Below are positions 1-64,000 of a stretch of DNA of 64,000 nucleotides, one piece after another (within the stretch, counting starts at the first letter, position 1; the number at the start of each line of letters is the position of its first letter). The notes beneath the pieces are model-generated. The model was given only the letters and a program-made list of their open reading frames with translations, was not told the origin of the DNA and ran no database searches. The stretch is from a virus, in IMG/VR virus record IMGVR_UViG_3300010373_000005, positions 1 through 64,000 of that record. One strand, given 5' to 3'. The translations under genes and the position numbers were made by a program.

Positions 1-206
1 GCGTCGGCGCTGGACCTCGCCATCGTCTCGTAGAACTGGTCGACCCTCTTCTTCTGGTTCTTAGGCAGCCCGCGGAAGCCGCTGAGGGCCATGGCCGCGC
101 AGTCTGAGGCGACTGACTCCCACAGGTCTGCGTCGCGCAGCTCGCCCTCGCGGGAGAAGCTGAGCCCGCGCGACAGGAACCTGCGGACGAGGACTGTGTC
201 ACTCAT
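1..206 (-). CDS. hypothetical protein (partial, 3' end outside window)
   Basis: My own minus-strand translation from the ATG at 206..204 gives MSDTVLVRRFLSRGLSFSREGELRDADLW... and stays open to the window edge. It is missing from the ORF track because it is truncated. No clear RBS. Confidence 0.4.
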   Translation of the reverse strand, partial: MSDTVLVRRFLSRGLSFSREGELRDADLWESVASDCAAMALSGFRGLPKNQKKRVDQFYETMARSSAD

Positions 207-229
207 CGGGTGAGACATTCTTGACACCA

Positions 230-856
230 TCACGGGAAGAACTGAGGTATCGGACCTGGCCACTCGATGCCTGGCACGCCCCATCCCGGATCGTCGAAGA
301 ACCACGTGTCGAACGCGGGGAACGGGTACTGTCCCGCTATCAGGTACTGGAAGTTGAGACCCTCCCCGAACGGGAGACCCCACCACTCCTGCTGCAGGTG
401 GGCGCCCATGAGCCCGTCAGAGCTGACGTCGCACGTGGCAGGAGACATCGTCGTCTGCGTGACCCCTGCGAGCCTGATCTGACCGGCGCACACCTTGTTG
501 ATCCAAGTCTCGGCCTGCTTCTTGTGCCACGACATCCTGTTGGCGCCGCCCTCGTCGGACGTGTCCTTCACACCCTTCCCGGTATACAGTATCACTGCGG
601 CGAGCCTGGTGACCTGTAGGCGCAGCATGGGAGGAGTCACTAAAATTGGCCCGCACGGTGCACCCAGAAGCCGGGATTTCGCGTCATCGGTAGCTGCCGC
701 TACCGCTGTCGCTATGGTAGCGTCCTGCTGGGACTGGGTGTTGGTGCCTTCCAAGTCTGCCCACCGCCGCGTGGCGGTCTGACCGAAGAGGGCGAAGATC
801 TCTCCAGCAGAGGTCCACATCCCAGAAGAGACGTAGCTACTACCAATTATGCTCAT
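230..856 (-). CDS. hypothetical virion/tail-associated protein
   Basis: 208-aa ORF. The ATG at 856 overlaps the stop of 853..2040 (ATGA). No recognisable catalytic motif. Lies in the tail-fibre block. Confidence 0.65.
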   Translation of the reverse strand: MSIIGSSYVSSGMWTSAGEIFALFGQTATRRWADLEGTNTQSQQDATIATAVAAATDDAKSRLLGAPCGPILVTPPMLRLQVTRLAAVILYTGKGVKDTSDEGGANRMSWHKKQAETWINKVCAGQIRLAGVTQTTMSPATCDVSSDGLMGAHLQQEWWGLPFGEGLNFQYLIAGQYPFPAFDTWFFDDPGWGVPGIEWPGPIPQFFP

Positions 857-2040
857 GGAACCGAAATGGTCGAAGGGTTAGTGAAGTTTATCTGCGAGGA
901 ATCCGCCCAGGCGTAGTACACGCCGGCGTCAAGCATGAACGTGACTTGCCCGAGATCGTTGGTGCTCAACGTACCAGCTATCACGTTTATCCCCGCCACG
1001 TCCGTGCTAATCCACACCCTGACGTTAGCTGCTGGTACTATTCCACCTGGTTGATATATGGTCAATGTCTTGCTCAAAGACCCTGGACCGACGAGCGAAC
1101 CACTCGATACCTGTATGTTCGGGAGCACGTCAAACGTGGAAGTATTATCCGGAGCCACCGTCCAACTGGGGTCTACCGTGGCTACCTTGGTAGAGCCCGC
1201 GTAGCTCGACATCTGCCGAGTCTGCCCTGCTCCTGTGCCTCCGGTAAGAACGATGAACTCCCACTGGTACAGATTGTCTACCGCGGAAGCCCCCGCGTCA
1301 AGAGTGATGGAACCCGTCGTTCCTGCTTGAGCCGTGCCTGCGTGAATCACTGGTACACCAGTCAACGACATCGCCTGCTGAGACATCTTCGTCGCGTCGT
1401 ACGTTCCTCCACTCGTGTTCACCTCCGCTAGGGCGGTCGCGTCGGGCGCCGAGTTGCATAGCGTCAGTCTAAGCCAGTTAGCGAGCGACGTGATGCCACT
1501 GAGGACAGCAGCTATCGCGGCCACTGCTGCAGATGACGCGGCCGTCTTCGCCGCGTCATATGCCGACGTCAACGTCATTGCGTCGCCAGCTTTAGACGGC
1601 GCGTAGTTCGGTTGCGAAGCAGCCAAGGTAACTGCAGTTCCTGCTTGAAACGGATCTCCGATGGCTGCTAGCAGTAGAGTCTCGTCGGCGATGTTGTTCG
1701 CGGGGAGCTTCCCGGCGATTACTGACGCCTTGTTATTTGTGTCCCAGTCGAACTTACCCGCCTGGATAACACAAATGTTCGTGCTGGCGACCATCTCGAC
1801 AAATCCACCGTCGACCATTCCGCCAGTCAGCACAGCCCAATACAACCCCGCCAGCCCGGCCGACGACGTGGCTTCGTAAATGCCAATCCCATTCGATGCC
1901 GCGTCGGTCAGCTCTGTGAGCGTGATCGTGTCGGCAACAGCCTGCGCGGCAATTGGGTCAACCGCGTACAGCTTGCAGGTGATGCTCCCGAGGCCGCTCA
2001 AGCCAGCATAGTAGTACACGGGTGTCGCCGGGTTGGGCAT
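853..2040 (-). CDS. putative tail fibre / receptor-binding protein
   Basis: 395 aa with Ala/Gly/Thr/Ser-rich composition typical of fibre proteins and no enzymatic motifs. Adjacent to the larger fibre-like gene. Confidence 0.6.
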   Translation of the reverse strand: MPNPATPVYYYAGLSGLGSITCKLYAVDPIAAQAVADTITLTELTDAASNGIGIYEATSSAGLAGLYWAVLTGGMVDGGFVEMVASTNICVIQAGKFDWDTNNKASVIAGKLPANNIADETLLLAAIGDPFQAGTAVTLAASQPNYAPSKAGDAMTLTSAYDAAKTAASSAAVAAIAAVLSGITSLANWLRLTLCNSAPDATALAEVNTSGGTYDATKMSQQAMSLTGVPVIHAGTAQAGTTGSITLDAGASAVDNLYQWEFIVLTGGTGAGQTRQMSSYAGSTKVATVDPSWTVAPDNTSTFDVLPNIQVSSGSLVGPGSLSKTLTIYQPGGIVPAANVRVWISTDVAGINVIAGTLSTNDLGQVTFMLDAGVYYAWADSSQINFTNPSTISVP

Positions 2041-2043
2041 CTC

Positions 2044-2226
2044 TTATTCTTTCGGGGTGTTGATCTGCACGAGAGCATCGTTGTACCGCTGTTCCGCTTC
2101 TTGCCAGCGGTGCGTGAGCACGGCGATTCTGGTATTGAGCACGGCCAGCTCTTTAGCGTGCTGGGCCTTCAGTTCGTCGATCGTCGGCTCCGGCTTTTCC
2201 GGTTTCTTATCTTCGGTCGCTTCCAA
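2044..2226 (-). CDS. small charged coiled-coil protein
   Basis: 60 aa. TTG start with an AGGAG RBS 7 nt upstream. Sequence EDKKPEKPEPTIDELKAQHAKELAVLNTRIAVL is heptad-like. Confidence 0.5.
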   Translation of the reverse strand: MEATEDKKPEKPEPTIDELKAQHAKELAVLNTRIAVLTHRWQEAEQRYNDALVQINTPKE

Positions 2227-2235
2227 GATTCACTC

Positions 2236-2676
2236 CTATTGCACAACTGGTTGAACCGCCGCTACTGTCGTCACCATCGCGGCGGCCTGCTCTTGTGCTG
2301 CCGCAACCGCAGGGGCGCAGATTGCCGCCGCTCCCTGCTTCGCGAGACTATTGACGTAATCACGCAGGTGGATCATCAACGCCTCGCCCGGCGATTGCGT
2401 CTGCGGTACGGTCGGCTGCCAGGACGGGTCCGGTATCATTGCCTGATAATCCGGAGTCGGAGGATTCGTGTCTGGCGTCGGGTTTGGGATCATTGGTTGC
2501 GGAGTCGGATTCGGAATCACATTGCGATAGTTGATCGCATAGAGCACGGCCGCGATATAGGCCGCGCCATCCGCTGTCGTCTCATCGACTGACGCGGAGT
2601 TGCTGCCCTGCTGGCCGGCGTTCGGCAAGCCGGGCGGATTCGTCGGCACGGGGCCGGTAACTGTGATTGTGGTCAT
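2236..2676 (-). CDS. proline-rich hypothetical protein
   Basis: 146 aa with an ATG start. Central PNPTPQPMIPNPTPDTNPPTPD low-complexity segment. Confidence 0.6.
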   Translation of the reverse strand: MTTITVTGPVPTNPPGLPNAGQQGSNSASVDETTADGAAYIAAVLYAINYRNVIPNPTPQPMIPNPTPDTNPPTPDYQAMIPDPSWQPTVPQTQSPGEALMIHLRDYVNSLAKQGAAAICAPAVAAAQEQAAAMVTTVAAVQPVVQ

Positions 2677-2684
2677 GGTGATTC

Positions 2685-4265
2685 CTACTGAATTGCGATC
2701 GCCTGCTGTCCAAGATTTTCAATAGAGTAAGTGATTCGCGGGTAGCCGGCAGAAGGCGTCAGGCTGCTGTTCGCATTCACGGAAATTACAGCCGGATTCG
2801 CGTTGCTGATAGCGAACGTCACGGCTAGCGTTCCGGCCGTTTTGTTCTGCACTTCCGTCCCTTCCAGTGTGATCGTGTTGCTCTGCGTGCCGGCCTTGTT
2901 CGTGCCATTGAACACGTAGATTCCAGAATAGACCTGGAAGTCAGTTCCGTCAGTCACCTCGACGGTATATGTTATTTTTCCGCCAATCGTCGATCCGTTA
3001 GCTTCCGTGCAATTGACAATCGCGATTGCCGAATTGTTCGTGAGAACCTTTGACGCGCCAGAGACCAGCCGGTCAACGAGGGTTTGTGCCGTCGTGCCGG
3101 ACGATCCGCCGAGTGCCCCGGACTGCAAATGAACCTTCGCAGGCACGGCAGAGCCGGTGCTGATGCCGGCCGCAATGATGACCCTTGCGCCGGCGATGTT
3201 TGTTCCAGTGCCCCCGGTTCCATGATAGACGATGTTCTGCGGCGTCGCGTGGACGGGACCATTGCCAATATAAACGTCGGTGATGTAGCCGCCCTGCAAT
3301 GTCGGGCCACCCACGACGAACTGATTGGCGGCCGTGTCGCTGGCGTTCCTCCCCAATACGATGCTGCCTGCATTTGAGACGGTGACGTTTGTGCCGATTG
3401 CAATTGTGTTCGTAGCCGTCACCGATGATGTGCGGCCAACAACGACGGAAAAATTACTAGTAGTGCTGCATAAGTATCCGACAACGGTGCCACCCTGACT
3501 GCTAGAAGATGATCCGTTACCGACGACGGTAGATTCCGCGGCACTTACAGTCGAGCCAGCCCCGAACACTTCTGCATGGGCTATTCCCTGTGAATTTGAA
3601 AATGCGGCCGACGACCCATTCAGTGAAAGCACGGCCCCGCTGCTCAGCGTCATCATATCCGTAAAGCTACCGCTTCCCGCTGCACTGATGCGTGACGACC
3701 AGACCATGCTGCCGCTAGGTGAGCTTCCCGCTGTTGTACGAACTTGGCGAAGGAACTCGACGTAGTTGTCCGCAGGAGTTCCCGACGTGTTCCAGGCGTG
3801 GCCTATGTCGTGGTCGCAGGGGACGTACTGGTTCTGGACCGAGACGGTTGAAGCGGTGGCGTTCTGATTTACACGCGAGTCGGTCTGCGTCGTCGTGATG
3901 TTGTTCTGTTGCCAGATGTGTTTTCCGGTCCACCTTGGAGCAATCGTCTGATCCAATGCCGGAGCTCCGTCCGATCGCATGAACGTCGCGGCTGAGCCGT
4001 TGACGGCGGTGAGTCCGACAGAGGCAGTGGGATTGCCGGCGGATGGGCCCGTCACTGCGGACCATGACGTATTGCCGCTGCCATCGCTCTTGAGGTAGCC
4101 CGACGCGTCGGCTGTCGGCATCTTCCAGACGACAGACGGTCCCACTGACGGCGACACCCATCCTGCGTATCCCGACGTGGCCCCGAGCGTGACAAGCCCA
4201 GTACCTTTGGCCGATGCTGGCTTCAGGTTGCCGTTTCCGTCAGGGATCATCAGCTTTATGGACAC
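2685..4265 (-). CDS. tail fibre protein
   Basis: 526 aa with a GTG start. The N-terminal SDGSGNTSWSAVTG...FMRSDGAPALDQ...WTGKHIWQ pattern is typical of phage fibre N-termini (from recall). A long Ser/Gly/Thr/Asn-rich beta region follows. Confidence 0.7.
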   Translation of the reverse strand: MSIKLMIPDGNGNLKPASAKGTGLVTLGATSGYAGWVSPSVGPSVVWKMPTADASGYLKSDGSGNTSWSAVTGPSAGNPTASVGLTAVNGSAATFMRSDGAPALDQTIAPRWTGKHIWQQNNITTTQTDSRVNQNATASTVSVQNQYVPCDHDIGHAWNTSGTPADNYVEFLRQVRTTAGSSPSGSMVWSSRISAAGSGSFTDMMTLSSGAVLSLNGSSAAFSNSQGIAHAEVFGAGSTVSAAESTVVGNGSSSSSQGGTVVGYLCSTTSNFSVVVGRTSSVTATNTIAIGTNVTVSNAGSIVLGRNASDTAANQFVVGGPTLQGGYITDVYIGNGPVHATPQNIVYHGTGGTGTNIAGARVIIAAGISTGSAVPAKVHLQSGALGGSSGTTAQTLVDRLVSGASKVLTNNSAIAIVNCTEANGSTIGGKITYTVEVTDGTDFQVYSGIYVFNGTNKAGTQSNTITLEGTEVQNKTAGTLAVTFAISNANPAVISVNANSSLTPSAGYPRITYSIENLGQQAIAIQ

Positions 4266-4383
4266 TGCGGATAACTCTCGATCGGACGGTTATTTGTGCT
4301 CGAAAAAACGCGGGAAATTGCTCACAGTAGAAGCTCTGCATAAAACGACACGAGCCGGGTCGCGTGGGTGGGTCAAATACCCC

Positions 4384-4457
4384 AGCGAGCACCGGCTCGA
4401 GCGCCTCCGTGAGAAGGACGCGAGATACGCGACATTTCACGGAGGCGCGTGCTCGCT
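4384..4457 (-). other. long imperfect hairpin in the fibre-upstream intergenic region
   Basis: The outer arms AGCGAGCAC/GTGCTCGCT enclose the 12-bp arms GCGCCTCCGTGA/TCACGGAGGCGC. T-runs follow on the minus strand near 4301-4310. Confidence 0.5.
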
Positions 4458-4472
4458 GTACCAGAACTTACC

Positions 4473-4835
4473 CTACTTCGCGACTGGAGTGCCCAGTGTC
4501 GCGTCGAGGCTGGTCGGATCACCGCCCTGGACCGTGACGTTGAAGTCCAGCTCGAGAGCGTCGACGCCTGGCGTGACGTCGCCCTCGGCCGTGATCTTGA
4601 CCGTGGCCACTCCAGGCTTGCCTGAGACGAGCCAGCCGCTCATGCCGTCCGTGACTGGCGTGGTGCCGTCCTCAGCGACCGCGGACACCGAGACGACCGA
4701 GTCGTCGCTCGAGGTCCAGACCGGCACGCCGTGCAGCTGCCCGGGCTGCCCGCCCGCGTCCGCGCCGGGCGCGAGCTTCACGAACACCTTCTGGTTGTCG
4801 ACCAGTGTGACTGCCTCGACTGTGGGAGCTCCCAT
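4473..4835 (-). CDS. Ig-like (Big_2-type) domain protein
   Basis: Internal ATG at 4835 preceded by AAAGGAAAG. VPVWTSSDDSVVSVS...GVATVKITAEGD resembles bacterial Ig-like group 2 domains. The longer track ORF overlaps the upstream gene. Confidence 0.65.
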   Translation of the reverse strand: MGAPTVEAVTLVDNQKVFVKLAPGADAGGQPGQLHGVPVWTSSDDSVVSVSAVAEDGTTPVTDGMSGWLVSGKPGVATVKITAEGDVTPGVDALELDFNVTVQGGDPTSLDATLGTPVAK

Positions 4836-4954
4836 GAGATTCTTTCCTTTGGCCCTCACGGGGCCTAACGAGACTTCGAGGCCTCGCGTCCCAGCTGGTG
4901 CCGGGAACCACGCGATGAGCCACCTCAAGAACGTCTTGAACAGCGGGTCCTGCG

Positions 4955-5353
4955 TCATCTCCTGCGACCCTTCCTTCCAGGCGCGGGGCAACCGCCCGGA
5001 GGGCAGCTGCTGCCACTGCTATACGAGGAGGTCTTGCGACCCTCCTCCGCGTCGTGTATCGCGTCATGAGTGGCGAGCATCTGCGCCCGCGACATGCCGG
5101 ACACGTCGACGCCGTGATCGCTGCGCAAGTGATCCGCGATCTTCCGGTCTGACGGCGACCAGTCTCCACTGATGTTCCAACGCATCCGGTAGGAGTAAGA
5201 TACGCTGGACGACACGGACGCGGGACGAGCCTTCGCCGCGACGGCCTTGCCGACCCTCACGAGGTCCCCGTCCGCGTCGGAGTACCAGGTGTCGGCACTG
5301 CACAGTCGAGTCGAGAGCATTAGTACTGCGACGACGTAGGTGCTGATCCTCAT
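4955..5353 (-). CDS. small secreted protein
   Basis: The ATG at 5353 overlaps the stop of 5350..6207 (ATGA). MRISTYVVAVLMLSTRLCSADTWY looks like a signal peptide. The upstream part of track ORF 4955..5788 is Arg-rich out-of-frame sequence. Confidence 0.55.
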   Translation of the reverse strand: MRISTYVVAVLMLSTRLCSADTWYSDADGDLVRVGKAVAAKARPASVSSSVSYSYRMRWNISGDWSPSDRKIADHLRSDHGVDVSGMSRAQMLATHDAIHDAEEGRKTSSYSSGSSCPPGGCPAPGRKGRRR

Positions 5354-6207
5354 CCCGCCTCCTGCGCGCCAGAGTCCACTGCGGCGACCACAATGATGTA
5401 CGCGTCGTTCTTCGTGGCGGCGTACTGTACGGAGCGCTCCTTGGCTATGAAACGGCCGTTCTTCTTGAGGCCCCAGGTCTTCGACCAGTCGTTCACGCCG
5501 TCGAGCATCCACTCGCTGCCAGACCAGATGAGCCCGTCTGCAGTCACCGAGTGATTGCTGATCCCCTGCACCGCGTTTACCGCGCCGTCGGCGTCGTAGC
5601 GCTCCCAGTTCCTGTCGACCCCGACCGGGTACACCGGCATCTTGCCGAGCTGTATCGCGAGGCAGATGTCGTCGAAGCTGTCTGCCGTGAGCGCCTCGGC
5701 TACCAGCCGGGTCTTGGCGGACGCCACGGCGGCAGCCGACATCTGGCTCACGAAGATGTTCGGGTAGTCGAACTCCGAGTGCAGGCACGCGCCGAACTGC
5801 ATGAGCCCCGTGGTCACCGCGTCGACGATGACAGCCCCGCGGTCCCGGTTCCCGTTGATGCGCGCGTAGATGCTCGCGCCGCTGAGCACCTCGAAGACGC
5901 CGGTCGCGAACCAGCGCGCCCTCATGAACGCGCCTGCCGAGGAACCTCCGACGCAGCCCGACGTCTGCATCTGGTTGAGGAACCAGTCAGACGTGAACAC
6001 GGTCTGGTTGTTGACTGGCTTCCACTCGCTGCGCGGAGGACGCTTGATCTGGTTCGCGTCGAGGTACTCCGAGAACGAGCGCAGCCCAGCGCGCATCTGG
6101 AGGTGGTTGTCCTCGACTGGATTCAACCCCACGAAGCGCTTCGTGCCGTCGAGCAGCTCGATGACGTGGCCAGCGTCGAACGGGTCGTTGCTGAGTTCTT
6201 CGCTCAT
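5350..6207 (-). CDS. papain-like (C1 family) cysteine peptidase
   Basis: The catalytic triad context can be read directly: Q..SGCVGGSSAGAF (Cys), ISNHSVTADGL (His), VNDWSKTWGLKKNGRF (Asn-x-Trp...WG..G). No signal peptide. Confidence 0.75.
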   Translation of the reverse strand: MSEELSNDPFDAGHVIELLDGTKRFVGLNPVEDNHLQMRAGLRSFSEYLDANQIKRPPRSEWKPVNNQTVFTSDWFLNQMQTSGCVGGSSAGAFMRARWFATGVFEVLSGASIYARINGNRDRGAVIVDAVTTGLMQFGACLHSEFDYPNIFVSQMSAAAVASAKTRLVAEALTADSFDDICLAIQLGKMPVYPVGVDRNWERYDADGAVNAVQGISNHSVTADGLIWSGSEWMLDGVNDWSKTWGLKKNGRFIAKERSVQYAATKNDAYIIVVAAVDSGAQEAG

Positions 6208-7211
6208 TGGCAGTACTTCCCTAGCAGGGCGTTCATGCCGACCTCGGTCGGCGGGAGCTTGAGCTCAGTGACGTTGTCGTTGAGCACGGTCCACGGCTTC
6301 GTCCTCGAGTCCATGACAAGGACGATCGGCAGTCCGCCGGCCTTGGTGACGAACTTCGCGTACAGCGTCGCCTCAGGGCTGTTCTTGTCCGCGACGGCCA
6401 TCTCCTTGACCTGCGTCCTGACGTTGTTGATCGACACCGCGCTCGCCAGCCAGTGACCGATGGGCCGCCTTGCCCAGTCGTCGATCGTGACCACGAACAC
6501 ACTCTTGAGCGGCACCTTGGTGACGACCGGTGCCGGCGGCGTGGGCCCGACCGGTGCCGGCGGCGTGGGCCCGACCGGCGCCGGCGGCGTGGGCCCGACC
6601 GGCGCCGGCGCCGGCGCGACTCCGGTAACCACCACGACGGTGATGACCGGCCTGGTCACGCCGACGCTGTTTCCAGTGTAGCCCAGCAGCCTGTAGCTGC
6701 CAGGCACGTGGGCCCACACGATGGCGGACTTCACGTCGGAATTGACTAGCTTGTGCGACTGGAACAGCCTGAGACCCGCGTCGATCGGATACCACTGGAC
6801 CACGTCGCAGTTGGTATCGGCAGTCACCTCCAGCGGCTCTCCGATCTCTCCGTCGACCTCGGCAGGCAGCGACAGGGTCGGCGCCACGCCCGGCGCTGGG
6901 GGGTTGACAGGCGCAGGCGGGTTGACCGGCAGCGGGTCAGCTCGCATCGTCCTGAGCGCCGACTTGAGGTCCGTCGCGTCGATCTTGAAGTCCACCTTGA
7001 CGGGTTGCACCTCGACGGGCGCGACGCTCACCGGCTCGGACTTGACGACCGGCGCGGAATCGGCAGCCTTGACCGGCTCGGCGACCTTCGCGGGCGCGGT
7101 CTCGACCTGCTCGGCTCGCGGCGTGCCGAACAGCGCCCGAGACGCAGCCGGATTGCCGTTGCATCCGGCGAGCATCACGCAGAACGACAGTAGCAGCGTG
7201 AATCTCTTCAT
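6204..7211 (-). CDS. lipoprotein with proline-rich tandem repeats
   Basis: MKRFTLLLSFCVMLAGC has a lipobox (LAGC). Contains PTPPAPVG x3 and PPAPVN x2 repeats. The start overlaps the upstream stop. Confidence 0.75.
   Translation of the reverse strand: MKRFTLLLSFCVMLAGCNGNPAASRALFGTPRAEQVETAPAKVAEPVKAADSAPVVKSEPVSVAPVEVQPVKVDFKIDATDLKSALRTMRADPLPVNPPAPVNPPAPGVAPTLSLPAEVDGEIGEPLEVTADTNCDVVQWYPIDAGLRLFQSHKLVNSDVKSAIVWAHVPGSYRLLGYTGNSVGVTRPVITVVVVTGVAPAPAPVGPTPPAPVGPTPPAPVGPTPPAPVVTKVPLKSVFVVTIDDWARRPIGHWLASAVSINNVRTQVKEMAVADKNSPEATLYAKFVTKAGGLPIVLVMDSRTKPWTVLNDNVTELKLPPTEVGMNALLGKYCQ
6525..6620. repeat. 24-bp tandem repeat, about 3.5-4 copies
   Basis: GACCGGTGCCGGCGGCGTGGGCCC occurs at 6525, 6549 and 6573 (the last with 1 mismatch), plus a partial copy. 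It encodes the PTPPAPVG repeats of the lipoprotein. Confidence 0.9.
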
Positions 7212-7588
7212 CACTTGCCTCCTGTCAGCTCTTCAGCGTGAGTCTCGGCGACAGTGTTCAGGGCGGTCACCAACTTCGTGTGACCGTTGAGCGACGCACT
7301 GGTGAGGGCCCGCGTCAGGTACATCCCGGCCTCTGTGGGCACGGTACCGTCGTCACGCGGAGCGACCGGAGGAGGCGCGTTGTGCGCCTTGTTCTGGTTA
7401 GTGTAGTTCTTGACGCACCCGCAGACGTAGGCCACGAGGGCCAGACCACCTGCAGAGATACCTAACGAGGTCGGCAGCGTAGGATCGTTCAGCATCGTCG
7501 TGCAGACCACCCCGCCGATGACGGCGAGCGAGTTGAGCACTGACGGCGTAACGGTCTCCACGGCCGAGGGAGCTTTGGCCGGGGTCAT
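7211..7588 (-). CDS. two-TM membrane protein (holin-like topology only)
   Basis: The ATG at 7588 overlaps the upstream stop (ATGA). Hydrophobic segments are LNSLAVIGGVVCTTML and LGISAGGLALVAYVCGCV. Confidence 0.55.
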   Translation of the reverse strand: MTPAKAPSAVETVTPSVLNSLAVIGGVVCTTMLNDPTLPTSLGISAGGLALVAYVCGCVKNYTNQNKAHNAPPPVAPRDDGTVPTEAGMYLTRALTSASLNGHTKLVTALNTVAETHAEELTGGK

Positions 7589-7809
7589 GGCTTGGGCGCC
7601 TCCGCGACGGCGGCGGGCGCGACCGGGGGCGGCACCTGGAGCGGCGGGAAGAACGCGTCCAGCAGTGCCACGACTGCGGGAAGCATCGGACCGAGCTCTG
7701 ATAAAAAACTGACGACCGGCGTGATGCCGGGCCACTTGCCCTCCAGCCACTTGGCTACCTGAGGGTCGTTGAGCAGCGCCTGGAGCGCCTGTACTTGCGC
7801 CTGGTTCAT
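7585..7809 (-). CDS. small hypothetical protein with hydrophobic C-terminal half
   Basis: ATG at 7809 with an AAAGGGA RBS. Sequence MNQAQVQALQALLNDPQVAKWLEGKWPGITPVVSFLSELGPMLPAVVALL. Confidence 0.5.
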   Translation of the reverse strand: MNQAQVQALQALLNDPQVAKWLEGKWPGITPVVSFLSELGPMLPAVVALLDAFFPPLQVPPPVAPAAVAEAPKP

Positions 7810-7858
7810 GTCGGTCCCTTTCACGGAGTAAGACCTGCTACCAGACTCTTACATACCC

Positions 7859-8143
7859 TCAGCGCAGCTCCACCGTGTGCGTGTGCACCGTGTGACGCCG
7901 CACCCGAACTCGGTGCTTGACGACCACAGGATCAGACGGTGCCGCGTAGACTCTCTGCACTGAGTACACCCTGGGCGCAGAGTAGACATGCACCCCGTAC
8001 GCCGGCAGCGAGTACTGCTGCACTGCGACGGGCGCCGCGCCGTAGTAGTTGTGCTCGACCCTGACGTTAGGACCCAGCAGCCAGCCTGCCTGGCACAGGC
8101 AGGGCGTGAGCAGCGTGACGAGAAGCGTGCTAACCAATCTCAT
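7859..8143 (-). CDS. small secreted protein
   Basis: MRLVSTLLVTLLTPCLCQAG has an N-terminal signal-like segment. The mature part is Tyr/Val-rich and repetitive (VYSAPRVYSVQRVYAAP). Confidence 0.55.
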   Translation of the reverse strand: MRLVSTLLVTLLTPCLCQAGWLLGPNVRVEHNYYGAAPVAVQQYSLPAYGVHVYSAPRVYSVQRVYAAPSDPVVVKHRVRVRRHTVHTHTVELR

Positions 8144-8504
8144 GTCTCTCCTCCTTTACGGTACTGATGATAGAACTGTTGAGCGTCACCTTCTCTCCGA
8201 CGTCAACTTCCATGGTGAGCAGCGGCGGCCACAACGTCGCAGCCTGAGGCTTCGTCAGGGCCTGCGCGCGCTGTATGAGGTCCTCGACGCGCATTCCGAG
8301 TTCCGGTCCGAGCACGATCGGCTTCTCGACCTGCTTGGCGTTGAGCAGAAGCGGGGTCTTGTGCTCCCCTGGGAACATGGGTTCCACGGTCTCGCACTCT
8401 ATGTTGTAGAACTCTGGAATCATGTCTATCTTGACCACGACGGCTGGCACGTATACCACGTCCCCGACCTTGAGCTCGTTGCCGTTCCTGTCGTGGTTAG
8501 GCAT
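8130..8504 (-). CDS. hypothetical protein
   Basis: ATG at 8504 with an AGGAGG RBS 8 nt upstream. 124 aa with no motif recognised. Confidence 0.55.
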   Translation of the reverse strand: MPNHDRNGNELKVGDVVYVPAVVVKIDMIPEFYNIECETVEPMFPGEHKTPLLLNAKQVEKPIVLGPELGMRVEDLIQRAQALTKPQAATLWPPLLTMEVDVGEKVTLNSSIISTVKEERHEIG

Positions 8505-8994
8505 GTCCTGTTCCTCCTGGCCCGAGATACCTGCAGCCACCTTCCTCTATGTTCTCTGCCAGCCTCTGGAGCGCGAGCGCCATCTTGTTGTCGTCCTCAC
8601 GCCTAAAAGATGCCTGGTTCTTGTCGTCCTCCCTCTTGACGTCCCACATGGTCTTGACGTCTTGTCGGTAGTTCATGATAAGCGTCTGCACCTGCTCGAA
8701 GTGCTGCTTGCGGGCCTCTGACAGGTGCTCGAAGTGCTGCTTCCTCATCTCTGTGAGCTGCTCAGTGTGAGACTTCTCTATGGCAGGTATCCTGCTCGTG
8801 GTCATGTACCACGCGTACCAGATGGCGAAGCAGGGCCCACCCAGCATCCCTATCACCACCCCTGTGCCTGCCGCCCAGGGCGGCACGCTCTCCATCGCGG
8901 CCCCTCCTGAGGCAGCGCCCTCTGCGGCGAACACCAGTACGGGCCAGAAGATGAGAGTCAGTAGCGGCACTACCGGGTTAGCCCACCTAGTCAT
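8497..8994 (-). CDS. membrane protein with C-terminal coiled coil
   Basis: Two hydrophobic segments (PLLTLIFWPVLVFA, VVIGMLGGPCFAIWYAWY). These are followed by the duplicated EMRKQHFEHLSEARKQHFEQ charged helix. Confidence 0.6.
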   Translation of the reverse strand: MTRWANPVVPLLTLIFWPVLVFAAEGAASGGAAMESVPPWAAGTGVVIGMLGGPCFAIWYAWYMTTSRIPAIEKSHTEQLTEMRKQHFEHLSEARKQHFEQVQTLIMNYRQDVKTMWDVKREDDKNQASFRREDDNKMALALQRLAENIEEGGCRYLGPGGTGHA

Positions 8995-9007
8995 CTGTGA
9001 GACCTCC

Positions 9008-10423
9008 TCAGTGCGATCCGTGCCCGTTGGTAGCCTCTATCCCCGCGGATCCGGCCGGAACCTGCAGGCGACCCTCGCCGGGCGGGGCCTCCTCCTGCAC
9101 CGCCTGCCGCGGGTCAGGATTCCGCAGCGGGCCGCCCGAAGGATCGTACCTCCCGCGGTGCAGCGTCTGCTGCGTGGTGCGCGTCGGCAGCTCCAGGACG
9201 TCCCTGATGGCCGGCATGTCGAGCACGTCGGCCTCCTCTGCCTGACCTCCCTCGTTCCCGAGGTGAGCCATGTACACCTGCTTGAAGAACGCGCGCTTCT
9301 CGCTGCTGAGTGGGGCAGCCTTTATCTTCACCATCCCGACGTACTCTTCGCCGCAATTGGTCTCCAGCAGCGGGTCGACCCCCTGCGAGTTTACCTGCGA
9401 CACCACGTCCCTGTGCGCCATCTCCTGGTTGTCGATGGCGAAATCCGCGTGCTCTCCGGCCTCAGCCTTGGTTCCGAACTGCCCCTCCGTGACCGCGCGC
9501 TCAGGAATGCCGAACGCCCTGCACTTGAGCGAGTCGAGGTATCTGCCGCGCTCCACGAAGTTGGCCTGCGTGCTCGCTGCGGACACGAGCTGCACCGACC
9601 AGGTCACCTTGTCCTGGCCTATGGAATTCAGGTCCTCGATCTGCTTGGCCACCGTCAGCGGGATGGTGATCACGCCCGACGACTGCAGCGTGTGTCCGAG
9701 CGCGCTCGCGATCCTCGCGTTGTCGGTCTCGACACCGTTGAGCATCGTGGTGCCTACAGGGTACTGGATCACCCAGCTGGCGCCAGCCACCTTGTTATCG
9801 AACCTCCTGGCAGCGAGCTCAGACTCGTAGTGCCCGTCGTACGGCACCTCGGCGCGCTTCATCAACGGCTCGCCGTACCAGTTCGTGCCCTCCGCGTCGT
9901 GGTAGAGTACCAGCGACTCCCCTCGCCAGAGTCTCGTAGGCTCGTGGTACTGGTGCGACCAGTACGGGGTGTTCAGGAGTCCTAAGATCTCGCCGTGCTC
10001 GTTGACGACGATCTCGGTGATGTCGTGCAGCAGGGACTTCATCTTGGTGATCTGCAGCGTGCAGTCAGGCAGCTGCCTGCGCACCAGCTCGAACCCCGCC
10101 CAGCCGTAGTCCAGCAGGCCCCTGAACGCGTCTCTGAGGAACTTCTGCCTGTGCGGCAGGAAGGACTTCTTTACCATATCCACGGCACTCTTGTACCGCT
10201 CTTCCTCAGCCTCTACCGTCCACTCACTGGCCAGGGCAGGCGCCATGAAGATGTCGCGCAGGAACCCGATCGTCGGGTCCCTGCGCATGATGCGAGCCTT
10301 GCGGTACCAGACTGACCGGTCCAGCACCGTCGCCGCCAGGATCTTTGCGCCCGGCGGCAGGTAGGTGCTGATGCCCGAGACGCGTGTCGTCTGGGCAGCA
10401 GTCTTGCTCTGGTGAGTTGACAT
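9008..10423 (-). CDS. portal protein (candidate)
   Basis: 471 aa. The size, the position in the TerL operon and the acidic/aromatic composition fit a portal. No database check was possible. Confidence 0.6.
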   Translation of the reverse strand: MSTHQSKTAAQTTRVSGISTYLPPGAKILAATVLDRSVWYRKARIMRRDPTIGFLRDIFMAPALASEWTVEAEEERYKSAVDMVKKSFLPHRQKFLRDAFRGLLDYGWAGFELVRRQLPDCTLQITKMKSLLHDITEIVVNEHGEILGLLNTPYWSHQYHEPTRLWRGESLVLYHDAEGTNWYGEPLMKRAEVPYDGHYESELAARRFDNKVAGASWVIQYPVGTTMLNGVETDNARIASALGHTLQSSGVITIPLTVAKQIEDLNSIGQDKVTWSVQLVSAASTQANFVERGRYLDSLKCRAFGIPERAVTEGQFGTKAEAGEHADFAIDNQEMAHRDVVSQVNSQGVDPLLETNCGEEYVGMVKIKAAPLSSEKRAFFKQVYMAHLGNEGGQAEEADVLDMPAIRDVLELPTRTTQQTLHRGRYDPSGGPLRNPDPRQAVQEEAPPGEGRLQVPAGSAGIEATNGHGSH

Positions 10424-10444
10424 CAGGACGTCTTTCCAGTAGTA

Positions 10445-12772
10445 CTACCGGCGAGACGCCAGGTATCGGTCCCTGCGCGACTGCGCCCCACCAGTGACGA
10501 CGACGCGGCCCTTGAGGGACGCGGCGACCTCCCTGACGAGCTGAGAGTCTGCTCCCTGCTCCACGTCGATCGAGTCTGCGTTCGCGTCGCACGAGAGCCC
10601 GAAGCCCGTGAGGGTCTGGACGCACTGAGTCATCGCGCGGTCGCTCAAGCCCATGATCGACATCATCGGACCGCTGATCCCACGCGCCAGCTTGTCCAGC
10701 GCCTTGCAGACGGACTCTGAGGCCGGCTCCTGCGTGCGGACAGTCCCGTCGGGAAGCACGCGCAGCTGGACGTTGTCCCACTCGGGGTTGAACTGCGCGG
10801 CCAGCTCGGCGTTCTCCCTGCGCACCTTCGCGTGGAACGCCACGGCCTCAGCCTTCGTCGGGAACTTGTAACTCCATGGTCGCTTATCCTGCTCGAGGTA
10901 GTGCGTCTCGACCGGGTCGTCGAGACGAGGGTCGACGACCGCGTCGTCGTCCGCGAAAGCTGCAGCCTGGCGCGCCAGATACCTGTCCCGTCGTGATGTT
11001 CCCATGCTGAATCTCCTGCCGAAACTCGCGAATTTCCCTGAGTCGTCGCGCTGGTGCTTGGACTCGTCGTAATGTCCCGCGACTGATCTCTGCCCGACGC
11101 GACCGATGACGTGCTCGCCGTACTTCTTGGTGATGCGCCTGTTGTACGGAGTATCCCGCACACGCTTGCCGCCCGTGAGCGACCTGCCGTACTCGTCCGT
11201 GTGCCGACCACCCGTGAGGTTCAGCAGCCCGGAGATGAGTCCCATGGATGCCGGCTTGAGGCCGACGGCCTTGCCAATCACCCTGGACGGATTCACCGCG
11301 TCGTTGACCCTGCCCAGCAGGCTGCCTGGCTTCTTCATCCGCGGTTTTTTGGGCTTCTTGGGCTGCGGAGGTTTCTTAGACCCAGACACTAGATTCTTGA
11401 CTCCCTTAGCCACACTACCTATCGGACCATGCCAATTGTCAATGTTCAGCGGGTTAAGATGAGTGAGTATTCCCATAGCCACTTCACGACGAGCTAGGTA
11501 TCGCAACTGTCGGTTGCCTGGACCGTATTCATTAAAACTCGCGAATTTTCCCTCATTATCCCTCTGATACTTACGAGCCGCTGCCTCGTGCTTGGCTTGA
11601 TCGCTCACTCTCATCTCACCTTTTTGCGTGCTGTGATACTCACCGTTCGCACGATAGCGGGCGGCCCGACCCTTGTGAATGTTTGCCATCAATTTGGCAC
11701 CAGGGATACTCGATTTCTCCCAGGATTTCTGATCAGCCTCATGCTTGTCCGCCAGTCCGTGATAGAACTTCGAGATGTCAGCATGCTTCATGGCACTGAC
11801 ACCTTCTGAATTCACGTACTGCCTGGGAGCACCCATCCTCCCTTTACCAAGAGTATTATGCCATGCCGTAGTCAAGTGATGTATAGGAGTCATCAAACCC
11901 AACGCGTGACCACGACTATCACATGCGAACGCGAAGTGCGTGGAGGGCGCCCTCTTGGACTTGATCAGCGACTCGTGGTAGTTGGCGTGCGCTGCGTGGG
12001 TCACGGCCTTGTCGCCGATGTCCTTGATCTTCGCCATGTAAGCCCGCTGCTCCTGGCGGTGGTGTTCGGCCTCCTCCTTCTGGTACTCCGGAGAGTTCTC
12101 CAGGTTCTCGTACCGACGCTTCAGGTACGCGTGCTTCTGCACCATCTCGTCGTGAAACTTCGCCTTCTTCTCGTTTGGCCCGAAGAACCTCCCGCCCTTA
12201 CGGGCGGCGGCGGCCTGCTCTGCGTGGTAGCGCATCCGGTTCGCGTGATGGTTCGCCCGGTCCTTGTTGTGGTGCGGGTCGTGCTTCAGGTTCGTGTGAA
12301 ATACGAGGTCCTCCGGGTCCTGCGCCATGGCAATTCCTCGCTGGTGCGTGGCGCCTGCCACGAATCTCCCCTGGTTGTATCGCGCCCTGTCGAGCAGCTG
12401 TCCCCTCCGGGCGAACAGCTCGTCAGCCTCGTCCTCGTGGTGAGTCCTGAGGTGAGGGTCGCGCTCCTGGGCCGCCCGCTCCCTGGCATGCTGGATGTCA
12501 GCGCCGATCCGGTTGAGCCTATCTGCCCCGTGCGCCTCGTGCTGCTCGTACTCGTTCCGTACCTTGCCGCCCAGGAACTGGGACACGTGCTCGACCCTCT
12601 TCTTCTGCCCAGGCGACAGGGCGTGATCGAGCACCACCACTCCACCGATGACGGCAGCGTGCATCCCGTACTTACGCAGCATGCTGACTGCCTTGGCGGC
12701 CGCCGCCTTGCTCAGGCCTATCACCGAGGTCTTGAACGTCGCCGTGAAGATGTCGCAGGCTACGTCTGTCAT
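10445..12772 (-). CDS. His-rich 775-aa virion/ejection-type protein
   Basis: Tightly packed between TerL and the portal. Many His-rich helices. Duplicated QRD(N/D)(E/S)GKFASF and RDRYLA motifs, and a lysine/proline linker KKPPQPKKPKKPRMKKP. Confidence 0.65.
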   Translation of the reverse strand: MTDVACDIFTATFKTSVIGLSKAAAAKAVSMLRKYGMHAAVIGGVVVLDHALSPGQKKRVEHVSQFLGGKVRNEYEQHEAHGADRLNRIGADIQHARERAAQERDPHLRTHHEDEADELFARRGQLLDRARYNQGRFVAGATHQRGIAMAQDPEDLVFHTNLKHDPHHNKDRANHHANRMRYHAEQAAAARKGGRFFGPNEKKAKFHDEMVQKHAYLKRRYENLENSPEYQKEEAEHHRQEQRAYMAKIKDIGDKAVTHAAHANYHESLIKSKRAPSTHFAFACDSRGHALGLMTPIHHLTTAWHNTLGKGRMGAPRQYVNSEGVSAMKHADISKFYHGLADKHEADQKSWEKSSIPGAKLMANIHKGRAARYRANGEYHSTQKGEMRVSDQAKHEAAARKYQRDNEGKFASFNEYGPGNRQLRYLARREVAMGILTHLNPLNIDNWHGPIGSVAKGVKNLVSGSKKPPQPKKPKKPRMKKPGSLLGRVNDAVNPSRVIGKAVGLKPASMGLISGLLNLTGGRHTDEYGRSLTGGKRVRDTPYNRRITKKYGEHVIGRVGQRSVAGHYDESKHQRDDSGKFASFGRRFSMGTSRRDRYLARQAAAFADDDAVVDPRLDDPVETHYLEQDKRPWSYKFPTKAEAVAFHAKVRRENAELAAQFNPEWDNVQLRVLPDGTVRTQEPASESVCKALDKLARGISGPMMSIMGLSDRAMTQCVQTLTGFGLSCDANADSIDVEQGADSQLVREVAASLKGRVVVTGGAQSRRDRYLASRR

Positions 12773-12774
12773 AG

Positions 12775-14121
12775 CTAGACTGGCACTGGTTCTGGGAGCG
12801 GCGGCGGAGCGTCCACCCCGGAGGTGAACACCTGCGGAACGGCGTCCGTGGTGACGACCACGGGCCTCAGGTAGTGTATTACATACCCTAGCGCGTCCGT
12901 GATGTGCCCCGCGTCTGGGGCGGAGTCATCGGGAGCCCTGGTACCCTCCTCGTATGCCCTCGTTCCCAGGTCGGCTATCAGGTTGGTGCACTTCGGGTTC
13001 ACGAACAGCGTGCGCTTCTCCGCGGCATCACAGAACGCCCGGTTGCATGCCGCGAACCTGTTCACCACCGCCGGGTTGGACTTGGGATAGAACACTCCGG
13101 AGCCCACGAACCGCTTGTCGTTGACGATCTGCACGTAGTCGCTCGTCGTGGCGCTCGTCTTCCTTGCCTTAGCGGTGGCGTCACCGAAGAACAGCCACTT
13201 GGCCTGGTGTCGAGTGCCGTACAGCTCGTAGAGCTTGTTGAGCGCTGCCTGAGTGTTGGTGTTCCTGATCCACAGCTCGTCGACGACGTGCAGCTCCTGC
13301 GTGCCAGGCTTCTGCTGCAGCAGCACCCACGCCATCGGATTGACGTTGAAGTCGGAACCGACCAGCAGGGGGATGTGCGGGCAGTACTTGAAGTCGCTCA
13401 GGTTGAGCTTCTCGTCGAACGCGTGGAAGATGAGGCCCGACGTGTCCTGCCAGTTGGCGCCGAACTGCTCGTCGAAGTCCTTCTTGTCCATCGACGCCAT
13501 CGCCAGCTCGATCTCCTGCTGCGTCAGGATGTCGTGCGACGGCCAGGTGTACGCCTCGTGGTCTGGCAGCGTGCCGGAGCCCCAGAGCGCGCACGCGTCC
13601 CTGAAGTCCTTCGCTCCTGGGCCCCACCTCTTGGGAACTCCGATCCGCCAGCACCGACCCTTGCGCTCGGTCAGGGCGGGTCTCACCGACCTGTCGAAAG
13701 ATCCCGGCTTGTGGTCGCATGACTCGTCAATGACGCCGAAGTCCCACTGAATGCCCTCGATGCGCGCGGGAATATCCATCCCGACTACCCAGAGCTGAGA
13801 CCCGAACACCGTCTTGATGCTCATGTCACTCAAGGAGATGCCGCCGTTGCGCGCCACCCAGCCGTCAGGGATGAGCGCCCGCAGCTTGTTCCACGCGACG
13901 CGCTTGGCCTGGTCGCGCGTGGGCAGCGCGTAGAAGAGCATCGGGTCAGACCACGGCCTGCGTATGGGCAGCTGCCGGATGACTCTTCTTCTTGAAAGAA
14001 GAGTCTTGCCGCTGCCTCGCCCGCAGGCGCACGCCACGAACCTCGCAGACGTCCGCCACAGGCGGTGCTGCTGCTCGTGGTAGAACATCTTGGGGTAGTC
14101 CCAGTCGGGCGTGAGTCCCAT
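12775..14121 (-). CDS. terminase large subunit
   Basis: Walker A CGRGSGKT and Walker B FGVIDESCD. Nuclease-type acidic motifs LVGSDFNVNP and DAGHITDALGY. The ATG at 14121 lies 1 nt after the upstream stop. Confidence 0.85.
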   Translation of the reverse strand: MGLTPDWDYPKMFYHEQQHRLWRTSARFVACACGRGSGKTLLSRRRVIRQLPIRRPWSDPMLFYALPTRDQAKRVAWNKLRALIPDGWVARNGGISLSDMSIKTVFGSQLWVVGMDIPARIEGIQWDFGVIDESCDHKPGSFDRSVRPALTERKGRCWRIGVPKRWGPGAKDFRDACALWGSGTLPDHEAYTWPSHDILTQQEIELAMASMDKKDFDEQFGANWQDTSGLIFHAFDEKLNLSDFKYCPHIPLLVGSDFNVNPMAWVLLQQKPGTQELHVVDELWIRNTNTQAALNKLYELYGTRHQAKWLFFGDATAKARKTSATTSDYVQIVNDKRFVGSGVFYPKSNPAVVNRFAACNRAFCDAAEKRTLFVNPKCTNLIADLGTRAYEEGTRAPDDSAPDAGHITDALGYVIHYLRPVVVTTDAVPQVFTSGVDAPPPLPEPVPV

Positions 14122-14122
14122 G

Positions 14123-17100
14123 TCAGTTCGCGCTCGGCTGCGGAGTCTCCCTGGCAGGCGCCGACGACACCACGCGCCCACCCAGCTTCCTGACGAGCCT
14201 CATCCCGGCCTTCGTCATCTTCTTCGCGACGACGTACGTGCCCTGCGCGGCGAGCGTGGCGACGACGCCCATGCCGACGAGACCTGCCACCGCGGCAGCG
14301 GCTGCAGGCATCGACATGAACTGGATGGTCACCGCGCCGGCGAGGGCCGAGGCACCCATGTCCATCTCGTACGAGGCGCCCCTGCCTGCCCGGATCTTCC
14401 CGCACACCCTGCGCGCGGCCTTGACAGACCCGTAGCGCCTCTGGGCATCAGCAACGCACTTATTCCAAGGATACCTCTTCTTTTTCTTCGCGAGGCCTAC
14501 GGCGAGCTTGGGGTGCCTGCGCGAGACGACCTTGGGCTTCGGACCGTCGCACTCTGCGCCGCAGAACTCTGCAAAAGAATAGTACGCGTCGTGCGACCTG
14601 TCTCGCTCGGCCATCTGCTCCGCGACATTGCCGGTGGCCTGCACCTTGCCTCCGAGCTTGCTGAACACGCTCCTGAGCTTGCCCATCAGCGCGCTCGTCA
14701 CCCCGTAGACGACCAGCACCGTGCCGGCGCCCGCGGCTCCGACCGCGACGCCTGCCGCAGGCACCGCGAGGGTAGCAGTGAGCCCCAGGGCGATCAGCAT
14801 CCTCATGGCGGTGCGCGCGACGATGCCAGAGCCGAACTTCACGGCAACTGCCGTGCCGGCACCCTTAGCTATCGCGGTGCCCGCAGAGAACGACGCGGCG
14901 CGCCACTCCCCGTGGCTGTCTCGCGGGTGCTGGCTCTCGTTCCAGCCGCCGTGACCTCCGCCGGGGCGCGCGCCCGATCCGGGCGGCCTGCCGGGACCCC
15001 GCCTCACCTGGGGCCCCTCGCTGTCGTAGCGAGGTTCCACCGCGTGCTGCGGGACCCCGCGGGCCTCGTGCTCCCTGCGGGCGGTCTCCCGGGCCCTGTC
15101 CTGGTGGTAGTCCTGCGCATGGTCGTCCTCGATAACGCGGTTCACCTCGTTCGCGTGCGTGATCCTCGTGATCGGGCCCTTGGGCACCGGCGCGGGCTTG
15201 CCCTTGAACGCCCGGGCGAGGCCCTGCACGATCTTGTACGAGGCGTAGCTCGACACCCCGAACACGAGGATGGCGGTGCCGACGCCGGTCGCCACGCCCG
15301 CTGCGGCTAGTCCTGCGGTCAGTCCGAGCTGCAGCGCCCTCCGAACGACATGTCCCGCGACGCCCTTGGCGACCGAGATCGCGACCTTACCCCCGGAGAT
15401 CATGCCGAACTCGCACGCGTCGAAGTACTCCACGTCGTCGAACGACAGGTGTCGCCACTCTCCGTGCTCGTCCCTCGGGTGTCGCTCCTCCTCCCAGCGG
15501 ATCGCGTGCGCGCCGTGGTGCCTGGCGATGGCGTACACGTGCTGCGGAGGGTGGGCGTGCTGGACGTGAACCTCGTGCTCGCCCTCGTGGTCCCCCTTGG
15601 CGTGCACCATGGCCTTAAAGCCCTTGGACGCCAGGTGCTCGATCGCGGCGAGGGCCGCCACCTTGCCCGCGAAGTGCAGCACGGCCTTGCCGACGAACTT
15701 GGCGGCCGGCATGCTGATGCCGAACGCGTAGGACGCGCCCTTGCCCTTGGGCTTACTCTTCGTAGCCTGACGCGCAGCCTTACGAGCCTCCTTCGTCTTC
15801 TTGGCCCTGTCTGCGGGTGTCTCGGGCCGGAACCCGGGATGTGATTGGATCGCGTCCCACCCCGTGGGAGGCTTGGTCGCGTTTGCCGCCACGTCGTAGA
15901 TGTCGTGCAGCGGGTGCTGCGGACCCGTCTCCTGGTTTGTTCCCGGCCCGCTCGGCATGAGCTGCCGGGCGTTGCGAGCCTCGCGCGCTGCTACTCTTAC
16001 CTTACGCAATTGGCGCCCGTGGTAGTGCTGCACTATCGACTCGAAGACCTTCGCTAGTACTGCGGAGAGTCCCGCGGTCATGTGCCCGTACTGGTCGGTG
16101 TTCGCGTCGACGATACCCGCGTCCCTCGCGGCCTGCAGCGCCTTCTTGGCGACCACTGCTGAGCCGAAGTCGATGGCATACATCACCGCCGCGCCCTTGG
16201 CCGACACGTCCTTCTGCTGGTACTTGCTCTGGCTCTTGGGCGAGAACGACCCTGGCATCGGGATGATGGGTCCCGACGTCTTGTACATGATGGGGACGTG
16301 GTCTACGTGCTTCTTGTCCTTAGGATCGACCGCCTCCATGATCGTGTGGTGCACGATCTCGTTGGCCTGCTCGTGAGTCATGCCCGAGAGGATGAACCCG
16401 TTGCCGATCATTGTCGGCGTGATGCCGTGCTGGTTCCTGACTGCAGTGAATGCCGCCTTGGCCCACGTCGGATAGTTGAACATCACCTTGAAGTCATAGG
16501 TGGCATCAGCGCCGTTGAGGGCGAAGGCGTGGGACATCGCCTTCACCGGCGAGCCCCTGTACTTCAGGATGGCGTAGTTCACGGCCTTCATTGGGCCTCT
16601 GACGAGCATGCGTCGCTTCTTGTCCTGTCGCGCCACGGTGCACCCCTGGTTCTCGAGGAACTTCTGCGCGTCCTCGGCGTCCTCGAGCTGCTCGAAGTAG
16701 AGCCTCAGCTTGCGCTCGGATGGTTCCTGCCGCGTCCCGTGAGGCGGATTCCGCGACTGCGAGATCTCGGAGTGCGGCTGCTGCGGAGGTGCTTGAGGCT
16801 GAGTCGCGGTATCCATGCTCATGTCCCTACCTGTTGACCCCAAGAAACGAAGTGCGGCCCTGCGCACTGTTGCCTCGTCGTTCACCGCATCGCACTGTAC
16901 TGTCCATATGCCGTTCACCTTGCGATGCCAATCAAGGTCGCAGGGTGGAGACTCTTGCTTCAAGACCCATCTCACGAAAGCTTCCGCTGCCACTTGAGAA
17001 GGAAAGTGCAGCACCACTTTTCGCTCCACTCCGAACGAGTACCAGAAGTGCGACGAATCCTCCTTCTTGCGCTTGTCAAGACCTCGAGACACTCTGAACC

Positions 17101-18304
17101 CGTGACCCGCCGAAGTGTGTGGAGTCTCGTTCGGTCCGATAGAGTACCCCAGAGTTCGCAGGCGATTCATGATCGCGGACATCATACCTTTATTTCGTTG
17201 CTCTTCGGCTACCGCAATACGAATGGGCGTGAGGATCTTAGATCCAGGCTTCTGCCCGAACTCAGAATGGGCCATTGCCATTCTGTCTTCGTCATTAGGA
17301 TCCTCAATATATGCTATGAGCTTACCGGGCTCTTTCTGGATCTTAACATGCTTCTCCCACTCAGCTCCGTTGAGATTGGACTTGAAACTCATGCTCCATA
17401 GTCTTCGTACGTTCTTGCCGGGCCTGAACCTCACGATCGCCCGCTGGTGACTCAGCGTCTCGACGCCGTTCTGCGGGTTTGTAGTTATTTTAGGCTGTCG
17501 ATTGACAGCTTCAAATACTCCAAAATTGCGAAACTCCACGCGCTTGCCGTCGTTCAGGTGGTACACGATCATGTTAAGGACGTGATCCAGGGCCATTGCC
17601 GCGCGACCCTGCGTGATACCTGTGGCAGATGCCAGAGACTTCAGGACATCGTTCTTGGTGATAGTGTTGGACTTGAGGGCCATGCTGATAGACTTATCCT
17701 GCGCCATGTACGCGTGTCTCGCCGGATCGTCGTCAGGCCCGGGCCGCCCGGGCCTGTGAACTACGCACCGGTTCAGCTGCCTGAGCGTGGCGACCTTGCA
17801 CATAACGTGGTTGGCGTGTTGCTCTAGGCGCTTCACTATTCTGTGGCGCCCGTCCAGCACGTCGTCGTGAGGGCTCAGGATGATCGGCGTGTCCGGGTGC
17901 GCCCTGGCGACACGCTCCTCGCTGTAGCCTGTCTTAGGGTCCTTGTTGATCTTGTGCAGGAAGTCGCTCAGCGGGCGCTCGACCAGGGGGTTCTTCTCCG
18001 TCTCAAGCTTGAGACGGGCCACGTCGATGACAGGTACGACGCCCCTGCGTGCCTTCACCTTGTAGTGCGGCGGGACACCCACTGTCTCCGGCTCAGCGGA
18101 TGCCTCGCCCCCGCGGTGCCTGAGCTGCCTTACGCGGTACCTGTCGCCGTATGCCGCCGCGACAGCCCTCCGGGCCCGGCGTCGCCTGCGAGCCGCTCGC
18201 TCAGGGAGCTTCTTTCCCTTGGGTGTGTGCTTCTCCCAGCGGGCCGCCATCTCGGGATGAGTGGCGTGCATCCACCGGCGCTGCGCCTGACTGACCAGCG
18301 GCAT
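14123..18304 (-). CDS. polyvalent virion protein: ParB-like nuclease + HU/IHF + GNAT + three HPRD/Gly-zipper TM repeats
   Basis: Start at the ATG at 18304 (MPLVSQAQRRWMHA). DGRHR ParB/Srx motif at about 17780-18043. Full HU/IHF domain (FRNFGVFEAVNRQPKITTNPQNGVE) at about 17405-17683. GNAT Q/RxxGxG/A-like EEQRNKGMMSAIM at about 17120-17377. The C-terminus has 2x HPRD.HGEW and 3 Gly/Ala-rich TM segments. Confidence 0.8.
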   Translation of the reverse strand: MPLVSQAQRRWMHATHPEMAARWEKHTPKGKKLPERAARRRRRARRAVAAAYGDRYRVRQLRHRGGEASAEPETVGVPPHYKVKARRGVVPVIDVARLKLETEKNPLVERPLSDFLHKINKDPKTGYSEERVARAHPDTPIILSPHDDVLDGRHRIVKRLEQHANHVMCKVATLRQLNRCVVHRPGRPGPDDDPARHAYMAQDKSISMALKSNTITKNDVLKSLASATGITQGRAAMALDHVLNMIVYHLNDGKRVEFRNFGVFEAVNRQPKITTNPQNGVETLSHQRAIVRFRPGKNVRRLWSMSFKSNLNGAEWEKHVKIQKEPGKLIAYIEDPNDEDRMAMAHSEFGQKPGSKILTPIRIAVAEEQRNKGMMSAIMNRLRTLGYSIGPNETPHTSAGHGFRVSRGLDKRKKEDSSHFWYSFGVERKVVLHFPSQVAAEAFVRWVLKQESPPCDLDWHRKVNGIWTVQCDAVNDEATVRRAALRFLGSTGRDMSMDTATQPQAPPQQPHSEISQSRNPPHGTRQEPSERKLRLYFEQLEDAEDAQKFLENQGCTVARQDKKRRMLVRGPMKAVNYAILKYRGSPVKAMSHAFALNGADATYDFKVMFNYPTWAKAAFTAVRNQHGITPTMIGNGFILSGMTHEQANEIVHHTIMEAVDPKDKKHVDHVPIMYKTSGPIIPMPGSFSPKSQSKYQQKDVSAKGAAVMYAIDFGSAVVAKKALQAARDAGIVDANTDQYGHMTAGLSAVLAKVFESIVQHYHGRQLRKVRVAAREARNARQLMPSGPGTNQETGPQHPLHDIYDVAANATKPPTGWDAIQSHPGFRPETPADRAKKTKEARKAARQATKSKPKGKGASYAFGISMPAAKFVGKAVLHFAGKVAALAAIEHLASKGFKAMVHAKGDHEGEHEVHVQHAHPPQHVYAIARHHGAHAIRWEEERHPRDEHGEWRHLSFDDVEYFDACEFGMISGGKVAISVAKGVAGHVVRRALQLGLTAGLAAAGVATGVGTAILVFGVSSYASYKIVQGLARAFKGKPAPVPKGPITRITHANEVNRVIEDDHAQDYHQDRARETARREHEARGVPQHAVEPRYDSEGPQVRRGPGRPPGSGARPGGGHGGWNESQHPRDSHGEWRAASFSAGTAIAKGAGTAVAVKFGSGIVARTAMRMLIALGLTATLAVPAAGVAVGAAGAGTVLVVYGVTSALMGKLRSVFSKLGGKVQATGNVAEQMAERDRSHDAYYSFAEFCGAECDGPKPKVVSRRHPKLAVGLAKKKKRYPWNKCVADAQRRYGSVKAARRVCGKIRAGRGASYEMDMGASALAGAVTIQFMSMPAAAAAVAGLVGMGVVATLAAQGTYVVAKKMTKAGMRLVRKLGGRVVSSAPARETPQPSAN

Positions 18305-18305
18305 T

Positions 18306-18722
18306 CTACGCCCCCTGCTGGGCCGCGCAGGCCGCGAAGCACTCCTGGGCCGCGTCGGCGCTGCCGTCTCGCACGGCGTCGAGCGAGTGCAGGGCGAGCG
18401 CCTGGGCCTGGGCCCGGCCGTCCTTGCCGAGGTTGCGCACGTGCCTGTCACGTCGGAGCTGCTTCTTGGACTCGACCACCGCGGGTCCCAGCACGCTGTC
18501 GTCGTAGCTGCTGGTGTCCTCGTGGAAGGCAGCCTGCACGTGCTCCTGGGTCGTCTCGGCGGTAGCCTGAGCGGGAGCGCACTTCGAGAAGATCGACTGG
18601 AGCGCGGCAATCACCGCGCTCACCATGCCGAGGATCGTGAGTGGGTCGATGCCCGCGAGCTGGGGGTCAGCTGACGCGTTGCTCGCGGCTGCCTGACAGA
18701 TCTGAGTATCCTGCACGTTCAT
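18306..18722 (-). CDS. hypothetical protein
   Basis: The ATG at 18722 overlaps the stop of 18719..18916 (ATGA). 138 aa, MNVQDTQICQAAASNAS... The track ORF N-terminus is Arg-rich shadow sequence. Confidence 0.55.
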   Translation of the reverse strand: MNVQDTQICQAAASNASADPQLAGIDPLTILGMVSAVIAALQSIFSKCAPAQATAETTQEHVQAAFHEDTSSYDDSVLGPAVVESKKQLRRDRHVRNLGKDGRAQAQALALHSLDAVRDGSADAAQECFAACAAQQGA

Positions 18723-18916
18723 ATGCTCCCCTTTCTCACGTAGGCTAGCACGAACTCTTCTGGCACCGGCATCTCGACGCTGCTGTCCTTCGGTATTACC
18801 TGCAGCTCGCTCGGCGCGCCGTCCTCGAATCTGTCGGTGATCCTCAGCGTCACGGCCTCGAAGAGCTCTCCGTTGGGCATCGTGACTTCCAGCGGCAGGT
18901 GCTTCTGTCTGGCCAT
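18719..18916 (-). CDS. small hypothetical protein
   Basis: 65 aa with an ATG start, translationally coupled to the downstream gene. Confidence 0.5.
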   Translation of the reverse strand: MARQKHLPLEVTMPNGELFEAVTLRITDRFEDGAPSELQVIPKDSSVEMPVPEEFVLAYVRKGSI

Positions 18917-18946
18917 GTCTCACTCCCTCGAGAACGGTGGCCCTCA

Positions 18947-19360
18947 CTACATCTTGAACAGGCCCGACACTGCCGGTGTTCCCGACTGCTCGTCCCTGAT
19001 CGGTGCGGACAGCGAGACGTCGACTCCGGTGTCGACCTCGCCTCGGTCGTCCGGGTACTCGATCCGCTCGGGGCCCAGCGGCGGGAGCGGCATGCGCCGC
19101 TTGCCCTTAGGATCCAGTCCGGCTGGCTCGGCGACCATCACGTGGACTACAGCCACGTCGTCGCCGCACTCGAAGTTCACCGAGACCTGCCCCGCGTTCA
19201 GCGCGGTGACCCAGCCGGAGCGACCCCTCGATCCTCCCTCGACGGTGACGGCGACGACGCCGGGCTCGTCGAGAGCCGCCAGCTTCGGGTCGACGGGCGA
19301 CCTGAGCTCGAAGTGCACCTTCTCGCCGGGATACAGCCTCACTCCGCACTCGTGTAGCAT
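18947..19360 (-). CDS. Ig-like domain protein
   Basis: ATG at 19360 with a GGAGAA RBS. GVVAVTVEGGSRGRSGWVTALNAGQVSVNFECGDDVAVVHV is a Big_2-like pattern. Confidence 0.55.
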   Translation of the reverse strand: MLHECGVRLYPGEKVHFELRSPVDPKLAALDEPGVVAVTVEGGSRGRSGWVTALNAGQVSVNFECGDDVAVVHVMVAEPAGLDPKGKRRMPLPPLGPERIEYPDDRGEVDTGVDVSLSAPIRDEQSGTPAVSGLFKM

Positions 19361-19411
19361 GTCGTTCTCCAAGATTGCGAGACTACATTGACGATCGTCA
19401 AATGCGGTCTC

Positions 19412-19810
19412 TTACTTCTGCAGCAAGAGCATCTTCACCAGGCAACTGGCCGTGTTGGCCAGCAACCAGTAGGTGACTCCGGGCTCCATGTCGAGCGTCT
19501 GGGGCGCGCCGCCCACCCCTGCCGCTGGTCCGGGAGGCAGCCTGATCACCGGCTGGAACGCGGCGCTGACGACTATGCCCAGCTGGACGTAGTTCGTCGG
19601 GTCCATGTTCTGCAGAGACAGCCTGCCCTCTGAGCCGCCGGCTACCGCGCCGATGGGCATCTGGGTGCCGGTGCCCGTCGTGACGGCCGTCACCTCGTCA
19701 GGGTGCTCTACCGCTGTCGTCTGGTTGTACTGCCCAGACGAGTGGAAGGAGTCGTTGAGGGCTCCATTCAGGACCGAGACGTTGACGGATATGGTGATCT
19801 CGTTGGCCAT
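19412..19810 (-). CDS. small virion structural protein (candidate)
   Basis: 132 aa with beta-rich composition (ITISVNVSVLNGALNDSF...). Own RBS. Located in the virion block. Confidence 0.55.
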   Translation of the reverse strand: MANEITISVNVSVLNGALNDSFHSSGQYNQTTAVEHPDEVTAVTTGTGTQMPIGAVAGGSEGRLSLQNMDPTNYVQLGIVVSAAFQPVIRLPPGPAAGVGGAPQTLDMEPGVTYWLLANTASCLVKMLLLQK

Positions 19811-19850
19811 ATGATTTCCTACGAGGACTACGACCTCATAGCAGTCTTAC

Positions 19851-20372
19851 TTACCCACCGCTTACCTGCGTGATGTTCACCTGGTCGTGCCCGCCCGTGC
19901 GCCTGCCGGCCCTGCCGCCGCTGCGCGACCCTCCCAGGTAGTCGCCCAGCATGCTGCGCACGTCGCGCATGCCCTTGAAGGTCCGGAGCTCCCTGACCTG
20001 GATGATCGGGCTCTTGGTGAGGTCTGTGACCTGCCCGAGGAATCTCAGGCGCGCGTCGATCAGCTTGTCTATGACTGGGTCGGAGTCCCACGTGATCACG
20101 TAGACCTTCTGGACGTCCCGACCGGGGCCTCCTGAGCCTTTTCCAGGGCCCTGGGGCCTGTTGGCCCGCGCGTGCTCCTTCTTGGAGATGATGCTCCCGT
20201 CCGGCTGCAGGTAGCCGGTGTCGCCGTGCTCGTACCAGTAGCGTCGGTTCCCGCCGGAGCCTGGCCCGCCGAGGGCCACGATATGGGGCGGCAGGCCGAA
20301 CGCCCGCGCGAACTCCATAGCGACCTTGCGCGCCAGGGCCTTGCCCTGCCTGCGTGACGACTGATACAGCAT
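19851..20372 (-). CDS. hypothetical protein
   Basis: ATG at 20372, directly after the stop of 20375..20587. 173 aa with a Gly/Arg-rich C-terminus. Confidence 0.55.
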   Translation of the reverse strand: MLYQSSRRQGKALARKVAMEFARAFGLPPHIVALGGPGSGGNRRYWYEHGDTGYLQPDGSIISKKEHARANRPQGPGKGSGGPGRDVQKVYVITWDSDPVIDKLIDARLRFLGQVTDLTKSPIIQVRELRTFKGMRDVRSMLGDYLGGSRSGGRAGRRTGGHDQVNITQVSGG

Positions 20373-20374
20373 TC

Positions 20375-20587
20375 CTAGTTCCTCTGCGCCATGGCCTGCT
20401 GGAGCACCCCCGACAATATGCCCATCTCTCGCTTGCCGGTCTCGAACTCCTCCGGGGTGAGGTCTGACTCTCTCGGAGAGATGCCTCCGCCCTGGCACAG
20501 CATCACCAGGATCAGCAGGTGTGACGTCGGCTCGTCGATCACCTCGATGGCTTTTCGTAACACCGCGCAGCAGGCCTTGCCGTCCAT
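20375..20587 (-). CDS. small hypothetical protein
   Basis: 70 aa with an ATG start. First gene after the 240-nt intergenic region. Confidence 0.5.
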   Translation of the reverse strand: MDGKACCAVLRKAIEVIDEPTSHLLILVMLCQGGGISPRESDLTPEEFETGKREMGILSGVLQQAMAQRN

Positions 20588-20704
20588 GAATCCCTCGATT
20601 TCTGAGTGATCTCCCGTAGTGAGATCATTCTGTAAAACGCGCGTCCCCCGGTAGTTAGGCCCCGCCGGGACGCGGGAGCGGGCGAAGTGTACCCTGAGCT
20701 TAGG

Positions 20705-20713
20705 TTGTTAAGG
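20705..20713 (-). promoter_or_regulatory. CCTTAACAA motif copy (minus sense)
   Basis: Intergenic, about 120 nt upstream of the ATG at 20587. Shares the CTTAACA core with the copies at 33357, 33426 and 38478. Confidence 0.25.
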
Positions 20714-20776
20714 AGTTACCGCGACGAGCGGCAGGGATTCGCCTTTAGACCCGACTTCCGGTACGGGCCCCAGAGA

Positions 20777-20813
20777 GAGGCGCCTCGCTCGCAGTCGTGC
20801 AGCGAGGCGCCTC
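20777..20813 (-). terminator. 13-bp perfect stem-loop, terminator-like
   Basis: GAGGCGCCTCGCT, an 11-nt loop, then AGCGAGGCGCCTC. It lies 14 nt downstream of the stop at 20827. No U-tract follows. Confidence 0.5.
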
Positions 20814-20826
20814 CCTGCTGGCATGG

Positions 20827-21342
20827 CTACAGCTCAGTTGTCTCCACGAACCAGTGCCCGTCCAGCTGCCTGGCCGCGTCCTCGCGCACCTCGCGCGCAG
20901 GACCCCATGTCCCGTCGGGTCGCAGCACGCTCAGGTTGAGCGACCCCGCCCGCCTGCCGGAGCTCTCGGGCCACACGTGCGACACCATCGCAGGCATGGG
21001 ATCGGGATGCCCAGACGCCTTGAACCAGACCAGGGTGCCGACCGCGGGTGAGATACCCGAGGTCGTCGCCTTCGGGTTGACGATCCCGGTCGTCTGCTCG
21101 ATCGTGGGGATCACCAGCTCGACGGTCTGGTGTCCCGCGGGGTGCGGGGTCTTGACCAGATGCGTCTCGTGCGGGATACCGAACCTGGGGTCCGGAGGTT
21201 CCGGAGCGTCGTCCTGCCCGATGTACGGCGCCGGCTCGGGACGGGTGGCCCTGCCGACGCGCACGCTCTGCTGGAGGAACTGGTCCACGCTCACCGTGCC
21301 GGCGCCAGGACCGACGACTTCTGCGACTTCAACTGTGCTCAT
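20827..21342 (-). CDS. hypothetical protein
   Basis: 171 aa with an ATG start, followed by the strong hairpin. Confidence 0.6.
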   Translation of the reverse strand: MSTVEVAEVVGPGAGTVSVDQFLQQSVRVGRATRPEPAPYIGQDDAPEPPDPRFGIPHETHLVKTPHPAGHQTVELVIPTIEQTTGIVNPKATTSGISPAVGTLVWFKASGHPDPMPAMVSHVWPESSGRRAGSLNLSVLRPDGTWGPAREVREDAARQLDGHWFVETTEL

Positions 21343-21427
21343 TCTTGATCTTCTCCGTTGCGGCCTTCACCAGCTCGGTTAGGGCCTCGAATAGCTCTTG
21401 GAGAGCTTTCTGGGTTGCCTCGTTCAT
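21329..21427 (-). CDS. possible 32-aa microprotein
   Basis: The ATG at 21427 overlaps the stop of 21424..21645 (ATGA). MNEATQKALQELFEALTELVKAATEKIKNEHS is a clean amphipathic helix. Confidence 0.35.
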   Translation of the reverse strand: MNEATQKALQELFEALTELVKAATEKIKNEHS

Positions 21428-21645
21428 TGATCGAATCCTGGAAATGCCTTGTCCCTTGCGAAGACGATCAGGAACTCTGGTCGCTCCATTCCGGGCAAAT
21501 AATACGCGTCGTCTTTGGTCTCCTGACACTGCAGCTCGGAGGGCTGACCGTTCGGGTGCTTGCAGACGACGCTCAGCACCACCGGAATATAGCGATCCTC
21601 ACCTATCCGTATCTCTCGCGGCAGCCGACGCTTCTTCTTGCTCAC
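21424..21645 (-). CDS. small hypothetical protein
   Basis: 73 aa with a GTG start and a basic N-terminus (SKKKRRLPREIRIGEDRY). Confidence 0.5.
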   Translation of the reverse strand: MSKKKRRLPREIRIGEDRYIPVVLSVVCKHPNGQPSELQCQETKDDAYYLPGMERPEFLIVFARDKAFPGFDQ

Positions 21646-21656
21646 TAGACGAGTTC

Positions 21657-22331
21657 CTAGGGAATTGCGGCGTCCATCTCCGTGACCTGCTTGTCCAGCT
21701 CCTCAGGCGTAAGGTCCGTGCCGAGGCGCTCCCTCTGCTGCTCTACCAGCTCTAGCCTGGCGCGCAGCGAGCGCTCGAACTCCGGCACCCTGTGGTCGTC
21801 GCCGAACGCCTCCGCGGCAGCCTGCATGACCTGCGTCACCAGGTGCCCCACCGCGGTGGTGAACGAGTCGATGATCTTGGCCTTCGTCTCCTCGACGGTG
21901 GCGGCGGCCTTCACGATTTCCGACACCTCTTTCATGGAAGACTTGAGCAGCTCCGCGGCGAGCAGCTGGGCCTCGGGCTTACCAGACGCCACTGCCTCGT
22001 CGTACTGCTGCACGCTGTGCGACGCCGCGTGCCTGACGAGCAGCACCTCGTCGAGCAGCGACAGCTGCTCCGTGATGGGCGCGTCGCGCACGGCTCCCTC
22101 CACTGCCTCCAGCAGTGTCGGCCTCAGTTTCGCCAGGTAGAACTTATGCATGAAGTTCTTCCCCCGTATGTCCATGAGCCCCAGGTGCCTGTCGCAGCGG
22201 TCCTCTCCCGGCACGCAGTCCCTGGTGCACCTGTTGCCGCGCTTCGAGGGCGACTTCATGGCCTGGCACTGCCCGTTCGGGTAGCGCGACTGGCCAGGCA
22301 CCCATGTGTCGTTGACGTGGTCCCATGACAT
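21657..22331 (-). CDS. zinc-ribbon-like N-terminus + coiled-coil protein
   Basis: 224 aa. GQCQAMKSPSKRGNRCTRDCVPGEDRCDRH is a Cys cluster, followed by a long helical region. Confidence 0.6.
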   Translation of the reverse strand: MSWDHVNDTWVPGQSRYPNGQCQAMKSPSKRGNRCTRDCVPGEDRCDRHLGLMDIRGKNFMHKFYLAKLRPTLLEAVEGAVRDAPITEQLSLLDEVLLVRHAASHSVQQYDEAVASGKPEAQLLAAELLKSSMKEVSEIVKAAATVEETKAKIIDSFTTAVGHLVTQVMQAAAEAFGDDHRVPEFERSLRARLELVEQQRERLGTDLTPEELDKQVTEMDAAIP

Positions 22332-22355
22332 CGCTGTCTCGTTCTACGAGTTCCC

Positions 22356-22604
22356 TCAGCCTCTCTGGGCTAGGAACTCCAGGATGGTTGTGTTCGCGGC
22401 CTTGAGGATCTCGGGCGAGAGCTTGCCGCTGTCGGCCTTCCAGTTCTCACCGTCGAGCGCGAACTGGTCGTAGCCACTCGTCATGCGCAGGATGTCTAGG
22501 GACACCTCGACGCGTTTGAACTCGCGGTCCTTGGCGTTGTTCGCCTCGCACTTCTTGAGGTCCGCCTCGATCTCAGCCTTCTTCATCTCCTGCTCTGGGT
22601 TCAT
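22356..22604 (-). CDS. small hypothetical protein
   Basis: The ATG at 22604 overlaps the upstream stop by 1 nt (TGATG). 82 aa and charged. Confidence 0.5.
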   Translation of the reverse strand: MNPEQEMKKAEIEADLKKCEANNAKDREFKRVEVSLDILRMTSGYDQFALDGENWKADSGKLSPEILKAANTTILEFLAQRG

Positions 22605-22789
22605 CACCAGCTCCCGTAAGAGTCGTAGTACTTCGCGGCCAGGGCGACGAGCTCCGACCAGTGATCCCTCGCGTACAGGGCACCCCACAGGACGTTCGAC
22701 GCCAGCGAGATGATCAGCATCATCGTGCGCCTCACGAGGGCCTTCTCGTATGCTATCTCGTCAGCCATCCGCTGCGTATAGGTGCTCAT
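22604..22789 (-). CDS. small membrane protein
   Basis: The ATG at 22789 overlaps the stop of the sigma gene (ATGA). TM segment RRTMMLIISLASNVLWGALY. Confidence 0.5.
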   Translation of the reverse strand: MSTYTQRMADEIAYEKALVRRTMMLIISLASNVLWGALYARDHWSELVALAAKYYDSYGSW

Positions 22790-23388
22790 TCGATTATCCC
22801 TTCCCCGTAGCTCGCCCACTGCGTCCCGTCGCCGTCCAGTCCGTCCGCCGCCCTCTGCGCCTGCGCGAGCGCTTCCTCCCTGAGGCGCTTAGCCTCTCCC
22901 CGGCGTATGCCGAGGTGCTTCGCTATCTCCGAGTCGTCGCACCCGTGGAGGAACGTCCACCTGAGGATGTCCGCCAGCGAGGATGGCATCCTCTCGAGAA
23001 CCATACTTACCCGCAGGTGTCCCTGGTAGTCCCTCGTGCACGTGAGCTCGTCGCGGATAGTATCCTCGCCTTCGATCGAAGGTGAGGATACGACCGTGAG
23101 AGGTACAGTCGGCACTTTCTTCTTGTACTTCCTGTCGAGCGCCCACTCGAGCGCGTACCACCCGACGTTCCTCAGCAGGAAGCTGATCGGCAGCACGGGC
23201 TGCCCGGTCTTGCTGCTGACGTGCGCCGGGTCGTAGTTCCGCATGATGTCCTGGCACCGCGCCAGCACCACGTCCCCGTAGGCGTCGTCGAGCTCACGCA
23301 GGCGGTGCCTCGGCAGGTAGTCCCGCACCTTCTGCCTGAGAAACTTCTGGTTCTGCACGACCAGCTCCCACACCTCTGCCTGCGTCAT
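22786..23388 (-). CDS. sigma-70 family (ECF-like) sigma factor
   Basis: 200 aa. The region 4 HTH can be read directly: ERMPSSLADILRWTFLHGCDDSEIAKHLGIRRGEAKRLREEALAQ. The N-terminal half has region-2-like length and composition. Confidence 0.7.
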   Translation of the reverse strand: MTQAEVWELVVQNQKFLRQKVRDYLPRHRLRELDDAYGDVVLARCQDIMRNYDPAHVSSKTGQPVLPISFLLRNVGWYALEWALDRKYKKKVPTVPLTVVSSPSIEGEDTIRDELTCTRDYQGHLRVSMVLERMPSSLADILRWTFLHGCDDSEIAKHLGIRRGEAKRLREEALAQAQRAADGLDGDGTQWASYGEGIIE

Positions 23389-24898
23389 CTTGACTCCTGT
23401 CGTCTTGACAGGCCTCCGTGATCATGTCCCGTAGTACTGTGAACTCCGCCACCGACACCGTGTGCATCCTGAGCTGCCCACGAGACCTGAGCATGTCGCC
23501 CACGTCGTGCACCGGCTGGAACGCGTGCTTGAACAGGTTCTGGTACCACGCGTCGAAGCCCTCCTGCGCGCGTGCGGACTTGCCTGGCAGCTTTACCGCG
23601 CTGCTCGTGAGCCAGCGGGAGAGGCCCTCGAGCATCCGGCGCTGGGACTCGACACCGTTCTCGACGCGAGCGAGCCTGAGATCTAGACTGAGCGGCACCT
23701 TACGCGAATCGTCATGGTCGATGACGACTACTCTGTCCGGCTGGAGCCGCTTCCCGTTCCTCGTGAAGTACACGCCCAGCAGCCTGCTGTCCTCCTCGCA
23801 CTTCCACACGTCCTCGGCCGTGGCGAAGCCCTTGATCAGTGACGGCCCCTGCTGCGAGAGCCAGTTCGCGAGCCTTGCGCCCAGTGACTTCTCGTCGCCC
23901 CTCTTATAGTCGCCCTTGAATTCTCGCTCGTCGCGCGCCCACGTGTAGACGTCGCACCAGGACTGCACGCAGTGATGTATCTCCTCCATGACGTCCGGCA
24001 CCTGGTAGCTCAGCAGGTCCTCCTCGAGCACCGGCGCGAGCTGGTCCAGCAGCGTGCACCACGCGGCCGCCAGGTCGATCTGAGCGACCACCGCGTCAGA
24101 CCACTCGTCGGCGAGCATGGCCTTCGGTCCCAGCTGTCCCTGGCGCGGGAGCTTGGACGTGACGCGCCCCACCGCGCGCATCCAGGCGTCGCGGTCTGAC
24201 GCGACCTCAGCGGGCAGCGAGCGCGAGCCACGCAGCACCATCCCGAGCTTGTCGATGACGTGGTCCTGGTGATCGCGCACGTCGAAGCCCACCTCTGCGA
24301 GGATCTTCTTGACACGACTCCATGCGGCGTGTCCCGCGGCCATCTCGTGTCGGTAGCGCTTGGCGCTCTCGACCCGCTGCGCCTCGCCCGCCGGGTCGCA
24401 GCTCTTGCACCCGCCGTCGCAGCCACTGCACCGCGAACCGTTGAGCAGCTCCTGCACGCGGCGCTCTAGACTCTGAGCGCATCGCTCCAGCTCTGCGATG
24501 CGTGCGTCCTTCTGCGCTATCGCGGTGTCACGCTCCGCGAGCGCGCGCTCGAGGCCCGCGATCTTCTGCGCCTGCGCCTCCCTGTCCTGCCTGAGCCCAT
24601 TGATCACCGCGTCGCAGTCGGCTCCCAGCGACTCCTCCTGGGCCATCTCGTCGTACGGAAACACCGCGGCCCGGAGCCGCTGGTACTGCTCGGCCCTGGC
24701 GACGAGCGTCTCAGTAGCACGATACGAGCAGATCTTCCTGATCCTCTCGACCAGGTCGCTCAGCCTCACGAGTATCGACAGCCCGCGCAGCTCGTTGTGC
24801 TCCTGCGAGAGGTGCGCGAGGAGCGAGTCCCATGCGTCGGCCTTGTCCAGCGAGCTGGTAATGATAACAGAAAGCTTCTGTCGCTCAGTCATGGTCAT
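23294..24898 (-). CDS. large coiled-coil/Cys-cluster hypothetical protein
   Basis: ATG at 24898 with a TAGGAG RBS. 534 aa. Coiled coil (AQKIAGLERALAERDTAIAQKDARIAELE) and a CSGCDGGCKSCD cluster. The 3' end overlaps the sigma gene by 95 nt. Confidence 0.6.
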   Translation of the reverse strand: MTMTERQKLSVIITSSLDKADAWDSLLAHLSQEHNELRGLSILVRLSDLVERIRKICSYRATETLVARAEQYQRLRAAVFPYDEMAQEESLGADCDAVINGLRQDREAQAQKIAGLERALAERDTAIAQKDARIAELERCAQSLERRVQELLNGSRCSGCDGGCKSCDPAGEAQRVESAKRYRHEMAAGHAAWSRVKKILAEVGFDVRDHQDHVIDKLGMVLRGSRSLPAEVASDRDAWMRAVGRVTSKLPRQGQLGPKAMLADEWSDAVVAQIDLAAAWCTLLDQLAPVLEEDLLSYQVPDVMEEIHHCVQSWCDVYTWARDEREFKGDYKRGDEKSLGARLANWLSQQGPSLIKGFATAEDVWKCEEDSRLLGVYFTRNGKRLQPDRVVVIDHDDSRKVPLSLDLRLARVENGVESQRRMLEGLSRWLTSSAVKLPGKSARAQEGFDAWYQNLFKHAFQPVHDVGDMLRSRGQLRMHTVSVAEFTVLRDMITEACQDDRSQDDAGRGVGAGRAEPEVSQAEGAGLPAEAPPA

Positions 24899-25082
24899 AC
24901 TCGGAACTCCTATTATCATCGGTGGTAGCACCGACACCCTCAGGAGGCAGGAACACGCACCTGCGCATCGCCTCCTCGATGACGCGCACGCGGATTAACA
25001 GTCGAGACAGGAGCCGCATCACGGCGACGCACCACAACAGCCAGCCGACGATCCCGAAGATTACCAGTGCCCTGATGATCAT
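24885..25082 (-). CDS. small single-TM protein
   Basis: The ATG at 25082 overlaps the GNAT stop (ATGA). MIIRALVIFGIVGWLLWCVAVMRLL. Confidence 0.5.
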   Translation of the reverse strand: MIIRALVIFGIVGWLLWCVAVMRLLSRLLIRVRVIEEAMRRCVFLPPEGVGATTDDNRSSEYDHD

Positions 25083-25471
25083 CTGTGTATGCTCCTGAAG
25101 TATCCGTCGCCGCCGGCAGACTTGACGAAGCCGAGCTTCTGAAAGGCAGGAAGAGCGGTATCTGACACCGCGTCCGTGACGAAGCTGCGCGCCTGGGGCC
25201 ACTGCGTGGAGATCTCCTCGAGGAGCTTGCGCAGCAGCCCGCACCCGCGGTACTTCTCGTCGGTGTAGCAGTTCAGTATGTCGACCTCGGTGGCGTTGTG
25301 CACGAAGCGGAACCACACCATGGCGACCGGGTAGCACAGGTGTCCGCTCCACGCCTCCATGCAGTACGTGCCGTACGTGGCGCGCTCGTGCAGCGAGACG
25401 ACCAGCGACCTACCGGCCCTGAGCTCCTCGCGCAGGACGCGGGTGCCCTCCGCTATCTCATCGTCGGTCAT
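25079..25471 (-). CDS. GNAT family N-acetyltransferase
   Basis: ATG at 25471 with an AAGGAG RBS. Acetyl-CoA motif YRGCGLLRKLLEEI and C-terminal AFQKLGF. Confidence 0.75.
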   Translation of the reverse strand: MTDDEIAEGTRVLREELRAGRSLVVSLHERATYGTYCMEAWSGHLCYPVAMVWFRFVHNATEVDILNCYTDEKYRGCGLLRKLLEEISTQWPQARSFVTDAVSDTALPAFQKLGFVKSAGGDGYFRSIHR

Positions 25472-25514
25472 CGTGACTCCTTGCGTGTATGAGCATCGTG
25501 ATAGACCTATTATA

Positions 25515-25838
25515 TCACGCGCCGGCCTGCTTGTCCATAGACTTCCTGACAATTTTCTTCCTTCCGAAGATTACCCTATAGATCCGCTCGCGGGCGTCGC
25601 CCGCGTGAGCCTCTGGCACGAACGCGTAGAGCTCGCCGGGGACGCCGCGGGCCTTCTCGAGCATGCGCGCGGCTGCCTCACGCCAGTCGGGACCCTCCGG
25701 GCCGTCGAGCGCGTCCCACATGCGCTGCGCGTCGCGTATAGGGTCGGTGAAGGTGAGCCGCACGCGCCGGCGCTCGGGCTCGACCAGCTCGACCTCGACG
25801 TATGTCATGAACTGCGGGAAGGTGACGTCGATCCTCAC
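25515..25838 (-). CDS. hypothetical protein
   Basis: 107 aa. The GTG start overlaps the upstream stop (GTGA). Confidence 0.55.
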   Translation of the reverse strand: MRIDVTFPQFMTYVEVELVEPERRRVRLTFTDPIRDAQRMWDALDGPEGPDWREAAARMLEKARGVPGELYAFVPEAHAGDARERIYRVIFGRKKIVRKSMDKQAGA

Positions 25839-26635
25839 GGGTTCTCCCTCCGGTCGGCGCGCGTCATCGCGGTGTCGAGCATGATCTTGATCTGCGAGAT
25901 GTCCCTGCGCACGAGCGCGAGGTCTCGCTTAGTCCACTTGAGCGTCTGCTTGTACTCCTTGAGCAGTCGCCGGTTACGAGCGTTCTCCACCGGCGAGTTC
26001 TTGCGCGACGCGCGGACTCGCTTGGTCTTGGGCGCGAGCTCCTCCTCGTCCATCTCGAGCTGCCGCCGCTGGGAGTCGAGTCGCCTGAAGATGTCGATCA
26101 TCGAGTCCTCAGGGTCGCTCACGACCAGCTGGAGCTGCTTCACGTCGGCGATCAGTTCTTTAACGCGGGAGTACTGCTCCTTCGCCTTCATCCGGTGGTA
26201 GTCGCGTCGCTGCGTCTCGTCGCGAGGCTCTGCGCCCGCGCCGCCGTTGAGCACCATGGGCGACTTGCGACTGTTGAAGAACGCGAGCGACGCTATCTCA
26301 GCGAGCACGCGAGAGCGCCCGTCGAGCTCCGAGTGCTCGTCGACGTGCTTCTGCATTTCCTCGACGAGCGGCGCCATCAGCGCGACCTGGCGACCACACT
26401 GGAGCGACCGCTGCGAGAAGTACGTGCGGTTGCCTCCCAGCTGACGCGCGCAGTCCGCGAGCTTGGCGAAGAGCACCTCGTCTTCTCTCAGTTGTCGTGC
26501 TCTCATCTTCTTTAAGATGAGAGCTTCCGACAAGACGAGGGCCCCTCGCTCCAACACTTCCTGGATCTCCGGGTCGAGCTCCCCGTGCCTGACGCGGCGC
26601 CTCTGCATCTCGTACTTCTGCGCGAGATCACTCAT
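25835..26635 (-). CDS. hypothetical charged helical protein
   Basis: 266 aa with an ATG start. First gene downstream of the inverted-repeat segment. Confidence 0.6.
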   Translation of the reverse strand: MSDLAQKYEMQRRRVRHGELDPEIQEVLERGALVLSEALILKKMRARQLREDEVLFAKLADCARQLGGNRTYFSQRSLQCGRQVALMAPLVEEMQKHVDEHSELDGRSRVLAEIASLAFFNSRKSPMVLNGGAGAEPRDETQRRDYHRMKAKEQYSRVKELIADVKQLQLVVSDPEDSMIDIFRRLDSQRRQLEMDEEELAPKTKRVRASRKNSPVENARNRRLLKEYKQTLKWTKRDLALVRRDISQIKIMLDTAMTRADRRENP

Positions 26636-26672
26636 GATTCGACTCCTCGGGTCTTCTGCGGGCTGCGAGACT

Positions 26673-26924
26673 TTAGTTATTATCTGAACCGCTATTCTGC
26701 TCTAGGACTAGACTAGGTCGAGACCGGTTATAATAATCGACCTGTTATAAGAACCTGACCTGATTTCTCTCTCTGTTTCTCTGTAACTCTCTGAGATTTG
26801 AGAAGATCAAAGCTCAGTGAAAGTTCAAATTTAGTATAACTGTAGTTTGTAACATATCCTTTATAATAACTGGTTATCTACCTGTCCAGTGCTAGAGCAG
26901 AATAGCGGTTCAGATAATAACTAA
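26673..26924. repeat. perfect 33-bp inverted repeat flanking a 186-bp AT-rich spacer
   Basis: Left arm 26673..26705 TTAGTTATTATCTGAACCGCTATTCTGCTCTAG. Right arm 26892..26924 is its exact reverse complement. The spacer is visibly AT-rich and carries TATAAT-like strings. Confidence 0.95.
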
Positions 26925-26981
26925 GTTTTACCTGAACTCTCACGTGTTTTTGCCCCACTCTCGCACAGAAACTCACCACTC

Positions 26982-27278
26982 TCAGCAGTTCTCTGCGTCG
27001 TCGCAGGGTCTCACCTCGTCGCCGAGGTCCATCTCATTGAAGTTGACCAGTCTGGTCGGACCTCCCCCGAACGTCGGGTCCCCGACCGCGCGCTCGCACC
27101 ACGCGAGACCCACGCAGAGCTTGTCGCTGCCGCTGCGATAGACCGAGAGCACCTCCCAGCTGTCCGGGGGCGCGCCCCACAGTGGGTAGGCGTTGCGCGT
27201 GCCGATCAGTCGCTCGAGACGCCGGTACCTCCGGCGGTCCCACGGCTGCGCCAGGGTCATCGTGTGTCGTAGGTTCAT
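26982..27278 (-). CDS. hypothetical protein
   Basis: 98 aa. The ATG overlaps the upstream stop (ATGA). Confidence 0.55.
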   Translation of the reverse strand: MNLRHTMTLAQPWDRRRYRRLERLIGTRNAYPLWGAPPDSWEVLSVYRSGSDKLCVGLAWCERAVGDPTFGGGPTRLVNFNEMDLGDEVRPCDDAENC

Positions 27279-27529
27279 CGAGGCACCTCGCTCCCAGTCG
27301 GGTGCGAGGAGCCTCCATCACCTAGAAGTCTCTTGCTCGCCTCTCGCTGCGCTATGACGTTGATCGCGTCCTCGCAGTGCACCGCGCCGCAGACCACCTT
27401 GTCGCCGTCGCGGATCACCATGACCTCCCCTCGGGTCTGGTTGTCGCGCAGCACCTTCACGAAGTGGTCGTAGGCGCTGGCAGAAGTGAATAACTTCTTC
27501 CAGCGCTCTAGGTTCAGTGTCGTTACCAT
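27275..27529 (-). CDS. hypothetical protein
   Basis: 84 aa with an ATG start. Confidence 0.55.
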   Translation of the reverse strand: MVTTLNLERWKKLFTSASAYDHFVKVLRDNQTRGEVMVIRDGDKVVCGAVHCEDAINVIAQREASKRLLGDGGSSHPTGSEVPR

Positions 27530-27541
27530 TGTCGTTTGTCC

Positions 27542-27793
27542 TCAAAGAGTGTCGATGACGTCTGCCGCCTTCATGCTGAGGGCGTCGCATATCGTGATGA
27601 ACCGCTGTACTGAGCACCTCACCCGACCGAGCTCTATGAAGCCCAGAGTTGACTTGTCTATGCCGGTCAGCTCGGCGAGTCTCTGTTGAGAGACTCCTCG
27701 TGCGTCACGCAGCAAGAATATCTTCTCTCCGAGAACCTCGTCAAACGGAGAGTGAGCCGTTCGTCGTCTTACAGTGTCGGGCTTATCGCTCAT
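27542..27793 (-). CDS. XRE-family HTH transcriptional regulator
   Basis: ATG at 27793 with an AAGGAGG RBS. LRDARGVSQQRLAELTGIDKSTLGFIELGR is a classic HTH_3 pattern. Confidence 0.75.
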   Translation of the reverse strand: MSDKPDTVRRRTAHSPFDEVLGEKIFLLRDARGVSQQRLAELTGIDKSTLGFIELGRVRCSVQRFITICDALSMKAADVIDTL

Positions 27794-27810
27794 CCTGTCA
27801 CCCCTCCTTT

Positions 27811-28752
27811 CTATTCCGGCGCGCACTCGTTCTGGAACGTCTTCCTGTACTGCCGCCAGCCGCGGAAGTTGCCGGACTGCTCCACAGACCCGTCGCTCCG
27901 GCGGCTGCTGGCAGGCATCGCCTGCGCCACGTGCTCCGTGGGAGCCCAGTGCCCGAAGCCTGAGCCCCTCCTGAGCTTGTCGGCCAGTTCCAAGTCCTTC
28001 CTCCAGTCACGCTTGCCATCGTGCGTGAGGTAGCTGACGCGGGCCACGCGGGCGGCGCTGATGGCGTTGAGCATCTCCGTCATGCCCTGTCCTGTGGCCA
28101 AGCCACTCCATGGCGCCCCAGCTCTGAATTTATTCACCAGCTCGTCGCAAGGGTCTTGCAGCGCGACTCGCAATTCGCGAGAAAGTTCCTCCTTGTCGTT
28201 CCCCGTCACGTACGGCCTGTGCCACTCGCCCTCCTTCCTGGGCGTCGGTACGCTCGCCTCCATCGCATCTCGCCACATGTAGGCTATCTTCTGTATGTGA
28301 GGCTCCGCGTCCGGGTGGCACCTCAGCCTGAAGAAGTTCTGCCAGTCTGTAGCAGTCACGATCACGGTTATCCACATCCACGGCTCGACGAGACGATTAC
28401 ATAGGCTCTTATGTAATCCACTCTTAGCAAGCGCCCTAGCTTGTGACACCGCCATGTCCCGCGCCGCCAGCCACTCGCACTGGCAGATCACCCTGTCGGG
28501 AGCTTCCAGCTCCGCGCCCTGCTGCATCCCCCTCGCCTCTGAGCCCCACCTGATCGGGATCACCGGGTCGTCCAGTACCGCCGCGAGCATCTTCGCCAGC
28601 GGGATCGCCCGGCTCGACGCTGAGCTCCTGCTCAGCGCCCTGTGCGTCAGCAGCTCGCTGTGGACGAACCTGGGATAGGTGAGGACTCCCGTAGTCAATC
28701 TGACTCCTGTGGGCCCTATGCTGTCCAGCAATACCTCAGCCTTGTACGCCAT
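27811..28752 (-). CDS. thyX: FAD-dependent thymidylate synthase ThyX
   Basis: ThyX signature RHRxxSxxxxSxR read as LTHRALSRSSASSRAIP. Also FFRLRCHPDAEPHIQKIA. The ATG at 28752 overlaps the upstream stop by 1 nt. Confidence 0.8.
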   Translation of the reverse strand: MAYKAEVLLDSIGPTGVRLTTGVLTYPRFVHSELLTHRALSRSSASSRAIPLAKMLAAVLDDPVIPIRWGSEARGMQQGAELEAPDRVICQCEWLAARDMAVSQARALAKSGLHKSLCNRLVEPWMWITVIVTATDWQNFFRLRCHPDAEPHIQKIAYMWRDAMEASVPTPRKEGEWHRPYVTGNDKEELSRELRVALQDPCDELVNKFRAGAPWSGLATGQGMTEMLNAISAARVARVSYLTHDGKRDWRKDLELADKLRRGSGFGHWAPTEHVAQAMPASSRRSDGSVEQSGNFRGWRQYRKTFQNECAPE

Positions 28753-29000
28753 CACTCGCTCCTCCTGTAGTAGAGAAAAGTATGCCTCGACACCTCGTAG
28801 AACCACCCTCCCGCGTCCCTGAACCAGCCCTCGAACGGCGGCTGGTCCTCTCCCCCGCCGAACGCGTAGTGCACCTCGACGACTTCGCCGGACTCCAGCA
28901 TCACGTCGTAGTGCACCACGCGGGTGTCCCTGCCCTCAGGCATGGCCTCCGCGAACCACCAGTGGTCGGGACCGCACGGAGATGTGTCGCTCCAGGGCAT
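28752..29000 (-). CDS. hypothetical protein
   Basis: 82 aa with an ATG start. Trp-rich. Confidence 0.55.
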   Translation of the reverse strand: MPWSDTSPCGPDHWWFAEAMPEGRDTRVVHYDVMLESGEVVEVHYAFGGGEDQPPFEGWFRDAGGWFYEVSRHTFLYYRRSE

Positions 29001-29024
29001 GGGGTCAAGCTCTCTTGAACGATA

Positions 29025-29309
29025 CTAAACTCGCTTGAACCACAGCTGGACGTGCCCGTTGCCGCACTTGATCTCGACGTGCAGCCGCGACTCCCTGCAC
29101 CAGTCGAGCAGCAGCTCGAGCCGCTTCGCGCCGAGCTCCCCGTACCACGGCAGGCAGAGATTATCTCCAGAATCCCACCGCACGGCGGCTCTCAGCCACG
29201 ACTGAGGTGTCAGCTCCTCGCAGTCCGTGAGCCAGCTCTCGGTCATGCTGGCCACCTGCCGTCCCAGACTGCTGGGCTCGGCTGGTCCCTTCCACAGTGT
29301 CAAGTTCAT
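29025..29309 (-). CDS. hypothetical protein
   Basis: The ATG at 29309 overlaps the upstream stop (ATGA). 94 aa. Confidence 0.55.
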   Translation of the reverse strand: MNLTLWKGPAEPSSLGRQVASMTESWLTDCEELTPQSWLRAAVRWDSGDNLCLPWYGELGAKRLELLLDWCRESRLHVEIKCGNGHVQLWFKRV

Positions 29310-29719
29310 GATCTCACTCCTCGTTCTAGCGTGGTAGACCACGCGCTGAGTACCTTCAGTAGGTTGGCCAGGTCGGTGAGCTGACACGCCCACTGCCACT
29401 GGTCCCTGTCGTCCACATACGACACGCTGCATGCAGACGTGCCGCGCATGGGTGAGTCTTCAGCCTCCCACGGCACGCGCCGGACCAGCACCGCGTGTCT
29501 GGGCCACCTCCTGTGGAGCTGCGATAGCCTATGCTCCTGCAGTTCCTCCACGGCCGTGTCCGCGTCCTTGCACTCTATCAGGCCGGACCACAGCGGATGC
29601 ACAACCAGCCTGTCGGGCCAGCCCGGCTCGGTGTAGACACTGGCCTGCATGACCTGGACCATGGCGCCCTGTGAGCGCAGCACTCTCGTGAGCTCCGCGG
29701 TGAACTTGTTCTCAGCCAT
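29306..29719 (-). CDS. VRR-NUC-like nuclease
   Basis: GWPDRLVVHP....GLIECK matches the VRR-NUC G.PD...hE.K core. 137 aa. Confidence 0.6.
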   Translation of the reverse strand: MAENKFTAELTRVLRSQGAMVQVMQASVYTEPGWPDRLVVHPLWSGLIECKDADTAVEELQEHRLSQLHRRWPRHAVLVRRVPWEAEDSPMRGTSACSVSYVDDRDQWQWACQLTDLANLLKVLSAWSTTLERGVRS

Positions 29720-30113
29720 GTGATCTCCTCTCAGGAGTCATTCCCAGCTTCCTCTCCCAGTCTAGGTCGAACGTCCGGTAGTCGCACGTGAGTTCGTCGC
29801 CCGGGACGAGGTCCCTGACGGCGACGTCGCGGTGAGCATGATCACTTATCAGTGAACATGCTCCCCCTTCCGCGTGGTTCATGTACCGGGCGTCGTCCAT
29901 GCACAGCACGTAGTACTTGCCGGTGCGGTACGCGTAGCGCAGCACCATGTCCTGCCACAGCGGGTTCATCGCCGCCAGCTCGTCCTCGGTTATCATCTTG
30001 TCGAGCTTGTACGTTATCCCCCACACGACTGAGCCCTTCGCGACCGGCTCGAGCAGGAAGCACCCCAGGCCGTGTATGGGCGAGGGTCGCACCTCGGTCT
30101 TGTACATTAACAA
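29712..30113 (-). CDS. SET-domain protein (putative lysine methyltransferase)
   Basis: SPIHGLGCFLLEPVAKGSVV, ARYMNHAEGGAC and VRDLVPGDELTCDY match the SET N-, NH- and ELxxDY motifs. TTG start with a GGAG RBS 6 nt upstream. Confidence 0.75.
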   Translation of the reverse strand: MLMYKTEVRPSPIHGLGCFLLEPVAKGSVVWGITYKLDKMITEDELAAMNPLWQDMVLRYAYRTGKYYVLCMDDARYMNHAEGGACSLISDHAHRDVAVRDLVPGDELTCDYRTFDLDWERKLGMTPERRSHG

Positions 30114-30116
30114 GGT

Positions 30117-30350
30117 TCACTCCTTCTTGTCTGACAGGATTCGCTCGTAGCACTCGTGACAGATCGGCTCTAGGCGCTCCGTCACGCCGTGAACGACGAT
30201 CTGGTAGTCCCTCGTCTCCCCGAACTTCAGCTGCCTGCCGCACCGGTGGCACCTGTCGGTCACTGGCGGACCCTTGCCGAACGCTAGCCAGACGAACAGC
30301 GCCAGGGACATCACCCCGAAGAGCGCGAAGGCGTATACTACGTATATCAC
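30117..30350 (-). CDS. TM + zinc-ribbon small protein
   Basis: GTG at 30350 preceded by AGGAGG. FALFGVMSLALFVWLAF is a TM segment, followed by CHRC...CHEC. The long track ORF 30117..30845 is an alternative-frame artefact. Confidence 0.5.
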   Translation of the reverse strand: MIYVVYAFALFGVMSLALFVWLAFGKGPPVTDRCHRCGRQLKFGETRDYQIVVHGVTERLEPICHECYERILSDKKE

Positions 30351-30370
30351 GCGAACCTCCTGTATGAAAT

Positions 30371-31510
30371 TCAGACGAAGCGTCTCACTACGTACTGCCA
30401 CGTGTTCATGCTCGCCGCGGTGTCGGCCAGGAAGCAGCCCTCGCCGGCGGTGAAGACCTTCCTGTCGCCCGAGATCACGTGCAGCCAGTACGCGAGCGAG
30501 TCGTAGGCCTCGAGCATCGTCTTGTGCCTGCCTCCCAGGTCGACGCTCGTCAGGAGCGGCATCAGCTTCTCGATCAGCCTGATTCCCGGCAGCTCTGCCT
30601 GCAGGTCCGACAGCAGGTCGTGCTGCGTGCGCATGTGCTCCACGACCGGCGTGCCGAATCGCGCCGTCTTGCCGACAGCCTTCGCGCACTTCAGCGTGAA
30701 GTAACCGGCAAGGATGTCGCCGAACCGGTTCACCGAATCGCTCCCCGACTCTCCGCTGACACCTTTCCCTTCCATCCGCACGTACCAGTACGTGAGCGCA
30801 GCCTCGCGCGTCATGGCAGTGTTCTGGCTGTTGATCGGCGCCCACGTCTCAGTCGCCAGTCGCACTCCGCCGTGCGCATACTGGCCGTTCGACACCGGCC
30901 TTAGTGCCAGCCTAGTGACGGCGTCCACGTCGGGGTCTCCGGTCCACAGACCGGCGTTGATAACCACTGGCTGGTCGACGGCTTCTCGCAGCACGACGTG
31001 CCTGTAGGCTTCACGCGCCGCGTATGGCACGCCGCGGGCGAAGCATAGCCCGCACCCGTGGAGCTGGTGGACCGGGTCGAACCACGGACCCTCGGTGCCT
31101 CCGTCGAGGAGCACGGAGTCTCGACTCGACGAGACTCCCTGCAGGTGTCCCGCGAGCCACCCCGGCGTGCAGTAGTTGTCGTCGTCTATGTGTATCACGA
31201 TGTCGCAGCCGTCGGCGAGAGCCATGAGCGTGCCGACATTCCTCCGATTGTCGCTGTCAAACGGGATGAAACCATCCGGCACGCCGGCGTTTATCAGGAA
31301 CTCCTCCTGCTCCTGCAGGGACGGGGACCTCAGCTGGTCCCTCAGCCCGCCCTGCCCGCGCAGGTACGAGCACGCGTTCACGGTCTCGGGCGGCGTCTTC
31401 CTGTCGCAGATGAGGTACATTGTCGCGTCGGGATGAGTTCTCAACTCATCCACGTAGCACGGCAGGAAGTCGGGCCTGTTGATCGTGGTGACTACTATCG
31501 CGGTCTTCAT
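30371..31510 (-). CDS. glycosyltransferase-like protein resembling the RGP/GT75 family
   Basis: IVVTTINRPDFL, IHIDDDNYC (DDD motif) and CFARGVPYAAREAY recall the reversibly-glycosylated-polypeptide / UDP-arabinopyranose mutase family. This assignment is recall-level only. Confidence 0.55.
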   Translation of the reverse strand: MKTAIVVTTINRPDFLPCYVDELRTHPDATMYLICDRKTPPETVNACSYLRGQGGLRDQLRSPSLQEQEEFLINAGVPDGFIPFDSDNRRNVGTLMALADGCDIVIHIDDDNYCTPGWLAGHLQGVSSSRDSVLLDGGTEGPWFDPVHQLHGCGLCFARGVPYAAREAYRHVVLREAVDQPVVINAGLWTGDPDVDAVTRLALRPVSNGQYAHGGVRLATETWAPINSQNTAMTREAALTYWYVRMEGKGVSGESGSDSVNRFGDILAGYFTLKCAKAVGKTARFGTPVVEHMRTQHDLLSDLQAELPGIRLIEKLMPLLTSVDLGGRHKTMLEAYDSLAYWLHVISGDRKVFTAGEGCFLADTAASMNTWQYVVRRFV

Positions 31511-31809
31511 CAGAAGTCTCCTCCAGGGTTCCTGTGGATCGCGGCGAGGCCGTCGGCCACGTAGTCAGGTCTATCTTTCTTCGGCCTCTCCAGCACTCTG
31601 GTCTGGAGCGCCCGCCTGACACACTCGGCGCACACGTCCAGGTGCTCGCCCTCGTCCGACTGGACGACTATGACGACGTCTTCCCTCTGGTACTCGTCGC
31701 GGGTCCTGCGCGGGATCACGACACCGAACCCGTTGAACTCGCGGTTCGACTGGAGCTTCTCGCGCTCCACGACCCTGTCGCACACGTCGCAGTGCTGCTT
31801 GATGGCCAT
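31510..31809 (-). CDS. zinc-ribbon protein
   Basis: 99 aa with CDVC...CAEC pairs. The stop overlaps the downstream start by 1 nt. Confidence 0.55.
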   Translation of the reverse strand: MAIKQHCDVCDRVVEREKLQSNREFNGFGVVIPRRTRDEYQREDVVIVVQSDEGEHLDVCAECVRRALQTRVLERPKKDRPDYVADGLAAIHRNPGGDF

Positions 31810-31846
31810 TTCTTCGTTCCTCCGATACGAGTGATGATACTTCCAG

Positions 31847-31953
31847 CACGGACGCCAGGAATCGAACCTGGTCTTCGGGTCTTAGCCGCGTGCGCTCTCG
31901 CAGACTTCTGACGTCATCGCCTGCGCAGTCTTGTCCAGCCACACCGCGTCCGT
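31847..31953 (-). ncRNA. tRNA-like element (canonical T-arm + 7-bp acceptor helix, non-canonical 106-nt body)
   Basis: The minus strand reads ACGGACG...CCAGG-TTCGATT-CCTGG-CGTCCGT. The T-arm has G53/C61 and a TTCGATT loop. The acceptor pairs 7/7. I could not fold a 5-bp anticodon arm. Confidence 0.35.
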
Positions 31954-31975
31954 GTACGCTCTTATTATACCAGAC

Positions 31976-33346
31976 CTATCGCCTCTTGTCCATATCCAGT
32001 GCCTGCAATAGCGCCTCGCACGTCAGCCGCGGGTGGTTGTGCTTCACGAGCATCTCGCGGTTGTGCTGCACGAGCTCCTGTGTTCGCATGTCATAGGCCC
32101 TGGTGACGCACGCATGGAGCAGGCGACATCGGGCCTCTGCCATTGGATCGCTCCCGGGGTCGAGGCCGTTCTTCCCGTCCTCCCACTGCACGCCGCCCTG
32201 GTGACCGTCGAGGGGAGGTTCAAATATCTCAATTTGAAATTGATCACAGTACCACGGTGTGAACGCCCTCGCCGTTATGGGTGCGCAGCCCGCGTCCATG
32301 GCCTCGAGCGTCGAGTACTCGAACAGGCCACCCGAGTAGTCGCTGGTCGTCACGGCCACGTGTACGTCGACGCCACTGAGGACCTCCAGCGGGTCCTCGT
32401 AGAGTCCCAGGAACGCCGCGCTCGCGTCCCAGCCGTGGAACTCCCACGGCAGCGCCCTGATCACGTCCATCGGGTCGTCGTCGGGACCGCCGCGGGTCGC
32501 GGTCCAGTGCCACAGGGCCTTGACGTGAGGGTCCTCGTCGGGTGCGGGTCGGCCCCACTGCACCTCTGCCTTCCTCACCAGCATCTCGTACATCAGGTAC
32601 GTCTCGCTGGGCGCCCTGCTCTGCGCGGAGCCTCCCGCTATGACTACGTCCCAGCCGGGAAGCAGTCCCTGCGTGATCAGCCACAGCAGGTAGTGCTGGT
32701 GCTTCTGCGTGGTGACCCGGCCGATCATTCCGACCGACGGCCGAGCCCGCATGGAGAACTCTCCAAGCGGGTTCCGGACGGCGTACGGCAGCCCCACGTG
32801 CACGTGGTGGCATGCCCGCAGTCGCTCGCTGTTGCAAGTCATCACGCCCGGCGTGGCGTTGTTCACTACCAGCCCGCTGAAGCTCTTCGTGCTAAGGAGC
32901 TCGCCCAGGTAGGGCGAGCCGCGCTCGCGGGACCAGCCCTTCGGGATCTCGCGCTCCTCGAAGAAATATCGGCCCCCGAGCGTGCACGTCCACGGCGTCC
33001 GGGTCGCCATCAGCACCTCGACGTACCGCGGGAAGTCGACCAGCCCCTTGTCCGCCTCGCGGTCATGGCTGTTGCACTTCGGCTCGGGGAGCACGATTAG
33101 ATCGAACTGATCTAGTACTTCTCCCCCTTCCTCGTACGAGAACGTGACGTCAGGAGCGACAAGGCTCGACATCCCGTTGCCCTTGTCCCGGACGATGCGG
33201 CCCCACTTGACCTTAGGTTTACCACTCTTAGTAAATCCTACTATATAGCACTCGTGGCCCATGGCCCTGAAGCCGTCGCGCACCTGGTTCACCCACGTGG
33301 AGATGCCGCACACGCGCGGCTCGGGGTCGTATATGGCGATTCGCAT
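31976..33346 (-). CDS. GT-B fold glycosyltransferase (GT4-like)
   Basis: 456 aa. N-terminal MRIAIYDPEPRVCGISTWV...GHECYIV. C-terminal GGLFEYSTLEAMDAGCAPI matches the E-x7-E sugar-donor motif. Confidence 0.7.
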   Translation of the reverse strand: MRIAIYDPEPRVCGISTWVNQVRDGFRAMGHECYIVGFTKSGKPKVKWGRIVRDKGNGMSSLVAPDVTFSYEEGGEVLDQFDLIVLPEPKCNSHDREADKGLVDFPRYVEVLMATRTPWTCTLGGRYFFEEREIPKGWSRERGSPYLGELLSTKSFSGLVVNNATPGVMTCNSERLRACHHVHVGLPYAVRNPLGEFSMRARPSVGMIGRVTTQKHQHYLLWLITQGLLPGWDVVIAGGSAQSRAPSETYLMYEMLVRKAEVQWGRPAPDEDPHVKALWHWTATRGGPDDDPMDVIRALPWEFHGWDASAAFLGLYEDPLEVLSGVDVHVAVTTSDYSGGLFEYSTLEAMDAGCAPITARAFTPWYCDQFQIEIFEPPLDGHQGGVQWEDGKNGLDPGSDPMAEARCRLLHACVTRAYDMRTQELVQHNREMLVKHNHPRLTCEALLQALDMDKRR

Positions 33347-33356
33347 GATCCTGCCT

Positions 33357-33369
33357 TGTTAAGATAGGT
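33357..33369 (-). promoter_or_regulatory. ACCTATCTTAACA motif copy 1
   Basis: 13-mer identical to 38478..38490. It ends 10 nt upstream of the ATG at 33346. Confidence 0.3.
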
Positions 33370-33425
33370 TAATTAGGGTCAGTTGGTAATGTCTCTCGAT
33401 CACCTCGGCACGTCTAGGATCACCC

Positions 33426-33436
33426 TGTTAAGATGG
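33426..33436 (-). promoter_or_regulatory. CCATCTTAACA motif copy 2
   Basis: Same intergenic region, 69 nt from copy 1. Shares the 9-mer ATCTTAACA. Confidence 0.3.
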
Positions 33437-33469
33437 ACCTGTTCTACCAGGTAGGTCATCGGCAGTCAG

Positions 33470-33955
33470 TCAGGCATCAGGCTCGGCTTCCTCAGATTCA
33501 TCCTGGAGCCTGGCCAGCTCGGACCTCAGGAACTCGATCTGCTCCAGCTTCGTCCGCCCGCCTATCGCGTAGCTCTCCATCCTCCACGCGAGATTGACGA
33601 GCGCGCAGTTATCCTCGTCGCCGTCGAGGTGGAACGCGAAGTGATCGTCAGGCCGCGGGCCAACGAACGTCTCGAGCATGAGCTCGTCGAGCCTCACGTT
33701 GTGGTACAGGTCTACCATTCCGTCGTCAGTAGGCTCGACGCGCTCGAGCGAGTTCACTCGCTGCTTTTGCCTGCGCGAGCCTCGTCCCTCCCAGGAGGTG
33801 TAGAGGTGACCGTCGACGTGAAGCCAGAAGCCGGGCAGGTCAGGCACCCTGACGAGTTCAGGTCGACGCTCGTTGCGCTTGACTCGCCTGAGCATCCGGC
33901 CCTCGAGCAGACACTCCCACTGGTCTCCGTGCTGATCGTAGAAGAGGTTTCTCAC
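33470..33955 (-). CDS. HNH homing endonuclease
   Basis: FHLDGDEDNCALVNLAW is an HNH_3-type motif with a NUMOD4-like N-terminus. The GTG start overlaps the upstream stop (GTGA). Confidence 0.75.
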   Translation of the reverse strand: MRNLFYDQHGDQWECLLEGRMLRRVKRNERRPELVRVPDLPGFWLHVDGHLYTSWEGRGSRRQKQRVNSLERVEPTDDGMVDLYHNVRLDELMLETFVGPRPDDHFAFHLDGDEDNCALVNLAWRMESYAIGGRTKLEQIEFLRSELARLQDESEEAEPDA

Positions 33956-34197
33956 GCCCTTGACCTCCTCTGCGCCGAGTGCGTCACCGACAGCTCGTCG
34001 AGCATACTGCCCGTGTCGAATGCGTCCTCCGGCCTGGGCGTGGGCTGCCGCCCGGCCGCGCGCTCGAGCTGGGACGCCAGGGTCCTCGCCTCCTCCCTGG
34101 AGAGCATGGCGCCCAGCACCTCTCTGTGCTCGTGGTTCGTTACCTGCACCAGCACCTCAGGTCCGATGTTCTGCACCGTCACCGTCGTGGTCCTCAT
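33952..34197 (-). CDS. hypothetical protein
   Basis: 81 aa with an ATG start. Confidence 0.5.
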   Translation of the reverse strand: MRTTTVTVQNIGPEVLVQVTNHEHREVLGAMLSREEARTLASQLERAAGRQPTPRPEDAFDTGSMLDELSVTHSAQRRSRA

Positions 34198-34342
34198 TCC
34201 AAGCCCTCCTGAGCTTCTCTAGGGCCCGCTTCTCCGCCAGCTGCACCGTGCGCCGGGTCATCGGGTGGCCCCTCCTCGTCATCTCCGCGGCCACGTCCGC
34301 ATGGGACATAGCATAGTGTCGCTCGTCCAGCGAGCCGCTCAT
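34157..34342 (-). CDS. stand-alone sigma-70 region-4-like HTH protein
   Basis: 61 aa. LDERHYAMSHADVAAEMTRRGHPMTRRTVQLAEKRALEKLRRA matches the region 4.2 pattern. Confidence 0.5.
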   Translation of the reverse strand: MSGSLDERHYAMSHADVAAEMTRRGHPMTRRTVQLAEKRALEKLRRAWNEDHDGDGAEHRT

Positions 34343-34674
34343 CCCTGCTTCTCCAGTCTGGCTATGGCGCGCTCGATTCGTTTCTTCTCGACCCGCCTGC
34401 GCATCTCCGGGGTCAGGAGGTTCGACGACTCCGCGTCCAGCCTCACCGTGCCGTCCTGGTTAATGAGCGGGGCCGGCAGGTCAACGCTGACTCGGGATGG
34501 GTCTAGCACTGCCAGTGCGCGGTGAGCATAGAACGATGACATGTCGTCGTAGAACTTAGACAGTCTCCCACGAGTCTCCGCGAGCAGCTGCTCCTCTGTG
34601 AGGTCGCTCTCTCGCATCAGGCGGCGGATCTCCGCCTGGTGCTCCGACCAGTCAGGCCACTCGATCGAGGTCAT
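34339..34674 (-). CDS. hypothetical protein
   Basis: 111 aa with an ATG start. The stop overlaps the next start (ATGA). Confidence 0.55.
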   Translation of the reverse strand: MTSIEWPDWSEHQAEIRRLMRESDLTEEQLLAETRGRLSKFYDDMSSFYAHRALAVLDPSRVSVDLPAPLINQDGTVRLDAESSNLLTPEMRRRVEKKRIERAIARLEKQG

Positions 34675-34675
34675 G

Positions 34676-34816
34676 TCAGCAGCCCCACTTGCAGATGTCG
34701 ATCTCGTGTCTCAGCAGACCTTCGACCTCAACCGGATGCTGGCACCACACCGCGTACAGCATCTTCATGGCCATTAACTGGTTAAGTATCTGGCGCATGG
34801 TGCTCTTGCTTATCAT
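34676..34816 (-). CDS. possible 46-aa protein
   Basis: My own translation gives MISKSTMRQILNQLMAMKMLYAVWCQHPVEVEGLLRHEIDICKWGC. GAGGAAGAGG RBS. Below the cut-off of the ORF track. Confidence 0.35.
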   Translation of the reverse strand: MISKSTMRQILNQLMAMKMLYAVWCQHPVEVEGLLRHEIDICKWGC

Positions 34817-34892
34817 GCCTCTTCCTCTATACGAGTGATGACTAGTGACGTCTACCTATTATACCTACTCTTGGTCCTCCTGTCCAGCCTGA

Positions 34893-36947
34893 TCAGCCTT
34901 CCTGGCTGTCAGTTCCCTTGGAGTCTCCGCCCAGCAGCTTGCCGAGGATGCTTCTCAGGTCGCCGATGTCGTTGGCCATGCGGCGCTTGTCGATGACTCG
35001 CTCCCTGACCTCCTGGTCGATGGTCCCCATGATGATGAGGTCGGTGCATCTCACCGGGCGCCTGGTGCCTCGCCGGTGGGCCCTGTCCTCCGCCTGGGAC
35101 CTCAGCACTGACGACCAGCCCTGGCTGAAGAAGATCACGCGGGTCACGTCTGTGGGGATCGACTCGTCGCCGGGCGGGTGGCCGATGAGGTTAAGGCCGG
35201 TGCCGCCCGCGGCTGGGTTGCCGAGGAAGACGCGACACTGAGGGTCATTATTAAATGACCACTCAGCGGCGCGTCTGTCATCGTCGCCCGTGTTCCCCGT
35301 GAACACCACGTGCCCGATGGATTCTTGCGACAATCTCTCGGAGATCGTCGCGATGTCCTCCATGAAGCATGCCCACACGATCATCTTCTCGTCCTCGCCG
35401 AGCGGCTCGATCAGGTCGTCGTCGTCCTCGAACCCCTTGATCTGCTGGACGAGCGCCTCCACCTTCGGGTTGGGCGTGATCCGCTGTATCGTCTTGGGCA
35501 CCACCATCTCGCCGGTGTCGAGGTCCACGATCGGGTCGAAGCTGACGAAGCCTGACGTGATCTGCGCTAGGCGCAGGAGCTTCACGAGGATATTGTTGGC
35601 GTTAACTGTCTTGGTCTGGTCCGCCATGTCGTCCTCGATCTCGATCAGTAGCTTGTTCTTCATCATCTGGTAGAACTGCCGCTGCTCGGTTGTCATCTCC
35701 ACGTCGACGAAGTCGTAGGTCTTCTTCGGCAGGTCGGGCAACGCCTCTGCCTTCGTGACGATGAACGACATGCGTGCTAACCTGTCTCTCAGGAACGGCA
35801 AGTTCTGGACGTCGACCATCCGCCGCCCACCGTCCGCCGAGATCTGGAACACGCCGTAGAAGTTCTTGAAAGCCTCGAAGTTGCTGAACCCCGAGCCGCC
35901 CTCGCGCATGAACTCGAACAGTGAGTACAGGTCGACCGGCGTGTTACACACTGGCGTGCCGGTCAGCACGCGTCTCCTCTCGGAGACGTCGCGCAGCTTG
36001 AAGGCGAACCTGGCCCGCTTCGTCTTGGGCCACTTGATGAAGTGTCCCTCGTCCAGACCTGCCAGGTGCCACTTGATGATGGACAGGTACTGCCACATGT
36101 TGCTGAGTAATTCATATGACGAGATGAACGTGGTGTAGCGCTGGCCGGGCCGCGCCTGGATGCCCTCCAGCAATAATCTGACGCGCTCCCCCTCCCATCC
36201 CTCGAGGACGATCACCCTGCCGTCGACCTGCGAGAACCGCTGGATCTCCGACGCCCAGTTGTGCCTCACGTTCTTCGGGGCGATCAGCAGTGACTTGAAC
36301 AGCTGCTGCTTCTTGGGCAGGTGGGAGCGGTCCTTCGAGGCCTCTCGGTCGATCTCCTCGACGACGCACAAGGTCTTCCCGGTGCCTGGCACCATGAAGT
36401 ACCCGTAGCCGTCTGCACGCCTGGAGTTCATGGTGGCGACGACCTGGTGGAGCATCATGGGATTCTCGCCCATAGTGAGCCTCGGGACGTCGCAGTACTC
36501 GAAGCCGTCGCCGAGAGCTTCCAACTCGTCCTGGAGGGAGAGGTCACCTTCGGTGATCCTCTTCCTCAGGTCGTTCCGTCTCTCGCAGTACTCGTGGTAC
36601 TTCGCCGCGCGCTCCATGTCCTTACGCTGCTGCTCCATGGTCTTCGACCAGTAGTCGAGGGCGATCCTCGCCTCGTCACTCGCCTCGAGTTGACTCGCGG
36701 GCCACAGTCCCGTGATCACCATCACGACGGCGTCAGTCACCGGTACGTGGTAGTGATTACCGAGCGAGCCGATCTCCTTCTTCTGCGGCAGCCGCTTGAC
36801 GATCGCCTTCGCAGCTCCCGACACGTTCCACGCGGGGTCTCGGTAACTGAGTAAGAGATCGAAGTCCTTACCGTCGTCCGTCAGTTTGAGGCTCATCCTG
36901 TCTGTCGCCGGTATCCTCGGGGCGTTCTCCAGTACCTTGTCGATCAT
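34893..36947 (-). CDS. SNF2/RAD54-family helicase
   Basis: Motif I VPGTGKT. Motif II LDEGHFIK. Motif III LTGTPVCNTPVDLYSLFEF. Helicase C GNPAAGGTGLNL. Motif VI QAEDRAHRRG. Confidence 0.9.
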   Translation of the reverse strand: MIDKVLENAPRIPATDRMSLKLTDDGKDFDLLLSYRDPAWNVSGAAKAIVKRLPQKKEIGSLGNHYHVPVTDAVVMVITGLWPASQLEASDEARIALDYWSKTMEQQRKDMERAAKYHEYCERRNDLRKRITEGDLSLQDELEALGDGFEYCDVPRLTMGENPMMLHQVVATMNSRRADGYGYFMVPGTGKTLCVVEEIDREASKDRSHLPKKQQLFKSLLIAPKNVRHNWASEIQRFSQVDGRVIVLEGWEGERVRLLLEGIQARPGQRYTTFISSYELLSNMWQYLSIIKWHLAGLDEGHFIKWPKTKRARFAFKLRDVSERRRVLTGTPVCNTPVDLYSLFEFMREGGSGFSNFEAFKNFYGVFQISADGGRRMVDVQNLPFLRDRLARMSFIVTKAEALPDLPKKTYDFVDVEMTTEQRQFYQMMKNKLLIEIEDDMADQTKTVNANNILVKLLRLAQITSGFVSFDPIVDLDTGEMVVPKTIQRITPNPKVEALVQQIKGFEDDDDLIEPLGEDEKMIVWACFMEDIATISERLSQESIGHVVFTGNTGDDDRRAAEWSFNNDPQCRVFLGNPAAGGTGLNLIGHPPGDESIPTDVTRVIFFSQGWSSVLRSQAEDRAHRRGTRRPVRCTDLIIMGTIDQEVRERVIDKRRMANDIGDLRSILGKLLGGDSKGTDSQEG

Positions 36948-37004
36948 GATCTTTGGTCTCCATTCGAGTGATAGTGATTGGTCACTGAGCTCGCGACGAG
37001 CGGC

Positions 37005-37748
37005 TCAGGTGGCATTGCCACTGAGCTGCTCTCGCAGCTCCGGGTCCAGCTCGGACATGAGCTGCTCCATCTCCTCTAGTATCGCGTCCTTCCTCTGCGT
37101 GACGTGCTCGCCGTCCGGTCCCATGTCCCGAGCTAGAACTCTCAACTCATTGAGCTGAGAGTTCAAGTCGTCCAGTAGGTCGTAGCCCCCGGCTACGTTG
37201 TCTAGGGTGTCGAAGAACTGACGGTGCGACGACTGGAGCGCCAGCAGCAGTGGCTTCTCCTCGACCTCGAAGAACTGCTCCTCAGACAGTCGCTTGAGCC
37301 GGTGGACCGCGTCCACCTCGTGCCTGAGAGCCTTCATGAGGTTCTTCGCGTCAGTGTACTTCTCCGACGTGAGCTGGATCTTGCTCAGGCGCTCGTGGGC
37401 CTCGCCCTCCCTGACGATGCGCTCCTCGTTGTCGACGGAGGCGCCGAGCTTGTTCAGCTTCTGGACGAGCATCTTCATCCTGACGATGCGCTCGTGCTCC
37501 TTGGCGGCCCTGGCCACCTCACCGAGCTCCTCGATGCGGAGCTGCATCTGGAGCATCTCCCTGTCGCCGTTGGTGCGCTTGGCGCGGAGCCGGTCTAACT
37601 TAGCAGTTAGTCTGGCTCTCTCCTCGCGGTACTGCCTCCACTTCCTGCGGAGCCATGGCATGCCTCCCGCCATGTCGCTCCTTATCACCTTGATCCTCAT
37701 CTCCAGCTTCGTCATCTCCTCCTTCACCTGACCGTACGTCCTCGCCAT
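37005..37748 (-). CDS. coiled-coil protein
   Basis: ATG at 37748 with an AGGAGG RBS. 247 aa, almost entirely heptad-type charged helix. Confidence 0.6.
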   Translation of the reverse strand: MARTYGQVKEEMTKLEMRIKVIRSDMAGGMPWLRRKWRQYREERARLTAKLDRLRAKRTNGDREMLQMQLRIEELGEVARAAKEHERIVRMKMLVQKLNKLGASVDNEERIVREGEAHERLSKIQLTSEKYTDAKNLMKALRHEVDAVHRLKRLSEEQFFEVEEKPLLLALQSSHRQFFDTLDNVAGGYDLLDDLNSQLNELRVLARDMGPDGEHVTQRKDAILEEMEQLMSELDPELREQLSGNAT

Positions 37749-37781
37749 GAGGTGCCTCCTGCTGTGGGTAACATGCGAATG

Positions 37782-37821
37782 ATAAAAAGAGAGGGGAGAC
37801 AACACTTCGTTGTCTCCCCTC
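37782..37821 (-). terminator. rho-independent terminator
   Basis: Minus sense: GAGGGGAGACAAC, a 5-nt loop, GTTGTCTCCCCTC, then TCTTTTTATC. It lies 34 nt after the stop at 37855. Confidence 0.8.
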
Positions 37822-37854
37822 GCGGAGTCTCGCGACTTACGCGTCTGCAGGAAT

Positions 37855-38304
37855 TCAAGCCGCCGGTGCGGCTGTGCCCTCGGTCGAGGGTGCCGCCTCA
37901 CCCGCAGCCGGAGCCTCGTCGTCGCCCTCGGCCTCGAGCTTGGCCAGCATCTCCTTCAGGCGGGCGATGCGCTTGAGCTTCGCGCGCTGGGTGGCCGAGC
38001 CGCTCTTGCGGCAGATCTCGGCCTCGGCGCGGAGCTTGACGACGCGCTCCGCCATCTGGTCCGCCATCTTCTCGAGCAGGACCGCCTCGTTCTCGAAGTC
38101 GTTCCGGCGCAGCGGCAGGTGCAGCTTCGGGTCATAGTCCGCGGGCCAGTCCTTCAGCTTGACCGTGCCCTTGTTGTCGGCGCCGGCCATGATGCCGGGA
38201 TACGCCTTGCGCTCGACCTTCTCCTTCTTCGGCTTGCCGGTCGGAGCTCCCGGCTTCGTGGACTGTGCGGGCTTCGCTGCGGCGGGGGATTTCACGTGCG
38301 ACAT
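37855..38304 (-). CDS. Lys/Pro-rich N-terminus + coiled-coil protein, paralog A
   Basis: ATG at 38304. 149 aa. Shares KLHLPLR..DFENE...AEIC(R/K).SGSA..RAK.KRI..LKEMLAKLEAE with 42385..42861. Confidence 0.65.
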   Translation of the reverse strand: MSHVKSPAAAKPAQSTKPGAPTGKPKKEKVERKAYPGIMAGADNKGTVKLKDWPADYDPKLHLPLRRNDFENEAVLLEKMADQMAERVVKLRAEAEICRKSGSATQRAKLKRIARLKEMLAKLEAEGDDEAPAAGEAAPSTEGTAAPAA

Positions 38305-38385
38305 GGTAGTGTCTCTTTCTGTGTGTGAGTGGTGAAGTGGTAACATCAATCGCGTTTCACGGAGGATTTTCCCGTGTCCTGGTCC

Positions 38386-38414
38386 ATTATACCGAGGACA
38401 GGACAGTCTGTACA
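38386..38414 (-). promoter_or_regulatory. sigma-70-like promoter candidate
   Basis: Minus sense: TGTACA, 17 nt, TATAAT, about 82 nt upstream of the ATG at 38304. The -10 box sits inside the 7-bp inverted repeat TGTCCTG/CAGGACA (38375-38381 / 38399-38405). Confidence 0.4.
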
Positions 38415-38477
38415 CCCTGAATCTGGGTTTTTCTGGGTTTTCTGGGACCTTTCCTGAAAGAACTAGGGACTTGGAAA

Positions 38478-38490
38478 TGTTAAGATAGGT
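38478..38490 (-). promoter_or_regulatory. ACCTATCTTAACA motif copy 3
   Basis: 13-mer identical to 33357..33369. It follows the stop at 38497 after a 6-nt gap. Confidence 0.3.
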
Positions 38491-38496
38491 AAGATG

Positions 38497-38802
38497 CTAC
38501 TCGATCTTCTGGTACGCGTACAGGTCGAAACCCTCACCGTGCAGGACTCCTGATGGTGATGCGTCGACGATCAGTCGCACGGGCGCAGCCATGCACTGGC
38601 TGCCGCAGTCCGGGCACTTCTCCAGTACACGGTCAATCGCGTGCTGCGCGTGCAGCGCGTTGACCATCCAGGCCCAGTGACCGTCCGTGACCAAGTAAGG
38701 CTCGACCCGTGACTCAGTCGTTCGCCTGAGTGCGTTCACCGCCTCGATCCGGACGCGGACGTCTGAGCTGTCGAGCGGGTCGATCTTAGGTCTTCGTGTC
38801 AT
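38497..38802 (-). CDS. hypothetical protein
   Basis: 101 aa with an ATG start. CPDCGSQC motif. Confidence 0.55.
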   Translation of the reverse strand: MTRRPKIDPLDSSDVRVRIEAVNALRRTTESRVEPYLVTDGHWAWMVNALHAQHAIDRVLEKCPDCGSQCMAAPVRLIVDASPSGVLHGEGFDLYAYQKIE

Positions 38803-38815
38803 GAGGTTCTCCTTG

Positions 38816-39202
38816 CTAGTCGGTTGACTTTACGATAGTAACGTCCATACGTCTCTGAATCTCCCTGTTCATCGACTCGTACGAATCCATCAGCATCCGC
38901 TTGCCGCGGATGACTCGCAGATCCTCGACGAGAGCCTGCAGCTGATCAATGGTCACGTGCTGAAGCAGCACGTCGAGCAGGTCACTGGTCGTTCGTCGCT
39001 CCTCCTTGTATGGGTTAAGCGGCAGAGAGGTCTCCTCGGCCCGGATGTCGGCCAGCACCACTGGAGACCTAGTCTTGCTCGTATAGTAGCGAATGGCCGC
39101 GCACACCTGCTTAGCCGACACTCCGCGTGCGTGCTGCCAGAATTTCCACTCGCCGTCAGGATGCCTCTTGTACACAGTGAAGGTCTTCTTTACACTGGCC
39201 AT
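38816..39202 (-). CDS. hypothetical protein
   Basis: ATG at 39202 with a GAGGAGGAG RBS. 128 aa. Confidence 0.55.
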   Translation of the reverse strand: MASVKKTFTVYKRHPDGEWKFWQHARGVSAKQVCAAIRYYTSKTRSPVVLADIRAEETSLPLNPYKEERRTTSDLLDVLLQHVTIDQLQALVEDLRVIRGKRMLMDSYESMNREIQRRMDVTIVKSTD

Positions 39203-40008
39203 TCTCTCCTCCTCACCTTCTCTTCTAGAGTCGGGTTGTCGAGACACGTCTTCCAGTCTCTCCAGTCTATCTGCACCAGCTTGAGCGTGTCAGTAAGGAA
39301 CTCGTACCTGCGCGGGCACTTCTCCTGCAGCAGGTACGGGTTGGTGATGAACAGGCGGATCGCCTCGGCGAAGTCCTCGTCGTTCTCGGTGCGCGCGTAC
39401 ACCGACACCGGTTGTTCCACGCTACAACGACAATCGTAAAAGAGTCTATCTACTCTTTTACGTTTGAGCTCCTGGTGCACGTGGTGCCCGTACTCATGGG
39501 CCAGCACGCCGAGAGGTGAGTAGTCCCGCAGCCAGCGCGGCCACGACTGGTCGCTGTTCACGGGGCATCCGACCGAGTAGATCTGCACGGTCTTGCTGGA
39601 CCATTTGTAGAGTCCCTCGTGCTGCCGCGCTCCCTCGGGACGATGGTCGAGCACCTCTACAGTTGGGAGTGCGATGTTGTTCAGCAGGCACCACGAGTTC
39701 ACCTGACGGTGCGCGCAGGCCACCACGTCCTCCAGGACGTCGCCGCGCTCCATCGGCTCGACCACCATGACCGGGCCCTTCGGCCCTGTCGACTCGCGCA
39801 CCACGCGGATGTCGACGGGCTGCGGAGGGTTGCCAGGTCCGGGTGGTCCGCCCTCCGGGTTCGTCCACCCGAGCTTGACGCTGAGGACGTCAGCTGTGTG
39901 CTGTAATCCGACCACATGCGCCGTCACGCCGGTCTGCCCGGCGAACAGCATCGGCCGGTCGTCTGGCCAGCCGTGGATCATGTCCAGGAACTCTCGCTTA
40001 GTCATCAT
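39190..40008 (-). CDS. zinc metallopeptidase-like protein (HExxH)
   Basis: GVLAHEYGHHVHQE contains HExxH. The start was chosen at the ATG at 40008, downstream of AGGAGG. 272 aa. Confidence 0.6.
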   Translation of the reverse strand: MMTKREFLDMIHGWPDDRPMLFAGQTGVTAHVVGLQHTADVLSVKLGWTNPEGGPPGPGNPPQPVDIRVVRESTGPKGPVMVVEPMERGDVLEDVVACAHRQVNSWCLLNNIALPTVEVLDHRPEGARQHEGLYKWSSKTVQIYSVGCPVNSDQSWPRWLRDYSPLGVLAHEYGHHVHQELKRKRVDRLFYDCRCSVEQPVSVYARTENDEDFAEAIRLFITNPYLLQEKCPRRYEFLTDTLKLVQIDWRDWKTCLDNPTLEEKVRRREWPV

Positions 40009-40015
40009 ATGAGCA

Positions 40016-40237
40016 TCACCTCCTGTCAATCGGTTTCATCTTGCGAATGTCCTGCCAGTCTCGGCCCTCGCACTGCCGGTCGAGGGCGACCAGCGCGTCG
40101 TGGATCGTGGGACCGCAGCCCTCCAGCATCACTGCCGAGTCGTCCCACGAGAGCAATTTGGCGCAGTAGTGATCCACGAGGTACGTGACCTCGATCTCCT
40201 CGTGGAGCTGGACGCAGTTGTCAAGGTTCTCTAGCAT
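40016..40237 (-). CDS. small hypothetical protein
   Basis: 73 aa with an ATG start. Confidence 0.5.
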   Translation of the reverse strand: MLENLDNCVQLHEEIEVTYLVDHYCAKLLSWDDSAVMLEGCGPTIHDALVALDRQCEGRDWQDIRKMKPIDRR

Positions 40238-40439
40238 GTCGTTTCCTTTCGTAGTGCCTGCACGCGCAGTGCACCGAGCACCTGCCGCACAGGCTGCACG
40301 CGTCGCCCGAGCACGTCCTGACGCTGGTCGACGGCCCGAGCGCCCTGATAGCGCACGGCGGCGCAGGCGGCCCTAATTCGTTCACGAGCGTCTCGTACAG
40401 CGAGCGCTCCCAGTCGAGGTACCTCTGGTCACGGCTCAT
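40221..40439 (-). CDS. small Cys-rich hypothetical protein
   Basis: The ATG at 40439 overlaps the upstream stop (ATGA). CSGDACSLCGRCSVHCAC cluster. Confidence 0.45.
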   Translation of the reverse strand: MSRDQRYLDWERSLYETLVNELGPPAPPCAIRALGPSTSVRTCSGDACSLCGRCSVHCACRHYERKRHAREP

Positions 40440-40843
40440 TCCCACACCTCGTAGAACTGGTAGTCAGCCCAGCCCATCTCCCTGAGACCATCCGCGTCGT
40501 CGGGTCCGCGGTCCTCAGGGATGACACAGACAGTCATGATCTCAGGGTGACCCTCCTGGCCGACCTCGAGCACGTCGCAGCGCTCGCGAGGATTGCCCTC
40601 GCCGTCAGAGGGCAGCACGATCTTGTCGCCTGCCCTGAGCTCTGAGGCACGCTTGCCGCGCGGCCACGTGGCCCCGTGCACTCCGCCACTCGGCTTATAC
40701 AGCACGTCGAGCGGCTGGTCCTCGAGCGCGGCCCGCTGCTGTGCCACCTTGACCTCGTGGTCGAAGGCGCCCTCTGACTTCATGCGCTCCCTCAGCAGGG
40801 AGTAGCTCTGCCACCTGTGCTTGCTCACGACGCACCTCCTCAT
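40436..40843 (-). CDS. hypothetical protein (start uncertain)
   Basis: The ORF is open to 40954, but its N-terminal 37 codons look non-protein-like. The ATG at 40843 has no RBS. Confidence 0.45.
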   Translation of the reverse strand: MRRCVVSKHRWQSYSLLRERMKSEGAFDHEVKVAQQRAALEDQPLDVLYKPSGGVHGATWPRGKRASELRAGDKIVLPSDGEGNPRERCDVLEVGQEGHPEIMTVCVIPEDRGPDDADGLREMGWADYQFYEVWE

Positions 40844-40961
40844 GCAGTTAGGCTGAACTGCGTACAGGACCACCGTCGCGGGAGGCCGCGTGCCGGCTAC
40901 GAGCCGGTCGCTGCACCTCCCGCTCGGGCGGTCATGGCTGACTTGGTATACCAAACCTTCC

Positions 40962-41351
40962 TCAAGCGTTGTCCAGATCGGCCTCGTCGAGCCCGTACCT
41001 GGCGGCTATCTCCAGCACTCCCTTGACAGCGTCAGATCCGAGGAAGAACCTTCGGTCTTTCTCGTCCGGCTCGTCTGGATAACCTCGGTGATACTTGAAT
41101 GAATTAGCCTTGAGCCAGCCTTCGAACTGATCAGCGAGCTGCCAGTCGCGGTTCGTAGAGGGCGGATCACCGAGGTCTTTGTCGCAGCCGCTCCCGTAGA
41201 ACTTGATGTAACCTGGGAGGCCCTCGTACTCTGGAGGTCCCTCGTCTACATGCCACAGCGTGGCTCGACACTCAGACGTGACGCCCACTGCGGCCAGGAA
41301 GTTTTTGAAGCTCTTCGACAGAGGTTCTATTTCGTCTTCTTCGTATGCCAT
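40962..41351 (-). CDS. hypothetical acidic protein
   Basis: 129 aa with an ATG start. Confidence 0.6.
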   Translation of the reverse strand: MAYEEDEIEPLSKSFKNFLAAVGVTSECRATLWHVDEGPPEYEGLPGYIKFYGSGCDKDLGDPPSTNRDWQLADQFEGWLKANSFKYHRGYPDEPDEKDRRFFLGSDAVKGVLEIAARYGLDEADLDNA

Positions 41352-41391
41352 GACTGTGTCTCCTCTGAAATGATAGTGACGCGTACTCCTC

Positions 41392-41793
41392 CTAGTAGCA
41401 CAGGTCCAGCAGCGCGATCACGAGGTACTTCAGCTTTATCGCGCTCGGGTGCTCCCTGGCGACGTACTCCTCGATGAGCCGCTGGGCCTCGAACGACACG
41501 TTCTGATCAGCGGCTAGGTCGATCGCGCGCTGCAGGTGCGAGGCCTTCGTCTGCTTCTCCCTGACGTGCAGCCGCCGCATGTCCTCCCTGGTCGACGCGC
41601 CATCGTGGTAGTGGCTCATCAAGAAATTCAGAAGGTCGTCGGTCTCGCCCTCGTACCTGACGACCGGATTGCCGCCTCCCGGGCCGCAGGGGTCGACCAG
41701 TGACGCCTTGAGGTCATGGTCTCCAGCGGAGCCCCACAGTGCCGTCAGCTGCTCGAAGTTCTCTACTGACGTGTCCATGTCCGCGTGCGCCAT
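41392..41793 (-). CDS. hypothetical protein
   Basis: ATG at 41793 with a GAAAGAGA RBS-like string. 133 aa. Confidence 0.55.
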   Translation of the reverse strand: MAHADMDTSVENFEQLTALWGSAGDHDLKASLVDPCGPGGGNPVVRYEGETDDLLNFLMSHYHDGASTREDMRRLHVREKQTKASHLQRAIDLAADQNVSFEAQRLIEEYVAREHPSAIKLKYLVIALLDLCY

Positions 41794-41906
41794 GACGTGT
41801 CTCTTTCGTTCGAGTGATGTGGATAAGTATGTCATACTCTCGCCTAGCCTACGGGCTCGCCCGCCGCGGCGATACACAGTGCCTGCCGGGCGGACGGTCC
41901 CGGGTG

Positions 41907-42206
41907 CTAGACCGCGGACTCACTCGTCGGGGCGGGCTGCTCGGCCCGGAGGGCCTCCAGCTGCTTCTCGAGGAAGGCGATCCTGCGCTTCTTCTGCAGG
42001 GCCTTCTCGTCGCCGGTGGACTCCAGCGTGTCGGCGTCCTCCGTGAGCTTCTGCGCCAGGGCGCTGAACCTAGCAGCGTCCGCGCGCATCTTAGCGATCC
42101 GCTCCGGCAGCGGCAGCGGAGCGGGCCGCTCCTTCTTGGCTTTCTCCTTCTTGGCCGGGGCCTTCTTCGCGGGCTTGGCAGGTGCGTCTGTCATGTCGGT
42201 ACTCAT
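41907..42206 (-). CDS. Lys/Ala-rich (histone H1-like composition) + coiled-coil protein
   Basis: 99 aa. APAKPAKKAPAKKEKAKKERP at the N-terminus. The C-terminal KKRRIAFLEKQLEALRAE resembles the tails of paralogs A and B. Confidence 0.6.
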   Translation of the reverse strand: MSTDMTDAPAKPAKKAPAKKEKAKKERPAPLPLPERIAKMRADAARFSALAQKLTEDADTLESTGDEKALQKKRRIAFLEKQLEALRAEQPAPTSESAV

Positions 42207-42337
42207 GTCTTGTCTCCTTCGATTGATGTGAACTCGATCAGCGTAAGGCCGCTACGCGCGGCACAGAAACGATGAGGAGCTTCGCCCACCCCTCTTGAGG
42301 GCCTGCCGGCAGCAGCAGGGAAGGCCCAGGGCGTGAT

Positions 42338-42369
42338 GATACTGCTCACACAATTGTGTGAGCAGTATC
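42338..42369. repeat. perfect 32-bp palindrome
   Basis: GATACTGCTCACACAATTGTGTGAGCAGTATC, 16 nt downstream of the stop at 42385. No U-tract follows. Confidence 0.9.
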
Positions 42370-42384
42370 AGTCACTCACTGACA

Positions 42385-42861
42385 CTACTCCTCGTCGTCG
42401 CTCTCGGCCTCCAGCTTCGCCAGCATCTCCTTCAGGTGGTTGATGCGCTTCTTCTTGGCGCGCTCCTTGGCCGACCCGGAGGTCTTGCAGATCTCGGCGT
42501 CCTTGCGGAGCTTGGCCGCCGCGCGCTCATAGCGCTCGGCTCTCCAGACGAGGAGGGGCCACTCGTTCTCGAAGTCCTGCGGCCTCAGCGGGAGGTGCAG
42601 CTTCTCGTCGTAGTCTGAAGGGATCGCGTCGACCAGCTTGACGGTCGCCCGCTGCTCCTGGTCGACCTGCAGGCCCGGGTAGTACACTCGCTCCTTCTTC
42701 GGCTTCTTGCCCTTCCCCTCCGGCGGCAGCTCCGTGCCCTGACGGGCGGCGAGCTGCTCCGGGGTGAGGTTGGCCAGTGCGGCCTGACGGCGCGAAGTTT
42801 GAGGGCGATCGCCCTCAGCCTTCGCTCTCACTTGTTCATGCTGCAACACGTTCTTTGCCAT
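42385..42861 (-). CDS. Lys/Pro-rich + coiled-coil protein, paralog B
   Basis: ATG at 42861, 7 nt after AAGGAGA. 158 aa. By-eye alignment to 37855..38304 gives roughly half identical residues over about 110 aa. Confidence 0.65.
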   Translation of the reverse strand: MAKNVLQHEQVRAKAEGDRPQTSRRQAALANLTPEQLAARQGTELPPEGKGKKPKKERVYYPGLQVDQEQRATVKLVDAIPSDYDEKLHLPLRPQDFENEWPLLVWRAERYERAAAKLRKDAEICKTSGSAKERAKKKRINHLKEMLAKLEAESDDEE

Positions 42862-42946
42862 GATCATATCTCCTTACCAGACTAGTGATGCTCGGCTGGT
42901 ACGAGCGATGAGTTTGAAGAGGTACTCATCAGACCTCGTTGAACTG

Positions 42947-43210
42947 TCAGCCGTCGCCGTAGCCGTCGCCGTAGCCAGAGCCGGAGCCGGAGCCGTCGCC
43001 GGAGCTGTCGCCGGAGCCGTCGCCGTAGCCGTCGCCGTAGCCGGAGCCGTCGCCGTAGCCGTCGCCGTAGCCGTAGCCGGAGCCGGAGCCGTCGCCGGAG
43101 CCGAAGCCGGAGCCGTCGCCGTAGCCGGAGCCGGAGCCGTAGCCGTCGCCGTCGCCGGAGCCGTCGCCGTAGCCGTCGCCGTAGCCGGAGCCGTCACTTA
43201 TTCCCGCCAT
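42947..43210 (-). CDS. Gly-Tyr-Asp-Ser repeat protein
   Basis: 87 aa, almost entirely (G[YSDF])n: GYGDGYGDGSGDGDGYGSGSGYGDGSGFGSG... The ATG at 43210 overlaps the upstream gene by 13 nt. Frame chosen because the ATG at 43210 is coupled to the upstream gene; the strand follows that of all other genes. Confidence 0.45.
   Translation of the reverse strand: MAGISDGSGYGDGYGDGSGDGDGYGSGSGYGDGSGFGSGDGSGSGYGYGDGYGDGSGYGDGYGDGSGDSSGDGSGSGSGYGDGYGDG
42950..43200. repeat. triplet-based low-complexity repeat (GCC-GTA/GGA/GTC units)
   Basis: Three of the six frames are open across it in the ORF track. The units GCCGTAGCCGTC and GCCGGAGCCGTC recur irregularly. Confidence 0.85.
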
Positions 43211-43503
43211 ACCGGCACCTCCTCGATGCTCTTCCTAGCCTTAGCCGTAGTGTAAATGACCTCGATGACCTCAGTCAGTTCGTGTTTTGGCGTCGGGGTA
43301 GGAAACTTACATTCAGTGGGCTTAGACGTTCCGTCCACTGCCAGCTGGGATAACGTGGCAGCCCCCGCCCAGTACCACAGTCGTCGGCAGTTAATGAGCT
43401 CTGCCTCCTTGCCTTCTCGCCTCACGAGCAGGCCCGCGAAGCATCCCGCTGAGTAGGTGCGAATGATCACGTAAGGGTACTTAACTTTCTTGGATTTCGT
43501 CAT
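43198..43503 (-). CDS. conserved-looking hypothetical phage protein
   Basis: 101 aa. YVIIRTYSAGCFAGLL...NCRRLWYWAGAATLSQLA. I recall similar small phage proteins of unknown function. Confidence 0.6.
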   Translation of the reverse strand: MTKSKKVKYPYVIIRTYSAGCFAGLLVRREGKEAELINCRRLWYWAGAATLSQLAVDGTSKPTECKFPTPTPKHELTEVIEVIYTTAKARKSIEEVPVWRE

Positions 43504-43544
43504 GTCACATGTCTCCTTGTGTTAGAGTTAGCGTGAATGTGGAT

Positions 43545-43724
43545 CTATTCTCCTAGCGCGTCCTCCATCTCCTTCATGATCTCCTCGCGCGTGAGCTTGC
43601 GCTCCGTCGCGCACACGTCCATCGCCTCGAGGCCGGCACCGTGCAGCGCCTCCTCGATCTCTGGCACCACGTCCACGTCGTCGTCGACCGTCACCTCGAG
43701 CGTCACCGTGTATCTCTTCGACAT
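43545..43724 (-). CDS. 59-aa acidic protein
   Basis: My own translation gives MSKRYTVTLEVTVDDDVDVVPEIEEALHGAGLEAMDVCATERKLTREEIMKEMEDALGE. GGAAGGGAG RBS. Just below the track cut-off. Confidence 0.5.
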   Translation of the reverse strand: MSKRYTVTLEVTVDDDVDVVPEIEEALHGAGLEAMDVCATERKLTREEIMKEMEDALGE

Positions 43725-43806
43725 CGCGTCTCCCTTCCTGTAGGAACTTCAGTAAACGAACAGTCCTTACTATAACAACTCCCTCAGGTCTCGTCCAGCT
43801 TGAATC

Positions 43807-44034
43807 CTAGTCGTCGATGTCTCCCTCGTACGGGAGGTCGTCATCATCAGGCAGGAACTGGTCCGGGTCGTCGGGGTCCCTGAGGCAGCCCTCGCAGAGC
43901 GAGCTCGGGTTGTCGATCGGGAGCACAGCCCCGCACACGCACTTCATGTTGAGCTGCCGTCCGGTGTCTTCGTCGTAGTCCGGGCAGCACCCGGGCTCGT
44001 GCCCGCAGCAGGGAAAGTCTTCGCATCGTGACAT
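43807..44034 (-). CDS. small Cys-rich acidic protein
   Basis: ATG at 44034 with a GAGGAGG RBS. MSRCEDFPCCGHEPGCCPDYDED...CVCG...CEGC. Confidence 0.55.
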   Translation of the reverse strand: MSRCEDFPCCGHEPGCCPDYDEDTGRQLNMKCVCGAVLPIDNPSSLCEGCLRDPDDPDQFLPDDDDLPYEGDIDD

Positions 44035-44183
44035 GATTCTTCGTACCTCCTCGCCTGCTCCTTGTAGTAGGGCACCTCGGCCCTGGTGAGGCCGGTCACG
44101 AAGACTCGGCCGTCCACCCTGACGACGTAGCAGTATCCGTCGTCGCCTCCCTCCTGCCTCGCGGTGATTTTTGGCTTGCGCAT
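43944..44183 (-). CDS. small hypothetical protein
   Basis: 79 aa with an ATG start. The last 30 or so codons overlap the next gene out of frame. Confidence 0.45.
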   Translation of the reverse strand: MRKPKITARQEGGDDGYCYVVRVDGRVFVTGLTRAEVPYYKEQARRYEESCHDAKTFPAAGTSPGAARTTTKTPDGSST

Positions 44184-44186
44184 GGG

Positions 44187-44729
44187 TCACCATCCAGTCG
44201 GTTCTGACAAGTTCTTGCCGTCAGGATGATGCTCGTAGAGTATCGACGCGAGTCGACCCTCGAACTCACAGGTGTCATGCCCGTCGCCGGAATAAGCGTA
44301 CATCACCTCCCCGACAGAGTCGAATCTCGAGCGCATGCTGCTCATGTCTACGTCGGCGAGTAACTCTACCAGCTCTCGGCGCACGTCGCCCGGCACCTCG
44401 CCCTTGACCACATAGTCATACACCTCCTGCGAGTCCTCGCCAAAGATCACCGCCAGACGACAGTAAGCTCTGATGAGGTCTTCTCCGTACGGTCCGCTGA
44501 GGTATCCCAACCACGTCGTCTCGTATTCGTGCCTCTCGCAGGAGTACTTCGTCGTCACCACGGGCACGCCGTTGAGTATCAGCACGAGGCAGGGCTCGGT
44601 CCTGTCTACTCTGGTGAAGACTATCTGTATGAACTCCCCGTCGTCGCTGACGTAGTTGCGACCAAACTGCGTGACTGAGCCTGGGCATAGGCCGAACTTA
44701 TACGCATCAAAGTCTGCTGGGGGTCTCAT
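44187..44729 (-). CDS. hypothetical protein
   Basis: 180 aa. The ATG overlaps the upstream stop (ATGA). Confidence 0.6.
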   Translation of the reverse strand: MRPPADFDAYKFGLCPGSVTQFGRNYVSDDGEFIQIVFTRVDRTEPCLVLILNGVPVVTTKYSCERHEYETTWLGYLSGPYGEDLIRAYCRLAVIFGEDSQEVYDYVVKGEVPGDVRRELVELLADVDMSSMRSRFDSVGEVMYAYSGDGHDTCEFEGRLASILYEHHPDGKNLSEPTGW

Positions 44730-45019
44730 GCTCTCCTCTCCTTCTTGTGAAGTGACAGCTTGATGGTCCTGCGCTCCACCTTGACGTCGAGCCCGACGGC
44801 GCGGCAGAGCTTCACGATCGAGTAGAACTGCGGGAGTCGCGTCCGGTGACTTCGCAGGTTGTACAGAGTCCCGACGCCGAGCCGGGCCTCCTTGGACAGT
44901 TCGTCTACGGAGTCGAACGCCTCCTCCGCGAGGGCGAACGCGAGGTCCACCGTCGCGTGCAGCTCGCCCAGGTACTGTCTGTCTACGATGCGTCTCACAG
45001 ACGACACTTTCTTCGCCAT
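44726..45019 (-). CDS. HTH DNA-binding protein (XRE-like)
   Basis: ATG at 45019 with a GAGGAGAAG RBS. ELSKEARLGVGTLYNLRSHRTRLPQFYSIVKLCRAVGL. Confidence 0.55.
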   Translation of the reverse strand: MAKKVSSVRRIVDRQYLGELHATVDLAFALAEEAFDSVDELSKEARLGVGTLYNLRSHRTRLPQFYSIVKLCRAVGLDVKVERRTIKLSLHKKERRA

Positions 45020-45039
45020 GATCTTCTTCTCCTCATCAG

Positions 45040-45345
45040 TTAGTACAGTGGTACGTGCCAGTAGCGCCCACAACGAGCGCAGGCGTGATCCATGTTGCCT
45101 GAGTCTGGACCGGCCGACGAGCAGTCCACTATCAGGTGCTCGCCGAGCATCTCACACAGCGCTTCGCCGTTGGTGGCGAAGCAGCCCGAGACGTGGCAGT
45201 CGACTCGCGTCTCGTCCGGCTCCCTGGGATAGTCTGCCTCAGAGTCACCGTAGAGCTGGTCGTAGTACTGCCACTCGCCGAAGTTCTGAGCTGCGTCCTC
45301 GAGGGCCTCGATCGAGATGAAGTCTGCGGAGGTGCGGACGCTCAT
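45040..45345 (-). CDS. hypothetical acidic protein
   Basis: 101 aa. The ATG overlaps the upstream stop. Confidence 0.55.
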   Translation of the reverse strand: MSVRTSADFISIEALEDAAQNFGEWQYYDQLYGDSEADYPREPDETRVDCHVSGCFATNGEALCEMLGEHLIVDCSSAGPDSGNMDHACARCGRYWHVPLY

Positions 45346-45722
45346 GGTATGAACACCGCCTCGAGCGCCTCACGCTGCTCGAGCGTCAGCGACACGCTGA
45401 GGTCCTTCGCCAGTTCGTGCAGCTGCTCCAGCTTCTTGAGGCGCGCTGCCCGACAACCGCGTGGGTCGTTGCACCTCGGGTTGATGCCGTCTCCCGGCAT
45501 CCATCTGCAGCCCGGGCACGCGTCGGGGTGCTGGAGCACCGACACCTCGAACTTCACGACGTTGTCGCCGTCGTTCCTGTCCTGCAGGGCCTCCTGCACG
45601 TCGTCGTTCGTGAGCGTCTCCTGCACCCAGTCGAGCACCGCGTCGAGCTCGCCCGCGAACTCCCTGAACGCGGTCTCGTCGCCGAGCATGCGGGCCGTCA
45701 CCCTGTACTGTATCTTCGCCAT
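45342..45722 (-). CDS. hypothetical protein
   Basis: ATG at 45722 with an AGGAGGAGAAG RBS. 126 aa. Confidence 0.55.
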   Translation of the reverse strand: MAKIQYRVTARMLGDETAFREFAGELDAVLDWVQETLTNDDVQEALQDRNDGDNVVKFEVSVLQHPDACPGCRWMPGDGINPRCNDPRGCRAARLKKLEQLHELAKDLSVSLTLEQREALEAVFIP

Positions 45723-45840
45723 GATCTTCTCCTCCTGATGGTCATAGACCACCTCCTGGTAGACTATGAGCCACCTCCGGCGGAATTGCCGGCGGCCCGC
45801 GCCGCTGTACGACGCGGGGCACCGGGGACTCAACCCGAGG

Positions 45841-46122
45841 TCATCTCACACCTCCCTCCATCCTCTCCTTCCATTCATGGAAGGTGTACTGCCTCTGACA
45901 GCCGATGGCAGCATGCCCACCGTATCCGACGAGGTACATGCTGAAATCGGCCGGCCACATCATCACACTGGCTGCATGTCGCAGGTCATCGAGCCCGATG
46001 AACGTCGACTCGTCTTCAGGCACGCGATACTCCCGACGCATGACCTTTCTCACGTAGTTGACGTCGATAGAGTCCGCTATCTTGCGCCAGAACACTGCCG
46101 GCTCGGTACGTACATACGTCAT
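45841..46122 (-). CDS. hypothetical protein
   Basis: ATG at 46122 with an AGAGGAGAG RBS. 93 aa. Confidence 0.5.
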   Translation of the reverse strand: MTYVRTEPAVFWRKIADSIDVNYVRKVMRREYRVPEDESTFIGLDDLRHAASVMMWPADFSMYLVGYGGHAAIGCQRQYTFHEWKERMEGGVR

Positions 46123-46142
46123 GATCTCTCCTCTTGTTAGGA

Positions 46143-46397
46143 CTACTCCGAGCAGGTCCTGCGAAGGTCGGGACAGCTGCTGTACCCCGCGCACTGGCGC
46201 GGCTTCCAGCAGAACGACGGGCAGCTGGACTGCGGGCCGAGGCGCGGCTCGGCGGGGTACGGCAGGCGCTCTACCGTTGCCTGTGACACGACCCGTCCAC
46301 CTCCTTGCTGCTGCGCGATGACCCTCGCGGAGCTCGGATCATCGGCCTCCACGCAGGCCCCTGATCCGTCTGTGAAACTCACCCAGTATGGCGTCAT
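46143..46397 (-). CDS. hypothetical protein
   Basis: The ATG at 46397 overlaps the upstream stop (ATGA). 84 aa. Confidence 0.5.
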   Translation of the reverse strand: MTPYWVSFTDGSGACVEADDPSSARVIAQQQGGGRVVSQATVERLPYPAEPRLGPQSSCPSFCWKPRQCAGYSSCPDLRRTCSE

Positions 46398-46903
46398 GGT
46401 TCGTTCTCCTTGAGGTAGTTGATGATCTGTTCGTCGTCTCCGACCAGCTCGACCTGACCATCGGGCATGTGCCTGGCGGTGATCCCCCAGTCCCACAACG
46501 AGTTAAGCAGCTCGAGCCCGCCGATCGATATGAGGAGCTCCTCTGTGTCGACCTCAGTTCCGTCGGGCTGCTTGAGAGGCAACTCGCCCTCCTTGACGAT
46601 CTTGCGCGTTGGCTCGCTGGTGCCCTCCACGCCCCACTCCTCGCTGAGCGCGAAGTTCCACAGCTTGCGCTCGGCTTCCTCGAGGCTCGTGAAGCAGTCT
46701 AGCCAGGGGTACCCCTGGCTAGACTGCGTGTCGAACACGCCCTCACCGATGAGGATGGCGACCCTGACGGGCTGCCTGTCGTTGTCGTACTTCGACTTCA
46801 GCCAGTACTGGAACCTCGGCTCGTTGTGGCTCGCGTCGCCCTCCCAGTCCTCCATGGGACCAGTGCAGAGCTTGCGACTCTTCTGGAACTCTTCGAACGT
46901 CAT
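46394..46903 (-). CDS. hypothetical protein
   Basis: The ATG at 46903 overlaps the upstream stop (ATGA). 169 aa. Confidence 0.55.
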   Translation of the reverse strand: MTFEEFQKSRKLCTGPMEDWEGDASHNEPRFQYWLKSKYDNDRQPVRVAILIGEGVFDTQSSQGYPWLDCFTSLEEAERKLWNFALSEEWGVEGTSEPTRKIVKEGELPLKQPDGTEVDTEELLISIGGLELLNSLWDWGITARHMPDGQVELVGDDEQIINYLKENEP

Positions 46904-47286
46904 CTCCACTCCTCCTCTGCATACACATTGCATTGCAGCGGGCAGACTGTCGCCGGCGGCGGGTCTCCCGCTGCGTGATCAGCGGCAGCATCCAGTATAC
47001 CAGACGGCTGCCGCGGTGTCCAGCCCTCTATGATTAGGGGGATGCGGATCGAGTACTTCGATTGGTCGTCCCACGTGCTCATGATGCTGTGCACCTCATG
47101 GATCGTGTTCCTCGCCGTGTTGAACACTCGGACGCGGCGTCCGTTCTTCAGCGGCAGGTACACGCAGTAGTACTCGTCGTTGTCCTCCCACTCCCTGGAC
47201 ACTGAGTCGAACGCGTCCCATACGTCCTTCCTGGTACCTGACACGACCAACCCCTTCTTGGGCAGCTCCTTGTAGACTGCGACCAT
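46900..47286 (-). CDS. hypothetical protein
   Basis: 128 aa with an ATG start. Confidence 0.55.
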   Translation of the reverse strand: MVAVYKELPKKGLVVSGTRKDVWDAFDSVSREWEDNDEYYCVYLPLKNGRRVRVFNTARNTIHEVHSIMSTWDDQSKYSIRIPLIIEGWTPRQPSGILDAAADHAAGDPPPATVCPLQCNVYAEEEWR

Positions 47287-47287
47287 G

Positions 47288-47506
47288 CTACTCGCTCACT
47301 TTCGTCAGGTACTCCTCGGCCACGAACACGAACTCCCAGCTGCGGGCTCCGGCCCTGTTGCTCACTTTGTAGAGCACGCTGCCGCAGTCCACCTCGGCGC
47401 CCTTGATCACGCCCAGGTAGCTGTGCTGTCCCGGTACCCTGATGAGGACGCGGTCGCCCTCCGAGAACTTGAAGCCCTTCACCTCACGCATCGTCTGCGT
47501 CGCCAT
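47288..47506 (-). CDS. small hypothetical protein
   Basis: 72 aa with an ATG start. SH3/Tudor-like beta composition (GDRVLIRVPGQHSYLGVIKG). Confidence 0.5.
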   Translation of the reverse strand: MATQTMREVKGFKFSEGDRVLIRVPGQHSYLGVIKGAEVDCGSVLYKVSNRAGARSWEFVFVAEEYLTKVSE

Positions 47507-47657
47507 GACACTTCCTCCTCACCGCAGTAGCGGCTCTCGCGGAATTGCGGCCGTCGGGCAAGCAGAGCTGCTTCACGCCCTCCGAGCTCACGACTCGGTT
47601 TGGGCCTCCACAGATGATTGCCCTCAGGCCGTCACTCGACGGTGCTGACGACGAGGA

Positions 47658-48212
47658 TCAGATGCTCACCCCGGCGCCAGTCTTGCTGTACACCACCGTG
47701 AGGCTGAACCCGATCTGCAGGTTGCAGTGCTCCCTCAGCGTGTCCTCGTCACCGAGCTTCTTGCTGTTGGTGATCGACAGGTTGAGTCCGGCCTGGACCA
47801 GGCACTTGTGGGTGCCGACCGGCAGGTCCACCTTGGTGCTGAGATTCCAGATGCACGAGCCCTGGCTGCTGAACGTCGGCCACGCGGCGTAGTTCCGCCC
47901 GGCGATCTGCACCTCGATCGGTCCGGCGTTCGCCAGGAAGTCCTTCTTGGCGCACTGGGCGCTCAGCTTGTGGCCCATCTGTCCGTTGAGGTACCATCCG
48001 AACGAGCCGCTGTTGAAGTCCGTCTTCACGTACGCCACCATCGGGACGCCGTTGATCTTGACGTCCACGGGCTGGGCGTTCTCCTCGAAGTACTGCCTGG
48101 AGGTCTCGTTGGACGTGCGCTCCAGCTTGTCCTGCAGCTGCGGCGCCGTGGCGGCGTGGGCGACTGCGACGGACGCGAGACGAGCGACGGTGGTCTTGAC
48201 TTGCTTCGCCAT
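47658..48212 (-). CDS. hypothetical protein with internal duplication
   Basis: 184 aa with a GGAGAAG RBS. The two halves share an NSGSFGWYLNG / SQGSCIWNLS type pattern. Confidence 0.6.
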   Translation of the reverse strand: MAKQVKTTVARLASVAVAHAATAPQLQDKLERTSNETSRQYFEENAQPVDVKINGVPMVAYVKTDFNSGSFGWYLNGQMGHKLSAQCAKKDFLANAGPIEVQIAGRNYAAWPTFSSQGSCIWNLSTKVDLPVGTHKCLVQAGLNLSITNSKKLGDEDTLREHCNLQIGFSLTVVYSKTGAGVSI

Positions 48213-48640
48213 GATACTACTTCTCCACGGATTACCGGCTCCGCTGGGCCGTTCCGTCTACCGCACTGGCTGATACCAGTGTACGGCAGCGCGGGCCAGA
48301 GGAGCCTCAGTCCTTGTGGCTGAGGCCCCGTCGTGGTTCGCGCTCCCTGTGAGTCGCTGAGGTCACCCCCTGCCGGGCGCTGTACCGGTCCACCCGTCGT
48401 GCCGACGGGCCAGGGTCGCCGTCTCAGCCATCCGCCCCGGTACGCCTCACGGCGTTCCTCTCGCGGTCATGGCCTCCACGGCCGTCTACCAGGTTGTCCC
48501 TCCAGAGCGTGGCGTGCACCGCGGCCAGGTCTCCCTGTTGGTGGCTTACCGCCGCCGGTCTCTCGTGCCAGTCACCGGGGACGGCGGCTCGGGTCCCCAC
48601 CGCCAGGTGCCTGGGGTGGCGGGCCGCCGTTCTGAAAATA
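48213..48640 (-). ncRNA. candidate structured leader / ncRNA (unclassified)
   Basis: No minus-strand ORF of 60 aa or more appears in the ORF track across about 430 nt of GC-rich sequence. Several clean hairpins: 48304-48326 (7 bp), 48393-48409 (7 bp), 48442-48455 (ACGCC-GUGA-GGCGU in minus sense, a GNRA loop). Confidence 0.35.
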
Positions 48641-48783
48641 TTTTAACATGTCTGCACTGAATAAAAATTCAAAACAGGTTTCTGCGTAAGTGGCGGTCGG
48701 TCCGATGGTTACATAGTGAACATTTGCTAACTAAGTTCAATAATTATTTAATTATTAACTCAGTTTTTAATTTTAACGCCTTC

Positions 48784-49335
48784 TTAGAGCTGGGATGCCT
48801 CAATTAGAGCCTTACACCTAATGATAATCAGGCGCACCCCACCGAGGCTCAGGTTATAGTATTCCGCGAGAGACCTCATGGAGAACTTGTTCGTAGCGTA
48901 GTAGTTGTAGAGTTCAAGTTCTTCTTCCGGAGTGAGCTTGTGAGGGCGACCCTTCCCAGTAGTATACATATGCCCGGCCGCTATCGCATCTTTCATATTT
49001 GAGAGATGAGTGTCCCATCTCAAGTTGGTGATAGCGCAATTCATGGAATCACTGTCATTGTGGCAGGCTTCTAGTCCCGCAGGACATAAGCCCCTAAACG
49101 CCCTCAGCACTGCTACATGAACTCGAAGAGGGTTGGCAGAGTACATCCTGGCCGCTCTGTATTTTCCAATAGTGCTCTCCTCCACTCGTACTAACTCGTC
49201 GCCTTGCTCCCAGTCTACCCAGCTGCGACCGGCGACGCGGTTGTTCCAGATGGTCCACAACGTGCCGTCAGCACGCGCAAAGAATCCTAGCTCCCCGGGT
49301 ATGGGTCTTATTTCTACTCCGTCGTGCGTCAGCAT
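48784..49335 (-). CDS. HNH homing endonuclease
   Basis: CHNDSDSMNCAITNLRWDTHLSN (HNH_3), a NUMOD4-like N-terminus and a C-terminal HTH. Visibly lower GC than its neighbours. Confidence 0.8.
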   Translation of the reverse strand: MLTHDGVEIRPIPGELGFFARADGTLWTIWNNRVAGRSWVDWEQGDELVRVEESTIGKYRAARMYSANPLRVHVAVLRAFRGLCPAGLEACHNDSDSMNCAITNLRWDTHLSNMKDAIAAGHMYTTGKGRPHKLTPEEELELYNYYATNKFSMRSLAEYYNLSLGGVRLIIIRCKALIEASQL

Positions 49336-49349
49336 CTCGTTCTCCTACC

Positions 49350-51239
49350 TCAAACAAACTTTCGCTTAGCGTCATCAGATTTAGCAATAGCCCAGTTGGG
49401 ACCCCAGCCGATGGCCGCCTTGATAGGCACCCTGAACGGCCGCGACGGGCTCTCGAGCACCTTCACTATCTTGCGCAGGAAGCGCTCGTCCTGGCAGAGC
49501 TCGAGCGGGGCGTAGCCCGCCACCTCGTCGTGCACCTGCGCGAACATCTCGAACTCCGGCACCTCCTCGGCGAGGGCGACCATCCGCTCCCGGCAGAGCT
49601 CTCCCGCCGTGGACTGGCACAGGCTCGGCAGGGCCGTGTGTGCTGCCTGCTCCGGCAGGTGCCTGAGCGCGCCGTAGTGGTTGCGCACCGAGCCCCTGGC
49701 CCTGCACGCGGCGGCCGCGCGCTCCCTGACCGAGCGCAGCTCCGGCAGGTCCGCGTGATACTTGTCGAATACAGCGGTGGCGCGGTACGCGCAGGCACGC
49801 TCGACCGCGGCACGTCGGGCCTCAGGTGGGATTGTACTGTCATTGACAATTTCATCCCAGATGGTCCCGACGAACTTCTTGTTGATGGCCAGGGCGGCGA
49901 TCGTCTTCTTCTTTCCCTGCCCGAACCCGATGGCGAAGTTCAGCGTCTTGGCCGCGTCGCGGCTGCACGGTATCGAGTCGGCGATCATCTGGTGGAAGTC
50001 GGTCCACGGGTCGTCCTGGTACATCTGGATGCACCGCCGGTTCTCCAGGTAGTGCACCAGCACCCTGTACTCAACCTGCGAATAATCCGCGCAGATGATC
50101 CCGTAGCCCTCGGGAGCCTCGACCAGCGACTTGGCCGCGGTGTCGAACTGCTGCGGGTTGGGCTCGCTCGCGCTCAGCCGGCCCGTGCGCACCCTGCCGT
50201 TGAACGTCGGGTGCAGCCTGCTGTCGTCGGAGATGTGGCCCTTCTTCTCCCACGCCCCGACGAACAGCGACTGGAACGTGGACAGCTTCCTGTAGTCCAG
50301 GATGCCCTGCACGATCTCCGTGGGCGCGTCTGGGTGGTCCAGGTAGAGCGCGAGCGCGTCAGCGTCGAACGACGGCCCTGGCTTCGACATCGTGCCGTCC
50401 GCCCTCTCGCTCGGCTCGGTCCAGGCCAGCACCGGCAGGCCGAACTGGTTGCAGAGCACGTCGTAGCAGTCCTTGTTCGAGGTGGCCGAGAAGACCCGCC
50501 CGATGAGCTTCTCTAGCTCGTAGTCCTTCTCGAGCATCTTCTTGATCGTGTCAATGTGCGCTCGCTTGACCTTCTTCCGGTCGATGAGCATCCCGCGGCG
50601 CTCCATGTCGAAGAGCACGCGTTCGAACTTCTTCGACGTCTCCCAGACCTCGTCGGAGACCGCCGGGAAGTGCTGCTCCTGCCAGACGTCTAGCTTGATG
50701 TTCGTCCTCACGTCGACGCACGCGTACTCTGCCAGGATGTCCAGCGGCACGTCGCCGTAGTCCTTGGAGTCCTCGAGGTACGGGAGCATCGCGCGCCCGT
50801 ACTTGTCGATGTTCTCCTCGAGCAGCTGCTCGGAGAGGACGTCGAGCCCGTAGCCTCCCTTGTAGATCCTGTCAGAGTCGATGAGCTTCGCCCGCGTGAG
50901 CGTGCAGCGCATCTCCCTCTGGAAGACCTCATTCAGGTCGTTGGCCGACACGTGCGCGTCGTACTTGACGTGATGGTTGGTCCAGGCGGCGGATGCCCTG
51001 AGCACGTCGCCCCACCAGCCTGACATGAGCCGCTTCGGCACGAACCAGATAGGACTGTCGCGCCCGAACGCCACCGCGACGCCTATGGCTGAGCAGTGGT
51101 GCCAGGGATTGGTCGACTTGAGCTTCGGGTCTCCAGACGAGGTCTCAAAATCACAGTATAAGTTTGGTATTATACTTGGAACTGATGGAAGATCTCCATG
51201 AGTTTCACAAAGCATCCCACCAGATTCAAACTTTATCAC
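49350..51239 (-). CDS. family A DNA polymerase with 3'-5' exonuclease domain
   Basis: Exo I LYCDFETSS. Exo II NHHVKYDAH. Exo III YACVDV. Motif A ICADYSQVEYRV. Motif B RDAAKTLNFAIGFG. Motif C FAQVHDEV. The GTG start overlaps the HNH stop. Confidence 0.9.
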   Translation of the reverse strand: MIKFESGGMLCETHGDLPSVPSIIPNLYCDFETSSGDPKLKSTNPWHHCSAIGVAVAFGRDSPIWFVPKRLMSGWWGDVLRASAAWTNHHVKYDAHVSANDLNEVFQREMRCTLTRAKLIDSDRIYKGGYGLDVLSEQLLEENIDKYGRAMLPYLEDSKDYGDVPLDILAEYACVDVRTNIKLDVWQEQHFPAVSDEVWETSKKFERVLFDMERRGMLIDRKKVKRAHIDTIKKMLEKDYELEKLIGRVFSATSNKDCYDVLCNQFGLPVLAWTEPSERADGTMSKPGPSFDADALALYLDHPDAPTEIVQGILDYRKLSTFQSLFVGAWEKKGHISDDSRLHPTFNGRVRTGRLSASEPNPQQFDTAAKSLVEAPEGYGIICADYSQVEYRVLVHYLENRRCIQMYQDDPWTDFHQMIADSIPCSRDAAKTLNFAIGFGQGKKKTIAALAINKKFVGTIWDEIVNDSTIPPEARRAAVERACAYRATAVFDKYHADLPELRSVRERAAAACRARGSVRNHYGALRHLPEQAAHTALPSLCQSTAGELCRERMVALAEEVPEFEMFAQVHDEVAGYAPLELCQDERFLRKIVKVLESPSRPFRVPIKAAIGWGPNWAIAKSDDAKRKFV

Positions 51240-51787
51240 GGAAACACCAAATGAGTATACGATTGTCTACGAACTAGCTTATAAATAACTATGGGCAACA
51301 CGTTGTATTCTTCAGCAAGTCGTGTAATATCGTCACCTGCGGCGTGACGTTGGAGTATTCGCAATGCATCTGAGTCATGAAATAGAGCTCTCCAATGTCT
51401 ACCGCCTTGATTAGAAGTGCCGCATCGACGTTTGTCAAGCTCATTTGAACTATGGGTATCCCATCTCAAATTTTGAATGCTGCAGTTAGTCTCGTCACCA
51501 TCGTAGTGACAGCACTCTAAACCTGGAGGCTTGGGACCAACAAAGGCCTCTAACATCACGTGGTGTAAGTACGGTTGAACACCGTACATTGATACTACTA
51601 ATCTATCTGAAGCCTTGTTGTATACCGTAACACACGAGTGAAATTCTTCTCCAAGCTTCCAATCTCTTTGTGGTTGAGCTCTCCATCGTTTATACCATAA
51701 CGTCCATACTGAACCTTCTTCCCTAGCGAAATAGTGAGGGAATCTGGGGATCTCTCGTATCTCAAGCCCCTCGTGCAGCTCGATCAT
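51236..51787 (-). CDS. HNH homing endonuclease
   Basis: CHYDGDETNCSIQNLRWDTHSSN. The ATG at 51787 overlaps the kinase stop (ATGA). The gene is markedly AT-rich. Confidence 0.8.
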   Translation of the reverse strand: MIELHEGLEIREIPRFPHYFAREEGSVWTLWYKRWRAQPQRDWKLGEEFHSCVTVYNKASDRLVVSMYGVQPYLHHVMLEAFVGPKPPGLECCHYDGDETNCSIQNLRWDTHSSNELDKRRCGTSNQGGRHWRALFHDSDALRILQRHAAGDDITRLAEEYNVLPIVIYKLVRRQSYTHLVFP

Positions 51788-52344
51788 CCGACCAGCTCCC
51801 TCCATTCCTCGAACCTCGAGACGTACGCGTCGATGACGTCCTTCCAGCATGACTGGTCGGACACGACTGCGTCGATCCTGTACCTGAACTGCATGTCGCG
51901 CATGACGAAGGTCCCGTCGAGGTCCTCAGCCATCTGGTTGAACACGCTGTTCACCATGACGATGTGCTCGATGTCGTACATGTCGTCGCCCCTCTGGGCG
52001 TGCCTCTCGCGCACGGTCGCCTCGTCCGCAGTGACCAGCACGATGAATCCGCACGCCTCCCTGATCGCAGCGTCGACCAGGTCATACTTCAGAGGAGTCA
52101 GGCTCGACTCGTGGTCGTCGCACTTCCTGTACGCGAGCGCGTCGAGGTGGAACCTGTCGTACACCACGTGCGGTCGGATCATCTCCAGGTACCCGCCGTA
52201 GTAGTCGAAGCACGCGGGCGGCCGTGACAGGTGCGCCGCCATGTGCGGCAGCCCGCAGTCGTTTATCGCGGCCAGGGCCGCCCTGCAGAACGTGGACTTC
52301 CCGACTAAATCCCCACCACTGACTATAAGTATGATTTTACCCAT
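51784..52344 (-). CDS. P-loop kinase (dNMP kinase or DNA-base kinase candidate)
   Basis: ATG at 52344 with a GAAAGG RBS. Walker A IVSGGDLVGKST. 186 aa. Sits in the nucleotide-metabolism cluster. Confidence 0.65.
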   Translation of the reverse strand: MGKIILIVSGGDLVGKSTFCRAALAAINDCGLPHMAAHLSRPPACFDYYGGYLEMIRPHVVYDRFHLDALAYRKCDDHESSLTPLKYDLVDAAIREACGFIVLVTADEATVRERHAQRGDDMYDIEHIVMVNSVFNQMAEDLDGTFVMRDMQFRYRIDAVVSDQSCWKDVIDAYVSRFEEWRELVG

Positions 52345-52393
52345 CCTTTCAAACCAGAAACTGTTAGTTGAAGCTCTATTCCAGTTGGAGAGA

Positions 52394-52612
52394 CTAACAT
52401 GTCGGGTCTTCTCCTTCGTTAGTGACATTCTCGTCTGGTACCACGTCGCACGACGACGGGTCCACCCACCTCCACTTCCCGGCCGCGTCCTTGAAGTGAC
52501 CGCGACCGTCCTTGGACACGAACTGCACGCGCACCTTGGTGGGCCTGACGGCCCGATCCTCTATCTGCGTGGCCACGTACCACGTGCGCTCACTTAGCAT
52601 CAGTACAGGCAT
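52394..52612 (-). CDS. small hypothetical protein
   Basis: 72 aa. Overlaps the 3' end of the ThyA-like gene by 23 nt. Confidence 0.45.
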   Translation of the reverse strand: MPVLMLSERTWYVATQIEDRAVRPTKVRVQFVSKDGRGHFKDAAGKWRWVDPSSCDVVPDENVTNEGEDPTC

Positions 52613-53576
52613 TGCTTCTCCTCTGCATCAGGGGTGACCGTGGCGACCACTCCAGCGCGGGCCTGAGCTTGTTGCAGCACGCCCTGAGCAGGTCGGTCCC
52701 CATGCCGCCGAGCGCCTGCGCGCGAGCCTCGACCTCGAGCGGGTTGCCACCGTGGCGCAGGAGTGACTCCAGCTCGACCGCAAGCTTGACCGAGTCGAGC
52801 GTGTCGTCGAGCTGCCAGCCGTGTGGGACCTCTGTTGAGGTTCCGCTCGCCAGGGCCTCCCGAGCTCTCGTCTCGTTCCGCGCGTACAGGTGCATGCTGC
52901 CGACCTGGTGGTGGTACTCTCCCACCTGGAGGCCAAGCTCGCAGGCCACGACCCGCTGCAGGCACGTAAAGGCAAACACGTCGTACGGGAACCCGAGCCA
53001 CGCGTCGTTCGAGCGCATGGTCGTGACGATGTGGAGTGCCCCGTCGCGGGCCAAGAACTGCAGGCCGAGCGTACACGGCACGTCCGCGCACCCGCCTGAC
53101 TCAGCGACTGACAAGTCGTGTGGGTCCCAGAACTGGAGCACAGCCTGCCTGGAGAGCGAGGACTTCCTGAGCATGTCGACGATCCGCTCGAGCGCGGGTC
53201 GGTCGTCAGGCACCTGCGACGTGCCACTGAAGTCAGTGGTCACGTCCCAGGCCGCGAACATCCGCGGGCCGTACGCGCCGTACGCCGTGCCGTCCTGCCT
53301 GCGGTACTTGACATAGCTGGGGGCGTATTTCTCGATCATCTCCGTGCTGCCCTCGCCCGACATGTACCAGAGGAACTCTGCCGCCGCGTACGACGGCGAG
53401 AGGTTCCTGACATCGTTCGTGAGGAACGTCCGCTGCTTGCTGGCGTCCAGCACGCCCTTGTACCCGACGACCTCACCGCACACTGGGCCGTCACGAGAGT
53501 CTCTATTATTTGCGCAGTTCAGGAGCACGAACAGTAGGTGCTCCCACATGTTGTCGATGCTGTCGTAGATGCTCAT
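52590..53576 (-). CDS. ThyA-family pyrimidine C5 methylase/hydroxymethylase, predicted cytosine-specific
   Basis: The ATG at 53576 overlaps the upstream stop. Catalytic DVPCTLGLQF (Cys168), then RSNDAWLGFPYDVFAF and HLY. Asp199 (GAC at 52982..52980) sits where ThyA has the Asn of PFN. Confidence 0.75.
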   Translation of the reverse strand: MSIYDSIDNMWEHLLFVLLNCANNRDSRDGPVCGEVVGYKGVLDASKQRTFLTNDVRNLSPSYAAAEFLWYMSGEGSTEMIEKYAPSYVKYRRQDGTAYGAYGPRMFAAWDVTTDFSGTSQVPDDRPALERIVDMLRKSSLSRQAVLQFWDPHDLSVAESGGCADVPCTLGLQFLARDGALHIVTTMRSNDAWLGFPYDVFAFTCLQRVVACELGLQVGEYHHQVGSMHLYARNETRAREALASGTSTEVPHGWQLDDTLDSVKLAVELESLLRHGGNPLEVEARAQALGGMGTDLLRACCNKLRPALEWSPRSPLMQRRSNACTDAK

Positions 53577-54850
53577 GCTATCTCCTTCCACTTCCTGATG
53601 AGCCGGCCCGTCTTCGGGTCGACGTTGAACCTATGACACTGCTCCTGGCACTCTGCCGGGAACCTACCGATGTCGAAGTCTCGCGGGTAGTACTGCGTGA
53701 CGTCGATAACCTTCTCGTCCTGACCAGACGTGTCCTCGCCCTCGAACACACCGCGTACGTGATCGTACCGGGTGGACCAGTCCTCGGTAGGCCCACCCCA
53801 CTCGTCCTCCAGGCACTTCCTGCACATCTCCGCGATCCAGGTGGCCACGTCCGGCACGACGCCCTTGGCGATCTGGCTGAACGGGTCTGGCCCTACCGGT
53901 ATCTCGCCCCTCCATCCCATGATGTCGGCCAGCTCGCCGACCGTGCAGGGCCGGTGCCACCACGGGTGGAGCAGCCTGCAGCAGGAGTTGGTGAGCGTCG
54001 GGGCCGCGCACATCCACGCCGGTCGGTGCACCCCGTGCATGCTGAACGGCATGTCTGACATCCGCTCGTCCCACTTCGCCTTGAAGGCCGGTGACAGCTT
54101 TTCGTAGTCGTACTGCGCCAGCGTGTTGGCGTCCCACCCGCTGGCCATGTGCGGCAGCGAGTGCCACTCGTCCGCGGTCAGTTGCAGGTACGAGTCCTGA
54201 TCGTACCCCCCGTCCCTGATCATCGGCAGCGGGTCGACGACATTGCACTCCCGGTGTCGCCTCTCGGAGATCGCGTCCCACAGCATCGGAGCGTGCTCCA
54301 GCATCGGCGGCAGGTCGACGTTGAACTGCCTGTCTCTGGGGTAGGCCACCTGGAAGTACCGCTTGCGATTCTGCGCGTTACCGAAAGTCCGGGCGTTCAC
54401 GAACACGTGCGCGACCCGGTAGCCGTTCTCGATGAATCTTCTAGTAAAAGAATCCACGAGGGGCTTCCCTGTGCGGTAGGCCTGCTGGACAGACTCCCAC
54501 ACGATGAGCGAGAACTCGTAGGCCAGCCCGTAGTCGACCAGCTCCTTGACGTCCTGGCACTGCCTCGCCTCGGGGCCGTGACCGGTAGAGGACAACCCCG
54601 CCGTCACGTTCGAGAACGCGGTACATCTTGGATTGCCGTAGAGCACGTCGATCCTGCCGTGACCCAGTGCCACTGGCGCGGGCCACGCGCAGGCTCCATC
54701 AGCCGGTCGGATCACTGGCACCTTCCAGACCTTCTCCACTGTGTCGTCGCCCAGCCCGTGCACCTCCAGCTGGGCCTTCACGTCGAACACGTCCTTGAAA
54801 CCTGCGGTCATCCCGCCGGCGAACACGTGGCATCCTAGTGCCTTGATCAT
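53573..54850 (-). CDS. C5 cytosine methyltransferase-fold protein
   Basis: Motif I CHVFAGGMTAGF. Motif IV GNPRCTAFS (P-R-C instead of P-C). Motif VI VWESV. Motif VIII QNRKRYF. Motif IX RPCTVGELADIMGW. Motif X IAKGVVPDVA. Confidence 0.7.
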   Translation of the reverse strand: MIKALGCHVFAGGMTAGFKDVFDVKAQLEVHGLGDDTVEKVWKVPVIRPADGACAWPAPVALGHGRIDVLYGNPRCTAFSNVTAGLSSTGHGPEARQCQDVKELVDYGLAYEFSLIVWESVQQAYRTGKPLVDSFTRRFIENGYRVAHVFVNARTFGNAQNRKRYFQVAYPRDRQFNVDLPPMLEHAPMLWDAISERRHRECNVVDPLPMIRDGGYDQDSYLQLTADEWHSLPHMASGWDANTLAQYDYEKLSPAFKAKWDERMSDMPFSMHGVHRPAWMCAAPTLTNSCCRLLHPWWHRPCTVGELADIMGWRGEIPVGPDPFSQIAKGVVPDVATWIAEMCRKCLEDEWGGPTEDWSTRYDHVRGVFEGEDTSGQDEKVIDVTQYYPRDFDIGRFPAECQEQCHRFNVDPKTGRLIRKWKEIA

Positions 54851-55479
54851 GCCAGTCTCACTCCCCGGCAGTGCGACCTGCCGTGCTCGTCGAACTGCCT
54901 GAGGGCCCTGTGCAGTGACTCACCGCACAGCGCGCACTCGTCTGTGGACCTGAAGTCATGAGGACTCAACTGAAATTGACGATAGTCTGTCAGCACTCGC
55001 AAAAAGTTCGCAGGAATGTAATTGGGTCCTTTGCGACGCACACGAGCTTTTGAAGGATCATCTTCTTGTTTGGTCTTCGTCATGTTCGACTCGTGAGCTT
55101 CTACGAAGCCCTCGGCGAGCGGCAGGTCGAGCGTCACGGCCGTGCCCTTGATGACGTACAGGGCGTCGGCCAGGGCGTCGAGCGTCTCCACCTCGTCTCG
55201 CTCGGAGAGAGCCATCAATAGCTCCTCGATCTCCTCGACGACGAGCTGGGCACGGGCCACGCGCTCGTCGTCGCTATGCTCAACCAGCATGCGCTCGAAC
55301 TTGTCGGCCAGGCCCTTCAGGCTCAGCGCCGACTGGTACAGCTGCTCGTCCACCACCTCCTTGAGCCTCGGGTCGGACAGCCTCTGGGTCGGACACACCT
55401 GTAGCTTCGTGTGGAAGCCCTTCACGCAGGCCATGGCGCTGTTGATACCGGTTACTATCTCGTTTCTGAGCTCCCTCAC
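54847..55479 (-). CDS. MazG-like all-alpha NTP pyrophosphohydrolase
   Basis: VVEEIEELLMAL....ETLDALADALYVIKG.......FVEAHESNMTK is the MazG/HisE-type metal-binding pattern. The GTG start overlaps the upstream stop. Confidence 0.7.
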   Translation of the reverse strand: MRELRNEIVTGINSAMACVKGFHTKLQVCPTQRLSDPRLKEVVDEQLYQSALSLKGLADKFERMLVEHSDDERVARAQLVVEEIEELLMALSERDEVETLDALADALYVIKGTAVTLDLPLAEGFVEAHESNMTKTKQEDDPSKARVRRKGPNYIPANFLRVLTDYRQFQLSPHDFRSTDECALCGESLHRALRQFDEHGRSHCRGVRLA

Positions 55480-55727
55480 GGTGTCACCTCCCCTCTGTAC
55501 TCGCTGGTCTGCCTCTCGCAGAACTCAGCTATGGTGAACAGGCAGTCGGCATCGAACGTCGACTGCTGTGCTGGAAAGAAGTTATACCTTCGCCAAGAAG
55601 CATACCACTTCACCTCTCCTAAGAAGTGACCGGTCACAGCTTCGACGTGCCAGGTCTTGGTCTTCTTACCTGCATTCTCGTTGGCATGACTCACGTCCCT
55701 GAACAGTATGTGATCGCTCGTCTTCAT
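55476..55727 (-). CDS. hypothetical protein
   Basis: 83 aa with an ATG start, 1 nt after the helicase stop. Confidence 0.5.
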   Translation of the reverse strand: MKTSDHILFRDVSHANENAGKKTKTWHVEAVTGHFLGEVKWYASWRRYNFFPAQQSTFDADCLFTIAEFCERQTSEYRGEVTP

Positions 55728-55728
55728 G

Positions 55729-58578
55729 TCAGAACTTCTTCTCCTTTCCGTCCTTGTCGGTCTCCTTCTTGAGGTGGTCGGGACGATCGACGATCGTCGT
55801 CCTGTTCAACCACTCGATGAACTCCGGTGTCTTCACGTACGTGCGCCCGATCTTCTTGAGCGCCTGCTTCCTCACCAGCACCGACAGCAGGTTGCCGGCT
55901 ATGCCGTAGTCACCTCCCACCCAGTCCCGCAGGTCATGCTGGTCCACGTAGTCGGAGAACAGCAGGTGCTGGTGCAGGTCCTTCGGATTGATCGTCGACT
56001 CGATGGCGGACTTGATCTCAGCCGGGTCGCGCAGGACGTGCGTCTGCTGCAGGGCCCTCGAGTAGTACTCGTACCCGAAGATCTTGGACGAGTAGACCCT
56101 GTCGAGGAGCGCCACCACGAACTTGACGTGGCACCTCCTCACGCGCACCTTTGTCTCGTCCTCGTCCTGCGTCGAGAAGGTCCGGCACGCCACTGACGCG
56201 GCGAGCCTCGAGAGCTTCTCAGGCATAGAGCCTGCATCGACCAGTGGTATCTGCGCGCTGTACTTCTTGGACAAACTGACTGCTTCTTCGTGCGCGTGCT
56301 CTGACGCGTCCTCGTCGAACAGCACGTCACCGCGCTTACGAGTCCAGGCCCACAGGATCAGGGAGTGGCACAGCTCGCTAGTGTACACGTGCGGCACGTC
56401 CGGCGGGTTGCGCCTGAGCTCGTCGAGGACTCCCGGATCGACCTCCTCCTTGCTGACTATCAGTGCTGCGTCGAACCTGCGGATGTCCTCGGGCGCACCG
56501 ATCAGGTCCCTGACCGCTTCCACGCCGAACGCGTAGGATGACACGGTCCTGTCGTGCCTGCAGTTCGAAAGACCGACCAGTCTGGTCCTGGCGAGCGTTC
56601 GCTTCTTCTCGATCTTGGTAATCTCAGCCACACCGGACGACCGCATGTCGGTGCACTTGCTGAAAGCCTCTGTAGACATGCCCTTCATCTCCTCGAGCCC
56701 GACGAGTCGCCGGTCGTGGGTCGGTATGACGCCCCAGGAGATGATCCACTGCTCGCCCACCTTCTTGACGCCGCCCAACAGGCCGGCCGGAGTGGCGCCC
56801 TTGCAGACCAGCTTCTCCCCGACGCGGTAGTGCCTCAGTAGGTTGTCGAAGACGTAACTCTTGCCCTGGGCTGAGTCCCCGACAATGAGCGTCTCGACCC
56901 ACCCCTTGACCTCCTTGCCGTCCAGGTCGAGCAGCAGCGGCGAGTGGTACGCCAGGTCGACGAACAGGTGGACGTCGTGCCGCATGAAGATCCTGGTGAC
57001 GTTGCGCTCCAGGTCAGAATAGAGGTGATGGAGCTTCGTCTCGATACCCTCCCTGGACCACTCGTCGGGCCTGAAGACGCGGAGCTTCTCGAGGTCAGTG
57101 GGCACGTACGTGCTGAGGGCATCGTGGGCGGCCTCGGCCTCTGATAGGACCAGCGTCGCCTGTTGGTTCTGCGGGTGCGGGAACATCCTGCCGGTGAACT
57201 CGTAGGACGCGTTCAGCTCTCCTGTGCAGCTGACGCACAGGCCGCGCCTGGCGGACTTGTCCACGTCCTGATTGGAGATCTCGAGTGACGGTGCTATCTG
57301 TACGTCCTCCACGTCGAAGTGGCCGGTCACGTCGAGCTGCGCGTCCTTGCACGCACGCGGGACTCTTATGGCGTCGCGCATGGCGCCGTCGAGGTGCTGA
57401 CTCGCTGCGTGCACCATCTGCAGTATGGAGGGCGACTCTGGGCTCACGTCGAACTCAGTGGCGTCGGACGCGTACACCGCGCACAGCGGGCAGCAGTTCT
57501 GCATCTTCCCACACTTGACCTTGACCCTGCGCGGTACCACGTAGTGACCGACCACCGACGCCGACACCACGCCGCTGAACCTCATCCGGCGCCCGACGTT
57601 GGTCGCTCTCACCGTCTCGTGCAGCCTGCAGGACAGCACCGACTCTTCGCCATTCACCTGATGATCAGGTACGGCATCTGGGAGCCACTGTGGAGTACCG
57701 AGGACGAGGGCGACCAGGTCACCGCTCTCCGCAGCCACGAAGTCGTTGACGTCTCCCTTGGGATGCTTGTCCCTGTCGAGGGGCAGCTGCACCCAACCGA
57801 GCCAAGAGGCGACCAGTCTCAGTCGCATCAGGTGCGCCTCTGCTGCCTTGACTCCCGCGTCATCCACGTCCATCATGACGTAGACCTTCTTGCCCTTGAA
57901 CTCCATAGTCAGCTCGGGCTCCCAGTTGCCCTCGCCTGCCGTGGCACACACCGCGCCTATCCCGTGTGAGTTAAGCAGTCGCGCTGCCAGTATGGCCTTC
58001 ATCTCGCCCGCGCAAAGCACGATCGTCTCGTATTCCATCTGTTCTATCGGGTACAGGCGGGTCTGCCCGCGCCCGCTGAGATTTCGCATCTTCTCAGGAC
58101 CGGGGGCTCCAGGAAGATACTTGCGGATGTTCACGAACAGCCCGTGGGCGTTCTTGACTGGGATGGTGACCCGGCCGTCCTGATACCCGATGCGGTACTT
58201 CCGCAGGTCCTCGTCCGTGATGCCCCGGTCCCTGAGCGCCTTCAGCAGGTGGGGCTGGGACGGGAGCATCTGGAACGCAGTCTCCACCACGCTCACGTCG
58301 ACGGTCTTGACCTCCTCGAGGTCGTACATTGTCGACAGAAACTTGAAGACGGTGGAACGGTTCTTCCCGGTGGCCAGCGAGTAGAACTGGACGAAGTCTC
58401 CCTTAGCAGGACACACCTTACAATTCCACAGACCGCTCTCCACGTTCATCGTGGCCGAGGGGTCCTTGTCATCATGCCCGGGATCTGGACACTGTAGCTT
58501 CACCTCTGAGTCTGACAGTGGTTTGAAGGTCCACTTCAGGCGCTCGAGCTCGGCTAGTACTGAGATCCTTGACGCCAT
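55729..58578 (-). CDS. DnaG-type primase (CHC2 Zn finger + TOPRIM) fused to an MCM-like AAA+ helicase
   Basis: CPDPGHDDKDPS....WNCKVCPAKGD. TOPRIM LCAGEMKA...MMDVDDAG. Walker A GDSAQGKS. Walker B LVGLEEM. LVGLSNCR and IRRFDAAL (Arg-finger-like). Confidence 0.8.
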   Translation of the reverse strand: MASRISVLAELERLKWTFKPLSDSEVKLQCPDPGHDDKDPSATMNVESGLWNCKVCPAKGDFVQFYSLATGKNRSTVFKFLSTMYDLEEVKTVDVSVVETAFQMLPSQPHLLKALRDRGITDEDLRKYRIGYQDGRVTIPVKNAHGLFVNIRKYLPGAPGPEKMRNLSGRGQTRLYPIEQMEYETIVLCAGEMKAILAARLLNSHGIGAVCATAGEGNWEPELTMEFKGKKVYVMMDVDDAGVKAAEAHLMRLRLVASWLGWVQLPLDRDKHPKGDVNDFVAAESGDLVALVLGTPQWLPDAVPDHQVNGEESVLSCRLHETVRATNVGRRMRFSGVVSASVVGHYVVPRRVKVKCGKMQNCCPLCAVYASDATEFDVSPESPSILQMVHAASQHLDGAMRDAIRVPRACKDAQLDVTGHFDVEDVQIAPSLEISNQDVDKSARRGLCVSCTGELNASYEFTGRMFPHPQNQQATLVLSEAEAAHDALSTYVPTDLEKLRVFRPDEWSREGIETKLHHLYSDLERNVTRIFMRHDVHLFVDLAYHSPLLLDLDGKEVKGWVETLIVGDSAQGKSYVFDNLLRHYRVGEKLVCKGATPAGLLGGVKKVGEQWIISWGVIPTHDRRLVGLEEMKGMSTEAFSKCTDMRSSGVAEITKIEKKRTLARTRLVGLSNCRHDRTVSSYAFGVEAVRDLIGAPEDIRRFDAALIVSKEEVDPGVLDELRRNPPDVPHVYTSELCHSLILWAWTRKRGDVLFDEDASEHAHEEAVSLSKKYSAQIPLVDAGSMPEKLSRLAASVACRTFSTQDEDETKVRVRRCHVKFVVALLDRVYSSKIFGYEYYSRALQQTHVLRDPAEIKSAIESTINPKDLHQHLLFSDYVDQHDLRDWVGGDYGIAGNLLSVLVRKQALKKIGRTYVKTPEFIEWLNRTTIVDRPDHLKKETDKDGKEKKF

Positions 58579-58655
58579 CCGAATGATCCTGCTTTGGTTC
58601 TACCAAAAACAGACTACGTCGTGTAGAAATCGAGGGCCGGCAGCTCAGGAGGGTC

Positions 58656-58683
58656 AGTATAATGGGGGCATCCCACTTCGCAA
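58656..58683 (-). promoter_or_regulatory. sigma-70-like promoter candidate
   Basis: Minus sense: TTGCGA, 16 nt, TATACT, about 80 nt upstream of the primase-helicase ATG at 58578. Confidence 0.35.
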
Positions 58684-58727
58684 CCACTGGCCGCCGGCTA
58701 CCTCAAAGAGAAGCCTAGGCAGCTAGC

Positions 58728-59609
58728 CTAGAACTGCGTCTCGTTCGCGCCTGCAGGGGCGAAGTCTTCCTCGTCGGCGAGGTCTGGTCGCAGCTGGTCG
58801 AGCTTAGCCTGGATGACCAGCTCGTCGTGCATCTTCGTCAGGGCAGCGAACTCATCCCTGTTCTGCACGAACTTCGGCACATCGGGACTCGACGGGTTGT
58901 CGACGTCAATGCCGAACCACGCGCCCTCACTGTTGCGCCGCTCGGTCTTGGGCACCCGGCCCTCGAAGATGCAGCCCCACATGGCGCACCCTCGCGCGTC
59001 GACCTTGAGGCCGAAAGACGAGCCGACCTTGTGCTCACCCTTGGCGAACGACACGGTAACCATCATGCCGGTGTACTCCGGGTGACCGACGATCACGATA
59101 ACGTACGTCAGGAACTCGATGTGCTTGAGGTAGCACTCCTTTCCCTTGCTGTCGAGCTTCGGGTTGCCGGCGGGGTCGAGGCACTTGTCGGCATCCCGGA
59201 GATCAGCATCTCTCGCCCTGCGCGCCACGTCGCTGGCCGGGTCCCGCGTACGCGAGCCCTTGACGAACATTGGCAGCTGGTCCTTCAGCGCCCACGGGTT
59301 GGCTGTCGCCCACTCCGGGTAGAACAGCAGCGGGATGAAGTAGAACGGCTCCTCGTTCCTGGCGAACAGCATCGCCTGCGGGGCCAGCACCAGTTCTCCC
59401 GGGTTGAAGTCCTTGTACTTCTCTGTCCTCTGGCCCTGGATCACCTTGAGCCGCGGCGGCGTGATGTACTTCCGCAGCTCGCTCGTGCCGTGGTCCTGCA
59501 CCTCCGCGATGAAGTCTGGGACTTCCTTGTTCGCGGGACGCGACAGCAGCGATATCGCGTTGATCGGGGCGGCCACCTCGGCCAGCTCTGTCGTAGTTGC
59601 CTTACTCAT
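58728..59609 (-). CDS. putative ssDNA-binding / annealing protein
   Basis: 293 aa. The acidic C-terminal tail DLADEEDFAPAGANETQF ends in Phe, as in T7 gp2.5 and bacterial SSB tails. Located in the replication module. The fold itself was not recognised. Confidence 0.4.
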   Translation of the reverse strand: MSKATTTELAEVAAPINAISLLSRPANKEVPDFIAEVQDHGTSELRKYITPPRLKVIQGQRTEKYKDFNPGELVLAPQAMLFARNEEPFYFIPLLFYPEWATANPWALKDQLPMFVKGSRTRDPASDVARRARDADLRDADKCLDPAGNPKLDSKGKECYLKHIEFLTYVIVIVGHPEYTGMMVTVSFAKGEHKVGSSFGLKVDARGCAMWGCIFEGRVPKTERRNSEGAWFGIDVDNPSSPDVPKFVQNRDEFAALTKMHDELVIQAKLDQLRPDLADEEDFAPAGANETQF

Positions 59610-59699
59610 AGTCTCTTTCCTCTTTCATTCTTAAGCTATCAGGGTCACTAGTGAACTGCCGTCGCGAGCGGTGACCGTGCGCGGGGACGGTGGCTTCAG

Positions 59700-60428
59700 C
59701 TAGAAGGGAGCTTCCTCCTGCGCCTCTGTCATGAACGACGGGGCCGCAGACTTCCGTGGTTTCACCTCTTCCTCCTCGACCCGTCGATCCTCGTCGAACG
59801 TGTCCTGCAGGCCAATGACCTCGGGGTAGTCTGCCAGCTCCGGTCTGAGGATGAGATCTCTGACGTAATCGTACATCCGCCGCAGCAGGTCGGGCCTCTG
59901 CACGTCGGGAGCCTCGCCGTCGTCAAGAATTGGTCGCTTCTTTCGGATTACCATCTTCGGCAAGATGTACATCTTGCTCGGGTCGCACCCCTTCGGACAG
60001 GGTTTTCCCTCGGCAAGATCCGCCTCGACTCGTTCTATCATCTTGTTCCAGTCGGGGCTGAACGGCGCGTCCTTCGGCACGCCGAAGTAGTCCATCAGCT
60101 GCTGGTACTCGGGTGAGTCCTTTTTGGGCAGCTTGACCGTCGGCTTGGCGTCAGGAGACGCAGTACAGTACTCTGTCCTGATCGGGTCGCCGTCGCCCGC
60201 CAGCACGTACAGGTGACAGCCTTGTCTGATAAGGTCCTCGGAGATTCCCTTGATCTCCTTGCGCGCGTCCTCGAGGAGCTTCTCCACCTCCTTGAGGGCG
60301 TAGATGTCGTCTGCGATCTCCCTAAGGTCTGCGGACTCCGCGATCCTCTTGAGCTGCACTGCCTTGGTGCAGGCCTCCCAGTGCAGCGCCCTCGCTGCGG
60401 CATAGATCTCCTTAGCTAGTGGCTTCAT
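59700..60428 (-). CDS. hypothetical replication-module protein
   Basis: 242 aa. Coiled-coil N-terminus. The acidic C-terminus EEEEVKPRKSAAPSFMTEAQEEAPF also ends in Phe. Confidence 0.55.
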   Translation of the reverse strand: MKPLAKEIYAAARALHWEACTKAVQLKRIAESADLREIADDIYALKEVEKLLEDARKEIKGISEDLIRQGCHLYVLAGDGDPIRTEYCTASPDAKPTVKLPKKDSPEYQQLMDYFGVPKDAPFSPDWNKMIERVEADLAEGKPCPKGCDPSKMYILPKMVIRKKRPILDDGEAPDVQRPDLLRRMYDYVRDLILRPELADYPEVIGLQDTFDEDRRVEEEEVKPRKSAAPSFMTEAQEEAPF

Positions 60429-60766
60429 GTCATGGCTCCTTCAAGTGATTGTGGGCCCATCTCCACTTCTCTGTAGTCGCGGATGTCGTCCCGCGCGTCC
60501 CAGATCAGGGCACGCGCCGATCCCCACTCTGCCACTACGGCAGCCACCATGGTGATCAGCGCAGTCATCCTGCCAGACAGTATGAGGTAGTCCTCAGAGT
60601 GGTCGAAGCCGAGGTTCTTGAGCTTAGCCACTACCCTCACCTGGAACTCAGCCGAGAAGGGATTCGGGTGCATGCTGACGTGGTCGTACATGAGCACAAT
60701 CTGCCCGAACTTCTCTGCCTTGTCGGTGGGCAGCGACGTTGGTTCTAGTAAGAATGCGCGACTCAT
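60425..60766 (-). CDS. hypothetical protein
   Basis: 113 aa with an ATG start. The stop overlaps the next start (ATGA). Confidence 0.55.
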   Translation of the reverse strand: MSRAFLLEPTSLPTDKAEKFGQIVLMYDHVSMHPNPFSAEFQVRVVAKLKNLGFDHSEDYLILSGRMTALITMVAAVVAEWGSARALIWDARDDIRDYREVEMGPQSLEGAMT

Positions 60767-60802
60767 GAAGACCTCCGAATGATAGGTCTATTATAACAAG
60801 TG

Positions 60803-61708
60803 CTAGGACAGTTGTACACCATCTTCACGTCTTTTTTGAAAATATTCCTGAACTTTCCGCCTGAAGGCCTCCGGCGCTGTCAGCGACCACTTGAGCAGGC
60901 CCTGCTCGTCGTTCTCGACGTGCTCGCGCGGGCTGAAGCCAGGAAGCATGAGCCTGCGCCCGCGAGTGTCTCTGTCCTGAAGAGATCCGTGGTGCATGTG
61001 TACGATCGAGCCCATGACGAACCCGAATGACAGCAACTCGCCGTTCGCCCAGCGGCGCACGTCGTTCTGCACCGTGCTGCCTACCTCCGACGTCCGGAAC
61101 GGGTCGACGCCCGTGAAGGCCCTGAGCATCAGGGTGTCACCGTTGCCTGTGACGGCCCGGTCGTACAGCCTGAAGCCACGCCTGAGGTGACTCGCGCGCA
61201 TCGCCCAGGCCATGCCGGGGTGACTCTGCGCGAAGTCGCACCACATCTTGGCGTACGTCGACCAGTGCCAGCCCGTGGACTTCACGGGCGTCGTGATCCT
61301 CTCGTCAGAGTCCGTCAGTGACGCGTCGCTGAACATCTGCACGACGTCGTATCGTTCCAGCTCCCTGAGCGTGTCGGCCTCCCACCTCGGATTGACGAAG
61401 ATCACGTCCGCGTCGACCCACGCGACGGCCGTGACCTCCGGGTCTCGCAGTGCCTTCGCGAAGCCAACGTTGAGCAATGCCTCCTTCTGCCACATCCAGT
61501 TCTCGGCTCGGGTGCCACGGAGCGTCGTCCAGGCGTGCAGGCCTCGGCTGATGACGTCATTGTCATTGACACTGACGTCATCGTCGAGGACTAGTTCCAC
61601 TATGTGTACCGGCCTGTCGATGACGTGCAGGAACCTCTTCAAGTTCTCGACGGGTCGCCGGTACTGGCACGGGTTGAAGTGACACGCTACCACAGCTAGC
61701 TTCGGCAT
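60803..61708 (-). CDS. nucleotide-diphospho-sugar transferase-like (GT-A fold) protein
   Basis: 301 aa. LAVVACHFNPCQYRRP and AWVDADVIF (DxD-type) patterns. Family assignment is tentative. Confidence 0.5.
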   Translation of the reverse strand: MPKLAVVACHFNPCQYRRPVENLKRFLHVIDRPVHIVELVLDDDVSVNDNDVISRGLHAWTTLRGTRAENWMWQKEALLNVGFAKALRDPEVTAVAWVDADVIFVNPRWEADTLRELERYDVVQMFSDASLTDSDERITTPVKSTGWHWSTYAKMWCDFAQSHPGMAWAMRASHLRRGFRLYDRAVTGNGDTLMLRAFTGVDPFRTSEVGSTVQNDVRRWANGELLSFGFVMGSIVHMHHGSLQDRDTRGRRLMLPGFSPREHVENDEQGLLKWSLTAPEAFRRKVQEYFQKRREDGVQLS

Positions 61709-62340
61709 CGCGCCTCCTGCCAGGAGAGCTTCTCAGGAGAAGTCTCCTCGCCGGGGAGCGACACGAACTTGGCACGTGGGCGCTGGCACTCGTGCGGCAC
61801 TGCCTCCCAGAAGTACACGGCCAGCGACTTCCTGAGCACGCCCGGAGGGCACGGGATGGGTCGTGGCACACCGTGGTAGGAGAAGTCGTTCGTCTGGAAC
61901 GCGACCAGCCTGTTACGCCTGGGCAGCACGCTGGCCTGCTTCTTGCCCTCCCAGAACTCGAGCCCACCGCCCCACTCTGCCGACCACTCGCCGACGAAGA
62001 GCACGAGGTTGAGGGCCCGCCTGAAGCCGGTCCTCGGGTGCACGTCGCAGTCGAGATGCAGGTCGAGCACCCCGCCCGACGGCATCGCGTGCATGCCACC
62101 GCCGTGCAGCGTCTCGTCTGTGGTCAGTCCCGCGGGGCAAAGAAGCTGCAGCTGGGCAAGAAGGGAAGCACATACGGGTGGTACTGCCTTATTAGCCGCG
62201 AGCTTTCGCTCGCCAGGGCTGTCGTACTTGACCCACCCCTCCCAAGACTCGTCCGGAAATTCCTCCGAAGCTTGAGCGACCAGTCCGGCATCGAGCGCCC
62301 CGTCGTAGACATCCCAATAGAAGTCATCGCCTCCCGCCAT
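61696..62340 (-). CDS. 2OG-Fe(II) oxygenase (prolyl-4-hydroxylase-like)
   Basis: ATG at 62340. HxD in VLDLHLDCD, distal His in FSYHGV, and WGGGLEFW...RLVAFQ jelly-roll strands. Confidence 0.7.
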   Translation of the reverse strand: MAGGDDFYWDVYDGALDAGLVAQASEEFPDESWEGWVKYDSPGERKLAANKAVPPVCASLLAQLQLLCPAGLTTDETLHGGGMHAMPSGGVLDLHLDCDVHPRTGFRRALNLVLFVGEWSAEWGGGLEFWEGKKQASVLPRRNRLVAFQTNDFSYHGVPRPIPCPPGVLRKSLAVYFWEAVPHECQRPRAKFVSLPGEETSPEKLSWQEARCRS

Positions 62341-63053
62341 GACTCGAAGAGGGGCCAGACCCGCTCCCTCCAGTATGGCAGGTCGTACGGGTTGCGGTCC
62401 CCCTGCTCGAACAGGCATGCCGTCTCCTTCCTCGTGAAGTGCCTCGAGGGCCATATCTCTACTCCATGTGAGTTCTGATCAATTTCCTCCCAGTCTCGCG
62501 ACCGGACTGCCTCGTTGTCGAACCAGAAGAACGTGCCCGAGTAGTGCCACGGCACCACCTGCTGCACCCCGCTGAAGTAGCACTGCGGGCGTCGGAAACA
62601 CCCGGCCATGTGGTGCTCTTCCATGGCCGCGTCTAGTAATTTAGGCCAGTCCAGGCACACGTGCGTCATGACGTCGACCCACAGCCTGACAGACTCGTAG
62701 CACGCCTGCTGGTGCGTGTGCGTGACTCCCTTCGCGTGACAGTAGAAAGTCCTGCCCGGCTGGTCGACTACGGCGCGCACCAGCGGACGCCACGTCACCA
62801 CCTCCCTGAGCTGCGGGTCGTTGTCGTAGATCTCTATCTCCGCGTCGGGAGGAAGCTCGTCTGCCACCTCCTGCGGGTCGGCCGTCTCGACCGTTATGTC
62901 TTCGGTGACAACCACGGGCTCGGCAGACGTGACCACTGCGACGACCTTCTTCCCGTCGAACTGGTCCCAGCGCTCCGCCAGCATGCGCAGCAGGCGCTGC
63001 CACTCGGAGCTGGTCTTCACCGGCCAGACGTGAACCAGGAGATGACTCTTCAC
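62124..63053 (-). CDS. hypothetical protein of the modification cluster
   Basis: The GTG at 63053 overlaps the MTase stop (GTGA). HLLVHVWPV, FYCHAKGVTH and YSGTFFWF motifs. The last 72 or so codons run out of frame into the oxygenase gene. Confidence 0.5.
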   Translation of the reverse strand: MKSHLLVHVWPVKTSSEWQRLLRMLAERWDQFDGKKVVAVVTSAEPVVVTEDITVETADPQEVADELPPDAEIEIYDNDPQLREVVTWRPLVRAVVDQPGRTFYCHAKGVTHTHQQACYESVRLWVDVMTHVCLDWPKLLDAAMEEHHMAGCFRRPQCYFSGVQQVVPWHYSGTFFWFDNEAVRSRDWEEIDQNSHGVEIWPSRHFTRKETACLFEQGDRNPYDLPYWRERVWPLFESWREAMTSIGMSTTGRSMPDWSLKLRRNFRTSLGRGGSSTTALASESSRLIRQYHPYVLPFLPSCSFFAPRD

Positions 63054-63577
63054 AGGCTGCACTCCTCCACCCGGAGGTGGAACCTGTTCTCGTGCCTCGT
63101 CCTGGGAAGCCACGTCATTATGTCGAGGTCACTCCACTGCCTGAACAGCGGGTTGGCACGCGCCATAGGGAACCAGTAGTCGTCGCAGCCTGGCTCGATG
63201 CGCTCGATGCGCAGCCTGCGCGGGTATCCCCCGAAGAAGATCTGCGGGAATACGTCGCTCATGTGACGAAAGAAGTTGATCGACACGACGCCCTCGTGGC
63301 CGATCACCATGGCCATCTCGCTGGTCGCGTCTGGGCACCGGATCTCGACGGTAGCTCCTACCTTGCAGACGCGGGCCACCTCGCGCAGGAACGTGATAGG
63401 GCACCTGACGTGCTCGATGCAGTGGCTGGAGTACAGCTGGTCGACGGACGCGTCCTCGAACGGCCACGGGGTGTCGTTAAGGTCGTGCACCATGTCGGCG
63501 CACGCCAGCATGTCTACGTTCACGAAGCCCTCGCCCCTGGGCCTGTCACCGCCGCCTATCTCGATCTTGAGTGTCAA
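63050..63577 (-). CDS. class I SAM-dependent methyltransferase
   Basis: TTG start with an AGGAGG RBS 6 nt upstream. LKIEIGGGDRPRGEGFVNVD (motif I) and VDQLYSSHCIEHV. Confidence 0.7.
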   Translation of the reverse strand: MTLKIEIGGGDRPRGEGFVNVDMLACADMVHDLNDTPWPFEDASVDQLYSSHCIEHVRCPITFLREVARVCKVGATVEIRCPDATSEMAMVIGHEGVVSINFFRHMSDVFPQIFFGGYPRRLRIERIEPGCDDYWFPMARANPLFRQWSDLDIMTWLPRTRHENRFHLRVEECSL

Positions 63578-63605
63578 CGCTCACCTCCTGTATATGCTTG
63601 ATCCA

Positions 63606-64000
63606 TCACGGAAACTCCCGATGCCTGGGGCCTTCGACATCCCCTGCCACTATTGCTAATGCTTTATTGAATTCATGAAGACGACAGCAGTGCTGACACT
63701 CCGGTATGACGTCGACGCCGTTCCTGACCATGTCGCACCGGCGCTCTCCGAGCCATATCTCGTCGAACCTCTCGTCGTGCAGGTTACCGAACGTGAAGGC
63801 CTCCTGACCTCGGTGGTACGCGCACACGGATACACTACCATCATGCCAGACAAACGGAATAATCCTATGACCATGACATTTAGGATACTCGTGAGGCTTG
63901 AGATAGTCCTTCCACTTATAAGAAGTAGACTCGATCTCGACTCCGCAATTCACGTACTCCTCCAGCCATGTCGGGAATGTCACTGGCTGCTGCAGCGCGA
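63606..64000 (-). CDS. radical-SAM-type protein, C-terminal (SPASM/twitch-like) part, 5' end outside window
   Basis: The frame stays open to the window edge upstream of the GTG at 63983. Cys-rich C-terminus: CHGH...VCAYH...CDM...ECQHCC. Confidence 0.4.
   Translation of the reverse strand, partial: ALQQPVTFPTWLEEYVNCGVEIESTSYKWKDYLKPHEYPKCHGHRIIPFVWHDGSVSVCAYHRGQEAFTFGNLHDERFDEIWLGERRCDMVRNGVDVIPECQHCCRLHEFNKALAIVAGDVEGPRHREFP

Follow-up and report, generated by a model that had tools for sequence, protein, structure and literature searches.

Among the closest described counterparts of the protein analysed here are polyvalent proteins and ejection proteins of phages. ParB-like domains of the DdrB type and GNAT domains recur in phage polyvalent proteins, and ArdC-N, MutS-I and FtsK, along with Rho-N, are the nucleic-acid-binding domains listed for them; HU is not among these (PMC5512222). 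T7 gp16, of 1318 aa, keeps its transmembrane (TM) regions globular while in the capsid and binds DNA through its C-terminal domain (PMC8954989). ASFV pA104R exemplifies an HU homolog with a role in the virion (PMC5499826, PMC7712801).

The giant protein of this study is encoded by a lytic-type, uncultured phage, in a window of 64,000 nt (the whole stretch of DNA that was analysed). ORF list and translation place its gene at positions 14123..18304 of the minus strand, where an uninterrupted frame encodes 1393 aa plus the stop; the plus-strand frame over these positions is riddled with stops. The original prediction of a single unbroken ORF immediately upstream of TerL was correct on both counts but had overlooked the strand. 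The ATG at 18304, 2 nt past the upstream ORF's stop codon, is preceded by the ribosome-binding site AGGGGG. A strongly conserved N-terminal tag starts precisely at this Met. An identical protein, JGI P0001, is encoded on a metagenome contig of 78.6 kb. TerL (12775..14181, minus strand; phrog_2 at 1.4e-22) begins within the 3' end of the giant gene; this TerL is 58% identical to those of the related phages L001 and L002 and 34% identical to the nearest TerL of a cultured phage. A Mu-type portal protein follows on the minus strand (9008..10423; PF06074 at 1.7e-7, over its cutoff). The giant gene is located in the late head block, away from replication genes. No prohead protease was identified within the window. 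The next genes downstream of the portal gene code for a lipoprotein and for proteins that are secreted or TM.

In its size, its unrelated modules strung together, its late/structural block and its portal-terminase phage, the giant resembles the polyvalent proteins (Iyer et al. 2017, PMC5512222), and it likewise combines several unrelated domains near TerL and portal. In the target and its five relatives, Pfam and PHROGs searches detected no zincin MPTase, MuF, ArdC-N or DarB-type methylase-helicase, which besides LPDs are the hub domains of the class. The bulk of the giant differs as well: it consists of ferredoxin-like repeats in tandem, some of them hydrophobic variants, and PMC5512222 describes no such array. 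With T7 gp16 and its P22/Sf6 analogues the giant shares size (1393 vs 1318 aa), an N-terminal accessory domain, hydrophobic regions, a DNA-binding domain and extreme sequence divergence. Unlike them it lies upstream of TerL and not after head/tail genes, would bind DNA via a canonical HU/IHF fold and has a putative virion location. No homology to gp14/15/16 or gp7/20/16 was found with Pfam, PHROGs or Foldseek on the repeat unit.

Residues 216-300 (17405..17659, minus strand) form an HU/IHF DNA-binding domain. PF00216 matched at 3.1e-17 (63.1 bits, with the cutoff at 22.4; positions 2-86 of the 90-position model), and IHF/HU were the best matches among PDB sequences (8e-12, full fold covered). 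The beta-arm 'TTNPQNGVE' aligns with the 'NP..' of HU domains in all relatives, and we take the proline of 'NPQNG' to be the intercalating proline of the HU/IHF arm. As in bacterial HU/IHF and ASFV pA104R, the fold is complete and includes this arm; whereas bacterial HU/IHF is a free dimer of ~90 aa, the domain is here embedded in a 1393-aa giant. The domain does not belong to the Bacteroidetes HU-HIG type, even though a weaker match to that model overlaps it. Judged by these sequence matches, the presence of a genuine full-length HU/IHF domain is solid, and PF00216 bears out the original prediction in this respect.

Five homologous giants (L001, L002, L003, L004, L045) are encoded by related uncultured phages with TerL proteins 55-60% identical. 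Upstream of TerL, they either adjoin it or are set off from it by one small ORF, and they differ in the splitting and fusing of the tag/ParB-like and HU modules. In every relative whose sequence covers this region, HU is fused or encoded by the neighbouring gene, and it is therefore no novelty of the giant: it is fused in frame in the giants of L001, L003 and L045 (1030-1451 aa) and is a separate gene in L002. Tag and ParB-like part form a separate gene in L001, with a further ~450 aa missing from the target. The ParB-like module always stays within the TerL-proximal cluster, in L045 between giant and TerL. Most relatives in the TerL clade have neither HU nor a giant beside TerL.

The tag itself (aa 1-36, MPLVSQAQRRWMHATHPEMAARWEKHTPKGKKLPER; 18197..18304, minus strand) was overlooked in the original prediction. 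It is the only module shared with 35 unrelated proteins, which carry it N-terminally, and has at least 488 matches in IMG/VR viral contigs; it is predicted to be a helical hairpin (pLDDT 86-96). The ParB/Srx-like candidate region follows at aa 92-180 (17765..18031, minus strand), with DGRHR at aa 151. Its two homologues are L001|8201-9988 (aa 58-146) and L045|5792-6523 (aa 153-244); in the alignment, target and L001 have DGRHR and L045 has DGNHR, leaving D, G, H and R invariant. PHROGs yielded only the unnamed phrog_17560 (4e-5); neither Pfam (with E up to 10) nor NCBIfam gave a ParB/Srx match, nor did a 3-sequence profile run against PDB sequences. An AlphaFold2 model of aa 1-205, built without homologs in the alignment, has pLDDT 33-61 over this region. 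Thus the predicted motif is present, whereas a ParB domain was not recovered by profiles; as HU was recovered, the original claim for the two domains is half refuted. We regard the ParB call as a motif-level guess with DGRHR as its sole basis.

Between HU domain and repeats lies a target-specific insert (aa 301-500; 16805..17404, minus strand), for which neither 1.84e9 representative proteins nor any relative offered a homologue. It holds a GNAT-like motif at aa ~350-386. Acetyltransf_7 was sub-threshold on the insert (E=0.041, 14.7 bits vs a cutoff of 27, ~30-35 residues), as was phrog_3810 on the GNAT-like segment (E=0.012), and PDB and NCBIfam searches gave no GNAT match. The string 'IRIAVAEEQRNKGMMSAIM' fits R-x-x-G of acetyl-CoA motif A (Q/R-x-x-G-x-G/A), but has a terminal M instead of G/A. 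The motif EEQRNKGMMSAIM, from which a GNAT had been predicted, is literally there, but no profile match rises above threshold, and the GNAT call, too, is best read as a guess at motif level. GC3 has its minimum within the insert, dropping to 0.55 at aa ~300-410 vs 0.85 +/- 0.07 in other genes, and the dip is centred on the insert. The AT-rich stretch noted earlier is therefore real by windowed GC3, but HU, found in relatives too, is not a newcomer to the gene. By composition, the foreign part is the ~200-aa insert together with a divergent HU copy.

Iterative HMM searches detected six repeat units of ~57 aa each, belonging to one family and in part very hydrophobic. All on the minus strand, units 1, 2 and 4 (aa 535-586, 16547..16702; aa 600-657, 16334..16507; aa 873-933, 15506..15688) were delimited by search and alignment, and unit 3 (aa 708-765, 16010..16183) was modelled with AlphaFold2 (pLDDT 94.7, pTM 0.80), giving a beta-alpha-beta-beta-alpha-beta topology. 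Foldseek on this model returned generic ferredoxin-like matches only; the soluble unit is thus predicted to adopt a generic ferredoxin-like fold. Units 5 (aa 1152-1222, 14639..14851; HMM 1e-11) and 6 (aa 1324-1379, 14168..14335; HMM 1.4e-10) are hydrophobic variants with Kyte-Doolittle means of 2.07 and 2.04; unit 5 includes an uncharged run at aa 1166-1206. A further hydrophobic Gly/Ala-rich segment (aa ~986-1023, 15236..15349, minus strand; mean 1.98) lies outside the detected units. The 19-residue means of the three segments are thus 1.98-2.07, and two of them are uncharged runs of roughly 37-41 residues. As regards glycine-zipper patterns, GxxxG pairs number 2, 1 and 0 in them, and small-xxx-small-xxx-small patterns 5, 3 and 1. 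Hydrophobic segments are also present in four of the relatives (the exception among the five being L001/P0038), invariably within repeat units. While the original prediction was right about three Gly/Ala-rich hydrophobic segments, its label of membrane repeats is not confirmed for two, which align as ferredoxin-like repeat variants, and its separate unassigned globular segments belong to the same repeat family. Because two of the three align to a soluble repeat, the hydrophobic stretches may be foldable domains instead of constitutive TM helices; they could also simply be buried cores.

Short motifs link the giant to proteins around TerL and to the head module. The two predicted HPRD.HGEW motifs are indeed found at aa 942 (aa 942-955, HPRDEHGEWRHLSF; 15440..15481, minus strand) and aa 1126 (aa 1126-1139, HPRDSHGEWRAASF; 14888..14929, minus strand). 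The motif class RDxxG[KRE][FW] was observed 22 times vs 3.7 expected and is seen in TerL-flanking proteins; further relatives, too, have RD-motif proteins on the flanks of TerL. A 775-aa sister, W775 (10445..12772, minus strand), overlooked before, is encoded between TerL and portal. This paralogue on the opposite side of TerL is made of the same building parts, namely two RDxxGKFASF motifs and one repeat unit; one block of it equals aa 713-771 of the L004 giant (E=3e-16), and it has the sole further low-GC3 island among 42 genes scanned. Also overlooked was a YPWxKC...RYGS...VCGKI motif (aa ~1275-1312; 14369..14482, minus strand), the only giant region with matches in an exhaustive search of 1.84e9 proteins. 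The relatives found there are Peptidase_S78 prohead proteases, a ChaB-protease, an HK97-type capsid fusion and two analogous giants. In IMG/VR, a protease domain of S78, XkdF or Mu-I type is present in 12 of 37 distinct carriers, and the motif recurs in scaffolds. The 81 ORFs nearest to small carriers without a protease include Phage_portal (9), DUF6712 (12), MuF (2) and XkdF (1).

We tentatively favour, as a possible reading, that the giant is a capsid-internal, DNA-associated cargo/ejection protein of this uncultured tailed-phage clade, ejected on infection. Packaging gains indirect support from YPWxKC, which prohead proteases and scaffolds also carry, as do a capsid fusion and portal-adjacent small genes; since the motif is missing from L003, L004 and L045, it is no universal loading signal for giants. 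The position of five giants beside TerL, of W775 between TerL and portal and of RD proteins flanking TerL points the same way, as do the parallels to T7 gp16 (size, DNA binding, hydrophobic regions in foldable units and very fast divergence), the confinement of the relatives' hydrophobic segments to repeat units, and the established class of polyvalent proteins, some with ParB-like and GNAT domains, that portal-terminase phages package (PMC5512222). Against it stand the lack of a hallmark polyvalent domain and of homology to known ejection proteins in the searches above, the lack of a prohead protease identified in the window and the usual TerS slot of the gene. Ejection-protein genes are usually located after head or tail genes.

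This slot raises the unlikely alternative of a packaging-initiation accessory, TerS-like or IHF-like and not itself packaged, in which HU would bend the pac/cos DNA, the ParB-like part would bind to it or nick it, and TerL would thus be presented with its substrate. Comparable cases are the use of host IHF by lambda terminase at cos and the help that HK97-type terminases receive from HNH nucleases. The giant gene occupies the normal TerS position, its 3' end overlapping the TerL start, Pfam and PHROGs revealed no other TerS candidate upstream, and the giant would share DNA-binding capacity with TerS. HU in every relative with the region available fits such a role, and so does a ParB-like module that stays TerL-proximal whether fused (target), separate (L001) or in the gap between giant and TerL (L045). 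However, TerS proteins are small oligomers, of which the giant has ~10 times the typical size, and it matched none of the TerS families of Pfam, PHROGs and NCBIfam. In such an accessory, moreover, ~1100 residues comprising the repeats, the hydrophobic segments and the prohead-protease motif would lack a role, and the restriction of HU and giant to a subset of the TerL clade argues against a core packaging component.

An intracellular organiser, similar to phi29 p16.7, that the hydrophobic segments hold in the host inner membrane during infection while HU and the ParB-like region keep phage DNA tethered for its replication, its packaging or the exclusion of competitors appears distinctly improbable. 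The strong hydrophobicity of the three segments, the long uncharged runs in two of them, a bona fide DNA-binding domain and the lipoprotein and secreted/TM genes downstream of the portal would suit an anchor, but no signal peptide or N-terminal anchor was found on the giant, two of the hydrophobic stretches align to a soluble repeat, YPWxKC is tied to the head module, and the gene lies in the late head block instead of among replication genes. Finally, an assembly or annotation artefact, with adjacent genes (tag-ParB, HU, GNAT-like and repeat protein) merged by a frameshift or lost stop on a single contig, is very hard to believe: although the exact protein occurs on only one contig, the tag/ParB-like part and HU are separate genes in L001 and L002, respectively, and Met is found at several domain junctions (e.g. 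...SISMALKS before HU), the ORF stays open over 4.2 kb with a GC content of 62% and GC3 of coding type along its whole length, HU-fused giants are found independently in L001, L003 and L045, and the additional ~450 aa in L001 make a simple stop loss insufficient.

As capsid cargo, the giant would be expressed at the front of the late (packaging/head) gene block and recruited to the procapsid via short address modules, namely the YPWxKC mini-domain and the RD motifs, perhaps also the N-terminal tag. The HU/IHF domain, as a dimer, would bind and bend phage DNA, any enzymatic activity of the ParB-like and GNAT-like pieces would be directed at DNA or at proteins of the host, and the chain of small ferredoxin-like units would be compact inside the capsid. 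At infection, we infer, the giant would exit with the DNA through portal and tail, after which its very hydrophobic repeat variants would lose their fold and become inserted in the membrane of the host. There, the inserted repeats could help to form or anchor a DNA conduit, while HU would hold or protect the incoming genome.

Nearly all transcription in the window, a phage genome, runs from the minus strand. The original prediction of one uninterrupted frame at 14123-18304 was confirmed, but on the minus strand, where 1393 residues are followed by a stop codon; the plus-strand translation of this interval is stop-rich. The frame is open upstream as far as 18610. We assign the start to the ATG at 18304, which lies 2 nt past the stop of the ORF before it and is served by a ribosome-binding site, AGGGGG; its methionine is exactly where a strongly conserved N-terminal module begins. 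JGI called the identical protein as P0001 (1382 aa; 78.6-kb contig), with a start 11 codons too late. In the order of transcription, genes for a primase-helicase, DNA polymerase I, an SNF2-type helicase and a methyltransferase precede this giant protein, which is followed by TerL (12775-14181; phrog_2, 1e-22), a 775-aa sister protein (W775) and a Mu-type portal. TerL of the closest cultured phage is just 34% identical. At full length, the giant protein had no match by tblastn in 50,697 GenBank phages, and a word-indexed search of 5.8e9 proteins found only its own entry. A profile of the conserved core gave 0 matches in the 5.8e9-protein database and missed the query's own entry too, which we read as swamping by low-complexity words. 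Promoter and terminator scans yielded counts no higher than chance, and the host search in genome assemblies matched only two short MAG contigs.

Concerning the domains proposed for this protein, the HU/IHF domain (aa 216-300) is well recovered. PF00216 matches over the whole model (3e-17), IHF and HU in the PDB match at 8e-12, and the arm proline is conserved. Judged by these profiles, the domain is a true PF00216 member. Of the proposed ParB-like nuclease (aa 92-180), the DGRHR motif (aa 151) is present, and together with about 90 flanking residues it is homologous to two relatives. Beyond the motif it was not confirmed: Pfam, NCBIfam and a three-sequence profile run against PDB sequences were all without a ParB/Srx match. 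An AlphaFold2 model of aa 1-205 is of low confidence over the ParB-like part because it was built without homologs. A role of the ParB-like domain as constant companion of TerL was ruled out, since it is present in only three loci. The suggested GNAT could not be upheld: acetyltransferase matches in two libraries are sub-threshold (E=0.04 and E=0.012) and span about 30-35 residues around EEQRNKGMMSAIM, and the segment has no PDB match. Neither ParB/Srx nor GNAT membership is established. The residues surrounding the GNAT-like motif, aa 301-500, gave no homolog in a search of 1.84 billion representative proteins, nor in any relative.

Several globular segments left unassigned in the original prediction were identified by HMM search as one repeat family with a unit of about 57 residues. 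The unit was defined by HMMs of three conserved core blocks, each of which matches the others. Giant proteins of the family contain five to seven units, the one studied here six (aa 535-586, 600-657, 708-765, 873-933, 1152-1222 and 1324-1379; HMM matches). AlphaFold2, given an 18-repeat alignment, modelled a soluble unit (aa 705-769) with beta-alpha-beta-beta-alpha-beta topology (pLDDT 94.7, pTM 0.80). Foldseek against PDB and BFVD returned only generic ferredoxin-like folds, all with E >= 0.02, namely designed ferredoxins, HMA, PII/ACT and BMC-H. Since these matches are generic only, the fold of the model is clear but carries no functional label. A SPOR-like reading of the sequence pattern was unsupported by Pfam, which gave no SPOR match, and by Foldseek, which gave only the generic ferredoxin-like folds.

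As sequence features, the C-terminal part does contain two HPRD.HGEW motifs and three Gly/Ala-rich segments of strong hydrophobicity. These segments had been described as membrane segments; they are indeed hydrophobic, but two of them align as hydrophobic variants of the ferredoxin-like unit. The third (aa ~986-1023) lies outside every detected repeat unit. In four of five relatives, each strongly hydrophobic stretch falls within the first half of a repeat unit, and the giant protein of related phage locus L001 (P0038) has 0 such stretches.

The N-terminal 36 residues (18197-18304, minus strand) form a tag with the consensus MPxxSQAQRRWMHAxHPEMAxRWExHTPKGKKLPE. At 60-83% identity, the tag is common to the N-termini of otherwise unrelated proteins of 60-1152 aa, one of them a GH24 lysozyme. 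It heads hundreds of such phage proteins (loci L073-L152; L235 6001-6219), with at least 488 matches in IMG/VR viral contigs, and has no relative in Pfam or PDB. A structure model predicts a helical hairpin. Among the neighbours of tag carriers, 6 of 91 ORFs scanned are portals, belonging to four different families. In Streptomyces phage FlowerPower, the tag starts a 72-aa protein with an adjacent holin. This neighbour and the lysozyme fusion hinted at a marker of membrane proteins, a reading we rejected, as TM-like segments occur in 4/35 and 2/26 carriers vs a background of 9%. One phage (L071/L072) encodes a tag-bearing 318-aa protein (8001-8957) two genes upstream of a GpA-type TerL, together with a fused multisubunit-type RNA polymerase and an InPase-containing giant protein.

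Near the C-terminus (14369-14482, minus strand; aa ~1275-1312), we found a mini-domain, YPWxKCxxDxxxRYGSxxxAxxVCGxIxA, with two invariant cysteines. By exhaustive search, it alone within aa 301-1393 has relatives. It is absent from Pfam and PDB and gave 312 matches in viral contigs (loci L153-L232). Its carriers are prohead proteases (S78, XkdF-type, Mu-I), a ChaB-protease, a capsid fusion, scaffold proteins and small proteins; 6/37 carriers also contain DUF3721. The small carriers adjoin Phage_portal, DUF6712 and MuF genes and lie downstream of portal and DUF6712.

The HPRD.HGEW motifs belong to a wider class, [QH]PRDxxG[KRE][FW], which usually precedes a Ser/Gly-rich junction and is about six-fold over-represented. 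Among 47 genes scanned in the window, only the giant protein and W775 (10445-12772, minus strand, between TerL and portal) contain it; in relatives, it occurs within proteins directly flanking TerL. Such flanking proteins of the TerL clade show one to three copies of a form of this class, DPSQPRDExG[KR]W...GGG (L023 11297-17385; L012 8552-9568; L025 1667-2041; L004 4219-5049). W775 has no family match. It has in common with giant proteins of related phages RDxxGKFASF motifs, one ferredoxin-like repeat and a 59-residue block that in L004 is part of the giant protein. A junction signature, [GA]-[AS]-S-[MFY]-[GAS]-[FML] (e.g. GASYAF, GASMGL, AASF), recurs between modules of the giant protein, W775, P0037 (the L002 giant protein), L004 and L045. 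It is commoner than in shuffled sequences in four of six giant proteins (L002, L004, L045 and ours) and might mark sites of processing or cap domains.

Scanning with a TerL profile recovered about 65 related loci, five of which encode homologs of the giant protein (L001, L002, L003, L004 and L045); in all five, the giant gene immediately precedes TerL or is separated from it by one small ORF. In L001, the tag and the ParB-like region form a separate 595-aa gene directly upstream of the HU-containing giant gene, and in L002 the gene upstream encodes HU. L045 has its ParB-like domain as a 244-aa ORF that separates the giant gene from TerL, and L003 has the tag at the N-terminus of the protein encoded just after TerL. 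From this distribution we conclude that HU at the position upstream of TerL is ancestral to the family. HU of our protein is an outlier, scoring 39-48 bits vs relatives, which reach 46-72 bits among themselves; its scores vs the relatives are no better than the 48 bits that it reaches vs IHF. Depressed GC3 over HU is found only here. The AT-rich stretch noticed by eye was reproduced by windowed composition, with GC3 of 0.55 at aa ~300-410 vs 0.85 +/- 0.07 for other genes, and the minimum coincides with the insert specific to this protein (aa 301-500). A scan of 42 genes, this one included, showed a single further low-GC3 island, in W775 (aa ~260-510, GC3 down to 0.48). Most simply, this is read as recombination that exchanged modules with phages of lower GC and was concentrated in these two mosaic proteins.

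In L017-L020 and L038, ORFs of 1104 aa lie upstream of TerL; considered as relatives, they are unrelated and fibre-like. RadC/JAB domains are a component of polyvalent proteins; one was guessed from an IIHNHPSNS stretch in the L003 giant protein (5372-9571, aa ~150-340), and Pfam recovers none. Between this gene and TerL lies a 153-aa ORF (9546-10007, plus strand) overlapping the giant gene's end at 9571. By eye its start resembles another ferredoxin-like unit, and the repeat HMMs find none there. If repeat-bearing, it could continue the giant protein after a split or a frameshift instead of being TerS.

Genes just downstream of the portal (minus strand) appear envelope-like rather than head-like: a 336-aa putative lipoprotein with a LAGC lipobox and PAPVGPTPP repeats (6204-7214), a 94-aa protein with a signal-peptide-like N-terminus (7859-8143) and a 165-aa protein whose N-terminal segment is hydrophobic (8497-8994). 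We recognised no gene for capsid, scaffold or protease anywhere in the window. A 285-aa protein (5350-6207, minus strand) weakly matches a PHROG 'peptidase' (phrog_16701, E=7e-4), which makes it a candidate for the missing maturation protease or for a lysis enzyme.

The protein is unusually built, and its function is deduced only from context. Our leading, still tentative reading is a capsid-internal, DNA-associated protein delivered with the genome, because the YPW motif links it with proteins of the procapsid interior and because it and W775 bracket TerL at the start of the head-gene block. Moreover, its features in combination parallel T7 gp16, which is likewise large and extremely divergent, with a DNA-binding domain and hydrophobic regions in foldable units (PMC8954989). 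The likeness to podovirus ejection proteins would be one of working, without homology. Packaged multidomain polyvalent proteins, some with ParB-like or GNAT parts, are also a known phage theme (PMC5512222). The giant protein meets their loose definition, but every hub domain of that class is absent from it, and their reported DNA-binding domains do not include HU, which it has (PMC5512222). For packaging, ejection, membrane insertion and any catalysis we rely on inference. Joined into one scheme, which we consider improbable as a whole, the protein would be cargo of an undescribed kind, an HU DNA clamp with a ferredoxin-like chain whose hydrophobic variants are soluble in the capsid and insert into the membrane on ejection, and the tag and YPWxKC would be portable labels loading diverse proteins into procapsids of many unrelated phage groups.

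An accessory of packaging initiation, with HU/IHF bending and the ParB-like domain acting at the genome end, would suit the TerS-like gene position; about 1100 further residues and the lack of the gene in most of the TerL clade make it unlikely. Slightly less probable still is a membrane-anchored DNA tether inside the infected cell. An artefactual fusion is very improbable, given HU-containing giant proteins in frame in three independent contigs.

Novelty at the sequence level resides in the repeat family and in three short modules that are widespread and undescribed. Whatever the protein's function, the tag, the YPWxKC mini-domain and the RDxxG[KRE][FW] motif are conserved, widespread in viral metagenomes and without family annotation; they could serve the annotation of head-associated or cargo proteins, or the loading of foreign proteins into capsids. 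Within the family, genes have split and fused, and modules have been exchanged across the TerL gene. If the giant protein is packaged and ejected, it would be, to our knowledge, the first case in tailed phages of a canonical HU/IHF fold travelling with the genome, and a simple model of foldable repeat units doubling as membrane-inserting segments in genome delivery.

Follow-up and report, generated by a model that had tools for sequence, protein, structure and literature searches.

A MITE-like foldback element with a putative early promoter in an uncultured GC-rich tailed phage

A long inverted repeat around a short AT-rich segment, placed between two genes of a GC-rich phage genome, raises the question of where such an element came from and what it does for the genes beside it. 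A sequence-only reading of the window (the whole stretch of 64,000 nucleotides that was analysed) had offered four answers: an invertible promoter switch, a MITE-like insertion, a replication origin or packaging site, and a giant regulatory hairpin in the transcript. Our analysis points, tentatively, to a combination of two of these themes, in which a MITE-like foldback cassette, likely brought in by insertion, would supply an early host-type promoter and mark or insulate read-through RNA.

Anatomy and genomic setting of the inverted repeat

The element and its immediate neighbors are made up of the following features.

26673..26924, no strand: whole element, a 252-bp non-coding AT-rich foldback cassette
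26673..26705, plus strand: left arm, TTAGTTATTATCTGAACCGCTATTCTGCTCTAG, the downstream arm with respect to transcription; perfect over 33 nt and continuing to 26713 at 95%
26892..26924, minus strand: right arm, the upstream arm with respect to transcription; perfect over 33 nt and continuing inward to 26884
26753..26792, minus strand: purine-rich tract of the predicted transcript (pyrimidine-rich on the plus strand), 80–83% in 30-nt windows
26925..26937, plus strand: flank GTTTTACCTGAAC, which abuts the right arm and resembles arm positions 4–17 (GTTATTATCTGAAC) in a local alignment
25835..26635, minus strand: p266, the downstream gene, an all-helical ORFan and the predicted first gene served by the internal promoter
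26643..26648, minus strand: ribosome-binding site GAGGAG of p266 as read from the sequence, 7 nt before the ATG at 26635–26633
26982..27278, minus strand: p98, the upstream ORFan; read-through transcripts from p98 would hold both arms

The perfect 33-bp inverted repeat reported by the sequence-only reading is real, as 26892–26924 is the exact reverse complement of 26673–26705. Allowing two mismatches, the repeat reaches 41 nt at 95% (26673–26713 / 26884–26924). An arm match was seen in 0 of 100 dinucleotide-preserving shuffles of the window with up to three mismatches allowed, and no further inverted repeat of more than 25 nt within 2 kb is present in the 64-kb window. When the left half is aligned with the reverse-complemented right half, the 33 perfect positions are followed by ~65–70% identity with small gaps to ~80 nt and then by none (z 3.6); in degenerate form, the palindrome carries on into the interior for about 80 nt on each side. 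Taken by itself, the 186-nt interior likewise has a better fold than its shuffles (z −3.4 and −3.7). The element amounts to one long foldback whose ends are perfect and whose middle has decayed, and the structure is genuine and statistically unmistakable. The likeness of the flank GTTTTACCTGAAC to the arm is marginal, its score being equalled in 5% of genome windows and 10% of shuffles.

Stop codons in six of six frames leave the element without an ORF. No tRNA was found in it, and no Rfam family matched at gathering score or with an E value below 0.6; an identity as an RNA gene or riboswitch was rejected on the basis of the missing Rfam match and of the unstructured leader of the internal promoter. 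The TATAAT-like strings quoted earlier are present, as are the short repeats GACCTG and TTCTCT.

In terms of base composition, the enclosed 186 bp had been described as far more AT-rich than the rest of the window, which holds (36.6% GC compared with 62.1% for the window), but the island is the whole element and not the interior alone. The arms are as AT-rich as the interior (G+C 12/33), the full 252 bp is 36.5% GC, and the shift in composition coincides with the arm ends. Elsewhere in the window, a comparable AT content is reached only in two HNH homing-endonuclease genes, which flank the DNA polymerase gene, and in their tail; AT-rich imports thus do occur in this phage genome.

The window matches an ENA contig, ERZ27256675, of 78,382 bp, the ends of which overlap by 141 bp; this overlap makes the genome circular or circularly permuted and gives it a unit length of 78,241 bp. 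A Mu-type portal, a Mu-F-like protein, a major capsid protein, and a tape-measure protein are encoded, as in a tailed phage, together with a family A DNA polymerase, an SNF2 helicase, a C5 methylase, ThyA, a ThyX-like protein, and an HU-domain protein of 1,495 aa. The source is an uncultured, lytic-looking, GC-rich tailed phage of ~78 kb. All credible genes in the region of the element are minus-strand genes. Most of the 346-bp gap 26636–26981 between a 98-aa and a 266-aa ORFan is taken up by the element; in agreement with the earlier remark on a sizeable gap, this is the largest low-GC intergenic one. Outside the element, 57 nt upstream and 37 nt downstream amount to an ordinary 94-nt intergenic spacer, and the deletion junction expected for an element-free site reads, on the minus strand, ...GAGAGTTCAGGTAAAAC joined directly to AGTCTCGCAGCCC...

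The element had also been placed at a module boundary, between an XRE/ThyX/SET block and a GNAT/sigma-factor block. Pfam confirms XRE, ThyX-like, SET, and GNAT, but the "sigma factor" corresponds to a sub-threshold Sigma70_r4_2 match only (E 0.0034), in a gene 3.3 kb downstream of the element. The genes that flank the element (p98 and p266) and the nearby p547 are ORFans, and cluster look-ups for the flanking and nearby ORFans return one to two members each. For p266, no Pfam or PHROG family was found, and the protein matches itself alone among 5.8 billion clustered proteins and 1.8 billion representatives, the latter searched exhaustively; p547 likewise matches itself alone among the 5.8 billion clustered proteins. 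The structure model of p266 is of low confidence (pLDDT 52). As candidates for p266, a recombinase and a sigma factor were both set aside, given that no family matched and that this model is too poor for a structure search.

The junctions of the element with its flanks were verified in a separate assembly. In the Logan assembly of SRR6185512, two contigs each stop exactly 30 nt into an arm, which is how a k=31 graph behaves at a 33-nt inverted repeat. Both flank/arm junctions are seen in separate Logan contigs, independent of the MEGAHIT contig, confirming that the element is not an assembly artefact. The breaks within the arms were discounted as evidence of inversion, since they are a k=31 artefact that is silent on orientation.

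Putative promoters and the transcripts they would give

Two promoter-like sites face inward from the two ends of the element, and the stronger of them belongs to a set of five sites in the window.

26860..26888, minus strand: sigma-70-type promoter-like site, TGGACA (26888–26883), 17-nt spacer, TATAAA (26865–26860)
26709..26737, plus strand: weaker, mirror-image, inward-facing promoter-like site, TAGACT-17-AATAAT, scoring 9/12 in a consensus scan
−35 start 43797, minus strand: promoter-like site, TGGACG-17-TATAGT
−35 start 34886, minus strand: promoter-like site, TGGACA-17-TATAAT
−35 start 31992, minus strand: promoter-like site, TGGACA-17-TATAAT
−35 start 26888, minus strand: promoter-like site in the element, TGGACA-17-TATAAA
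−35 start 25537, minus strand: promoter-like site, TGGACA-17-TATAAT

The family was defined by the pattern T[TG]GAC[AGT]-N16-18-TA[TAG][AT][AGT][TA], which was prompted by reading the other low-GC gaps on the coding strand. It matches five times, in every case on the minus (coding) strand and in the early region, with four of the matches intergenic, where shuffles lead one to expect 0.88 over both strands; elsewhere in the ~78-kb genome, in its structural part, the pattern has no match. The element's own −35 hexamer starts 3 nt inward of the upstream arm. Insertion sequences often carry their transposase promoter just inside that end. The promoter content that had been suspected earlier is backed more strongly by this result, as the TGGACA-17-TATAAA site on the coding strand is a member of the five-site family, and 26860..26888 is probably an active promoter. 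From it, transcription is predicted to start near 26853, leaving a leader of ~218 nt to the ATG at 26635.

As an observation in its own right, the motif of the element exposes a putative promoter set for an uncultured, ORFan-rich phage lineage.

A match of the pattern in the shuffled element, on the same strand, has a chance of 0.023, which is small but not negligible. This value bears on the view that the element is a functionless relic of a neutral insertion, with a promoter-like string that arose by chance. AT-rich DNA readily yields −10-like strings, and the element is single copy, with no sign of conservation. However, the coding-strand motif shares its 17-nt spacing and the TGGACA −35 family with four other sites, and a 252-bp hairpin inserted into an operon is expected to be polar unless it brings a promoter. 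We consider a neutral relic improbable.

The mirror site at 26709..26737 pairs with the minus-strand promoter in the arm-to-arm alignment, which is the arrangement that an invertible switch would exploit: recombination between the 33-bp arms, site-specific or by short homology, would flip the 186 bp and swap the strong coding-strand promoter for the weaker mirror one. The geometry is typical, with perfect repeats around ~190 bp that contain a directional promoter, and the weaker mirror promoter is present. Domain searches across the ~78-kb genome, however, turned up no gene with an integrase, resolvase, invertase, or transposase domain, so that the earlier statement that the window lacks a recombinase extends to the rest of the genome, although a host enzyme could serve. 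Recombination sites, moreover, have no need of a palindromy that continues into the interior, as it does here, and the interior has the same orientation in the ENA contig and in the source record of the window; these are two assemblies, since the window runs across the ends of that contig and its record is therefore distinct. The invertible-switch reading thus keeps its geometry but has neither a recombinase in the whole genome nor a second orientation in two assemblies, and we hold it to be quite improbable.

RNA of the whole element folds into a rod (−108.9 kcal/mol, z −12.2), and the single-stranded DNA folds with −60 kcal/mol (z −10.9). According to these models, read-through RNA or single-stranded DNA of the element would adopt a rod of ~120 bp. 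The leader from the internal promoter contains one (downstream) arm only and is not unusually structured (z 0.44). A giant hairpin in the transcript, as suggested earlier, would accordingly be confined to read-through transcripts, which hold both arms, and would not form in RNA from the internal promoter. An intrinsic terminator was rejected, as no U-tract follows the hairpin.

Taken together with the MITE-like cassette, these features can be rationalized by the following mechanism. The host-type sigma-70 promoter just inside the upstream arm would start an RNA near 26853 that crosses the interior and the downstream arm and continues into p266, p107, GNAT, p547, and the possible sigma-like gene. 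With one arm, this RNA would stay open. RNA from an upstream promoter would contain both arms and could form a duplex of ~120 bp with a perfect outer stem of 33 bp; such a duplex would be an RNase III substrate or a barrier, so that the downstream block would be uncoupled from upstream transcription. The internal promoter is on the right strand and has the family spacing and −35 hexamer, which suggests that the cassette is used as the start of a p266 - p107 - GNAT - p547 unit. The arms would mark or impede read-through RNA because only read-through RNA holds both of them. Processing of the hairpin is predicted by analogy with Correia elements (PMC2649163), with PeSL cassettes (PMC2839356), and with lambda sib.

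The same fold has a counterpart in DNA. In a single-stranded-DNA promoter of the Frpo/ssi kind, the folded plus strand would rebuild the −35 and −10 boxes, and the host polymerase would transcribe p266 onward or make a primer before there is a complementary strand. In the leading regions of plasmids, Frpo-type hairpins precede early operons (PMC12672017). In the present case, the single-stranded fold (z −10.9) places both boxes within an imperfect stem, and the direction of the rebuilt promoter would give mRNA-sense RNA for p266. However, portal, capsid, and tape-measure genes mark a tailed phage, which should deliver double-stranded DNA, and an ordinary duplex promoter accounts for the motif without any folding. 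This reading is very unlikely.

Copies, relatives, and the origin of the element

The sequence-only reading had proposed a search for further copies of the 33-mer. None turned up: with up to three mismatches, the window contains the two arms only, and a short-word BLAST of the window and all loci of the same genome found no copy beyond them. A sensitive blastn search (11-base word) of 50,697 INPHARED phage records and 72,556 PLSDB plasmids returned nothing meaningful. Four patterns (exact arm, core, and paired-arm) had no match in IMG/VR, where diverged copies could be missed, and the arm 21-mer and paired 12-mers were absent from 185,579 GTDB species genomes by exact matching, which could likewise miss diverged copies or partners. 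Exact patterns against JGI metagenome contigs gave one chance 21-mer inside an apparent eukaryotic ion-channel gene. No partner transposase or insertion sequence with matching ends was found among the domains of the genome or in the exact searches of the 185,579 species genomes, and none of the IMG/VR relatives found via ThyX shares the junction.

The anatomy is nonetheless that of a MITE in several respects. Where terminal repeats of at least 10–15 bp are usual, the element has 33 nt perfect and 41 nt at 95%; where a size of 50–800 bp without an ORF is usual, it has 252 bp with stops in six frames. The usual multiplicity is lacking, with no second copy in any collection searched. Where a target-site duplication of 2–10 bp is usual, the flanks, GAGACT and GTTTTA, have no direct repeat, in agreement with the earlier observation that a target-site duplication is missing; a TA at 26674–75 and 26922–23 is palindromic, lies inside the repeat, and is as a duplication indistinguishable from it. 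Among the four readings first offered, the MITE-like insertion thus fits the anatomy best, but it comes with neither a second copy nor an unambiguous target-site duplication. We therefore call the element MITE-like in build and stop short of assigning it to the MITE class.

Several other candidates were rejected. A protelomerase site, an attP, a retron, and a CRISPR-like repeat are at odds with the 186-bp spacer, the inverted orientation, and the lack of partner genes. In a comparison by eye with Hin/Gin-type crossover sites, the arm matched only the TTATC...AACC half and had no dyad symmetry.

The nearest phage found, L005 (IMGVR_UViG_3300010396_000009), has a ThyX that is 72% identical. Gene order is kept from SET and ThyX through the homologues of window 22789–23421, 21660–22343, and 19415–19846 to the HU protein, but L005 is without the whole XRE-to-p547 stretch, and its ThyX is followed by the 22789–23421 homologue within ~540 bp. 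The element therefore lies inside an accessory (hypervariable) block of ORFans. In a different gap of its early region, L005 has a non-coding element of its own, of ~196 bp and 39% GC in a locus of 53% GC, with 63-nt arms that are 83% complementary around 69 nt and a fold of −80 kcal/mol (z −10). Its end lies 21 nt upstream of a 292-aa ORFan that matches itself alone. The inner part contains GGTTTCCCTA followed by TATTAT, a motif with exactly one further occurrence in L005, in the AT-rich gap that comes next. The L005 and window elements have no sequence similarity (the score equals the shuffle mean), and the genes downstream of the two do not match significantly (BLASTP E 0.08). The L005 element has no target-site duplication and no other copy in IMG/VR. 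SNF2 patterns had no match in IMG/VR; the best SNF2 phage record, MW202657.1 (35% identical), is from a much more distant phage and carries, in a region of small ORFs, an element with 113 nt between 60-nt arms (83%) that is neither AT-rich nor promoter-bearing. These observations hint that the early regions of these phages repeatedly carry long intergenic elements able to form hairpins, with no sequence in common. Such recurrence fits independent insertions of different foldback elements and a structural or regulatory role with drifting sequence equally well.

Alternatively, the element may be a home-grown regulatory palindrome rather than a mobile element: through inverted duplication or template switching, an ordinary early promoter region would have gained its repeats where it stands and kept them since the hairpin insulates or processes read-through RNA. 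The promoter matches the five-site family of the phage itself, the L005 analogue carries an L005-specific motif, and the window and L005 elements are both single copy and without target-site duplication; the native look of the internal promoter points to a home-grown regulatory region no less than to an import. However, the other promoter-bearing gaps (42–57% GC, 76–166 bp long) are much richer in GC than the element, the composition boundary of which falls at the arm ends, and 33 perfect nt beside ~35% divergence further inward need a special constraint or a recent origin. An origin in place is rather unlikely, though the likeliest of the rivals.

A replication origin is a further rival. In a transcription-activated origin, the host-polymerase promoter would fire into easily melted AT-rich DNA, and a purine-rich RNA-DNA hybrid would prime synthesis. 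This arrangement resembles the T7 primary origin and T4 oriF/oriG. The element is one of the two lowest-GC stretches of the window, with the promoter immediately upstream and a transcript purine tract of 80–83%, although any role of this tract (26753..26792) is speculative. GTTAT occurs seven times in a symmetric arrangement, and in each of three loosely related phages the portion of the genome seen holds roughly one long-repeat element, which would suit a single-copy cis site. Against an origin, the cumulative GC and AT skews have no inflection, no initiator or replication gene is adjacent (PolA is 22 kb and SNF2 8 kb away), the enrichment of GTTAT is marginal (P 0.055 for any 5-mer), and the MW202657.1 element is neither AT-rich nor promoter-bearing. 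For the origin or packaging site of the sequence-only reading, support is weak, given the missing skew inflection, the missing initiator gene nearby, and a location far from the portal/terminase region. We regard a transcription-activated origin as doubtful. A broader version, in which a host-type promoter within a long hairpin-forming repeat is a single-copy cis-acting site of the phage lineage, acting as an R-loop origin or single-stranded-DNA promoter, with the L005 and MW202657.1 elements as functional counterparts, seems to us similarly doubtful.

We therefore return to the MITE-like foldback cassette. A MITE-like insertion is favored by the terminal repeats, the small size, the non-coding character, the foreign composition up to the arm ends, the accessory location, and the demonstrated uptake of AT-rich selfish DNA by this genome; from these we infer that the element probably arrived by insertion. 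MITEs in viral genomes are rare, at 0.01% (PMC11602168). If the reading is correct, the element is a rare MITE-like cassette in a virulent-looking phage, the early transcription of which would have been rewired by the cassette's own promoter and by a long duplex on read-through RNA.

Comparison with known systems

In the Correia repeat-enclosed elements of Neisseria, inverted repeats and promoters occur together with RNase III binding (PMC2649163). With these and other MITEs, the window element shares a small, non-coding, intergenic build with long terminal inverted repeats and a TA at each end (PMC2649163; PMC11602168), as well as promoter-like sequence near the ends and a transcript hairpin that RNase III could bind (PMC2649163). 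It differs from MITEs in being single copy, without a family or a known partner transposase, and in a TA that is inseparable from the repeat. Unlike in Correia and other MITEs, the promoters face inward rather than outward, the arms are perfect and longer (33–41 nt), and the host genome is that of a lytic-looking phage. Inspection of its core by eye revealed no convincing IHF consensus.

The PeSL cassettes of T4-type phages, which are thought both to start and to block transcription, likewise join a sigma-70-like early promoter to a stem-loop between small ORFans in a hypervariable early region (PMC2839356, PMC4122927). PeSLs, however, are short and numerous in each genome, with small G/C-rich terminator stems within or beside the promoter, whereas the window element is single and 252 bp long, with a stem that encloses the promoter and ~150 nt and without a U-tract. 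The promoter motif occurs five times in the window, but a stem is present only at the element's site; the other long inverted repeats in the window are unrelated.

Invertible promoters such as fimS and the Bacteroides invertons also have inverted repeats around ~200 bp with a directional promoter upstream of an operon; the window phage differs in that no recombinase was found in its genome and no sign of two orientations was seen, and in an interior that is itself palindromic. In lambda sib retroregulation and in the processing stalks of rRNA, RNase III acts on long-range stems. As in those systems, only transcripts from an upstream promoter would hold both halves of the stem, and by this analogy only those would be processed; the stem of the window element is much longer and perfect, and its cleavage is a prediction. 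We infer the role of the element at the level of sequence, and it does not overturn current understanding: the element is a variant of known themes, namely MITEs with promoters and phage promoter/stem-loop cassettes, rather than a new kind of system.

Promoter-like sites of the early region

The phage carries a family of sigma-70-like promoter motifs, TGGACR-N17-TATAAT-like, with five members in the window.

Sigma-70-like promoter motif sites (TGGACR-N17-TATAAT-like)
43797-43769, minus strand
34886-34858, minus strand
31992-31964, minus strand
26888-26860, minus strand
25537-25509, minus strand

All five lie on the coding strand and within the 25-44 kb early region, and no further site of this form was found in the remainder of the ~78-kb genome. 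Another motif of the intergenic regions, C[TC]ATCTTAACA, has three copies on the coding strand where 0.2 would be expected.

Sites of the second motif
33357-33367, minus strand, intergenic
33426-33436, minus strand, intergenic
38478-38488, minus strand, intergenic

This motif may represent a second promoter class, perhaps one that serves a phage-encoded factor. A 200-aa protein (22786-23388, minus strand), whose homologue in the nearest relative, L005 (IMGVR_UViG_3300010396_000009), is 39% identical, gives a match to Sigma70_r4_2 that falls below threshold (E 0.0034). It is a candidate phage sigma factor, encoded downstream of the transcription unit of the studied element, the AT-rich foldback at 26673-26924.

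A tRNA-like structure begins approximately where transcription from the 31992 promoter is predicted to start.

31847-31954, minus strand: tRNA-like structure with an acceptor-like stem and a T-arm

The acceptor-like stem comprises 9 bp (CACGGACGC/GCGTCCGTG), and the T-arm is canonical, CCAGG-TTCGATT-CCTGG. Against the Rfam tRNA-Sec model this segment reaches no more than 16.7 bits (E 0.71); ARAGORN found no tRNA there.

Replication genes and genome form

The gene for the family A DNA polymerase (49350-51239) is directly flanked on both sides by AT-rich genes for HNH homing endonucleases, at which the local GC content falls to 0.31-0.35.

51236-51850, minus strand: HNH homing-endonuclease gene, AT-rich
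48784-49335, minus strand: HNH homing-endonuclease gene, AT-rich
48601-48783, downstream of the HNH gene at 48784-49335: non-coding tail, 183 bp, 40% GC

No similarity was found between this tail and the studied element. Besides a ThyX-like protein, the phage genome encodes a thymidylate synthase of the ThyA type, whose gene adjoins a C5 cytosine methylase gene.

27811-28806, minus strand: ThyX-like protein (Pfam Thy1; PHROG thymidylate synthase, E 4e-62)
52590-53591, minus strand: ThyA-type thymidylate synthase (PF00303, from precomputed calls)

The genome is represented in the assembly ENA ERZ27256675 (contig k141_5289394) and in the Logan assembly of SRR6185512. The ends of the ENA contig overlap by 141 bp, which indicates a unit of 78,241 bp that is either circular or permuted. 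For many of the phage proteins, including the 266-aa ORFan p266 and the product of p547, both encoded downstream of the studied element, libraries of billions of proteins contain no relative.

Repeats in the window and foldbacks in other phages

Abutting the right arm of the studied element is a flank, GTTTTACCTGAAC (26925-26937), that is similar to arm positions 4-17; by sequence it resembles a degenerate third arm end, at marginal significance (about 0.05-0.1). Elsewhere in the window, 46687-46734 forms an uninterrupted 48-bp palindrome with 24-nt arms at 88% and without a spacer.

L005 carries at 3925-4120 an AT-rich foldback that is analogous to the studied element but unrelated to it, with 63-nt arms (83%), a 69-nt spacer and a folding energy of -80 kcal/mol (z -10). 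It is present as a single copy in IMG/VR, and a 292-aa ORFan begins 21 nt past its end. The motif GGTTTCCCTA...TATTAT lies inside it and recurs at L005 5951. Among the small ORFs of a siphovirus that is only distantly related (MW202657.1), a 233-bp element at 16027-16259 has 60-nt arms (83%) separated by 113 nt and overlaps two annotated hypothetical genes; it is not AT-rich, and no promoter-like site was found in it. Finally, IMGVR_UViG_3300005096_000003 contains at 10339-10409 an inverted repeat whose 27-nt arms match perfectly and lie 17 nt apart. TTGACA is present in both arms, and this palindrome may act as a promoter or operator.

Follow-up and report, generated by a model that had tools for sequence, protein, structure and literature searches.

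A predicted 5-hydroxymethyl-dCTP supply module with an atypical C5-methyltransferase-fold gene in an uncultivated siphovirus-like phage

Four neighboring genes near the DNA polymerase gene of a phage raise the question of which modified cytosine, if any, they would produce, and whether all four take part. The window analyzed here is the entire 64,000-nucleotide stretch from positions 1 to 64,000 of virus record IMGVR_UViG_3300010373_000005. The same phage is present as ENA contig k141_5289394 (locus L039), which supplied gene calls within and beyond the window. It belongs to an uncultivated, high-GC, siphovirus-like lineage with a family A DNA polymerase (PolA), a DnaG/MCM-type primase-helicase, and Pam3-like accessory proteins. 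The four genes had been described as a cytosine "hypermodification core." This goes beyond the evidence: Three of them form a predicted 5hmdCTP supply module, and the role of the fourth, which encodes a C5-methyltransferase (MTase)-fold protein, within that module is unproven.

A conserved gene order

All four open reading frames are real and lie on the minus strand where they had originally been placed. The order primase, MazG-like, MTase-like, thymidylate synthase (TS)-like, kinase, PolA recurs in about 33 of 36 related but independent metagenomic phage loci (27%-57% identity), and the arrangement is therefore not due to chance. The first gene of this replication-modification block, found ahead of the cassette in almost every related locus, encodes a 949-aa primase/MCM-like helicase (55729..58578, minus strand; phrog_47 and phrog_18685, with weak matches to PF01807 and PF00493). 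Just upstream of it are a consensus promoter-like site (58683-58656) and a terminator-like site (58732-58714).

A putative 83-aa ORF (55476..55727, minus strand) follows the primase gene, with small equivalents in L003, L004, and L006. Start/stop overlaps of 4 nt (ATGA/GTGA), accompanied by ribosome-binding sites, join the 83-aa ORF to the MazG-like gene, the MazG-like gene to the MTase-like gene, and the latter to the TS-like gene. The TS-like and kinase genes are separated by a putative 72-aa ORF with a good ribosome-binding site (52394..52612, minus strand) plus a gap of 49 nt, so that the proposed translational coupling of four genes holds for the MazG/MTase and MTase/TS junctions only. 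Relatives retain the position of the 72-aa ORF (65 aa in L002), not its sequence. Neither small ORF has a family match in Pfam or PHROGs.

Nor does the block lie directly upstream of the polymerase gene (49350..51239, minus strand; PF00476 6e-36, phrog_17 3e-78). An HNH_3 homing endonuclease gene (51236..51787, minus strand; PF13392 6e-11), overlapping the kinase stop as ATGA, separates the two. Most related loci have no HNH gene at this position; it is a mobile insert outside the pathway.

The TS-like protein carries the determinants of a dCMP hydroxymethylase

The predicted TS-fold dCMP 5-hydroxymethylase (328 aa, 52590..53576, minus strand; PF00303 9e-24, phrog_160 8e-43) starts at the ATG at 53576, which overlaps the MTase stop as ATGA; the longest ORF spans 52590-53591. 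The motifs noted earlier, DVPCTLGLQF and RSNDAWLGFPYD, are both found in the sequence. The protein scores far under the cutoff of the NCBIfam ThyA equivalogs. Its best PDB match is the CMP hydroxymethylase MilA (3e-31), and BLASTP aligns it with T4 gp42 at 6e-10. As had been predicted, Asp199 (328-aa numbering from the ATG at 53576) aligns at the base-recognition position, opposite Asp179 of T4 gp42, Asp186 of MilA, and Asn177 of E. coli ThyA; the references used for the diagnostic positions are exact matches to PDB chains. In E. coli ThyA numbering, the protein keeps Cys146 and Asp169, carries the replacements L143D, H147T, and N177D, and has Ser167 and Arg126. These seven residues are unchanged in all 33 homologs (34 sequences).

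We consider it very improbable that the enzyme makes a different product: 5-methyl-dCMP as in XP12, 5-hydroxy-dCMP as in RB69, or hydroxymethyl-CMP for a nucleoside natural product as with MilA. Taken by itself, the Asp at the N177 position would fit any of these, since it is common to all cytosine-specific TS homologs (PMC13326640, PMC8670742), and MilA is the top-scoring PDB match. The other positions speak against each in turn. In T4 gp42 and MilA, as here, Asp at the L143 position lets water in, while enzymes that form methyl carry a bulky hydrophobic side chain instead; Asp169 is kept, whereas every tested 5-hydroxy-dCMP synthase has Asn (PMC13326640). The Ser167/Arg126 pair is of the deoxyribose-specific type, in contrast to the Ala and Lys of MilA (PMC5175136). 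The gene is moreover a phage gene placed between primase and DNA polymerase. The hydroxymethylase call rests on the Asp at L143, the retained Asp169, and the Ser/Arg pair. Of the original alternatives, a dCMP-specific methylase or hydroxymethylase, the cytosine specificity and the hydroxymethylase thus stand, and these same residues argue against the methylase. The protein can now be called, on its residues, a predicted cytosine-specific enzyme with all known determinants of a T4 gp42-type dCMP hydroxymethylase, and neither a methylase nor a 5-hydroxylase.

Pyrophosphatase and kinase

The MazG-like protein (210 aa, 54847..55479, minus strand; PF01503 5e-10, phrog_671 2e-17) is an all-alpha NTP pyrophosphohydrolase of the MazG/PRA-PH type. 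It keeps the metal-binding acidic motif, and residues R76, E82, E83, E86, D101, and D105 are invariant in 19 homologs. PRA-PH domains are statistically associated with cytosine-modified viral contigs, alongside Asp177-type TS homologs (PMC8670742). The protein is a plausible candidate dCTPase converting dCTP to dCMP, its specificity for dCTP being a guess.

The fourth gene encodes a predicted thymidylate-kinase-like P-loop dNMP kinase (186 aa, 51784..52344, minus strand; phrog_761 "thymidylate kinase," 1e-7). Its start is most likely at 52344 (Met29 of the longest ORF, 51784-52428), since that Met is where the homologs, and also the gene as called on the ENA contig, begin. A Pfam search with the query alone gave no match; PF02223 matches weakly in 18 of 19 family members. 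The protein has GxDxxGK(S/T) and DRFHxSExAY motifs, the latter of the thymidylate kinase (TMPK) type DR(F/Y)xxSxxAY. A profile search of the PDB returned SPbeta YorR (2axp, 1e-14) and thymidylate kinases, and the AF2 model (pLDDT 96) has YorR as its top Foldseek match (TM 0.72-0.77), followed by TMPK and dNK structures. Of the two substrates originally proposed, a modified dNMP or a base already in DNA, both the sequence and the modeled fold point to the former. Likeness to the DNA 5-hmU kinase M6 gp54 is confined to the P-loop region and the following Asp-Arg (hhalign, probability 58%).

An atypical C5-methyltransferase-fold protein

Between the pyrophosphatase and hydroxymethylase genes lies an atypical C5-cytosine DNA-MTase-fold gene (425 aa, 53573..54850, minus strand; phrog_116). 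Its partial match to PF00145 (2e-8) passes the Pfam gathering score; against TIGR00675 it reaches 28 bits versus a cutoff of 100.65. The family comprises at least 187 metagenomic proteins; none turned up in either the 50,697 records of isolated phages or the 185,579 genomes. The unusual P-R-C loop of the original prediction is present as GNPRCTAFS, with Arg75 standing where the canonical Pro-Cys has its Pro, and is unchanged throughout the family. The NPRC, ESV, QxRxR, and AKG motifs are invariant in 68 sequences and also in 35 loci. They retain the putative residues for covalent catalysis on a flipped-out cytosine: Cys76, Glu119 (ESV), and Arg162/164 (QxRxR). Glu29, the cofactor-ribose binder of C5-MTases, is invariant as well. 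In motif X, Ala-Lys329 replaces Gly-Asn (Ala/Gly-Lys in the family), the motif I glycine loop is two residues shorter than the C5-MTase norm, and there is a conserved C-terminal extension of ~75 aa. A region that varies among ordinary C5-MTases is strongly conserved, and on contigs long enough to tell, the gene always occurs with an Asp143/Asp177 TS.

The AF2 model (pLDDT 94.1) has MET1, M.HaeIII, and DNMT1 as top Foldseek matches, with the carboxymethyltransferase CmoX (8yf3) at rank 41. Lys329 aligns with HhaI Asn304 (HMMER, hhalign) and with CmoX Arg350 (MAFFT). In CmoX, Arg350 holds the motif X Asn position and contacts the transferred group (PMC12783734); this position governs the use of SAM versus carboxy-SAM in CmoX and in engineered M.MpeI and M.MedI (N-to-K) (PMC12783734, PMC12015181). 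The most distant relative, L037, has a CmoX-type NPPC plus Gly-Arg signature near a TS of the same type (motif table, 36 loci). We found no homologs of CmoA (the carboxy-SAM synthase) or CmoY in the window or the fetched loci L001-L039 (phmmer, E ≤ 1), and no CmoX SPPC motif.

Proposed pathway and alternatives

On balance, we lean toward an operon-like, vertically conserved module that would swap dC for 5hm-dC before replication by the logic of T4, with the MTase-fold gene encoding a non-ordinary C5 transferase. The MazG/PRA-PH pyrophosphatase would convert dCTP to dCMP, and the TS-fold enzyme would convert dCMP and methylene-tetrahydrofolate to 5hmdCMP, a step we propose because all sequence determinants experimentally tied to specificity are there. 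The thymidylate-kinase-like enzyme, judging from sequence and fold, would yield 5hmdCDP; host NDP kinase would then make 5hmdCTP, to be incorporated by the phage PolA. A separate ThyX, confirmed at 27811..28806 (minus strand; phrog_85 4e-62, PF02511 1e-8), would supply dTMP.

Products of glycosyltransferase-like genes located elsewhere may further modify the 5-hydroxymethyl group. Several had been reported in the window; one passes the Pfam threshold, an RGP (GT75)-like glycosyltransferase or sugar mutase (30371..31510, minus strand; PF03214 3e-10). It has no match in PHROGs or NCBIfam and no similarity to T4 alpha-GT or beta-GT, and might either transfer sugar to 5hmC or provide sugar nucleotides, any connection with DNA being a supposition. 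A possible GT-B (GT1-type) glycosyltransferase (31976..33346, minus strand) stays below threshold (PF13692 5e-4, 20.8 bits versus a cutoff of 27), and a GT-A-like protein (60803-61708, minus strand) is recognized by sequence pattern and a DxD motif, with no family match in Pfam, PHROGs, or NCBIfam. The latter belongs to a candidate second cluster for modification or glycosylation, which lies upstream of the replication block (60803..64000, minus strand) and may act on DNA or on a virion protein. According to gene calls and Pfam searches on L039, the other members, all on the minus strand, are a 2OG-Fe(II) oxygenase (61696-62094 or longer), a protein with no assigned function (62124-63053), a protein resembling class I methyltransferases (63050-63577), and an enzyme of the radical SAM/SPASM type that spans 63606 to beyond the end of the window. 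The L039 contig shows a GT2 gene just outside the window.

The translationally coupled MTase-fold gene, placed between the genes for the first two steps, is most likely a DNA cytosine-C5 transferase other than an ordinary 5mC methylase, handling an anionic group next to C5. We read it so because the catalytic residues are kept, Arg replaces Pro, and an invariant Lys stands at the motif X Asn; on these sequence features, it probably attaches something other than methyl. The group could be a carboxymethyl-type donor group, put on cytosines that escaped replacement, or else the substituent of 5hmC itself. Several observations weigh against this. CmoA, CmoY, and the SPPC motif are absent as described, and although N-to-K mutants at the motif X Asn gain carboxy-SAM activity, M.MedI-N377K still methylates fully with SAM (PMC12015181). 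The substrate is a puzzle because C5 should be occupied already: Complete replacement by 5hmC would leave no free C5, and the two activities would seem either to duplicate or to oppose each other. The MTase-like gene is missing from MW202657, a relative that shares the backbone, and the adjacency may be historical, every locus coming from one phage lineage.

The protein could instead be an ordinary SAM-dependent, sequence-specific 5mC methylase with an anti-restriction role, merely sharing an early/replication operon. This would imply partial replacement by 5hmC, or action on leftover unmodified cytosines or host DNA. The PF00145 score, the invariant catalytic Cys, Glu, and Arg-x-Arg and ribose-binding Glu29, the M.HaeIII- and DNMT1-like fold, the behavior of M.MedI-N377K, and the loci lacking CmoA all fit; T4 likewise has dam adjoining gene 56, the dCTPase gene. 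Even so, we consider it unlikely, if a serious contender: Three hallmark motifs deviate in every NPRC-type member (Arg-Cys, Ala/Gly-Lys in motif X, and the shortened motif I loop), the TIGR00675 score is low, the gene never occurs without an Asp143/Asp177 TS on sufficiently long contigs, and conservation of the normally variable region would be unexpected in an enzyme diversifying to match host restriction systems. More doubtful is action after replication on 5hmC in DNA, giving a new cytosine hypermodification. Cys76 would add to C6, the 5-hydroxyl would depart with help from Lys329 and Arg75, and a nucleophile would add to the exocyclic methylene, a functional analog of the kinase plus aGPT-Pplase step of thymidine-hypermodifying phages. 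This would account for the strict linkage and translational coupling to the hydroxymethylase and for two family-specific cationic residues at the positions nearest the C5 substituent, where the motif X position touches the transferred group in CmoX; the short motif I loop hints at a changed cofactor site. C5-MTases can also form covalent adducts with 5hmC DNA and destabilize its C5 substituent (PMC11347137). The proposal is purely inferential, and a SAM-like donor agrees better with the invariant Glu29 than a free nucleophile does. The loci show no consistently linked candidate enzyme for nucleophile supply, and the CmoX-like signature of L037 points to donor-group transfer. In its favor, work from the Klimasauskas laboratory reportedly achieved the coupling of thiols to 5hmC by C5-MTases in vitro; against it, to our knowledge, action of this kind on 5hmC after replication has no natural precedent. 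An improbable variant has the kinase phosphorylate the 5-hydroxymethyl of 5hmC in DNA, as an analog of 5-HMUDK, and the MTase-fold enzyme then displace the phosphate, which Lys329 and Arg75 could bind. The weak M6 gp54 match favors it; the TMPK-type nucleotide-binding motif, the YorR and TMPK matches, and the YorR-, TMPK-, and dNK-like fold argue against it, and conversion of 5hmdCMP to the diphosphate would be left to no phage-encoded kinase among those identified.

Comparison with T4

Judged from its genes, the preferred module of TS-like enzyme, kinase, and MazG-like protein recreates, for a siphovirus-like phage that encodes PolA, the path by which T4 arrives at 5hmdCTP. It had been thought to do so with different protein families. 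This is so for the pyrophosphatase, which has no detectable similarity to T4 gp56, and likely for the kinase: no T4 gp1 structure is among the matches of its PDB profile search. It is not so for the TS-like enzyme, which is of the same family as T4 gp42. Systems in which a hydroxymethylase, a kinase, and a pyrophosphatase supply 5hmdCTP are already known; what is new at this locus is the C5-MTase-fold enzyme.

Organization and conservation of the gene block

The whole region is encoded on the minus strand, flanked upstream by a gene for a 949-aa primase/MCM-like helicase and downstream by an HNH endonuclease, a family A DNA polymerase (PolA), and a second HNH endonuclease. Between these flanks lie an 83-aa ORF (s83) and genes for a PRA-PH/MazG-type pyrophosphohydrolase (54847-55479; PF01503, 5e-10, 40.1 bits against a cutoff of 21.3), a protein with a partial match to C5 cytosine DNA methylases (MTase-fold; 53573-54850; PF00145, 2e-8, 34.5 bits against a cutoff of 22), a protein matching thymidylate synthases (TS-fold; 52590-53591; PF00303, 9e-24, 84.5 bits against a cutoff of 24.3; phrog_160, 8e-43), and a kinase (ORF 51784-52428), for which a PHROG "thymidylate kinase" (1e-7) is the sole match in the Pfam and PHROG scans.

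We read the junctions directly in the sequence and checked them against the gene calls of L039, the same phage in another assembly (ENA contig k141_5289394). Overlaps of 4 nt, with ribosome-binding sites, occur at the s83/MazG, MazG/MTase, and MTase/TS junctions. The TS-fold gene starts with the ATG at 53576 and encodes 328 aa; in this numbering the Asp199 named in the original prediction is correct, and the motifs quoted there were all found in the sequence. The interval between the TS-fold and kinase genes holds a 72-aa ORF (52394-52612), which has a good ribosome-binding site, and a gap of 49 nt; the kinase most likely starts at 52344, which gives 186 aa. Kinase and PolA are separated by an HNH_3 homing endonuclease gene (51236-51787) that overlaps the kinase stop by 4 nt, and the other HNH_3 homing endonuclease (48784-49335) lies on the far side of the polymerase. 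Most related loci lack HNH_3 genes at these positions, so the two look like recent mobile insertions. In the related locus L002, the position of the 72-aa ORF is taken by a 65-aa ORF, with no sequence similarity detected between the two.

At least 187 proteins of the metagenomic collection are related to the MTase-like protein, and the contigs that encode them reach 85 kb. We compared the gene contexts of three of these relatives and of 32 IMG/VR loci retrieved by the family's own motifs. The order primase, MazG-like, MTase-like, TS-like, kinase, PolA is kept in about 33 of 36 loci, and protein identity of the related loci to the window ranges from 27% to 57%. Inside this conserved frame, small ORFs, HNH genes, and a dCMP deaminase gene are variably present.

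A predicted dCMP 5-hydroxymethylase

The closest solved structure to the TS-fold protein is MilA, a CMP 5-hydroxymethylase (3e-31), and a pairwise BLASTP comparison with T4 gp42 gives 6e-10. We built an alignment of the window protein, its 33 homologues in the related loci, Escherichia coli ThyA, T4 gp42 (both references identical to the PDB chains), and a MilA fragment. Asp199 pairs with gp42 Asp179, with MilA D186, and with EcThyA N177, and falls at the base-recognition position, as the original prediction had proposed.

In EcThyA numbering, all 34 family sequences keep Cys146 (Cys168 in the 328-aa numbering, in DVPCT) and leave Asp169, Ser167, and Arg126 unchanged, and all carry the replacements Leu143 to Asp, His147 to Thr, Gln165 to Met, and Asn177 to Asp. 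Several of these positions have been characterized in other enzymes. Asp at 177 chooses cytosine (PMC8670742; PMC13326640), and an acidic residue at 143, which T4 gp42 and MilA also have, goes along with a hydroxymethyl instead of a methyl product (PMC13326640). Ser167 and Arg126' mark the deoxyribose-specific enzymes, with Ala and Lys in MilA (PMC5175136); the window protein has Ser and Arg where MilA carries Ala and Lys. Asn at 169 is the hallmark of the newly described flavin-dependent 5-hydroxy-dCMP synthases (PMC13326640).

By every sequence test of membership, the putative hydroxymethylase is of the gp42 type. We predict that the TS-fold protein is a dCMP 5-hydroxymethylase because of these diagnostic residues and because its scores lie far under the NCBIfam thymidylate synthase cutoffs: the top ThyA equivalog score is 72 bits against a cutoff of 327, and the protein falls below every thymidylate synthase equivalog cutoff.

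Two other assignments were considered and rejected. Asp, Thr, and Asp at positions 177, 147, and 143 do not fit a canonical ThyA. The retention of Asp169, with no Asn, in all 34 sequences does not fit a 5-hydroxy-dCMP synthase of the RB69 gp48 type.

The kinase and the MazG-like pyrophosphohydrolase

The kinase homologues open with MLIIEGxDLVGKTT, which holds the P-loop, and have an invariant Asp-Arg pair just before xxSxxAY; this second element, DR(Y/H/F)xxSxxAY, is the nucleotide-binding motif of thymidylate kinases. A single-sequence search yielded 2 proteins; searching with a profile gave 66 relatives, of which several carry the JGI name thymidylate kinase. Weak matches to PF02223 are seen for 18 of the 19 members in the kinase profile, the window protein alone having no Pfam match. 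In a PDB profile search, this 19-member profile retrieves YorR of the SPbeta prophage at 1e-14 and thymidylate kinases next; the T4 gp1 structure is not among the matches of that search. The AlphaFold model (pLDDT 96) gives a similar picture: in Foldseek, YorR ranks at the top (TM 0.72-0.77), followed by thymidylate kinases and deoxynucleoside kinases. An hhalign comparison with M6 gp54, the DNA 5-hydroxymethyluracil kinase (5-HMUDK), reaches a probability of 58% over 62 columns that span the P-loop to the Asp-Arg only. Because of the thymidylate kinase motif, the profile matches to YorR and thymidylate kinases, and the thymidylate/deoxynucleoside kinase fold, we conclude that the protein is a predicted dNMP kinase, a functional analogue of T4 gp1.

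In the MazG-like family, Arg76, Glu82, Glu83, Glu86, Asp101, and Asp105 are invariant, and the acidic motif EExxE ... DxxD is the metal-binding signature of MazG-type enzymes. The protein has no detectable similarity to T4 gp56, homologues of which are also absent from the window and the loci. On cytosine-modified contigs specifically, PRA-PH domains occur alongside TS homologues of the Asp177 type (PMC8670742). Genomic context makes dCTP a candidate substrate of the MazG-like enzyme. The C terminus of this protein (window 54847-54960) is rich in Cys (CxxC ... HC / C.G), as it is in the three closest relatives (loci L006-L008); the tail is missing in more distant relatives and looks, from its residue pattern, like a small zinc-binding motif.

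A variant of the C5 methyltransferase fold

Cys76, Glu119 (in ESV), Gln160, Arg162, and Arg164, the catalytic apparatus for a flipped cytosine, are invariant in 68 sequences of the MTase-fold family, as is Glu29 in motif II, a putative ribose-binding residue. The AlphaFold model (pLDDT 94) superposes on M.HaeIII, MET1, and DNMT1, with a Foldseek TM score against M.HaeIII of 0.70-0.73 on the target. Among solved and viral predicted structures the model has no close relative, identity being at most 21% among the matches listed, and the TIGR00675 score is 28 bits against a cutoff of 100.65.

The departures from an ordinary C5-MTase lie in three motifs. In motif IV the Cys is kept and the preceding Pro is replaced by Arg (NPRC) in 35 of 36 loci and in 68 of 68 aligned proteins, so the unusual P-R-C loop of the original prediction is a family trait; NPRC aligns to SPPC of CmoX with HMMER and to FPC of HhaI with MAFFT. 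The motif I loop reads FAGGF, and HhaI and CmoX have two residues more at this site (MAFFT). In motif X, Gly-Asn is replaced by Ala, Gly, or Val followed by Lys329, the Lys being present in 35 of the 35 NPRC members among the 36 loci; this residue pairs with HhaI Asn304 (HMMER, hhalign) and with CmoX Arg350 (MAFFT).

The motif X substitution recalls carboxymethyltransferases. CmoX Arg350 touches the carboxymethyl group of carboxy-SAM (PMC12783734), and carboxymethyltransferases have been obtained from M.MpeI by N374K and from M.MedI by N377K (PMC12015181). However, three observations count against a simple CmoX assignment. M.MedI-N377K keeps methylating with SAM (PMC12015181). CmoA, CmoY, and the pyrophosphatase of Synechococcus phage S-B43 have no homologue at E<=1 in the window or loci L001-L039. 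Finally, the class I MTase-like genes found in the window, in L002, and in L037 do not resemble CmoA: their BLASTP matches to S-B43 and E. coli CmoA are either not significant or confined to the SAM-binding segment (the E. coli CmoA query was checked only by its 3e-33 match to S-B43 CmoA). The SPPC motif of CmoX is likewise absent: the window protein has NPRC, and the locus L037 alone has NPPC.

That locus holds the most distant MTase-like relative, an 843-aa fusion (L037 7914-10445) of a full-length C5 methylase domain with a class I methyltransferase domain. Its C5 domain carries the signature of the CmoX type, NPPC together with Gly-Arg in motif X. The primase of this phage is a Prim-Pol, and 6 kb from the fusion gene lies a TS homologue with the same Asp143 and Asp177.

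As judged from its motifs, the MTase-fold protein has three ordinary C5-MTase hallmarks altered and lacks two of the three features that mark CmoX. We classify it as a new form of the C5-MTase fold.

Genome background

No match to the 9.2-kb block was found by megablast among 50,697 phage records. In tblastn searches of the same records, the MTase-like protein retrieves just two cyanophage methylases, at 24% identity, and the kinase retrieves nothing; there is therefore no isolated phage usable as a model. Among 185,579 species genomes, none contained a relative of the MTase-like family, so there is no prophage or host clue. Elsewhere in the genome, the virion module is Mu/HK97-like and accessory replication proteins are Pam3-like, so the phage is not T4-like. 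A PHROG scan of 20 further window proteins gave matches for ThyX and, weakly, for one endonuclease, and a tRNA scan of the 64-kb window found none. The same phage has been assembled independently in JGI, Logan, and ENA data, the assemblies comprising contigs of 78,574 and 78,382 nt and a fragment of 38,307 nt; they start at different points, which fits a genome of ~78 kb that is circularly permuted or terminally redundant.

The supply of dUMP and dTMP appears to vary within the lineage. About half of the related loci have a dCMP deaminase gene after the kinase (12675-13100 in L005; the same position in L017, L019-L023, L025, L026, L029, L031-L033), and two have it elsewhere (L001 and L037). 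The window is without this gene and has ThyX at another site, the separate ThyX of the original prediction being borne out by both the Pfam and PHROG scans. The pattern of deaminase presence and absence, together with ThyX, points to differing solutions for dUMP/dTMP supply inside one lineage.

Manatee Spring virus (MW202657, locus L001) encodes a MazG-like protein, a "pyrimidine hmase" with the same diagnostic residues, a dCMP deaminase, and PolA; the backbone is that of the window, with no MTase-like gene. At 10945-12728 of this record, a 415-aa protein without a Pfam match lies between the TS gene and a kinase ORF, the latter not annotated in the record.

Glycosyltransferases and a second cluster

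The window encodes an RGP-like glycosyltransferase (PF03214, 3e-10) and a GT1-like protein whose match is sub-threshold. A second cluster (60803-64000 and beyond; L039 5755-10906) lies upstream of the replication block, partly past the window end, and comprises a GT-A-like protein, a 2OG-Fe(II) oxygenase (PF13640), a class I methyltransferase-like protein, a radical SAM/SPASM enzyme, and a GT2. It also holds a 309/329-aa protein of no assigned family, with a 252-aa paralogue. Two relatives have comparable sets of radical SAM, methyltransferase, and glycosyltransferase genes, one of them with an NDP-sugar epimerase as well; the trio of L002 consists of radical SAM, methyltransferase, and GT2-like genes. 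The glycosyltransferases and the second-cluster genes could decorate 5-hydroxymethylcytosine (5hmC) or the virion. A role as 5mC oxidase of the TET/JBP type was not favored for the 2OG-Fe(II) oxygenase, since its Pfam matches are only PF13640 and PF13661 (prolyl-hydroxylase-like) and it is unlinked to the MTase in relatives.

Possible substrates of the MTase-fold enzyme

If the MazG, TS, and kinase set replaced dC completely, C5 would be occupied and a C5 transferase would therefore be left without its canonical substrate. The catalytic residues of the MTase-fold protein are nonetheless under strong purifying selection. We considered three targets that such an enzyme might have: cytosines left over from incomplete replacement, with SAM or carboxy-SAM as the donor; host DNA; and 5hmC itself. 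In favor of 5hmC, C5-MTases form covalent adducts with 5hmC DNA and labilize C5 substituents (PMC11347137), and both of the cationic residues specific to this family are at positions predicted to be nearest the C5 substituent. Adjacency leaves a shared pathway unproven, because T4 dam adjoins gene 56 and the primase gene, and because MW202657 is without the MTase gene.

Our proposal is tentative, and we hold it with rather more doubt than confidence: the NPRC/Lys329 protein may found a novel class of DNA-modifying enzymes with a C5-MTase fold, acting together with pre-replicative 5hmC and giving a cytosine hypermodification or dual state undescribed in viruses. The protein might form a covalent Cys-C6 intermediate with 5hmC in DNA and replace its hydroxyl group. 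Alternatively, it might add a carboxymethyl-type group, which would leave each cytosine with either of two adducts at C5.

The embedded methylase-like enzyme is a more valuable lead than the supply module. The Lys329 site is the position that engineers mutate to turn a CpG methylase into a carboxymethyltransferase; here the change is fixed naturally in a family, with a second cationic residue (Arg75) added next to the catalytic Cys. Use of a non-methyl donor, or action on 5hmC, would amount to new DNA chemistry and might be put to use in labelling epigenomes or in derivatizing 5hmC selectively. The supply module has its own interest. T4-type cytosine replacement would here be built from partly other parts, namely a MazG-type pyrophosphatase and a thymidylate-kinase-like kinase, and the predicted module for 5hmdCTP is found in a widespread, uncultivated, non-T4 phage lineage. 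It should aid the prediction of metagenomic phages with restriction- and CRISPR-resistant DNA.

Comparison with known systems

Among described systems, CmoX/CmoA/CmoY of Synechococcus phage S-B43 (PMC12783734; 8yf3) offers a close parallel to the MTase-fold protein: the C5-MTase fold and the Cys, Glu, and Arg catalytic residues are common to both, a cationic residue stands at the HhaI Asn304 position in both (Arg350 in CmoX, Lys329 in the window), and the profile-profile match has a probability of 95%. However, CmoX has SPPC and Arg where the window enzyme has NPRC and Lys, and the window enzyme has a shorter motif I loop and an extra C-terminal domain. The window enzyme is also linked to a dCMP hydroxymethylase, which is unreported for CmoX systems; our literature searches turned up no case in which a dCMP hydroxymethylase is partnered with an enzyme of the C5-MTase fold.

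Pseudomonas M6/YuA-like phages (PMC8989533) share a related neighborhood, being siphoviruses with Pam3-like replication accessory genes in which, as in the window, a few genes separate a TS homologue from the family A polymerase downstream of it. They also share the principle of a pre-replicative hydroxymethylpyrimidine followed by possible post-replicative tailoring. The base is uracil in those phages and cytosine in the window, which encodes neither aGPT-Pplase/AADT nor a PLP enzyme, and whose kinase is no clear 5-HMUDK. The 5-hydroxy-dCMP synthases of RB69, DLP3, and RL38J1 (PMC13326640) resemble the window protein in the TS fold, N177D, and an acidic residue at 143, and have a dNMP kinase (thymidylate-kinase-like also in RL38J1) and glycosyltransferases alongside; in contrast, the diagnostic D169N is missing in the window protein and in 33 of 33 relatives.

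T4 follows the same logic with gp56 dCTPase, gp42, gp1, and alpha/beta-glucosyltransferases: dCTP depletion, dCMP hydroxymethylation, phosphorylation, and polymerization. Its gp42 is a true homologue of the putative window hydroxymethylase, with identical specificity residues, and both phages have a separate thymidylate synthase. The differences are substantial. The window pyrophosphatase is of the MazG/PRA-PH type instead of gp56; the kinase is thymidylate-kinase/YorR-like and, as judged by the PDB profile search, probably not gp1-like; and no homologue of the T4 alpha- or beta-glucosyltransferase was found in the window or the loci. The window phage has a family A polymerase and a Mu/HK97-like virion module, and its genes form one tight operon with an embedded C5-MTase-fold gene that T4 lacks.

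The cytosine-modified contigs described by MetaGPA (PMC8670742) carry an Asp177 TS homologue, a PRA-PH pyrophosphatase, and a dCMP deaminase, with or without a 5hmC carbamoyltransferase. The main text of that paper contains no occurrence of PF00145 or "DNA_methylase." The window has the same type of TS (Asp177, non-His at 147) and a PRA-PH protein, and the deaminase occurs in about half of the related loci, whereas the window itself has neither the deaminase nor the carbamoyltransferase. The supply module is thus like that of T4 in its functions, and it resembles the MetaGPA association of TS, PRA-PH, and deaminase.
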